From Nitrospira sp. (GTDB lineage Bacteria > Nitrospirota > Nitrospiria > Nitrospirales > Nitrospiraceae), in NCBI GenBank assembly GCA_005116945.1, contig SWDH01000002.1, positions 44,621 through 68,620 of the forward strand: 24,000 nucleotides of DNA, in the 5' to 3' direction. The translations under genes and the position numbers were made by a program. The notes beneath the pieces were generated by a model that saw nothing but the letters and a program-made list of their open reading frames with translations, searched no databases and was not told where the DNA came from. Numbering within the stretch: the first letter of the stretch is position 1; each line of letters starts with the position of its first letter. Positions 1 through 24,000 of the stretch are shown here, piece after piece.

Positions 1-758
1 GGAAATCGATCCAAGCTATAGACATGCCACGGCTCACTAAGCTCTTGCCCATCGTCGATTCGACTCACTTGTTGTCCCGCAAATAGCCGAACTGCATCTT
101 GCCGCCGTTTCCACATCACATCCAAATCCCTCAACCTAAGCCAGTCGACACGCGCCTCATTCACCGCCCCTACCCGCTCCCACAACACAGCGGACAACAA
201 CAGATTCACCGGATCTTCGCCGTAATTGTAGAGCGGCGTAAAAAGCTCATGATCCAATTGCCTGAGTTCGACCTTCGCCTCTTCCAGTTTATGCACGTTC
301 GCATAGCTCGCCGCCAGCAGGAGACTGAGATAGCCGCGTTCATAACTTTCCATCACATAATCAATGAAGGAACCTTCCGGCACAAAGATGTTGCTTGTCT
401 CCTTCACGAGGGAGAACGTCTTATGCCGGAATTCCAACCGGGCCTTTTCACCATGAACGATCACGAGGTCATAACACTGCCCCGCAAACGCATCGGCCAG
501 TCGGTTGAGTGTCCCGATCCTGTCTGAAAAATTGATCTGCCCTTCAATCTCTGAACAGGACAACCCTTTCAGGATCTTCCCGCCCCCTGTCTGGCAGCCG
601 GAAAGGCTCATCAATAGACCCATGGCTAACACGGCTATGCACCGCGCAGGACTCTCAAAAAACTCCGTCTTCTCACCCGTCCAAGCCTGGCGCACCAAGA
701 CGAGAATTTTCCCAAGCAAGACCGCAGCCCCTCGACTCACGCTCGTGTCACGTTTCAC
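1..758 (-). CDS. hypothetical lipoprotein, partial (3' end runs off the left edge)
   Basis: Absent from the supplied ORF track because it has no stop in the window. My own minus-strand translation is uninterrupted from about 758 to 1: ...ARCIAVLAMGLLMSLSGCQTGGGKILKGLSCSEIEGQINFSDRIGTLNRLADAF...YERGYLSLLLAASYANVHKLEEAKVELRQLDHELF...WHVYSLDRF. It has a lipobox LSGC after a hydrophobic stretch. The start is ambiguous: GTG 758 (GAGG 8 nt upstream), GTG 695 or ATG 623. The listed plus-strand ORFs 99..527 and 505..861 are shadows of this gene. Confidence 0.55.
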   Translation of the reverse strand, partial: MKRDTSVSRGAAVLLGKILVLVRQAWTGEKTEFFESPARCIAVLAMGLLMSLSGCQTGGGKILKGLSCSEIEGQINFSDRIGTLNRLADAFAGQCYDLVIVHGEKARLEFRHKTFSLVKETSNIFVPEGSFIDYVMESYERGYLSLLLAASYANVHKLEEAKVELRQLDHELFTPLYNYGEDPVNLLLSAVLWERVGAVNEARVDWLRLRDLDVMWKRRQDAVRLFAGQQVSRIDDGQELSEPWHVYSLDRF

Positions 759-839
759 GCCTTACGCCTCACGATTCCTGGGGGCGAAGCGCAATTACCG
801 CTGGCGGACTCTTTCAGCATCGTTCGTACGATTCCAGAC

Positions 840-1469
840 TTATCGACAAACCGCAGCATAGATCTGTGAAATCTCTCCACTCGTCACATTCCGCCAGTCG
901 CCGGGGTTAAGATCGCCCAGCACAATCGGCCCAATTGCCACTCTCACAAGCCGCAACGTGGGATTCCCCACAGCAGCAGTCATGCGCCTGACCTGTCGAT
1001 TCAGCCCCTCACGGAGTATGATCTCCAGCCAAGCAGTCGGCACGTTTTTACGGAATCGGATGGGCACGGGGCGATCAGGTAACTGCGGATTGTCCGGCAG
1101 CAAACGGACTTCAGCAGGCTTAGTCTTCTTGCCGTTCAGCGCCACTCCTGTTCGCAACTGCTCCAAGGCCTCCTGGCTCGGGATGCGCTCGATTTGCGCG
1201 AGGTACAGCTTTGGCAACGTATGCTGTGGGTCTGTGATGTGATGGGCTAACTTCCCGTCCGACGTCAGAAGCAGCAGCCCCTCACTATCCATATCGAGAC
1301 GACCGGCGGCATAGACTTCAGGCACATCGATATAGTCCGCCAATGTTGGCCGCCCGTTCGGATCGGTAAAACACGGCAACACGCCATAGGGCTTATTGAA
1401 CGCGATGGTGCGGGAAATCTTTTCACGGGAAGATAGGCCGGATGCACTCACAAAGGCTCTTTGAGGCAT
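840..1469 (-). CDS. rluE: 23S rRNA pseudouridine synthase, RluE-type (RsuA family, no S4 domain)
   Basis: 209-aa ORF. FNKPYGVLPCFTDPNGRPTLADYI...VYAAGRLDMDSEGLLLLTSDG carries the catalytic Asp motif of the RsuA/RluB/E/F family. The C-terminal NRQVRRMTAAVGNPTLRLVRV is also typical. The protein is collinear with E. coli RluE as I recall it. Confidence 0.85.
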   Translation of the reverse strand: MPQRAFVSASGLSSREKISRTIAFNKPYGVLPCFTDPNGRPTLADYIDVPEVYAAGRLDMDSEGLLLLTSDGKLAHHITDPQHTLPKLYLAQIERIPSQEALEQLRTGVALNGKKTKPAEVRLLPDNPQLPDRPVPIRFRKNVPTAWLEIILREGLNRQVRRMTAAVGNPTLRLVRVAIGPIVLGDLNPGDWRNVTSGEISQIYAAVCR

Positions 1470-1490
1470 GAAGCTCCACGGAGAAACCGA

Positions 1491-2063
1491 TCAGAACCCG
1501 ATGCTGAGCCCACCGCCGCCACGAGATCCGCCACCGATTCCCACGCCGCCAAAGCCTCCGATAGAAAACCCTGGTTGCCGTTGGCTATAGGATTGAACCC
1601 GCCAGACATGTAGATGCTTCACGATCAGCGTGGGATATCGATACTCGACGTCATCGAGATGATCAGTCTTCGAACCAGACACTTCCCCAACAATCGTCAC
1701 CCTGGTCCCCGCAACCATCGTGGCCGGATCGAGAAATTCCTGCTGCATTGCAAGGAACCGCCCCTGTGATTGTTGGCGATCGTGGCTCGGGGCCTCTCCA
1801 TCATCGAGCGGAAGCTGTAAGAGTTCGATCTGCGTGCCGTCGCGGAGTCGCTTTGCTTTTAGCACCTCACCCCCAAGCACTAGCACGCGCCCCTTATAGG
1901 ATTCCGGTGAGACCGAGAGGTCTCGAAACGAGACCGTTCGATCCACGAGCGATTCCATCGACTCGGGAACGATACGTTGCGATGCGCAGCCTGAGAGCAA
2001 AATGCTGGCAACCAACCAGCAAGAAACAAGATATCGTCTTCGCATGGGCACACTATACCTCAT
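1491..2063 (-). CDS. Slp-family outer-membrane lipoprotein with Gly-rich C-terminal tail
   Basis: 190 aa. Signal peptide plus lipobox (LLSGCAS). The central YKGRVLVLGGEVL...TQIELLQLPLD...GRFLA region is typical of Slp/YeaY-type lipoproteins. The tail is GGFGGVGIGGGSRGGGGLSIGF. AGGA lies 7 nt upstream of the ATG at 2063. Confidence 0.75.
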   Translation of the reverse strand: MRYSVPMRRRYLVSCWLVASILLSGCASQRIVPESMESLVDRTVSFRDLSVSPESYKGRVLVLGGEVLKAKRLRDGTQIELLQLPLDDGEAPSHDRQQSQGRFLAMQQEFLDPATMVAGTRVTIVGEVSGSKTDHLDDVEYRYPTLIVKHLHVWRVQSYSQRQPGFSIGGFGGVGIGGGSRGGGGLSIGF

Positions 2064-2368
2064 GCACCAATCCTACGGCGAGAGCCGTGACCGCTGCGTG
2101 GGTGCTCGCCTACAGCACTTCCCATCTCCCTAGTTCTTGAAACCAACCGACTAGGCCGCATCACAATCTCGTAGGAATCTGTATGGCAAACCCTACAGCG
2201 ATTGCAGCACCTTGCACCAACCCTTGTGCTATCCCCACATCCAGACGACGGTTGTTTTTCGAACCCCATGAGAAGTAAGCCATTCTTTTCACATGTATTT
2301 CTAAGTCATTGGCATTGAGCTTGCTCATCTTTACGATATTCTGCTCGGGACATTCAGAGGAGGAAACT

Positions 2369-3364
2369 ATGCAACGAACCTTGACTGATCGAACCATACC
2401 ACTCCTGACTCCTGCATTGGCCATACTGTGCGCTGTGGCAGTGGTGGGGTGCGTGAGCACGAGCACCCATACACAAACCCTCACCGAACTTGAAGCCGCA
2501 AAGAAAACTTCCGCCCAGCTGCAAATGCAATTGAACCAGGAAGCCACGCAGCGTAAAGCCGCCGAACGGCAGGCTGCTGAGTTGCAGGCCCGCTTGGACG
2601 GCCTCGAAAGAGAAAAGGGGCAACTGAACAGCGAACTCGGGACTGTGCGCGGTCACATCACCGACCTCGAACAGAAGTTCGCGAGCGGAAATGCCTCATC
2701 GCAGGAAGAAATCGCGAAGTTACGGAATCAGGCTTCCGAGCTGGAAGCGAACGCCGCTCGCATCGCGAAGGAGCGCGAACAACTTCGGCAAGAACAGTCG
2801 CAACTTGCAGCAACATTAGAACAAGAACGGCTGGCCAAAGAAGAAGAGATCAAACGGTTGACGCGGACACAAGAAGAACTCTCCAAATCGCTGCAAGACG
2901 AAATTTCCAAAGGCAATATCACCATTCAACAAGTGCGCGATCGCCTCACCATCAATATGGTGGACCGCGTCCTGTTCGATTCGGGCCAAGCACAGGTGAA
3001 ACCTGCCGGCGTGAAAGTTCTGAAACAGGTCAGTGACATTTTGAAAACCGTCACGGACAAACAGATTCGGATCGAAGGCCATACCGACAACAAGCCCATC
3101 AGCACGAAACTCCAGGACCGCTTCAAAACGAATTGGGAACTTTCGACGGCGCGAGCCACGACCGTAGTGCGCTACCTGATCGATCAGGGCAGTGTGGATC
3201 GCCAACACCTCTCCGCAGTCGGGTACGCGGACACACAACCCCGCGCCTCCAACGACTCCGAAGAAGGGCGATCCTCCAACCGTCGAATCGAAATTGTGCT
3301 GTATCCCAAAGACCTCAACAGCATTGCCGGCCAGGCCGGGAGCGCTGCAGCGGTATCGAACTAG
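2369..3364 (+). CDS. OmpA/MotB-domain lipoprotein with long N-terminal coiled coil
   Basis: GGAGGA sits at 2357-2362, before the ATG at 2369. The signal plus lipobox is ALAILCAVAVVGCVS. About 170 aa are heptad-like and Glu/Gln/Leu/Ala/Lys-rich. The C-terminal OmpA_C domain reads NMVDRVLFDSGQAQV...IRIEGHTDNKPI...NWELSTARATTVVRYL...GYADTQP...NRRIEIVL. Confidence 0.85.
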   Translation: MQRTLTDRTIPLLTPALAILCAVAVVGCVSTSTHTQTLTELEAAKKTSAQLQMQLNQEATQRKAAERQAAELQARLDGLEREKGQLNSELGTVRGHITDLEQKFASGNASSQEEIAKLRNQASELEANAARIAKEREQLRQEQSQLAATLEQERLAKEEEIKRLTRTQEELSKSLQDEISKGNITIQQVRDRLTINMVDRVLFDSGQAQVKPAGVKVLKQVSDILKTVTDKQIRIEGHTDNKPISTKLQDRFKTNWELSTARATTVVRYLIDQGSVDRQHLSAVGYADTQPRASNDSEEGRSSNRRIEIVLYPKDLNSIAGQAGSAAAVSN

Positions 3365-3377
3365 CCGTTCATCCTCC

Positions 3378-3406
3378 GGAGGTGCTCACTCTTGGTGAGC
3401 ACCTCC
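3378..3406 (+). terminator. GC-rich stem-loop after the OmpA-domain gene (no U-tract)
   Basis: ggaggtgctcac (3378-3389) pairs perfectly with gtgagcacctcc (3395-3406) around a 5-nt loop, starting 14 nt after the stop at 3364. No T-run follows, so terminator function is inferred only. Confidence 0.45.
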
Positions 3407-3516
3407 CACGTCAATCAGGACTTTCCCCGCTTCCCTACTTCGGTTATGATGCATCGGACTGTTTGATCATCTCGATCACTCCGAAGGAATCGGTCCCACG
3501 TCCAACTGAGGTAACT

Positions 3517-4173
3517 ATGTCGAGAGTCCTACTGCTGATCACGCTCCTCATGATCCCCTTCGGGTTATCCGCCTGTGACACCGTCTATATGACCACGATG
3601 GATAAAATCGGATACGCCAAACGCGATATCTTGAGCAGCCGCGTCAAATCGGCCCGTGATGCGCAGGAAGATGCCAAAAAAGACATTCAAAGCACTTTGG
3701 AGAAATTTGGAAACGTCGTGAGCTACCAAGGCGGAGACCTGGAAGCCACCTATAAGAAACTCAGCGGAGAGCTGGAAAGCAGTGAAGATAGCGCCGAAAC
3801 GGTGCGGAAGCGCATCAAAGACGTCGAAAGCGTGGCCGATGCGCTCTTCTCGGAATGGGAAACCGAACTCGGCCAATACTCCAGCGCAGACTTGCGACGG
3901 AAGAGTGAAGCGAAACTTTCTCAAACCAAATCCCGCTACAAAGAAATGCTCGGCGCCATGAACCGAGCTGAGCAGCGCATCGATCCGGTCCTGAAACCAC
4001 TGCGAGACCAAGTGCTCTATCTCAAACACAACCTCAATGCGCGTGCGCTGGCCGCCATGAAAGGCGAGCTGGTAAAGGTCGACGCCCAAGTCGATCGACT
4101 GGTCCGAGAGATGAACCGCTCCATCGCTGAAGCCGACAAGTTTATTCATTCCATGGAGAAAGAGCCGGCCTAG
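3517..4173 (+). CDS. DUF2959-family lipoprotein
   Basis: The in-frame ATG at 3517 gives MSRVLLLITLLMIPFGLSACDTVYMTTMDKIGYAKRDILSSRVKSARDAQEDAKK..., a lipobox followed by the KRDIL..RV..ARDAQE helical signature I associate with DUF2959. The 128-aa extension listed upstream (3133..3516) overlaps the OmpA gene and looks non-coding. Confidence 0.75.
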   Translation: MSRVLLLITLLMIPFGLSACDTVYMTTMDKIGYAKRDILSSRVKSARDAQEDAKKDIQSTLEKFGNVVSYQGGDLEATYKKLSGELESSEDSAETVRKRIKDVESVADALFSEWETELGQYSSADLRRKSEAKLSQTKSRYKEMLGAMNRAEQRIDPVLKPLRDQVLYLKHNLNARALAAMKGELVKVDAQVDRLVREMNRSIAEADKFIHSMEKEPA

Positions 4174-4213
4174 TCCATCCATTCGACAGACCACGTCTGA
4201 TCAGGAGGTCCCC

Positions 4214-5080
4214 ATGCGCTGGGAAGGACAACGAGAAAGCGACAATGTCGAAGATCGCCGAGGGATGGGACCAGCCAGGGTCGGCGGCGGCGTGGGAGGA
4301 TTGGGACTCGGCGGTATCGTGCTGGTGCTGGCCGTCAGTTATTTCACTGGCATCAATCCCTTGACCCTCATCAACATGCTCAGCGGTGTGCAGAGCCTGC
4401 CGGAATCATCGATTCCCTCTGAGCCAGCACCGACAGGACCGCTCGACGATAAGCTGGGAAAATTCGCGTCGGTCGTCCTCGCCGATACAGAAACCACCTG
4501 GAAGCAACTTCTGGGGCCGCAGTATGAAGACCCTCGACTCGTCCTCTTTACCGGTGGCGTACAATCTGCCTGCGGGACGACATCGTCCGCCGTCGGCCCC
4601 TTCTACTGCCCCATGGATCACAAAGTGTATTTGGACCTGTCCTTCTTCAACGAAATGTCGCACCGCCTGGGCGCACCAGGCGACTTCGCGCAGGCCTATG
4701 TGATTGCCCATGAGGTGGGCCATCACGTGCAGAATCTCATGGGCATCGCCGAAAAGGTCACGCGCCTCCAGCGACAGGCCTCTGAACGAGACGGAAATGC
4801 CTTGTCGGTGCGAATGGAACTGCAGGCCGATTGTTTCGCCGGCGTCTGGGGCCACCATGCCAAGCGTGAACGGAACCTGATCGAGCCAGGCGATTTCGAA
4901 GAAGGATTGCGAGCCGCATCAGCCATCGGCGATGATCAACTCCAAAAAATGTCTCGCGGCGCAGTTCGGCCAGAAAGCTGGACCCACGGCTCCTCCGAGC
5001 AACGCATGACGTGGCTGAAACGCGGACTTGAATCCGGCGATCCGAAGGTCTGTGATACCTTCGCGAGCAACCGCCTATAG
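4214..5080 (+). CDS. ypfJ: YpfJ-family neutral zinc metallopeptidase
   Basis: MRWEGQRESDNVEDRRG N-terminus, one TM segment, HEVGHHVQ zinc motif, and RMELQADCFAGVWGH...GDDQLQ...SFTHGSSEQR...GDP..C. It is collinear with E. coli YpfJ. AGGAGG lies upstream of the ATG. Confidence 0.88.
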   Translation: MRWEGQRESDNVEDRRGMGPARVGGGVGGLGLGGIVLVLAVSYFTGINPLTLINMLSGVQSLPESSIPSEPAPTGPLDDKLGKFASVVLADTETTWKQLLGPQYEDPRLVLFTGGVQSACGTTSSAVGPFYCPMDHKVYLDLSFFNEMSHRLGAPGDFAQAYVIAHEVGHHVQNLMGIAEKVTRLQRQASERDGNALSVRMELQADCFAGVWGHHAKRERNLIEPGDFEEGLRAASAIGDDQLQKMSRGAVRPESWTHGSSEQRMTWLKRGLESGDPKVCDTFASNRL

Positions 5081-5087
5081 TCAGTCC

Positions 5088-5534
5088 ATGGACCAAGAAC
5101 TGGACCAGCCGGAGATCTCCCCTGCACAGGGCCTCTACGCAACCTTACTGGCCGAAGCGCCATGGAACGCAAAATCCGTCATCGCCGCTGGGATTGCAAC
5201 CGCCGGAGGCCTCACCTCATGGGCAGCTCATTGGTCTTCACCAGCTGTAGCAGGCATCAGTGGCAGCTATCTCGCAGGATTTTTCATCGGCTGGGCTTCC
5301 CGGCGATTTCTGAGAATAGCCGCGCTGCTCACCGGCGCGCTACTAGCCGGCATCGCCGTATTGGAAGAGACCGGCTGGATCAATCTCGACTGGACGTCCG
5401 TGGAAACGCAAATCCACCACGCCATTTCAGCCGCACACCGGGAAGCTGAAGGACTGAAACACCTCCTCTCAGGATATCTCCCGTCAACGGGAGCATGGGC
5501 AGTCGGCATGTTCTTCGGATTTCGGAAAAAGTAG
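5088..5534 (+). CDS. FUN14-like small integral membrane protein
   Basis: The ATG at 5088 is 8 nt after the ypfJ stop. The protein has three Gly/Ala-rich TM segments, a GWINLDW motif and a ...GMFFGFRKK end, which resemble FUN14-family proteins. The longer listed start (5028) overlaps ypfJ. Confidence 0.6.
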   Translation: MDQELDQPEISPAQGLYATLLAEAPWNAKSVIAAGIATAGGLTSWAAHWSSPAVAGISGSYLAGFFIGWASRRFLRIAALLTGALLAGIAVLEETGWINLDWTSVETQIHHAISAAHREAEGLKHLLSGYLPSTGAWAVGMFFGFRKK

Positions 5535-5881
5535 CGCGCCACACATTCAGACCGCAAGCACTACGACAGTGATCTAGCCACCTCACAACCGCATCAAGCA
5601 ACGAGCCTGGAATCGCCAGGTGCATCGAACCTGAACATCTGTCAAGCAAGTCTTCGACTCAAAGCGTCTCGGCGCATGACCACGCGGTCGATACCCTGAC
5701 GTGTCTCAATATATCCTAGCTTATCTTCTCCCGCACCTACACTTTGTAGGCACAATTGGTTCGAGCTCTAGTAAAGTCTCCACCACATACTAGAGCTTCC
5801 CCCAGTTCCATTCGCGCTTCAGACATATCATGATTCCTCGCTATTCCTACCTTGATGTCAATAGCAATAGGAGGGTTTGTT

Positions 5882-8617
5882 ATGGAACATGATGTTTCCT
5901 CTTTCATCCGGTTGTGCAACCTGTTTCACCGACAACAGCCTGCCAGTCGTGCGAGAGGGGTGCTGATTGTATGGCTGCTGCCTATGGTAGCGGTGTTCGG
6001 CCTTGCATCGATCAGCGGGGGCCAAGAAATACCCCCAGCACCCAGCAATCCCCCAGTCGTAGAAGAAATCGACAACCCAAACGACAACCTGAACAAGGAT
6101 GTCCCGGGCAAAGATGATCAGGACAAGGATGACCTGGACAAAGATAAAAAAGACAAACAGGAGAAGGCTTCGTACTCCAATCCCACGACCTCCAGTCCCA
6201 TCGCGCTCTCAGCCGATAATACGCTCCTGTGGGTCGTCAATCCGACCGACAATAGTGTTTCCATCATTCGGACCGACAGCAAGCACGTGTTGACAACAAT
6301 CAGGGTGGGTAAGGAGCCGCAAAGTGTCGCGCTCGATCCTAGCAATCGATTTGCCTATGTGGCCAACGCAGCCTCCAACGACGTGAGTGTCATCCAGATT
6401 GACAATCCCGAGCCAGACCATTTTAGGGCCGCCTTACGGAGACATCTCCTCACCGGTGCCGAGCCATGGAATGTGGTCGCGTCACCTGATGGCCTGCGCA
6501 TCTTCGTCTCCAACAGCAGTCAAGATACCATTACGGTCATTAGCGCGGAATCACAGCGCATCATCGGCCATATCGATTTGCGGCAGAGTGTGTGCAATGA
6601 CCCGGATCGCCATCGACACTTTCAGCCTCGCGGGCTAGCTGTCACACAGGACAGTAAGAAGCTGTATGTCACCAGATTCCTGTCGTTCGTCAAACAGGGC
6701 GGCATTCAAGCCGAGGATCTTGGGAAGGAAGGGATTGTCTGCCTCCTGAAGATCGATACACACTCCCGTAACATCGGCGACTACACACCGGTCAAAGCGA
6801 TTGCGTTGGCTCCGCAGCCGACCGGATTTCTTGTCGATACCCCTGGCCCGAATAATACGGCGGGTGACGGGGTGAAGGACGAAACGTTTGCGTTTCCAAA
6901 CCAGATGCAAAGCATCGTCATCCGGGGCGATCAAGCCTATGTGCCGAATATTGCCGCCTCTCCGACGAGTCCACAAATTTTTAACGTGACGACGCAAGCG
7001 TTTGTGAATGTGCTCGGGGATGTGAATGGGGACAACCCCAGCGATGCGAGCACGGAGAAGTTTCTGAATCTTCACCTCGGGGCTCGGAATCCGGAAGCCA
7101 ACAAACGGAGAATCTTTTTTGCCAATGTCTGGGGGATTGGATTTACGAACTCGATCGGACCAGGGACGGCCTACGTGATCTCAGCAGGCAGCGATCTGCT
7201 AGTGAAGGTCAAGGTCGGGGCCGACGGGAAGTTGGAATTCACCGAGGATAACGACACCACCCGGTATATCGACCTCAACGATCCGGACGATCCGCTGACG
7301 AGTGGGGACAACGCCGGAAAGAATCCGCTCGGCATCGTGGTGGATAAGACCGGCACGATTGCCTATACGATGAATAATGTGTCGCGGAATGTGTCAGTGG
7401 TGGATTTATCCCAAGACAAAGTGGTGCAGACGATCAGAACAACCGATCTCCCGCCTCCGGGGTCCAAAGAGGAAGAGATCTTGGTGGGCGCGGAAATGTT
7501 TTTCTCGTCCCGAGGATACTTCAATCCTCCACCAGACGGGTCATCTCGACGAGACCGGCTATCCAGTGAAGGATGGCAGAATTGCGCCAGTTGCCACTTC
7601 GAAGGCTTGACTGACGGGGTCATTTGGTCGTTCGGCAACGGTCCGCGCAAGAGTCTTGCGATGAATGGGACCTTTAACCCCCATAATCGCAAGGAACAGA
7701 AAATCCTGAATAACTCTCCGGCTCGAGATGAGATTGAAGATTTCGACTTGAACATTCGAAACGTATCGGGGCCCGGTCCGAAGGCTGGGCAGCTTGACCC
7801 GGACCACGGGTTGATCATTCCAGAAACCCCTGCCTTGGCCGATATTGCCGATTTTATCGCCAAGGCCAACGCGAACCGAAATCAAGTCACGGTCACGTTA
7901 CCAGGCAATTCAACAGCTGTACCGGCCTGGAACGCGCTGCGAGAGTGGGTCCGTTTCGCAATTCGAACGCCGAACGCGCCGCTGAACTCGAGGCAATTGG
8001 TGGGAGGGGTCTCCCGCGAAAAGATCGAAGCCGGACGGAATCTTTTTACCACACAGCAGTGCCAAACCTGCCATCGCGGCGACCAGTGGACCATCAGCAA
8101 GAAAGATTTCGTTTCTCCACCCGCAACGACCGAGATAGCCACAGAGGTAGCGGGTGCGAATCCACCTCCAAATGGGTCACCGGCTCCTCCTGCCGGTGTC
8201 ACGCCGGTTGGTGCACAATTCCTCTTCCGATTCATCCGGGATATCGGCTCCTTCAATCTGGGGGTGCTCGGCGCCGGCAATCCGATCGGCAACAACATCG
8301 GTGCTGTCGAATGGGCCAACTCGGTGGTCAATGCGGCAGGGGTGGCCCAGCCGCAGTTGTTGGCCTTGGGGAAGGATCACAATGTGGATAAAAGAGGCGA
8401 GGGGTACAACGTCCCGATGAAATTGGGCATCCACAATTCACCGCCCTATTTACACAACGGCGCCTGCGAGACGTTGCTCTGTGTGGTGAGCGACAAAAAC
8501 CACCGCACGGCTAACGGCAAGTTGCCCGATGTCATCGGCAACGATCAAAGTTTACAAGAAATGCTGGCCACATTCCTTGAATCCATCGACGACCTGACTT
8601 TGCCCTTCCCGCCGTAG
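5882..8617 (+). CDS. membrane-anchored YVTN-type beta-propeller fused to a di-heme cytochrome c peroxidase/MauG-like domain
   Basis: AGGAGG at 5870-5875 precedes the ATG at 5882. The N-terminal anchor is RGVLIVWLLPMVAVFGLASI. An Asp/Lys low-complexity linker follows. Repeated blades of the form N.VSVI......IRVG..P..VA..P....AYVAN..SNDVSVI are present. There are two CxxCH sites, CASCH (7583-7597) and CQTCH (8060-8074), and a terminal PPYLHNGACETL motif typical of the CCP/MauG family. Confidence 0.8.
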   Translation: MEHDVSSFIRLCNLFHRQQPASRARGVLIVWLLPMVAVFGLASISGGQEIPPAPSNPPVVEEIDNPNDNLNKDVPGKDDQDKDDLDKDKKDKQEKASYSNPTTSSPIALSADNTLLWVVNPTDNSVSIIRTDSKHVLTTIRVGKEPQSVALDPSNRFAYVANAASNDVSVIQIDNPEPDHFRAALRRHLLTGAEPWNVVASPDGLRIFVSNSSQDTITVISAESQRIIGHIDLRQSVCNDPDRHRHFQPRGLAVTQDSKKLYVTRFLSFVKQGGIQAEDLGKEGIVCLLKIDTHSRNIGDYTPVKAIALAPQPTGFLVDTPGPNNTAGDGVKDETFAFPNQMQSIVIRGDQAYVPNIAASPTSPQIFNVTTQAFVNVLGDVNGDNPSDASTEKFLNLHLGARNPEANKRRIFFANVWGIGFTNSIGPGTAYVISAGSDLLVKVKVGADGKLEFTEDNDTTRYIDLNDPDDPLTSGDNAGKNPLGIVVDKTGTIAYTMNNVSRNVSVVDLSQDKVVQTIRTTDLPPPGSKEEEILVGAEMFFSSRGYFNPPPDGSSRRDRLSSEGWQNCASCHFEGLTDGVIWSFGNGPRKSLAMNGTFNPHNRKEQKILNNSPARDEIEDFDLNIRNVSGPGPKAGQLDPDHGLIIPETPALADIADFIAKANANRNQVTVTLPGNSTAVPAWNALREWVRFAIRTPNAPLNSRQLVGGVSREKIEAGRNLFTTQQCQTCHRGDQWTISKKDFVSPPATTEIATEVAGANPPPNGSPAPPAGVTPVGAQFLFRFIRDIGSFNLGVLGAGNPIGNNIGAVEWANSVVNAAGVAQPQLLALGKDHNVDKRGEGYNVPMKLGIHNSPPYLHNGACETLLCVVSDKNHRTANGKLPDVIGNDQSLQEMLATFLESIDDLTLPFPP

Positions 8618-8636
8618 GCCGGAATGCAGAACAGGG

Positions 8637-8671
8637 AGCTGCGGCGGTCGCGAGCCGACCGTCGCAGCTCA
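8637..8671 (+). terminator. strong GC-rich hairpin after the cytochrome gene
   Basis: gagctgcg-g-cggtcg / cgagc loop / cgaccg-t-cgcagctc forms a 15-bp stem including one G.U pair, starting 20 nt after the stop at 8617. There is no U-tract. Confidence 0.5.
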
Positions 8672-8852
8672 AGTATGAGCACAGCTTCCCCTCTCTCAAT
8701 TTTCGTTGTGATATTCGTGCGTGACGGTGAGGGACTCGACGCTGCCTCACTACAGACATTGAGGCTGGCCCCGCTCGTCAGGCAGGCCGCGCGTCGCGAC
8801 GTTCGGTATAACGCAACGAATTGAGTGTGTTGAACGTCAACTTGGAAATCCC

Positions 8853-8899
8853 AACTGAATCCAATTGGATTCTATGCTGAATCAAAATAGATTCAGTTG
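8853..8899. promoter_or_regulatory. phased inverted-repeat array (candidate enhancer/UAS for a sigma-54 activator)
   Basis: GAATC, GATTC, GAATC and GATTC start at 8857, 8868, 8879 and 8890, exactly 11 bp apart. They are nested in a 47-bp imperfect palindrome, caactgaatc...gattcagttg. This contains the perfect 16-mer gaatccaattggattc (8857-8872) and ctgaatc-N6-gattcag (8877-8896). The centre lies about 136 bp upstream of the -24 element at 9011. A further small palindrome, gttga-acg-tcaac, lies at 8829-8841. Confidence 0.45.
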
Positions 8900-9010
8900 A
8901 GATCGTGCGGGTCATCTTGATCTGCCGTCGTCTTTCCTTTCTACTTCGTGAACCCTGCCAATTTTGAAGATTCTTAGGAAGGATTCCTCAAAGCCAGACA
9001 GAAAACAGGC

Positions 9011-9026
9011 TGGCACGCCTATTGCT
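9011..9026 (+). promoter_or_regulatory. sigma-54 (RpoN) -24/-12 promoter
   Basis: TGGCAC-gccta-TTGCT is an exact match to the TGGCAC-N5-TTGCW core with correct GG-to-GC spacing (12 nt). It faces the sigma-54 activator gene 455 nt downstream. Confidence 0.6.
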
Positions 9027-9480
9027 GTATGCCTGATCAAGACGCCATCAGGAGAGAGCAATACTTCCCGATCGACTCACCCCGCACGCGTGATCGGGAG
9101 CACCGGGAGAACACTGATCTGAATATATGTACTTGCCGCTGAAAACCGTGGCCTTCACAGCAAGATCATCATGAAATTCATTGAAGACAGTGTTTCAACT
9201 TCGAGGGTGTCCGCATATTCTTTTCTCGAGACGCGCTCCCAAGAACAACGATACGAGAAATGTAAGGAAAATTAGGCTGAAGCGTAGGACAGTTACTAGG
9301 GCCGTAAAATAAATTGCTATTATCAACCTAATGCTCTATGCGTATGCTCAATTGGGGGGGTTTTATATTATCAACAGAAAGGGCAATTAACTCATGATGC
9401 ATCTTCGTGATCGCCAGAGTGAACATTGACCCCCACGAGGTCTACGGTTTTGTGCAACTGACAGTCTGCCAGGGAGAATC

Positions 9481-10917
9481 ATGACAAGCGGCAAGGTCCT
9501 CGTTGTAGAAGATGACGAAGGGATTTGGGAGCTCCTGAAGGCCGCCTTGGAGCCTGAGTTTGAGCTCCTGATCACGTCTGTCCCTGACAAAGCACTGAGT
9601 CTTGTCACACACGAGTTACCCGATCTGGTGTTACTCGATTTGGGCCTCCCACCGGCTCCACGCGACCATAAAATTGGCATCCAACTGCTCAGGAATTTGA
9701 GAAAAGTGGCCCCTCGCATAAAGGTGGTTGTCTGCACAGGCTTGTCCGGGTATGAGGCGGCGAGCCACGCCATCAGCCTTGGCGCCCACGACGTCATCTA
9801 TAAACCCTTTTGTGTTGAAGCCCTCCAAGCCGTCGTGCGAAGAGTCTGTTGGATGGCTCACATCGATCAGCAGCAGGGCCGGAAGGTACCTGAGGATGAG
9901 CTCCTGGAAGAAATGGTCGGAACCAGTCCCGCCATGCGCAAGGTCTTCGAGATGGTCCGGAGGGTCAGCACAACCGACATGCCGGTGTTGATCACGGGGG
10001 AAACGGGAACGGGCAAGGAACTGACGGCCCGAGCAATTCATGACCGGAGCGACCGAAAGACGGGTCCGTTCGTGCCGATCAATTGCGGCGCCATTCCTGA
10101 AACATTACTGGAATCTGAACTCTACGGGCATGAACGGGGGGCCTTTACCGGAGCCCTGCAGCAGAAGAAAGGCAAGTTCGAGGCAGCGGCAGGCGGGACA
10201 TTGTTTCTGGATGAAGTCGGCGATCTCCTTCCCTCGCTCCAGGTCAAATTGCTCCGTTTTCTGCAGGAGGGAACCTTTGAACGGGTCGGCGGTCAGCAGA
10301 CCCTGCACCTCAACATTCGTGTGATCACCGCGACCAACATCGACCTTCAGGCAGCCATCTGTAAGAATATGTTTCGAGAGGACCTCTATTACCGGCTAGG
10401 CATGCTGCATATTCATCTCCCCCCGCTCCGGGAACGTGGCGAAGACACGCTGCTCATGGCGATGGTTTTTCTTAAGAGAGCCGCTGCCTCATCCCATGGA
10501 AAGCGAATACGAGGCTATACCCAAGAAGCCGTCGAAGCCATCCAATCCTACCAGTGGCCGGGCAATGTGCGGGAGTTAGGCAATAGGGTCAGGCGAGCCG
10601 TGGTCATGGCGGAGGGTCAGGAAATTACGCCCCAGGACCTGGGTCTGACCTGCGAGACCCTCCAATCAGCAAACGGTCTCGACTCCCTGAGGGCCGCGCA
10701 CCGCCGGATTGAAATGGAGCTGATCATGAAAGCAATGAGTGTGCATCAAGGGAATTTGAGCCGCGCAGCGCAAGAACTAGAAGTGTGCCGCTCGACGCTC
10801 TATCGAAAAATTCATGAATTCCACCTTGAAGAATTCGTGCTCTCAGCGAACCCTAACCGGTTTCCGCAGCCATTCCCAACTCGTGAGTCCCTCGATAGGA
10901 AGCCCTCAGATAGCTGA
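9481..10917 (+). CDS. sigma-54-dependent response regulator (NtrC/Fis-family enhancer-binding protein)
   Basis: GGGAGA precedes the ATG. The REC domain has VLVVEDDEG, the phospho-acceptor LLDLGLPP (Asp53), VVVCTG and IYKPF. The AAA+ domain has Walker A GETGTGKE, GAFTGA, Walker B LFLDEVG and the ESELFGHE-type ESELYGHERGAFTGA. The C-terminal Fis-type HTH is GNLSRAAQELEVCRSTLYRKI. No histidine kinase gene is present in the window. Confidence 0.92.
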   Translation: MTSGKVLVVEDDEGIWELLKAALEPEFELLITSVPDKALSLVTHELPDLVLLDLGLPPAPRDHKIGIQLLRNLRKVAPRIKVVVCTGLSGYEAASHAISLGAHDVIYKPFCVEALQAVVRRVCWMAHIDQQQGRKVPEDELLEEMVGTSPAMRKVFEMVRRVSTTDMPVLITGETGTGKELTARAIHDRSDRKTGPFVPINCGAIPETLLESELYGHERGAFTGALQQKKGKFEAAAGGTLFLDEVGDLLPSLQVKLLRFLQEGTFERVGGQQTLHLNIRVITATNIDLQAAICKNMFREDLYYRLGMLHIHLPPLRERGEDTLLMAMVFLKRAAASSHGKRIRGYTQEAVEAIQSYQWPGNVRELGNRVRRAVVMAEGQEITPQDLGLTCETLQSANGLDSLRAAHRRIEMELIMKAMSVHQGNLSRAAQELEVCRSTLYRKIHEFHLEEFVLSANPNRFPQPFPTRESLDRKPSDS

Positions 10918-11405
10918 CGCACCATCCGGGGACGGATTCCGTTCTCCAGCCTATGTCGAACCCGTCCTCAGCGTCAGCTTAAAGAAATTTAGGGTTCGCA
11001 TCATCAAAATTCACATCAGATCGTTTGAGTGCCCCCAGCACAATCAACATAGTATTTCGGTACCTTCTCTGTTTCTTCGCTGATCTATGTGGAATCATGG
11101 AAGGGTAGATCTAGCAGGCTCTGATCAAGAGCCAACCTGGATCTGTCTAGAAATGTGACAAAGCATAATGCGCCAGCGATGCTCATCGAGTGTACAAAAG
11201 TCTGGATACCACAGCATATAGTAGGGATTTCACCAACATCTTCTGTATTATCGGCTCACCTACCTTATTTTCCCCAAAATGCGAATGACGCGGCACCCTG
11301 GGACCGTATAGACATTAGACAGTCACGCGCGCTTGCTTCGATTCTCTGCCCTCCATCCCTCTTTTCAGCCAGATAATCCTTTATCTATCAATACCTTTTT
11401 CAATC

Positions 11406-11421
11406 AGGCACGCTAATTGAG
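11406..11421 (+). promoter_or_regulatory. weak candidate sigma-54-like promoter upstream of the repeat-protein operon
   Basis: aGGCACG-ctaa-TTGAg has a good -24 element and correct spacing, but -12 is TTGA rather than TTGC, so the conserved C is lost. No GAATC/GATTC array lies upstream of it. Confidence 0.25.
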
Positions 11422-11928
11422 TACAGCACAACCATGAGGCACGTGGGCGGTGTGGAACGTCGCTGGGAGTGTGGTGGCGGCGGAACTGGCGCGCCGAGCT
11501 TTCCGGCAAATACTGAGCTCGACCATGTCCAGTCAATCCGTCCTTTTGGTTTTCTCAGTTCACAGGGGTTCGGATGTTCCACCAGACAGGGTTCTGGGGA
11601 TCGATATGCCAGCCGGTTCACCAAATGAGAAGAAAAAAGATCGCTCTAAAAACAAGCAGGCAAAAAGTCAGGTCACTCCCGCGGTGCAGCAAGTTCACGT
11701 CGTGCTACGCGTTGACCTATGGGATGACCCCCCAAAGGACAATTCACAGAAAGAGGACGAAAACGATAGTGATGCGTACGTGGGCCATGCATGAGGGCAG
11801 GATCTCTGATGAAAAACTCATATCTAAACAACAGATGAAAGGAGGTGGAGGAGGAGGAATGAGAATGCGACCGAAAGCCAGACCGAGTCATAGCGAAGTG
11901 ATTACGCAACAGAAGAGGAGGAAGAACA

Positions 11929-12774
11929 ATGATTAAGAAAAGTATCATCTTCTCGCTCATGGCCGTGGTAGGCGCGCTGCCTGCCGTCGCGATGGCGGAT
12001 GTCGAAGTGCGAGCGGACGTCAATAAGCGAAAGGACATTCGGATCGTGGAGCGGATCGATATTACCAAACTAGTTCAGATCGATGCACGGGTCAACAGAC
12101 GGGTGCAGAAGGCTGCCGAATCTCAGACGCTCGTGAACCAAACGAATTTCGACAATGAGGTTTGCACCAATTGCGATGAGAAACGAGACATCATTGATAA
12201 TTCCGGAAGCGGAAGTTCTGGTGTCCTGAGCATCAATCAATCGGCGGGCAACATGAACAACCAAGGCAACGCCGTCAGTATCGCCGTCGATGTCCCTGAT
12301 AATGGTGGGCCGAGAATCCCGGGTGACCCTGATGAGGGGTTTGCCGATGCGCAGGCCCATGTGGATCAGAAAAATTTCGGCAACGTCGTCGAGACCGTCA
12401 ACATCCTGTTCCGGGACGCGCTCATTCGAAACTCCATCAACAACAACAGGGGCGTGGCGCATGTGAATCAAGCGCCGGGGAACATGGCTAACCAATCCAA
12501 CGCGTTCTCACTGGCAGTGTCGCTGACTGGTTCAGGCGGCGGCGTAGCTTTGGCGGAAGCCGATCTTGGCCAGGTGAATACAAGGAACATTGTCCGTGAA
12601 TCTGATTCTCAAGGTCGAGACCAGACGGATCCGGGGTTTGTCGGCATCAACAAGCGGGCCGATATCCTGGGATCCATTAATGGCAACACCGGCGTGGTCG
12701 GTGTGAATCAAAGCGCGGGGAACATGGCCAACCAAGCCAACGTAGTGTCGTTCGCATCCGCCGGAGTGAGATAG
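11929..12774 (+). CDS. secreted Asn/Gln/Gly repeat protein, Fap-type amyloid subunit-like (paralogue 1)
   Basis: Strong SD GAGGAGG precedes the ATG. Signal peptide: MIKKSIIFSLMAVVGALPAVAMA. There are three roughly 33-aa repeats at nt 12190-12288, 12421-12519 and 12664-12759. They read IIDNSGSGSSGVLSINQSAGNMNNQGNAVSIAV, LIRNSINNNRGVAHVNQAPGNMANQSNAFSLAV and ILGSINGNTGVVGVNQSAGNMANQANVVSFAS. A single CTNC motif is present. Confidence 0.8.
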   Translation: MIKKSIIFSLMAVVGALPAVAMADVEVRADVNKRKDIRIVERIDITKLVQIDARVNRRVQKAAESQTLVNQTNFDNEVCTNCDEKRDIIDNSGSGSSGVLSINQSAGNMNNQGNAVSIAVDVPDNGGPRIPGDPDEGFADAQAHVDQKNFGNVVETVNILFRDALIRNSINNNRGVAHVNQAPGNMANQSNAFSLAVSLTGSGGGVALAEADLGQVNTRNIVRESDSQGRDQTDPGFVGINKRADILGSINGNTGVVGVNQSAGNMANQANVVSFASAGVR

Positions 12775-12806
12775 GACAGCACTGGTCGCGAAAAGGAGGA
12801 ATAACA

Positions 12807-13673
12807 ATGGATATGCACAGACTGATGGGACGAGTCCTGTTGACCCTGCCGATGGTGGCGATGGCCATACCCATGCCGGCGCAGGCGTCGCTTGACCTGT
12901 TGGCGAGGATTACAAAGGAAAAGGATATCACGGTGACTCAAAGAGTTCAGATTGACAAGAATATCGACATCAGGGTGAGACTTAACGAAGATTATGCTGG
13001 GGCTGCGGAAGCCGATGCTGTAGCGAATCAACTCAACGAGGGTAATACTGTGGCAGGCAATATAGGTAACCAGGTACCTGGCCACGGTCCCTCCTATGGC
13101 ATCAATCGACATGCGCGGATCGCTGATTCGATTAATACGAACCAGGGTATCGTGGGGGTCAACCAAGACGTCGGCAATATGGTCAATCAGGCGAACGTGG
13201 TTGCGGTCGCCCTGACGACTAGCCCAAGCTCGGTCACAAACTCCCAGGCAGAGGCCGACCAGGTGAACAGAAGAAACGATGTGGTGCAGCGTGAGCACCT
13301 GGTACGAGGCCCCGATGGAGTACTTCTTGTGCCTCCAGATCGTAGTGCGACCATCGAGGATTCGGTCAACGGCAACTCCGGGGTTATCGGAGTCAATCAG
13401 AACTCCGGGAATATGAACAATCAACTGAACCAACTTGCCTTAGCGATAGGACAAGGTTCAAAGGTGGCGCTCTCCGAAGCCGCCTTGGGTCAGGTGAATA
13501 CAGGCAATAGGGTCTTAGAGGTTGCAACTATTCGGGAAGATCGAATCAGTGGGTCCGTCAATAATAACAGTGGAATCGTGGGCGTCAATCAGTCCAGCGG
13601 CAACATGAACAACCAGGCTTCCGTGGTCAGCATGGCGGTTCTGACGAGCCGTGTCGCGATTACGACACCGTAG
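12807..13673 (+). CDS. secreted Asn/Gln/Gly repeat protein, Fap-type amyloid subunit-like (paralogue 2)
   Basis: SD AAGGAGGA precedes the ATG. The signal peptide ends PMPAQA. The N-terminal module ITKEKDITVTQRVQIDKNIDIRV is paralogous to VNKRKDIRIVERIDITKLVQIDARV of paralogue 1. The three repeats are IADSINTNQGIVGVNQDVGNMVNQANVVAVAL, IEDSVNGNSGVIGVNQNSGNMNNQLNQLALAI and ISGSVNNNSGIVGVNQSSGNMNNQASVVSMAV. Confidence 0.8.
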   Translation: MDMHRLMGRVLLTLPMVAMAIPMPAQASLDLLARITKEKDITVTQRVQIDKNIDIRVRLNEDYAGAAEADAVANQLNEGNTVAGNIGNQVPGHGPSYGINRHARIADSINTNQGIVGVNQDVGNMVNQANVVAVALTTSPSSVTNSQAEADQVNRRNDVVQREHLVRGPDGVLLVPPDRSATIEDSVNGNSGVIGVNQNSGNMNNQLNQLALAIGQGSKVALSEAALGQVNTGNRVLEVATIREDRISGSVNNNSGIVGVNQSSGNMNNQASVVSMAVLTSRVAITTP

Positions 13674-13701
13674 GCGCGGACTGAGTTCGCTGTATGTCCT
13701 T

Positions 13702-13730
13702 TGCGCGGGGAGCGTGATGCTCCCCGCGCA
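13702..13730 (+). promoter_or_regulatory. intra-operon perfect stem-loop between repeat-protein genes 2 and 3
   Basis: tgcgcggggagc (13702-13713) pairs perfectly with gctccccgcgca (13719-13730) around a 5-nt loop, giving a 12-bp GC-rich stem. It lies 29 nt after the stop of paralogue 2 and 39 nt before the start of paralogue 3. There is no U-tract. Confidence 0.55.
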
Positions 13731-13768
13731 GGGAGGCACAGTACCCTGAAATGGGAGGCACGGTGAAG

Positions 13769-14524
13769 ATGTCAATAATTCTCCAGGGACTGGTGTGGTG
13801 GCTGGTGGGATTGTCGGTGGCCATCGCCCAGGTGCAGGACGGCGAAATAATCGCGCCACAGTCCGACAGCCTTGTTTCCCAAGGTGGGACAGGCGGGTTG
13901 GAGGCAGTCCATGCCGTGGTCAATGCGGCGGGAAGCAGTTCCAGCCAGGCTCTTGTGAGCCAGATTCAAATCGGCAATGTAATGGAAGAAGGACTGACAG
14001 CCAGTCTGGCTATTGTACGGGATTCCTTTCAGAACAATCGAGGAATCATCGGGGCCAATCAAAATTCTGGGAACCTGAACAATCAGGCCAACGTACATGT
14101 GATTGCCCACAACTCAGTCGGCCCGACGATCCAGCTGGAACATGCCGCGATCGAGCAGCGGCTTGAGGAGAACACGATCGTGACCAGCGGCACGGCGCGG
14201 GAAGATCGTATTCAGGACAGTTTTGGCGGAACAGTCGGGATTGTGGGCATCAATCAATCGGCCGGCAATCTCAACAATCAAGCGAATGTCATAGTGATCA
14301 CGCTCGGGATGGGTTCGGAGTTCGTGCCCTTGGAAGATTCGTCGCTGGGTGCGGTGAATTCCGGTAACAAGCTGATCCCGGGTCCACCGGGCCCGAAGTC
14401 GGACGTGATCCTCGATTCCTTCGCCGGGTTTCGCGGGTTGGCGCAGGTATCTCAATCAGCGGGTGATCTGAATTCTGTGAGCAACAAGATGAACATCTCC
14501 TTTTCAGCGATGACGTTGAAGTAG
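13769..14524 (+). CDS. secreted Asn/Gln/Gly repeat protein, Fap-type amyloid subunit-like (paralogue 3, divergent)
   Basis: GGGAGG at 13753-13758 lies 10 nt before the ATG at 13769. Signal: MSIILQGLVWWLVGLSVAIAQ. The repeats are VRDSFQNNRGIIGANQNSGNLNNQANVHVIA, IQDSFGGTVGIVGINQSAGNLNNQANVIVIT and a degenerate ILDSFAGFRGLAQVSQSAGDLNSVSNKMNISF. It lacks the KDI..I..RV N-terminal module of paralogues 1 and 2. Confidence 0.75.
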   Translation: MSIILQGLVWWLVGLSVAIAQVQDGEIIAPQSDSLVSQGGTGGLEAVHAVVNAAGSSSSQALVSQIQIGNVMEEGLTASLAIVRDSFQNNRGIIGANQNSGNLNNQANVHVIAHNSVGPTIQLEHAAIEQRLEENTIVTSGTAREDRIQDSFGGTVGIVGINQSAGNLNNQANVIVITLGMGSEFVPLEDSSLGAVNSGNKLIPGPPGPKSDVILDSFAGFRGLAQVSQSAGDLNSVSNKMNISFSAMTLK

Positions 14525-15234
14525 TGAGGCGCATGATGAAGATGATGAGGATAGGCGTATGGGTGGGAAGCGCGGTGGTGGCGGCCAATGTGGCCTTGCT
14601 TTCCTCTGCATGGGCTTCGTTCCCCTTCCCTCTTCCTGGCGGGACGACCATGGTGACGGCCCCGGTGAAGAGTTTCGTGGAATTGCGCTATAGGAATATG
14701 GTGCGGCAAGCGTATGACATCAGTTGCGGTGCAGCGGCGCTCGCAACCATCCTCGACTATTTTTATGACGAAACCTTCACGGAGCAGTCGGTGATGGACG
14801 ACATGACGCCGCTCGGCGACAAGGACAAGATCGAGAAAGAAGGATTCTCACTACTTGAGATGAAGCATTATGCGGAGAAGCTCGGCTATGTCTCAAACGG
14901 CTACCGGCTGGACGATGTGCAGCGGCTTGCAGAACTGCAAGTTCCGGTGATCGGCTTGGTGAATGCTCGAGGATACAACCACTTTGTCGTGATTAAGGGA
15001 GTCGTTGAGGACAAGGTCTATCTTGCCGATCCAGCCTTTGGGAACAGCACCAGGCCGGTGGACGGGTTCGACCAGGAATGGAACGGGATCATCCTCGTGG
15101 TCTTGCACCCCACAAAGGCAGGCAGCAGCACCTTTGCCATGGATGCGCGACCCTCTGCTCAGATGAATCAGCTCATTCAGATTTTGCCACGGCTCGCTCC
15201 GCCCTTCAACAACCGAGGACCAGGGGAATTTTAA
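14524..15234 (+). CDS. periplasmic stand-alone C39-family cysteine peptidase (FapD-like)
   Basis: The start overlaps the upstream stop (TAGTG); ATG 14533 or 14536 are alternatives. Sec signal: ...VAANVALLSSAWA. The C39 catalytic set is QAYDISCGAAALATIL (Cys68), YNHFVVIKG (His153) and YLADPAFG (Asp169). There is no ABC transporter portion. Confidence 0.85.
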   Translation: MRRMMKMMRIGVWVGSAVVAANVALLSSAWASFPFPLPGGTTMVTAPVKSFVELRYRNMVRQAYDISCGAAALATILDYFYDETFTEQSVMDDMTPLGDKDKIEKEGFSLLEMKHYAEKLGYVSNGYRLDDVQRLAELQVPVIGLVNARGYNHFVVIKGVVEDKVYLADPAFGNSTRPVDGFDQEWNGIILVVLHPTKAGSSTFAMDARPSAQMNQLIQILPRLAPPFNNRGPGEF

Positions 15235-15283
15235 CGTTTAGTCGTCCCATCATCATACGATAATACGAAAGAGGTGGCTTATC

Positions 15284-15760
15284 ATGTGGTCCAAACTCCT
15301 CACGGTCGCAGCACTGAGCTGGATGCTTGTTGTCCCCATTGCCAATGCCGACGGGACGGTCAGTGATCTCGCCCCGGTTGATGAGGATGAGTGGGGAATT
15401 CCACTGACGGACAACGAACTCGCTGACCTGCGAGGTGGATTCAACGGCCTGGCATTCAATATCGCGTTCTCAGGGTTCGTCGACAAGCTGGGCAACGGCT
15501 CCGGCAATCTGACGGTTGGGCAAAATGGGGCCATTGTGCCAGGGGTACCTCCGGACGTCACTGTCAAGGACGGTGAGGTTCGGATCAGTACCGGCATCGG
15601 CAACTTCCAGGGCGCCAACGGCATCTTCCAAATCGCACAGGTGCCGGGGAACTTCAACGTCGTCAACAACAACCTGTACGTGCAGATTGCGCTGATCAAT
15701 CTGATCGACCCGGGGACTCAAGTGCCAAACCTTGCGAGTCTCTTTGGAACACCGCGGTGA
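15284..15760 (+). CDS. small secreted protein with double-glycine-leader-like motif and one degenerate amyloid-type repeat (FapE-position gene)
   Basis: SD GAGGTGG lies 6 nt before the ATG. Sec signal: MWSKLLTVAALSWMLVVPIANA. This is followed by LTDNELADLRGG (nt 15404-15439). The C-terminal GANGIFQIAQVPGNFNVVNNNLYVQIAL (nt 15611-15694) resembles the G..G.NQ.AGN.NNQ.N core of the upstream subunits. Confidence 0.7.
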   Translation: MWSKLLTVAALSWMLVVPIANADGTVSDLAPVDEDEWGIPLTDNELADLRGGFNGLAFNIAFSGFVDKLGNGSGNLTVGQNGAIVPGVPPDVTVKDGEVRISTGIGNFQGANGIFQIAQVPGNFNVVNNNLYVQIALINLIDPGTQVPNLASLFGTPR

Positions 15761-16004
15761 CCGTTCGGCCCTCTAGTATGGTAGACGGTCTAAGCAGCAG
15801 ACAGATTGGCCCAGTCGGGACGGCATTTATTAGAAGTGCTGACTGGGTTTTGCCACGTGCCGACCATTCTCAGCCCCTGTGGGAAGATCAAGCTGTATTG
15901 AGACTATGCTATCGGCGTGGGGTTCTGTGACCATACCGATGGCCACATGCACTCCGAATACGCTAGGATCAGATCCGAGCTGGACATCCCAGCCCAGGTT
16001 TCGT

Positions 16005-17150
16005 ATGGGACGAGCGTGGTTGGGCCTTGCCCTCCTTGTCTGTACGATCTGTTCCACGGTATATGCCCAAGAGCCTCTGCCGCAGCCGCCAGAGGAACTT
16101 CCTGTCCCTCAACCTCCGATTACGAATGAACAGCCCCAGCCGGGTCCACGTGAACCTCAGCCGCTCGTCACTCCTGCATCACCGCAAGCTGCTCCCATCG
16201 GGGCCGAACCCGAGCGACCCAAGTCCCAAAAACCGATCGACCAACTGCTCCTCCAACGCGGCGCGATCTTGCTGCCCCCCGGATGGCTCCAAGTCGAACC
16301 GTCGTTCGATTATTTAAAGTTTTCTACCGATCGTCTGAATATCAACGGTCTCAGTCTCTTCGAAGCAATCGTCATCGGGGAAATCCGCGCGGACAAGGTG
16401 ACACGAGAGGTCGCCACAGCCGCGATCAATCTGCGCTACGGGCTGATGAATCGGCTCCAGATTGAGGCTCGCATACCCTATGTCTACCGGCACGATCGAG
16501 AGCTTCTCGCGGTCGGCACACAGAATGAAGCCGAGCGAAATGTCGACAATCAGGCGCTCGGCGATGTAGAAGGCTCTCTAGTCTGGCAGGCGTACCTTGG
16601 GAGCGACTCCTCACCAGCAGTGCTGCTTCGATTGCGGGGTCGGAGCCGGACCGGTAAGGATCCATTTACGATCCCGGTGGAGCAAATCCCTGTGCAAGGC
16701 GCCCAGGGCCAGGTACGCTCACAACTGACGGATGTGCCCACCGGCAACGGCTACTGGAGCGTCGCCCCTGGATTTACCATGGTGTGGCGAACCGACCCCG
16801 TCGTGCTCTTCGCAGGAGCCAACTACTCCATCAACCTCGAGCGTACGATCGGGGGACTGGGACGGTTGGAACCAGGGGATAATTGGGACATCTTCTTGGG
16901 GTTGAACTTCGCGGTGAGCGAGAAACTCGGCATCAACATGACGGCAGTTGACTCGAATTTTGCCACCACGCGAGTCAACGGGGTGAAGCAACCAAACACG
17001 GCGTTCAACAGCGGCGTCCTGTCGATAGGGACTTCGATTGTCCTCAGTTCAACGCGTACTCTACTCATCTCCGTCGGAAAAGGATTGACGGAAGAGTCGC
17101 CGGATTTTCAGTTCTCGATCAGCTTGCCGTTGACGTTTCATGTGTTTTAA
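16005..17150 (+). CDS. outer-membrane beta-barrel protein (FapF-like / MetA-pathway 'transporter' type) with Pro-rich N-terminal linker
   Basis: The best start is ATG 16005, which gives the signal MGRAWLGLALLVCTICSTVYAQ; the listed start at 15879 adds 42 non-signal residues. About 65 aa form a Pro/Gln-rich linker. Alternating amphipathic strands follow, and the C-terminus FSISLPLTFHVF ends in the aromatic residue typical of OM barrels. Confidence 0.75.
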   Translation: MGRAWLGLALLVCTICSTVYAQEPLPQPPEELPVPQPPITNEQPQPGPREPQPLVTPASPQAAPIGAEPERPKSQKPIDQLLLQRGAILLPPGWLQVEPSFDYLKFSTDRLNINGLSLFEAIVIGEIRADKVTREVATAAINLRYGLMNRLQIEARIPYVYRHDRELLAVGTQNEAERNVDNQALGDVEGSLVWQAYLGSDSSPAVLLRLRGRSRTGKDPFTIPVEQIPVQGAQGQVRSQLTDVPTGNGYWSVAPGFTMVWRTDPVVLFAGANYSINLERTIGGLGRLEPGDNWDIFLGLNFAVSEKLGINMTAVDSNFATTRVNGVKQPNTAFNSGVLSIGTSIVLSSTRTLLISVGKGLTEESPDFQFSISLPLTFHVF

Positions 17151-17185
17151 CGAGGGACGCCGGTTTAAAACCCGGTGAAACAGCC

Positions 17186-18223
17186 ATGAAGACCGTGACT
17201 GCGATCCGCGCGTTGCTGATGATCGCCCTTCTGTGTGTCACCGAATCGGTGCAGGGAGAAGAGTGGAAGCTGGTGAGATTCTCGTACAGCAGCGGCTGGG
17301 ATGCCTTGCCGGCCATCGTGGCAATCGAGCGAGGATTTTTTGCAAAGGAACAACTGGTTGTCAGCGGGTTGACCGCAACCTCGGCAGATGCCGTCGCAAA
17401 TTCGCTGGCTAATGGTTCGACGGATGTAGCGGTCCTGCCTCAACGGACGCTCTTGGCCCTGGCAGCGGTCCGGTTGCCGATGAGGATTGTGTCGATGAAC
17501 CATTGGGGGACCGAGATGGAGTTAGTGGTGCCGCCGGGGCAGGAGAAGGTGAAATCGCTCGCCGATTTAAAAGGCAGGACGATTGCCATCGGCAAAGCCT
17601 CGGAAGCCTACCCCGCCCTGATTCGCTTGCTGAACAAAGACAAATTGCGGCCAACGGACGTGATCATCAAGGATCTGCCGGTCGAGACGCTCACCCAGGT
17701 TTTTCGACAGAAGGACAGACTGGCCGACGCGGTCTTCGAGTCCAGACACTTTACCTCGGTGCTGCAGAAGACCAGCCAAGCGCGGGTGGTGCTTTCGGCG
17801 CACGATGTCACAGAGAAACTCGGCTATATCGGTGCCTCCCCGCTTGTCGTTCGGCAAGAGCTGATCGAGAAGGAGCCAAAAACCGTGCAGCAGTTTGTGA
17901 AGGGGTGGGTCAACGCTCTTCACTACATTCAACAGGACCCCGAAGATGCGGCCCGACTGCTCATGATTTTCTTTCACCGTCAAGGCGTCAACGCCGTGTC
18001 CGAAGAGATGACCAAGTCATGGGTGGCCATGACTCGCTATGACCGGTTCATCTGGACGACGACCGATATTACGGATGCGGAATACAACGGATGGGGCCTC
18101 AAGGAAGGCGGGCTGCTTAGCGCGGCCCCGAAACTCAACGAGCTTGTGGAAAACCGATTCGCTCGAGTGGCCGTGGACAGCATAGAAGTCTCTACCCGAG
18201 CAAAGGCCTCAGGGAAGCCGTAG
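17186..18223 (+). CDS. periplasmic substrate-binding protein, NMT1/THI5-SsuA/TauA-like (NitT/TauT family), orphan
   Basis: Signal: MKTVTAIRALLMIALLCVTESVQG. The fold-typical segments are GWDALPAIVAIERGFFAKEQL..., LKGRTIAIGKASEAY and GYIGASPLVVRQELIEKEPKTVQQFVKGW. No permease or ATPase gene is adjacent. Confidence 0.7.
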   Translation: MKTVTAIRALLMIALLCVTESVQGEEWKLVRFSYSSGWDALPAIVAIERGFFAKEQLVVSGLTATSADAVANSLANGSTDVAVLPQRTLLALAAVRLPMRIVSMNHWGTEMELVVPPGQEKVKSLADLKGRTIAIGKASEAYPALIRLLNKDKLRPTDVIIKDLPVETLTQVFRQKDRLADAVFESRHFTSVLQKTSQARVVLSAHDVTEKLGYIGASPLVVRQELIEKEPKTVQQFVKGWVNALHYIQQDPEDAARLLMIFFHRQGVNAVSEEMTKSWVAMTRYDRFIWTTTDITDAEYNGWGLKEGGLLSAAPKLNELVENRFARVAVDSIEVSTRAKASGKP

Positions 18224-18306
18224 GACTGACAGAAAGAGGACGCTCTCCGGTGCGAATCAGCTGGAGGGGGCACCGATGGAGCCGTCAGAGCTTCCGTTCT
18301 CATTCT

Positions 18307-20100
18307 ATGTACAACAACAGAATTCTTCCCTCTCGAGGACCTGCAGTCCTCCGTCTTGTCTTTGTCCTCGTTACCATCGCACTGGTCGGCTGCTCCGGCA
18401 GCCCGCAGCAGCGCTCGGGGAATCAACAGGCCTGCCTACCCGCGCATGATCGGCCTTCCTGTTTCTATGTGGAAGCTCTTGAGCAAAAAAATACGAAACT
18501 GATCATCTTCGTCCGTGGGGTCTTTGGGAGCGCAGCAACCACCTGGGGGAATCCGCGGAGGGAAGCGTTTTGGCCGGCGATGGTCGCGAAAGACCCGCAG
18601 TTTGCGGGCTACGACATTTACTTGATCAATTACCATACCCCTTACCTCGGAGAAGCTCCGGATGTGCATGAGACCGCTGGCAATGAGCTTGAACAGTTAT
18701 TGAGTCGGAAGATACTCGACAAGTATGACGAGATCTATTTTATCGCACATAGCATGGGTGGCCTTGTGACCAAGAGCCTGCTCACGCAGCTTAATCGAGG
18801 ACAAGATGTGGCTCTACTGCGTCGGGTCAAAGGGGTGGCGTATTTGTCCACACCGGCACAGGGAGCAGATGGTGCCGGCCTAGCCGCATGGTTAGCGCTC
18901 AATCCTCAGCTCGGGAACCTGGAGCGCGCACATCTCGGCACCTACATCGTACGTCTTGAGGATCAATGGATTCAGCTAATGGATAATCGAGACAAGGTCA
19001 AGGCCGAGTTTCCCCGAGTGTATTGTGCCTATGAAACGCGGAAGTCGGGCCCCGTATGGGTCGTGCCAAAAGAATTGGCGAGTTCGCGTTGTGATGGGCC
19101 GCTCTACCCCATGCCGTTTCATCATTTTGGAATGGCGAAACCCTCGCGGAGCGACGATGACCCGTATCGCTGGACCATGGGAAAAATCCTGGAGGCCGGA
19201 GTAAGCGAGGTAACGCGACGCAACGCTGCGGCGCTGTTGTGGTCGGCGGCAGCATCAGTCCATGCAGGAGACCAAGCTGCAGCACGTCGGGCCTACGATG
19301 AGTCCAGTGCGCTGTATGTGAAGCTGGGCGACCGGCAGGCACAGGCCAATGTGCTCCGCGGCTTGGGCGACTTGGAATCTTTACTCGGCCGCAATGAGGA
19401 AGCGCAGACCGCCTATACGGAGGCCCGCAGCCTCTACAGGGTTGTGGGGGATCGCCTGGGTGAAGCCAATGTACTCAACAGCCTAGGCCACTTGGAATCC
19501 AAGCTCGGCCGCATTGACGAGGCACGGACCGCCTACATGGAGGCCCGCAATCTGTATACAGCGATAAGAAGTCGCCTGGGTGAAGCCAATGTGCTCGTTG
19601 GCCTGGGGGACTTGGAGTCCCAGCTCGGCCGCACGGACGAGGCGCGGACCGCTTACACGGAGGCTCATAGCCTGTACAAGGCCGTGGGGAGTCGCCTGGG
19701 TGAAGCCAATGCGCTCGTCGGTCTAGGCCATTTGGAGTTCCAGCTCGGACGCAAGGACGAGGCGCGGACCGCCTACATGGAGGCCCACAATTTATTCAAG
19801 GCCGAGGGAGGTCGACTGGGTGAAGCCCATGTGCTTCGCGGCCTGGGCGACTTGGAGTTCCAGCTCGGCCGCACGGACAAGGCGCGAAACGCTTACACGG
19901 AGGCCCATAGCCTATACAAGGCCGTGGGGAGCCGCCTGGGTGAAGCTCATACACTTTTAAGCTCAGGACGGCTGGAGGCACTAATTAATCCGGAACTCGC
20001 GAGACAGCATTTCCACCAAGCTGCATCTATTTATGAGCAAATCGGTATGAACAAGTGGCGAGAGATCGCATTGAGTCACACCAAGGACCTCTCTCACTGA
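18307..20100 (+). CDS. lipoprotein: N-terminal alpha/beta-hydrolase (lipase/esterase-like, GxSxG) plus C-terminal 40-aa TPR-like repeat array
   Basis: The ATG at 18307 gives ...LVFVLVTIALVGCSG (lipobox). The nucleophile elbow is FIAHSMGGLV (Ser149). From about aa 325 there are six to seven 40-aa repeats of the type ARTAYTEAHSLYKAVGSRLGEANVLVGLGDLESQLGRTDE. Confidence 0.75.
   Translation: MYNNRILPSRGPAVLRLVFVLVTIALVGCSGSPQQRSGNQQACLPAHDRPSCFYVEALEQKNTKLIIFVRGVFGSAATTWGNPRREAFWPAMVAKDPQFAGYDIYLINYHTPYLGEAPDVHETAGNELEQLLSRKILDKYDEIYFIAHSMGGLVTKSLLTQLNRGQDVALLRRVKGVAYLSTPAQGADGAGLAAWLALNPQLGNLERAHLGTYIVRLEDQWIQLMDNRDKVKAEFPRVYCAYETRKSGPVWVVPKELASSRCDGPLYPMPFHHFGMAKPSRSDDDPYRWTMGKILEAGVSEVTRRNAAALLWSAAASVHAGDQAAARRAYDESSALYVKLGDRQAQANVLRGLGDLESLLGRNEEAQTAYTEARSLYRVVGDRLGEANVLNSLGHLESKLGRIDEARTAYMEARNLYTAIRSRLGEANVLVGLGDLESQLGRTDEARTAYTEAHSLYKAVGSRLGEANALVGLGHLEFQLGRKDEARTAYMEAHNLFKAEGGRLGEAHVLRGLGDLEFQLGRTDKARNAYTEAHSLYKAVGSRLGEAHTLLSSGRLEALINPELARQHFHQAASIYEQIGMNKWREIALSHTKDLSH
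19279..19977 (+). repeat. in-frame tandem 120-bp repeats (about six copies) encoding the TPR-like array
   Basis: Units such as ggtgaagccaatgtgctc...ggcctgggcgacttggagt[ct]ccagctcggccgcacggac[ga]aggcgcg[ga]accgc[ct]tacacggaggc recur every 120 nt, with long stretches of nucleotide identity. Confidence 0.8.
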
Positions 20101-20419
20101 CTATCTCAGGAAAATCGAATCGGTCAAGCAAAAGCCTTTGCAGGCAACCCACGCATTTTAAACCTACGGGGCAAAGTGATTCCCAAGCCAACACCTAGAT
20201 TTATCGCGGCTGGTAAGGTCCAAGTTAGATAGGAGCAATTGTGCGCATGTTGTGGCTATCTCCACCTCGAGGAAACCCATTCCTGCGTACCACAGCCAAA
20301 GTTGGACTAGGCTAATAGTGCTGGCGAGGCTCGAACTTTTCCTATGCTCCATTAAACGACAGCGCTCTCCGGGGAGACAAATCCGAGCGTGTCTGGGTTA
20401 GCAGCGGATGGTACAACAG

Positions 20420-21682
20420 TCACCCTGGCAGCGCCTGATACCAGCCGTTGGCTTGAGCCAATGATACCGGGCAATCGAATAACTGGCTGAGATTGGCTTC
20501 TGTGAGAAGAGATCGCTTCTCTCCATCTTGGAGAATTTTCCCTTGCTTCAAGAGCACCACACGCTCGACTTCCGGAGGGATCTCGTGAATGTGGTGCGTC
20601 ACCAGTAATAGGGTTTTTCCTTTCCGCATATGCGCCCGCACCAGGTCCAGGTAGTGAAACGTCGCCGTAAGGTCGAGTCCGCTGGTGGGTTCATCCAGCA
20701 CCAACACGCTCGGGTCATGCACCAGCGCACGGCCCAGCAAGCAGCGCCGTTGCTCGCCGGTCGACATCTCGGAGAATTTTCTGTCGATCAAGAACCCGAC
20801 ACCGAGTTCTTCCATCACGACACGGGCACGAGCAACCTGGGCATCGGTAAAATCTTGATGCCCGTAGATTCCAATGCTCGCATAGTAGCCTGACAACACG
20901 ACTTTCAATCCCGTCACATGTTCCATGTACTGATGCTGAAGGTCGTGCGACACCATGCCCAACCGTTTACGCACGTCCCAGACGTTCCACCACGCTTCGC
21001 CGAACACACCAATGGATGTCTCATCCTTGGGAAGCGAATGCACTTCACCGGACAGCATTTTAAGGATCGTCGACTTGCCTGCGCCATTGGGACCAAGGAT
21101 CGCCGTGTGAACCCCTGCTGTAAGCATGAAGGACAAGTCGACGAATACGCAGGCGTCACCCCGATACACTGTCGCGTTCTTGATGTCGAGGATTGGATAT
21201 GAACTAGTCGTAGAGACCGCCTGCGCGACGATCCCGCCGACAGCCTGACCAGCACGTCGAGACTGTTCAAGGCCGGCACGAGCCAGTGCATCCACACGTT
21301 CGTTATCCGGGTGGCCGGAGTGTCCCTTGACCCAGCGCCATTCAAGCGTGTGACCTGCAGCCAGGGCATCGAGGCGACGCCACAAATCCTCATTCTTGAC
21401 CGGCTCCTTCGTGGAAGTTCTCCAGCCTCGTTTCTTCCAGCTATGGATCCATTCGCTAATGCCTTTTTGCACATACTGCGAATCGGTGTAGACATGCGCT
21501 TCCACCGGCTCCGTAAGCGACTGCAAGGCCTCGATCACCGCAAGCAGCTCCATGCGGTTGTTCGTCGTCGCCGGCTCCCCACCGCACAGTTCCGTTTCGA
21601 CAATGCCGCTACGCAACAGAGCGCCCCAGCCACCTGGTCCGGGATTCCCACTGCAAGCACCATCTGTGTAAATCTCGATCAT
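20420..21682 (-). CDS. rnhA: RNase HI domain fused in one ORF to a soluble ABC-type ATPase domain
   Basis: aa 1 to about 142 are RNase HI: [22 protein letters not shown]...[15 protein letters not shown]...VYTDSQYV...[18 protein letters not shown]. After the linker [25 protein letters not shown] comes an ABC ATPase with Walker [10 protein letters not shown], signature MSTGEQRR, Walker [13 protein letters not shown] and H-loop LVTHH. No stop codon separates the two halves. The symbol applies to the N-terminal half only. Confidence 0.75.
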
Positions 21683-21768
21683 TTATTCAGACTCCTCGTA
21701 AGGCATAACAGTGCCTCAATGTTGTCCCTGTTACCCTAGGAATAGGAAATATTTGTTTCACACCGAGA

Positions 21769-22932
21769 TTACGCTTCGGCGGGATCGGGATTTATTTTTG
21801 AGGCGGGCTTCTTTTTTTCAGATACAGCGGCCCGCTTCAGCGAGCCAGGAATCTTCGGAGTGGTCGTCGTGACATCAGCATTCTGTGCACGGTGAAGCAA
21901 GGCATGGTCCATGAGCACCAGCGCCATCATGGCTTCGGCAATCGGCGTCGCTCTGATGCCGACGCAGGGATCGTGGCGTCCATTGGTTTCGACAGTGACC
22001 GGCTTCCCTTGCTTGTCAATCGAGCGACGTGGAACTCGAATGCTCGACGTCGGCTTTATGCCAATCGTAACGATGATGTCTTGCCCGGTTGAGATCCCAC
22101 CGAGAATGCCTCCGGCATGATTCGTCACAAAGCCATCTGGAGTCAGCTCATCCCCATGCTCTGATCCACGCTGCATCACCGAACTGAAACCCGATCCGAT
22201 CTCGACGGCCTTCACCGCATTGATGCTCATCATAGCCCCGGCCAGATCCGCATCGAGCTTTGCATAGACCGGCCCACCCCATCCCACCGGCACTGACTCA
22301 GCCACTGTTATAATCCTCGCCCCGACCGAATCACCTATTTTACGTAGCTCATCCATGAACGATTCAAGTTTTGGCACAACCTCGGGGTTCGCGGAAAAGA
22401 ACGGATTCTTACTGACCTCAGCCCAACTCTTAAACGGCGCGTCCACGTGGCCAAGCTGACTGAGATAGCCACGAATCACGACGCCATACTGTTCATGAAG
22501 CCATTTCTTCGCGATCGCTGCGGCAGCCACTCGCACCGCTGTTTCACGGGCTGAGGCGCGCCCACCACCGCGATAGTCGCGAATCCCATATTTCTGCCAA
22601 TAGGTGTAGTCCGCGTGACCGGGCCGAAACGTATCGATCAGATTGCCGTAATCCCTACTGCGAGCGTCTTCGTTTCGAATGAGCAACGCGATAGGTGTGC
22701 CGGTGGTCTTGCCTTCGAAGACACCGGAAAGGATTTCGACCGTATCGGATTCCTGCCGTTGCGTGACGTGGCGTGAGGTGCCTGGCTTGCGTCGATCGAG
22801 ATCCTGCTGGATATCCTCGACGGAAAGAGCCAGACCTGGTGGACAGCCATCTACCACACAACCAATCGCAGGCCCATGGCTCTCCCCGAACGACGTGACG
22901 GTAAAAATGTGACCGAACGAATTGCCTGCCAT
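21769..22932 (-). CDS. aroC: chorismate synthase
   Basis: From the ATG at 22932 the protein reads [34 protein letters not shown]...RKPGTSR..TQR.E.D.VEILSGV...[17 protein letters not shown]...[15 protein letters not shown], the canonical AroC sequence. It has a Lys/Pro-rich C-terminal tail. The listed start at 22995 adds 21 non-conserved residues. Confidence 0.9.
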
Positions 22933-23076
22933 GTGGCGGAGTCTCCCTATCGCAGGATGTTCAAAAAGGCCGTCCAGCGAGGCCGCAGCGAGCAAAGACC
23001 GGAAGCGTACCCTCTGGGGTACGTTGAGGATCTAAGCGATGCGAGAACAAAGCTGGCGGACCTTTTCAGCATCCTG

Positions 23077-24000
23077 CTACTCGACAAGATCCAGCTTGAT
23101 ATGCAGCTCTTTTAGCTGATCGGCGCTGACGGTAGACGGCGCATCGGTCAACGGACATTGTGCCCGTTGCGTTTTGGGGAACGCGATCACGTCACGGATC
23201 GACTCAGTATTCCCCAGTAACATAATAAGCCGGTCGAGCCCGAACGCAATGCCACCGTGCGGAGGCGCCCCATAGTCGAGCGCGTCGAGCAAGAACCCGA
23301 ACTTCGCCTGTGCTTGCTCCTTGTTGATGCCGAGCAGATCGAGAATCCGTAGCTGAATCTCGCTCCGATGGTTGCGGATACTCCCGCCGCCGATCTCGCT
23401 TCCATTCAACACCATATCGTAAGCCTTTGCCCGAACTTTGAGCGGTTCAGAGTCCAGGAAGGTCACATCCTCGTCCATCGGTGCGGCAAAGGGATTGTGC
23501 ATGAAGATGTAGCGTTTTTCTTCTGGCGAATAGTCCAGCAGAGGAAACTCAATAACCCACAGAGGCTTCCAGGCAGTCGTGTCGATCAGCTTCAGTTCTT
23601 CACCCAACAAGAGTCTGATGCGGCCCAGTACATCATGAACAATCGCAGCCTTGTCGGCACCGAAGAGAACGAGATCGGCCGGCTTTGCCTCGGGAAGCGC
23701 CGATGCGAAGGCTTTGGCATCCAGGAACTTGGCGATCACGGACTCCAGTTGCCCCTCTGGAGTGATTTTCAGCCAAGCCAGCCCTTTCGCACCGAAACTC
23801 TTGGCCATTTCACCCAGCGCATCGATCCGGCTTCGCGGCGTGGCCGCTCCGCCCTTCACAATCAGCGCCTTCACGATCCCGCCCTTGGTTGCCGCCTCCT
23901 TGAACACCTTGAACTCGCTGGCGGCTGCAAATGCGGTAACGTCATGCAGCGGCATATCGAAGCGTAGATCGGGCTTGTCCGATCCGTAACGGCCCACTGC
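23077..24000 (-). CDS. aspS: aspartate--tRNA ligase, C-terminal part (5' end beyond the right edge)
   Basis: The frame is open to the window edge. [12 protein letters not shown], the GAD insertion-domain region, FPLL...HNPFT-type HNPFAAP, class II motif 3 GGSIR...[15 protein letters not shown], and FPKTQ are all present. The stop is at 23077. Confidence 0.9.

Follow-up and report, generated by a model that had tools for sequence, protein, structure and literature searches.

The contig of a nitrite-oxidising Nitrospira sp. MAG carries, within a window of 24,000 nucleotides (the whole stretch of DNA analysed), six plus-strand genes (11929-17150; three fapB/C-like genes, fapD, a fapE-like gene and fapF) that raise the question of whether this bacterium encodes an extracellular amyloid system. 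With a probability of roughly 85%, the locus is a chromosomal operon for the biogenesis of Fap-type functional amyloid (extracellular fibres) and belongs to a divergent Fap clade. The first-pass annotation had proposed a divergent Fap-type operon ordered as subunits, C39 peptidase, small secreted protein and barrel, and profile, structural and synteny evidence backs this proposal. Its restriction of described Fap operons to Proteobacteria is out of date: Desulfobacterota, Nitrospirota and Bacillota are all among the phyla with such operons in a 2025 screen of GTDB r226 (PMC12822426). Already known are Fap systems in Nitrospirota and the classification of the subunits as FapBC by Pfam; new are the distinct traits of the clade, the linked NMT1/SsuA-like protein, and the double-glycine leader on a short FapE.

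Gene organization

The features of the locus are as follows.

9481..10917, +, sigma-54-dependent response regulator with receiver, AAA+ and Fis HTH domains (Pfam Sigma54_activat 2e-70, Response_reg, HTH_8)
11406..11421, +, best -24/-12 candidate, degenerate
11929..12774, +, S1, FapB/C-type subunit, 281 aa (NCBIfam FapC 1.6e-15, FapB 6.8e-12; Pfam PF27129)
12807..13673, +, S2, FapB/C-type subunit, 288 aa (NCBIfam FapC 2.9e-16; Pfam PF27129)
13769..14524, +, S3, FapB/C-type subunit, 251 aa (NCBIfam FapB 8.8e-14, FapC 1.1e-14)
14524..15234, +, D, stand-alone periplasmic C39 cysteine peptidase, FapD homologue, 236-aa ORF (Pfam Peptidase_C39 2.4e-23)
15284..15760, +, E, short secreted protein resembling FapE, 158 aa (syntenic placement, flanked by D and F; FapE profile similarity)
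15404..15439, +, double-glycine leader codons of E (L41-T-D-N-E-L-A-D-L-R-G-G52, then F)
16005..17150, +, F, FapF-type outer-membrane secretion barrel, 381 aa (phmmer, NCBIfam, AF2/Foldseek)
17186..18223, +, NMT1/SsuA-like periplasmic solute-binding protein (Pfam NMT1 1.4e-18; TIGR01728 SsuA_fam 3.6e-30, below cutoff)

All six plus-strand ORFs were found where the first-pass annotation had placed them, and its description of co-directional genes for secreted proteins holds: by inspection, all six products have a putative Sec signal, with a hydrophobic N-terminus and an AxA-type site (AMA/D, AQA/S, AIA/Q, AWA/S, ANA/D, VYA/Q). Shine-Dalgarno sequences are strong for S1 (GAGGAGG), S2 (AAGGAGG), S3 (GGGAGG) and E (AGAGGTGG), moderate for D, and weak for F. 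The likely starts are ATG 14533 for D and ATG 16005 for F (the ORF opens at 15879), and ATG 13769 gives S3 a length of 251 aa (257 aa from the ORF opening at 13751). Intergenic distances are 32, 77-95, about 8 and 49 nt, so that most junctions are short or overlapping as had been claimed, the exception being E and F, which lie 244 nt apart if 16005 is the start of F. The cluster had been drawn one gene short: its six genes stand, but they are accompanied by the conserved NMT1-like gene, which lies on the same strand 35 nt 3' of F and whose product is distantly related to TauA/SsuA structures. The reported absence of FapA from the operon is upheld.

Similarity to Fap components

NCBIfam profiles for FapB/C, FapD and FapF match ORFs of the window with E-values of 1e-12 to 4e-45, the homology is significant and reciprocal for four of the five canonical types of Fap component, and each of the Pseudomonas-operon-only HMMs has the syntenic gene as its top match among all window ORFs. 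Judged from sequence, this similarity lies far beyond chance. All of the NCBIfam scores fall far below the equivalog cutoffs (e.g. 133 versus 700 for FapF and 60 versus 195 for FapC), and the proteins are therefore distant relatives whose function may have shifted. Their identities to the Pseudomonas proteins (40% for FapD, 27% for FapF) are in line with the values for Fap systems accepted outside Pseudomonas (39% and 32%, respectively; PMC3792158). The profile HMM and structural searches that the first-pass annotation had recommended yield significant matches of the barrel, peptidase and subunits to FapF, FapD and FapB/C.

The three subunits are indeed paralogous repeat proteins, 31-36% identical to one another, each with three imperfect repeats built on the core G-[VI]-[VI]-G-[VI]-N-Q-S-A-G-N-[ML]-N-N-Q-A-N. 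In S1, the best conserved, a putative Sec signal and a charged N-terminal segment lead to an invariant CxNC motif (C79/C82; alignment A4), after which the repeats begin at about G98, G175 and G255. S2 is the most FapC-like (1e-19 with the Pseudomonas-only FapC HMM); S3, the third repeat of which is degenerate, is the best match of the Pseudomonas FapB HMM (2e-13) and the most divergent across the clade, although its orthologue in locus L010 is 72% identical. Precomputed Pfam annotation places PF27129 (FapBC) on S1, S2, and every relative of S1 among the matches listed. The alignment to the FapC repeat given in the first-pass annotation holds residue by residue against cryo-EM FapC (9nqd/9u4u), with which the S2 repeats are in register (SaNNssGnvGVNvaaGqgNqQkNnlAi versus SVNGNSGVIGVNQNSGNMNNQLNQLALAI). 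Structure prediction, also recommended earlier, gave an all-beta AF2 model of S1 at moderate confidence (pLDDT 66), of which the best PDB matches by Foldseek are the FapC fibrils 9u4u (7e-5) and 9nqd, with low TM scores (0.23/0.39).

D matches NCBIfam FapD (4e-45, 154 bits; cutoff 330) and is 40.5% identical to Pseudomonas FapD; its catalytic Cys (FSCGAAALATIL), His (RGYNHFVV) and Asp (ADP) all align with those of FapD, in agreement with the intact triad noticed previously. In F, a putative Sec signal is followed by a Pro-rich linker (~55 aa), then by the short helix IDQLLLQ and finally by the barrel, whose last residues are LTFHVF. It matches NCBIfam FapF (1e-38) and, by phmmer, FapF in the PDB (5o67/5o65, 4e-31), with the PTGNG motif retained. 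The barrel likewise received a confident AF2 model (pLDDT 83.5, above 90 in the barrel; helix at residues 78-84), for which the top 18 PDB matches by Foldseek are all FapF (TM 0.78-0.86), followed by a COG4313 channel; superposed on solved FapF, it gives TM 0.81-0.86 and rmsd 2.8 A. No coiled coil appears in the AF2 model of F, consistent with the earlier description of a Pro-rich N-terminus in its place. The coiled coil of Pseudomonas FapF is essential for trimerisation and secretion (PMC6173800).

A double-glycine leader on the FapE-like protein

E was previously described as a 158-aa secreted protein with one repeat copy; the repeat-like copy stands (a C-terminal motif of the mature part resembling the FapB/C repeat, GIFQIAQVPGNFNVVNNNLYVQIAL), but a double-glycine leader was missed. 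A putative Sec signal (about residues 1-22) and a propeptide precede the mature part. Single-sequence similarity to FapE is weak (E 0.014-0.06), and no ORF of the window matches the Pseudomonas FapE HMM better than E (0.014). The E family aligns with canonical FapE by hhalign at a probability of 85% (63% and E 7e-5 without signal peptides), compared with 6% or less in controls with FapA/B/C/D, and FapE is the recurrent weak NCBIfam match of family members (3e-4 to 0.09).

Among the operon proteins of the window, only E has the double-glycine motif. The family logo reads L(-12) S/T(-11) D(-10) E(-8) M/L(-7) L/I(-4) R(-3) G(-2) G(-1), then F/Y; 78 of the 191 family members have the strict pattern and 37 the loose one, and R50 and G51 are invariant (alignment A3). 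The curated GG-leader models do not match the window's own E fragment and match some family members weakly, all such weak matches being to GG-leader peptide families. Because a canonical double-glycine leader stands behind its Sec signal, E is the predicted substrate of D, with the C39 cut predicted after G52. Work on Pseudomonas independently points to FapE as the substrate of FapD (PMC5557850; PMC12822426).

Regulation

The response regulator has the PEP-CTERM-box regulator TIGR02915 as its best NCBIfam model (483 bits versus a cutoff of 502.6) and is 47% identical to the activator encoded beside fapF in Pseudomonas locus L042. Homologues adjoin the cluster in L004, L006/L012, L011, L029, L031, L032, L037 and L040, and the regulator is likely to be the activator of the operon, an analogue of Pseudomonas BrfA. 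In P. fluorescens, an RpoN -24/-12 promoter has been mapped for fapA-E, which requires the adjacent sigma-54 activator BrfA (PMC9207406), and a sigma-54 activator gene is directly 3' of fapF in 57 of 66 Pseudomonas loci fetched; such a neighbour is hence no departure from canonical Fap systems, contrary to what had been suggested. No GG-N10-GC site scoring at least 9/12 was found 5' of S1 in the window; the degenerate candidate in the 1-kb leader (AGGCACGCTAATTGAG) is without the -12 C. In relatives, -24/-12 sites do occur 270-590 nt 5' of S1 (9 in 16 regions, versus ~0.17 expected per region).

Conservation of the cluster

The locus belongs to a distinct Fap clade, characterized by the lack of FapA, by a short FapE and by three subunit orthologues that are each specific to a position, which extends over Nitrospirota, Methylomirabilota, Tectomicrobia and Alphaproteobacteria, with a rearranged form in Desulfobacterota; the gene order is kept across at least five phylum-level lineages. 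The operon proteins of two Nitrospira species are 71-80% identical while the upstream DNA is unalignable, which indicates purifying selection. Homologues of the NMT1-like protein (50-80% identity) adjoin the cluster in L004, L006/12, L010, L011, L013, L017, L020, L025, L028 and L032, co-directionally behind F in L010 and behind E in L013 and L028; none was found in 80 Pseudomonas fap loci. By this sequence comparison, the protein is a clade-specific conserved partner, often found with the cluster.

Alternative functions

The cluster may instead secrete non-amyloid surface fibres or adhesins by Fap-related machinery, akin to the putative pilus system Fil of Acinetobacter: D matches NCBIfam FilB (3e-35) and F matches FilC (2.5e-11), and the Fap scores are all below the equivalog cutoffs. 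This is improbable, since Fap outscores Fil for both D (154 versus 122 bits) and F (133 versus 43 bits), the subunits have the three-repeat hallmark in register with cryo-EM FapC, and FapC fibrils are the top Foldseek matches.

Far less probable is a module for small-molecule uptake of the COG4313/Phenol_MetA_deg type, made up of F and the NMT1-like protein and lying beside unrelated secreted repeat proteins. F does exceed the Pfam Phenol_MetA_deg gathering score (25.1 versus 22), its structure is, after FapF, closest to the COG4313 channel 4rl8, and many loci show tight linkage between barrel and binding protein; but similarity to FapF is much stronger (E 2e-21 versus 1e-11, TM 0.81-0.86 versus 0.70-0.73), and the cluster has neither an ABC permease nor an ATPase next to it. 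Barrel, C39 peptidase and FapBC subunits also occur together in all clade loci for which sequence was available, even in Sphingomonadales loci without NMT1, and in L013 and L028 the NMT1-like gene is on the subunit strand with the barrel opposite. The least probable reading is bacteriocin- or RiPP-like export centred on the peptidase, with E as a secreted signal or toxin precursor. The leader of E and the weak matches of its family to bacteriocin, RiPP and lanthipeptide leader models would fit, but an ABC transporter domain is absent, the peptidase has a Sec signal and FapD as its best match, E matches FapE specifically with a Sec signal before its GG leader, and the cluster also conserves three FapBC subunits and a FapF barrel.

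Proposed mechanism

As a Fap-type operon, the locus may work by the following steps, which are modelled on the Pseudomonas system, the homology and architecture being directly supported. The neighbouring sigma-54 response regulator would switch on transcription, as BrfA/RpoN does for P. fluorescens fapA-E, and Sec would carry all products over the inner membrane. F would form a 12-stranded FapF-like barrel in the outer membrane, gated by its short N-terminal helix. Periplasmic D may cut E after Gly52, removing the leader and licensing secretion, and mature E might then have an anchoring or initiating role on the cell surface. S1-S3 would traverse F unfolded and fold outside, their three imperfect repeats forming stacked beta-arches and then cross-beta fibrils, with nucleator, major and minor roles possibly split among the paralogues. 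We infer amyloid formation by the operon products; the fibres may provide matrix and cohesion for Nitrospira microcolonies, with the NMT1-like protein as a putative clade-specific accessory.

Comparison with known systems

Curli (CsgA/B, CsgE/F/G) are a functional analogue, with Sec-exported, N/Q/G-rich imperfect-repeat subunits that leave unfolded via a dedicated outer-membrane channel and nucleate at the surface. There is no homology: CsgG is a nonamer, in contrast to the 12-strand monomeric barrel fold here, curli lack a C39 peptidase, and no ORF scanned in the window matches a Csg family, bearing out the reported absence of CsgE, CsgF and CsgG. E fits the double-glycine leader consensus of bacteriocins (LSxxELxxIxGG at -12, -11, -8, -7, -4, -2 and -1), and its gene is likewise beside that of a C39 peptidase. 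Unlike those leaders, that of E stands behind a Sec signal and is therefore exposed in the periplasm; D is free and periplasmic rather than fused to a cytoplasmic ABC transporter; and the predicted product of E is a fibre-associated protein of 106 aa, not a bacteriocin. COG4313/Phenol_MetA_deg channels (4rl8) share the barrel superfamily (PF13557) and are the second-best structural family for F; they take up hydrophobic molecules and have no association with C39 peptidases or repeat subunits (PMC6173800). Acinetobacter Fil also encodes a stand-alone C39 peptidase (FilB) together with a FapF-related barrel (FilC), but the window proteins score lower with Fil than with Fap profiles (122 versus 154 and 43 versus 133 bits) and the subunits are of the FapB/C type.

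Closest is the Fap system of Pseudomonas (fapABCDEF; FapC fibrils 9u4u/9nqd, FapF 5o65), which secretes the amyloid fibres of biofilms and has the same order of subunits, C39 peptidase, FapE-type protein and barrel, three N/Q/G-rich imperfect repeats per subunit in identical register, a periplasmic C39 peptidase with catalytic Cys, a 12-strand barrel of the FapF fold that carries the PTGNG motif and is preceded by a short helix, an adjacent sigma-54 activator (BrfA in P. fluorescens), and Sec export of all components. The clade differs in having three (sometimes four) subunit orthologue groups instead of FapB and FapC, in lacking FapA (also the commonest variation of canonical systems), and in its short FapE (158 versus about 250 aa). 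In the Nitrospira members, F has a Pro-rich linker rather than a coiled coil. Further differences are the linked NMT1-like binding protein, the host phylum (Nitrospirota), and an invariant CxNC before repeat 1 of S1, whereas the CxxC of FapC is at the C-terminus. The FapE leader ends in ...LRGG here and in ...LRGR in Pseudomonas, and the clear cleavage motif on E makes a long-suspected Fap processing step testable.

Operon structure and genomic setting

ORF calling, together with a check of the start codons and of the sequence ahead of them, confirmed six co-directional open reading frames on the forward strand at 11929-17150, where the first-pass annotation had claimed a divergent Fap-type operon. 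The cluster and its two neighbours are as follows.

Genes of the Fap-type cluster and adjoining genes (window positions)
9481-10917, + strand: sigma-54 response regulator
11929-12774, + strand: S1, FapB/C-type subunit, 281 aa
12807-13673, + strand: S2, FapB/C-type subunit, 288 aa
13751-14524, + strand: S3, FapB/C-type subunit, likely start ATG 13769, giving 251 aa
14524-15234, + strand: D, FapD-like C39 peptidase, 236 aa
15284-15760, + strand: E, short FapE-like protein, 158 aa
15879-17150, + strand: F, FapF-type barrel, likely start ATG 16005, giving 381 aa
17186-18223, + strand: NMT1/SsuA-like periplasmic binding protein

Strong Shine-Dalgarno sites were found on inspection of the sequence upstream of S1, S2, S3 and E, and all six products have a signal peptide-like N-terminus with an AxA-type end, as judged by eye. 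The short junctions described earlier stand throughout the operon except between E and F, which are separated by 244 nt. The flanks consist of ordinary chromosomal genes (rluE, aroC, aspS, and genes for a YpfJ-type peptidase and a MotB/OmpA-like protein). F is 100% identical to E8D41_00490, a protein annotated as hypothetical that is encoded on a 91-kb contig of a Nitrospira sp. metagenome-assembled genome (MAG), and other Nitrospira MAGs are the nearest relatives in the genome collection. The closest of these (locus L010) has the full S1-S2-S3-D-E-F-NMT1 order, with proteins 71-80% identical to those of the window.

A secreted protein of 921 aa (5852-8617, +) combines YVTN beta-propeller repeats with a segment resembling di-haem cytochrome c peroxidase; its 78% identical orthologue adjoins the L010 cluster on the opposite side, after the NMT1-like gene (L010 7338-9524), which indicates local rearrangement between the two Nitrospira species. 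A protein of 616 aa (18250-20100, +), beginning 27 nt past the NMT1-like gene and found beside the cluster in none of the related loci, has an alpha/beta-hydrolase-like N-terminus (AHSMGG, a GHSMGG-type motif) followed by many TPR repeats. On the reverse strand, an open reading frame of 420 aa (20420-21682) joins RNase HI (residues 2-143, with a score exceeding the NCBIfam cutoff) in frame with an ABC-type ATPase domain (approximately residues 164-411). Either the fusion is genuine, or a start or a frameshift has been missed.

Homology of the subunits, peptidase and barrel to Fap proteins

The first-pass annotation had proposed checking the Fap reading by profile searches against FapA-F, Csg and Pfam/NCBIfam models and by structure prediction. 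The profile searches support it, with FapB/C, FapD and FapF models matching S1-S3, D and F, respectively. When HMMs were built from the operons of 80 fetched canonical Pseudomonas fap loci (one of them, L042, a textbook fapABCDEF operon), each of them except FapA picked the syntenic gene as its top match among all ORFs of the window. No window protein reaches an NCBIfam equivalog cutoff, and the scores are so far below these cutoffs that the window proteins must be regarded as distant relatives. Functional statements about the locus are deduced from homology throughout and are to be read as putative.

The three subunits are paralogues (31-36% pairwise identity), each with three imperfect N/Q/G-rich repeats built on the core G-[VI]-[VI]-G-[VI]-N-Q-S-A-G-N-[ML]-N-N-Q-A-N, as in FapB/FapC-type subunits; three repeats per subunit are nearly universal in the GTDB r226 screen of Fap operons (PMC12822426). 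S1-S3 match the NCBIfam FapC and FapB models at E-values of 1e-12 to 3e-16 (58-60 bits versus a cutoff of 195 for FapC, and 45-52 bits versus 190 for FapB), and Pfam PF27129 (FapBC) is precomputed on S1, S2 and all listed S1 homologues. Ratios of HMM scores would make S2 lean towards FapC and S3 towards FapB, but the difference is too close to call. The repeats of S2 align residue by residue in register with those of cryo-EM FapC, and the AlphaFold2 model of S1 (pLDDT 66, moderate confidence) is all-beta with three repeated blocks; its two best PDB matches by Foldseek are cryo-EM structures of FapC fibrils, 9u4u (E 7e-5) and 9nqd. Across related loci, S1, S2 and S3 form position-specific orthologue groups, conservation being highest in S1 and lowest in S3. 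A CxNC motif (C79/C82; 12163-12174) ahead of repeat 1 is invariant in 51 of 51 aligned S1 orthologues and is confined to S1 among the subunits, S2 and S3 being devoid of cysteines, whereas Pseudomonas FapC has its CxxC at the C-terminus (GCTQC in L042).

D matches NCBIfam FapD (E 4e-45, 154 bits versus an equivalog cutoff of 330) and, at 40.5% identity to Pseudomonas FapD, retains the catalytic Cys, His and Asp in the alignment. With its N-terminal signal sequence, it has the features of a stand-alone periplasmic C39 peptidase. F matches NCBIfam FapF (E 1e-38, 133 bits versus an equivalog cutoff of 700) and, by phmmer, the solved FapF structure 5o67 (E 4e-31, with the PTGNG motif kept), and is 27% identical to Pseudomonas FapF. 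These identities are in line with those of accepted Fap systems outside Pseudomonas, where FapD reaches 39% and FapF 32% (PMC3792158).

The AlphaFold2 model of F (mean pLDDT 83.5, above 90 in the barrel) bears out the predicted FapF fold: FapF chains (TM 0.78-0.86, rmsd from 2.8 A) take the first 18 places among its PDB matches, and a COG4313 channel comes next. The modelled barrel is thus of the 12-strand FapF type, and a short helix (IDQLLLQ, residues 78-84) lying just ahead of it is a putative N-terminal plug. The coiled coil is essential in Pseudomonas FapF, whereas none is predicted in Nitrospira F: the N-terminal 55 residues are Pro-rich with low pLDDT, and the AlphaFold2 secondary structure contains no helix from the signal peptide to residue 77. 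Alphaproteobacterial barrels of the same clade are annotated as coiled-coil (SlyX) proteins.

Two other fibre systems deserve comparison. Curli would also pair repeat subunits with an outer membrane secretion apparatus, but no Csg family (CsgG, CsgE/F, CsgA/B) appears among the Pfam/NCBIfam matches of the window ORFs scanned, as the first reading had held, and a structural match to the CsgA fibril is not significant (E 0.32). The putative pilus system Fil of Acinetobacter does yield matches (122 bits to FilB versus an exception-level cutoff of 475, and 43.5 bits to FilC versus 630), but for D and F the Fil models score below the corresponding Fap models. The Fap assignment also accommodates the absence of a recognizable FapA, another point on which the first reading proved correct: the Pseudomonas FapA HMM matched none of the window ORFs of at least 40 aa (best E 0.69), and many accepted Fap operons lack FapA, which is dispensable (PMC3792158).

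A double-glycine leader in the FapE-like protein

E belongs to a small and wholly unannotated family: it has 49 close homologues, and an exhaustive profile search brought the family to 195 representatives. Single-sequence comparisons with FapE are weak (E-values of 0.014-0.06; NCBIfam FapE E 0.06, 12.5 bits versus a cutoff of 250), but by hhalign the family matches canonical FapE with a probability of 85%, or 63% (E 7e-5) once signal peptides are removed, versus at most 6% for FapA, FapB, FapC and FapD controls. Distant members of the family weakly match the curated FapE model, which is their sole recurrent match. E and FapE share the motifs xDxELxxLRGxF and GNxNxVNN, E being approximately 90 aa shorter. 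Because of the profile-profile match, the weak recurrent FapE matches and its position between D and F, E is probably a shortened FapE.

C39 peptidases recognize a double-glycine leader with the consensus LSxxELxxIxGG (Dirix 2004, as cited in PMC5557850). Directly past the Sec signal, the E family has a leader with the logo L(-12) S/T(-11) D(-10) E(-8) M/L(-7) L/I(-4) R(-3) G(-2) G(-1), followed by F or Y, which agrees with this consensus at positions -12, -11, -8, -7, -4, -2 and -1; in E of the window the leader reads L41-T-D-N-E-L-A-D-L-R-G-G52, then F. A C39 peptidase, D, is encoded nearby, and the double-glycine motif is present in no protein of the window operon other than E. Curated GG-leader HMMs, applied to 30-aa propeptide fragments, gave weak matches for 4 of 10 and no match for the fragment of the window E itself; since these matches are weak, the leader is best described as a putative C39 site.

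In Pseudomonas, FapE is the only Fap protein to be N-terminally processed and has been proposed as the FapD substrate, and canonical C39 sites were noted to be missing from Pseudomonas Fap proteins (Rouse et al., PMC5557850); a review of December 2025 states that FapD "is thought to" process FapE (PMC12822426). At the homologous place, 69 of 70 Pseudomonas FapE sequences read ...AELAxLRGR-F. The question of what FapD cleaves, and at which position, dates from 2017; the leader of E, taken with the processing proposed in Pseudomonas, provides a specific predicted cleavage site that can be aligned onto Pseudomonas FapE.

Distribution of the clade and a linked binding protein

The first reading had limited Fap operons to Proteobacteria, which is not borne out by published surveys. 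Fap was confined to Beta-, Gamma- and Deltaproteobacteria by Dueholm in 2013 (PMC3792158), but a 2018 review reported co-localised fapD and fapF homologues in five further phyla, and the 2025 GTDB r226 screen found Fap operons in Desulfobacterota, Nitrospirota and Bacillota, with more than 90% of 1602 clusters being canonical fapABCDEF or fapBCDEF (PMC12822426). Therefore, the window locus is not the first Fap locus outside Proteobacteria. Full-text literature searches yielded no paper on Fap, or on functional amyloid, in Nitrospira specifically.

The locus belongs to an uncharacterised variant clade that differs in its parts: the subunits include a third class, FapE is minimal and has a canonical GG leader, a binding protein is linked to the cluster, and F of the Nitrospira members has no coiled coil. 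Neighbourhoods of barrel homologues and a BLAST table give the conserved order as sigma-54 regulator, S1, S2 (in some loci with an additional S2-like copy), S3, D, E and F, an architecture shared by Nitrospira, Methylomirabilota, Tectomicrobia and several alphaproteobacterial orders, and rearranged to S-D-E-S-F in Desulfobacterota. The genome scan used patterns tuned to the clade (a narrow barrel alignment) and sampled the clade alone. The rearranged loci of Desulfobacterota MAGs (L029, L031, L034-L037 and L040) consist of one or more subunits, D, E, a subunit and F; their barrels are 28-31% identical to F of the window in most loci (39% in L029), and the sigma-54 activators beside them often have no receiver domain.

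In two relatives, additional open reading frames lie between E and F (193 aa in L004 and 223 aa in L006), neither of which matches Fap models. They were considered as a component missing from the window and rejected; being mutually unrelated and without Fap matches, they are lineage-specific insertions. The 223-aa open reading frame of L006, another Nitrospira (8052-8723, +), faintly matches PEP-CTERM flocculation proteins (PepA, E 0.1).

The NMT1/SsuA-like gene adjoins the cluster in 12 loci of the clade, from Nitrospira, Tectomicrobia, Methylomirabilota and Alphaproteobacteria (homologues include L004 10322-11413, L010 6216-7250, L013 10282-11289 and L032 8033-9040), and is absent from all 80 Pseudomonas fap loci and from the Sphingomonadales members of the clade. 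It is co-directional and follows F in the window and in L010, and follows E in L013 and L028. It has no cognate ABC permease or ATPase gene. The NMT1-like protein is 50-80% identical across the clade, exceeding the conservation of the Fap proteins; in L004 its gene is 2 nt from a receiver-less sigma-54 activator.

Regulation

A sigma-54 activator next to the operon had been taken as a departure from canonical Fap, but this does not hold: in P. fluorescens, an RpoN -24/-12 promoter has been mapped for fapA-E, whose expression depends on BrfA, the activator encoded next to it (PMC9207406), and an activator directly follows fapF in 57 of the 66 Pseudomonas loci fetched for this comparison. The window regulator is 47% identical to the fapF-adjacent activator of L042 and comes closest to the NCBIfam model of the PEP-CTERM-box regulator (483 bits versus a cutoff of 502.6). 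Together with the PepA matches in L006, this hints at a regulatory link between the amyloid and PEP-CTERM/exopolysaccharide floc systems, too weak to be claimed.

A pattern scan found -24/-12 elements to be enriched 5' of S1 in relatives; the window has no canonical -24/-12 site there, only a degenerate candidate at 11406. The only perfect sigma-54 consensus match of the window (TGGCACGCCTATTGCT, 12/12, at 9011-9026, +) lies 455 nt upstream of the regulator gene, and may be a promoter for the regulator (autoregulation) or for an unannotated transcript.

The leader preceding S1 (10918-11928) is unusually long, at approximately 1 kb, and has a GC fraction of 0.495 versus approximately 0.55; similarly long leaders, of 730-900 nt, are found in related loci. 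Except around the ribosome-binding site, the leader DNA could not be aligned between the window and L010, and no Rfam model for a riboswitch or other known RNA matched at E <= 1 within 8600-12000. An open reading frame of 114 aa (11450-11794), called as a gene in one metagenome annotation, was rejected as spurious, having no family match and lying in a region not conserved in L010. A short open reading frame (MRMRPKARPSHSEVITQQKRRKNND) has a strong Shine-Dalgarno site of its own and an end overlapping the start of S1; its sequence is not conserved in L010.

Significance and comparison with known systems

A broader reading, to which we assign a probability of about 0.3, is that the clade is a distinct and ancient "type II" Fap lineage of at least five phylum-level groups, with three orthologous subunits, a minimal FapE that has kept a bona fide double-glycine leader, and the NMT1-like protein as a new obligatory part, either a chaperone that replaces FapA or a ligand-sensing gate. 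If the type II reading is true, the FapD-FapE step would be bacteriocin-style leader processing moved to the periplasm, FapD would cut after ...LRGG (and Pseudomonas FapE would, by homology, be cut after ...LRGR), and nitrifier biofilms would couple their amyloid secretion to a small-molecule cue.

The main nitrite oxidisers of wastewater treatment, drinking-water filters and soils belong to Nitrospira, which grow in very cohesive microcolonies, and a dedicated amyloid-fibre machine is a candidate basis for this cohesion. To our knowledge, the Fap machine has remained uncharacterised in Nitrospirota beyond a one-line survey mention in the searchable literature. The recurrent NMT1-like protein could give insight into the chaperoning or regulation of secretion.

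In bacteriocin systems, the C39 domain is fused to a cytoplasmic ABC exporter, whereas D is a single domain of 236 aa with a signal sequence, and Pfam/NCBIfam scans of the window ORFs found no ABC transporter gene within the cluster. The clade offers amyloid research a natural set for comparison, with three subunits versus the two of Pseudomonas, no FapA, and in Nitrospira a barrel without the coiled coil.

Follow-up and report, generated by a model that had tools for sequence, protein, structure and literature searches.

Which protein does a periplasmic C39 peptidase of an amyloid operon act upon, and at which residue? The question is raised by a stretch of Nitrospira DNA in which a stand-alone C39 peptidase gene is followed directly by the gene for a small secreted protein that carries a sequence resembling a double-glycine (GG) leader. 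The Fap amyloid is a biofilm and virulence factor in Pseudomonas, and its secretion depends on the catalytic cysteine of FapD. Work by Rouse et al. (2017; PMC5557850) placed FapD in the periplasm and showed FapC secretion to require the catalytic Cys of FapD, and in their whole-cell mass spectrometry (MS) FapE was the only Fap protein without N-terminal peptides. [quoted passage not shown] Reviews of 2018 and December 2025 repeat the idea of FapE as substrate and give no site, and none was returned by our targeted literature searches, many subscription papers lying outside their coverage.

The original prediction for this DNA offered the small protein as a concrete candidate for both the substrate and the site. 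The first half of that claim had been anticipated, since FapE was already proposed as the substrate by Rouse et al. The second half stands: because the general hypothesis is published but neither the reviews nor the literature searches yield a site, the specific, conserved leader-like site described here appears to be new. On the present analysis, it is the best candidate yet for the place where FapD cuts.

A distant Fap-like operon in Nitrospira

The window, by which we mean the whole 24-kb stretch of DNA analysed, contains an operon with all of its genes on the forward strand. Three paralogous FapB/FapC-like amyloid repeat proteins, presumed to be the fibre subunits, are encoded at 11929-12774, 12807-13673 and 13751-14524 (NCBIfam FapC/FapB, E = 1e-12 to 1e-16, under cut-off), and the counterparts of these genes in related contigs match PF27129 FapBC. 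The peptidase gene follows at 14524-15234 and, after a gap of 49 nt, the gene for the 158-aa protein at 15284-15760, which occupies the fapE position. Next is a gene for a FapF-like outer-membrane channel (15879-17150, with the true start likely to be the ATG at 16005), recognised by Pfam Phenol_MetA_deg and by NCBIfam FapF NF058560. The latter match (133.1 bits, E = 1.1e-38, profile positions 119-420) misses the equivalog cut-off of 700 bits; the protein aligns with Pseudomonas FapF and is, on these scores, a homologue outside the FapF equivalog. Since the Fap matches are significant but far under the NCBIfam equivalog cut-offs, the operon represents a distant Fap-like system.

A sigma-54-dependent response regulator encoded upstream (9481-10917, forward strand; Pfam Sigma54_activat, E = 2e-70; TIGR02915, 483 bits against a cut-off of 502.6) is the probable regulator of the operon, and the related operons L088, L089 and L092 likewise have sigma-54 activators at their flanks. 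The only candidate for a sigma-54 promoter directly upstream of the operon was a two-mismatch site at 11406, and the total of such sites in the window was not above chance. An Rfam scan of the window gave no matches.

The 236-aa peptidase is FapD-like and predicted to be periplasmic. It matches PF03412 Peptidase_C39 (E = 2.4e-23, 82.9 bits, cut-off 22) and NCBIfam C39_FapD NF058616 (E = 4e-45, 153.8 bits, under the equivalog cut-off of 330), and has its own N-terminal hydrophobic signal and no ABC transporter domains. Its residues Gln62, Cys68 (14725-14727), His153 (14980-14982) and Asp169 (15028-15030) align with those of Pseudomonas FapD and of LahT150, PCAT1 and ComA. Among solved structures, LahT150 (6mpz, E = 1.5e-10) is its nearest homologue; PCAT1 and ComA come next.

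The 158-aa protein

The 158-codon reading frame, closed by a stop codon, is preceded by a Shine-Dalgarno sequence, AGAGGTGG, 6 nt before the ATG. By inspection, residues 1-22 (MWSKLLTVAALSWMLVVPIANA, ending ...PIANA|DG; 15284-15349) form a predicted Sec signal peptide with n, h and c regions and an A-x-A site. Residues 23-40 (15350-15403) would be the variable spacer of a putative propeptide, and residues 41-52 hold the GG-leader-like motif, a putative recognition helix for FapD together with the scissile site. The predicted mature protein, residues 53-158 (15440-15760), consists of an aromatic beta-hairpin block, FNGLAFNIAFSGF, and then a single Fap-type repeat at about residues 104-136 (15593-15691). 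Residues F58, G106, F108, G110, G113, Q116, P121, G122 and N125 are invariant among homologues.

The NCBIfam models identify this protein poorly. FapE and FapB match residues 95-136 weakly, and FapE NF058559 gives 12.5 bits (E = 0.06, residues 108-136), missing its equivalog cut-off of 250 bits. The FapE model also matches, weakly, 17 of 43 relatives of the protein (best E = 4e-4). An AlphaFold2 (AF2) model has a low overall pLDDT of 59.5, too poor for a fold search. In this low-confidence model there is a helix at residues 43-49, that is, at positions -10 to -4 relative to the putative cut, and a flexible, low-confidence stretch at residues 51-55; strands and hairpins at residues 58-102 reach a pLDDT of ~77.

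Match to the GG-leader consensus

The motif, LTDNELADLRGG, comprises residues 41-52 and is coded exactly by 15404-15439. It fits the GG-leader consensus LSxxELxxIxGG (quoted from PMC1538908), with hydrophobic residues at -12, -7 and -4 (L41, L46 and L49), Glu at -8 (E45), GG at -2/-1 (G51-G52) and a Ser/Thr residue at -11. The observation as first written is confirmed: the position of the motif, its consensus match, the Sec signal ahead of it and the adjoining stand-alone C39 peptidase with a signal of its own are all borne out by the sequence and by Pfam. A 14-column motif hidden Markov model (HMM) gives 21.8 bits at this site and nothing above 3.7 bits in FapD, FapF or any of the three repeat proteins of the window, in keeping with the further claim that the large repeat proteins lack a comparable motif.

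A match to a short motif in one sequence could be fortuitous, and the pattern [LIVMF]xxxE[LIVMF]xx[LIVMF]xGG does appear in 0.22% of shuffles of the 158-aa protein (0.045% when only the 40 residues that follow the signal peptide are counted). Against this, the motif is the sole match to the pattern in a six-frame translation of the 24-kb window, and it is kept in 187 divergent representatives of the family and in Pseudomonas FapE. Chance is refuted by these conservation data, and we regard its probability as negligible.

Resemblance to the consensus does not amount to membership of the classical family. Curated GG-leader models, TIGR01847 bacteriocin_sig among them, do not match the window peptide; with TIGR01847 the highest score among homologues is 14.3 bits (cut-off 15.7), and other leader families score 12-17 bits on a few homologues, all sub-threshold against cut-offs of 21-40. 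In a classical precursor the GG leader is the very N-terminus, there is no Sec signal and a C39-ABC transporter carries out export. This motif has a Sec-type signal before it and begins at residue 41; the operon has no associated ABC exporter, and the peptidase is secreted as a protein of its own. Thus, with the motif not N-terminal, no ABC exporter and scores under the HMM thresholds, the protein is not a member of the classical GG-leader family. Motif and peptidase would nevertheless work in the manner of a GG leader and its C39 partner.

Conservation of the motif and of its neighbourhood

A word-seeded search gave 49 homologues. With a full profile, 197 clusters (50% identity) were recovered from 1.84 billion representatives; conservation was counted in 187 aligned representatives of such clusters. 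Arg at -3 (R50) and Gly at -2 (G51) are present in all 187. Hydrophobicity at the positions of L41, L46 and L49 is kept in 87-99%, with L/V/I/M at -12 and L/M at -7 each in 186 representatives and L/M/I/V/A at -4 in 162. Elsewhere, S/T occupies -11 in 104, D/E occupies -10 in 168 and E occupies -8 in 131 (70%). The resulting family consensus, LSDxE[LM]xxLRGG, fits LSxxELxxIxGG at each consensus position. Conservation among homologues, on which the original prediction was staked, is therefore strong, and the motif is real, non-random and deeply conserved. Only its description as a GG motif needs amending: G-G is present in the window and position -1 (G52) is Gly in 159 representatives (85%), but it is Ala in 10, Arg in 10, Lys in four, Thr in two and Met in two, and the pair conserved family-wide is R-G rather than G-G. 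The invariant Arg at -3 is no feature of GG leaders, which counts against cleavage at the motif; in the substrates of LahT150 position -3 is Ala and tolerates mutation (PMC6363468).

The segment between signal and motif is poorly conserved and very variable in length, the invariant Arg lying anywhere from about residue 36 to about residue 230 (median 53). Such variability in length and sequence is as expected of a discarded pro-region. On the other side of the putative cut, conservation goes on unbroken into [FY]xGxxFxxxFxG and is contiguous from -12 to about +15, so the motif could instead belong to a folded N-terminal domain.

This continuity, with the AF2 hairpins at residues 58-102 and the sub-threshold leader-HMM matches, favours a structural explanation, in which the block would be a helix capping the beta-hairpin of the FapE N-terminal domain and would resemble a GG leader by convergence. 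FapD would then act on another protein, for example FapF or FapB/C, and the FapF-like proteins do have a conserved [RQEK]-G-[GA] where their plug region starts; published speculation has FapF cut at GG/GA. We think this explanation quite unlikely. Convergence would have to account for a match at each consensus position with the right spacing, for the hypervariable length of the segment before the motif and for the recurrence of the motif, described below, on two proteins that lack or barely keep the FapE core. The MS data also show FapA-D retaining their N-termini and FapE losing its own.

Pairing with C39 genes and portability of the motif

In each of the 12 contigs looked up, the gene directly preceding the family member encodes a Peptidase_C39; the same is true of the window and of the two short contigs returned by a metagenome scan for R/K-type members. 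The related contigs usually have FapBC genes before the C39 gene, and a FapF-like gene after the family member. In Pseudomonas, FapD is upstream of fapE in the 78 of 80 loci from which a FapD reading frame was recovered. The pairing with a periplasmic C39 gene that was noted for the window is thus universal in the contexts examined.

The motif HMM was also run on all open reading frames of 50 aa or longer (232,000 residues in total) in 13 related loci, five Pseudomonas loci and the window. All FapE-like genes were recovered, along with just two further proteins, against a background of at most 3.7 bits; the motif is absent from the FapB/C, FapD and FapF proteins of these loci. Both additional proteins are small and have signal peptides. 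One, in the related operon L088 (2112-2441), carries LSDAELKEIRGR and scores 16.1 bits; the other, at L092 (3515-4093), carries ISELELGSVRGG, and the part after its GG is unrelated to FapE. Placed behind the signal peptides of two further small proteins, the motif behaves as a portable tag. Its presence on these proteins and the variability of the spacer fit a propeptide that is portable and discarded.

Relation to Pseudomonas FapE

Eighty Pseudomonas fap loci were fetched by a scan of genome contigs, and 79 FapE sequences were extracted from them. All 79 contain [EQ][LMI]xxLRGR[YF]VMPGR, which stands a few residues behind the signal peptide within P[IV]E[LVIM]xDx[EQ][LMI]xxLRGR[YF]VMPGR[IV][IV]SFG. 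An hhalign comparison of the Nitrospira-type family with 26 Pseudomonas FapE sequences (probability 88.7%, E = 2.5e-6) covers the signal peptide, the motif and the next block. This alignment places the 158-aa protein in the FapE lineage as a short and divergent homologue, and makes the motif ancestral to FapE.

Position -1 is Arg in every Pseudomonas FapE examined (ELRGR). The replacement of the second Gly by Arg is plausibly why Rouse et al. saw no canonical sequence for a C39 enzyme. With Arg at -1 in Pseudomonas and R/K/M/A/T among the alternatives to Gly elsewhere, strict canonical GG specificity is out of the question for the enzyme. The C39 domains that have been characterised take G, A or S at -1 (PMC6363468), and the occurrence of R/K/M in 16 of the 187 representatives, as well as of Arg in all Pseudomonas FapE examined, counts against cleavage at this position. 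In the data of Rouse et al. (PMC5557850), it is residue 72 rather than 41 at which the earliest Pseudomonas FapE peptide begins; this counts in the same direction, though such a start is compatible both with a cut at the motif and with one elsewhere.

Covariation between FapD and residue -1 of FapE was considered and rejected. In 16 FapE/FapD pairs, the residue at His+4 of FapD (I/V versus L/M) and that at position 177 follow the small or large class of the -1 residue, including one switch within a clade. Eighteen FapD columns segregate by phylogeny alone, and two of the 18 tracking -1 inside a clade is about what chance would give, so there is nothing here beyond phylogeny. Moreover, LahT150 has L at His+4 and PCAT1 has I, and GG is cut by each of them. 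An Arg-to-Glu swap before the oxyanion Gln of FapD also failed as a candidate once further pairs were added.

A proposed maturation pathway

The conservation of the motif, its pairing with C39 genes and its correspondence to the same ~13 residues that suffice for LahT150 make a two-step maturation the best-supported reading: Sec export, then docking of FapD on the helix at -12 to -4 and a cut that follows G-G, or G-R in Pseudomonas. We put the chances of this sequence of events somewhat above even. In LahT150, the last 13 residues of the leader are enough for recognition (PMC6363468). Leader positions -4 to -11 form a two-turn helix that puts -4, -7 and -12 in a hydrophobic groove; -1 to -3 lie extended in the active site, and -4, -7 and -12 are the positions sensitive to mutation (PMC6363468).

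In the first step, as read from the sequence, the Sec signal (residues 1-22) would carry the protein to the periplasm and be removed by signal peptidase, leaving a propeptide of residues 23-52. The last 12-13 residues of this propeptide would form a short amphipathic helix at -11 to -4. By analogy with the LahT150-leader complex, Leu-12, Leu-7 and Leu-4 would then sit in a hydrophobic groove of FapD, with R-G-G extended in the active site, and FapD (Cys68/His153/Asp169) would cut after Gly52. More speculatively, exposure of the aromatic N-terminus FNGLAFNIAF... may make FapE fit to engage the FapF channel, licensing secretion of the fibre subunits; this step draws on the Pseudomonas phenotypes of FapD C38A and fapE mutants. 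In Pseudomonas, where ELxELRG-R|Y stands right behind the FapE signal peptide, the same cut is foreseen, with Arg tolerated at P1. An alternative register may apply, in which the cut follows the invariant G and R is at P2.

The motif might instead be a docking or targeting element rather than a scissile site. Its partner might be FapD, serving as a C39-like chaperone surface, or FapF, through the plug or the periplasmic coiled coil. If proteolysis happened at all, it would be at another place, such as near residue 71 in Pseudomonas FapE, and would take off the entire conserved N-terminal domain. The earliest FapE peptide in the MS data, which has a non-tryptic N-terminus, would be explained in this way, and Rouse et al. 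draw attention to GG/GA dipeptides at other places in FapE and FapF. The poor fit of R/K/M at -1 to a C39 S1 site and the run of conservation across the putative cut would also be accommodated, and type 1 secretion has known non-catalytic C39-like domains that tether substrates. However, the residue-72 peptide was seen once, in one replicate, and trypsin would release from FapE residues 41-71 just one peptide of six residues and another that is long and hydrophobic; that the MS data lack this segment is therefore uninformative. A purely non-catalytic role also sits badly with the intact Gln/Cys/His/Asp in 16 of the 16 FapD sequences compared and with the requirement for the FapD Cys in Pseudomonas, and all characterised GG leaders are cut directly after the helix-GG unit. 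Docking at the motif with no cut there therefore seems unlikely to us, if less so than a purely structural role.

Cleavage at the motif, the preferred reading, gives predictions at the level of single residues: a cut after G52 here and, in Pseudomonas FapE, one after R40 (or G39), which bears on a nine-year-old question. If cleavage does take place there, the GG-leader/C39 principle would extend from cytoplasmic ABC exporters to the periplasm, the motif could be used to find further substrates and the site would be a target for anti-biofilm inhibitors. A broader version, to which we give slightly less than even chances, is a widespread pathway of Sec export followed by C39 cleavage, using a portable 13-residue propeptide of the GG type. 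FapE would be its main target and other small operon proteins occasional ones, and the cut would serve as a checkpoint for FapF-dependent amyloid secretion. ELRG-R|Y would be the Pseudomonas FapD site, with P1 relaxed from Gly to Arg, Lys or Met.

Comparison with known systems

The Nitrospira operon has the same gene order as Pseudomonas fapABCDEF, FapB/C-like, FapD, FapE-like, FapF, with the FapE-like gene between fapD and fapF. The catalytic residues of Pseudomonas FapD are kept in the Nitrospira peptidase. The two FapE proteins share a signal peptide followed by xDxE[LM]xxLRG[GR][FY], and a C-terminal Fap-type repeat. In contrast, the Nitrospira protein has 158 aa rather than ~247 aa and G-G rather than G-R, and its operon has no detected fapA, three FapB/C paralogues and an adjoining sigma-54 regulator. 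Its NCBIfam Fap equivalog scores are all far under cut-off, and its host lies outside the Proteobacteria, where Fap was defined.

The GG leaders of class II bacteriocins, ComC/ComA, colicin V and the lanthipeptide/Nif11 leaders with LahT150 share with the Nitrospira protein a 12-13-residue unit with hydrophobic -12, -7 and -4, Ser/Thr at -11, Glu at -8 and G-G, as well as a predicted helix at -10 to -4 and a C39 peptidase with Gln/Cys/His/Asp encoded next door. The Nitrospira motif, unlike these, is placed behind a Sec signal and a variable spacer instead of at the extreme N-terminus, has an invariant Arg at -3 and a -1 position relaxed to R/K/M in many lineages, and falls under the threshold of the curated leader HMMs. 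Its peptidase is free and predicted to be periplasmic, whereas theirs is a cytoplasmic domain of an ABC exporter, and export is predicted to be by Sec and the outer-membrane FapF channel. The cargo, too, is different, being a protein of ~105 aa with an amyloid-type repeat rather than a small peptide.

A further system for comparison is the Fil system of Acinetobacter, a putative pilus with a C39 protein, FilB, and an outer-membrane protein, FilC. The window peptidase matches FilB (E = 2.9e-35) and the channel matches FilC (E = 2.5e-11) as secondary NCBIfam matches, with scores far under the cut-offs in both cases. These matches suggest that Fil likewise combines a periplasmic C39 peptidase with a channel of the FapF type.

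Regulation and gene neighbourhood

Sigma-54 activators recur beside Fap-like operons, adjoining those of three related loci (L088, L089 and L092) as well as the operon in the window, and this association suggests that operons of this type are under sigma-54 control. In the window the activator is a sigma-54 response regulator (9481-10917), which scores 483 bits, slightly under the cut-off of 502.6 for PEP-CTERM-box regulators, and which has a -24/-12 site of perfect consensus, TGGCACGCCTATTGC, upstream of it at 9011-9025. Between the regulator and the first FapB/C-like gene lies some 1 kb (10918-11928) in which no ORF is convincing as a gene. The search for a FapA-like gene came up empty, and Rfam found nothing. 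The gap contains a single sigma-54-like site, with two mismatches (11406-11420), and a purine-rich run, ggaggtggaggaggagga, near 11843-11860.

A gene for an NMT1/SsuA-type periplasmic binding protein repeatedly adjoins Fap-like operons, being found in three unrelated contigs (17186-18223 in the window, 3008-4090 in L081 and 5794-6492 in L092). Further along the window, a 616-aa protein (18250-20100, + strand) has at its N-terminus a putative domain of the serine-esterase/DUF676-like type, and it also carries TPR repeats that form a long array and are nearly identical to one another. A 420-aa single ORF (20420-21682, - strand) fuses, according to Pfam, an N-terminal RNase H domain (aa 2-137, E = 3.5e-48) to an ABC-transporter ATPase domain (aa 181-333, E = 4e-25), an uncommon architecture.

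FapD and its candidate substrates

Two further small signal-peptide proteins, encoded in related Fap-like operons, share the double-glycine-leader-like motif of the FapE-like protein and may be additional FapD substrates: one in L088 (2112-2441, + strand), where the proposed cut lies between LSDAELKEIRGR and FLPAF..., and one in L092 (3515-4093, + strand), where it lies between ISELELGSVRGG and ESGDAS... Neither has a Pfam match, and the L092 protein lacks the FapE-like core.

FapD proteins themselves have an aromatic C-terminal tail that is conserved. It reads GEF or REF in the Nitrospira-type systems (...GPGEF at 15226-15234 in the window) and SDFF in Pseudomonas. The tail is reminiscent of the C-terminal signal of an outer-membrane protein, or of one for partner docking.

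FapF-like channels share a conserved [RQEK]-G-[GA]-[IVS]-L-[LIV]-P-x-G block in their predicted plug region, exemplified by LLQRGAILLPPG in the window protein (QRGA, aa 126-129, 16254-16265) and by LERRGGVLLPAG and VEKGGSLIGAG elsewhere. The block could have a structural role or could be the second GG/GA site on which Rouse et al. (PMC5557850) speculated. Pseudomonas FapF, unlike these channels, does not have the block as such.
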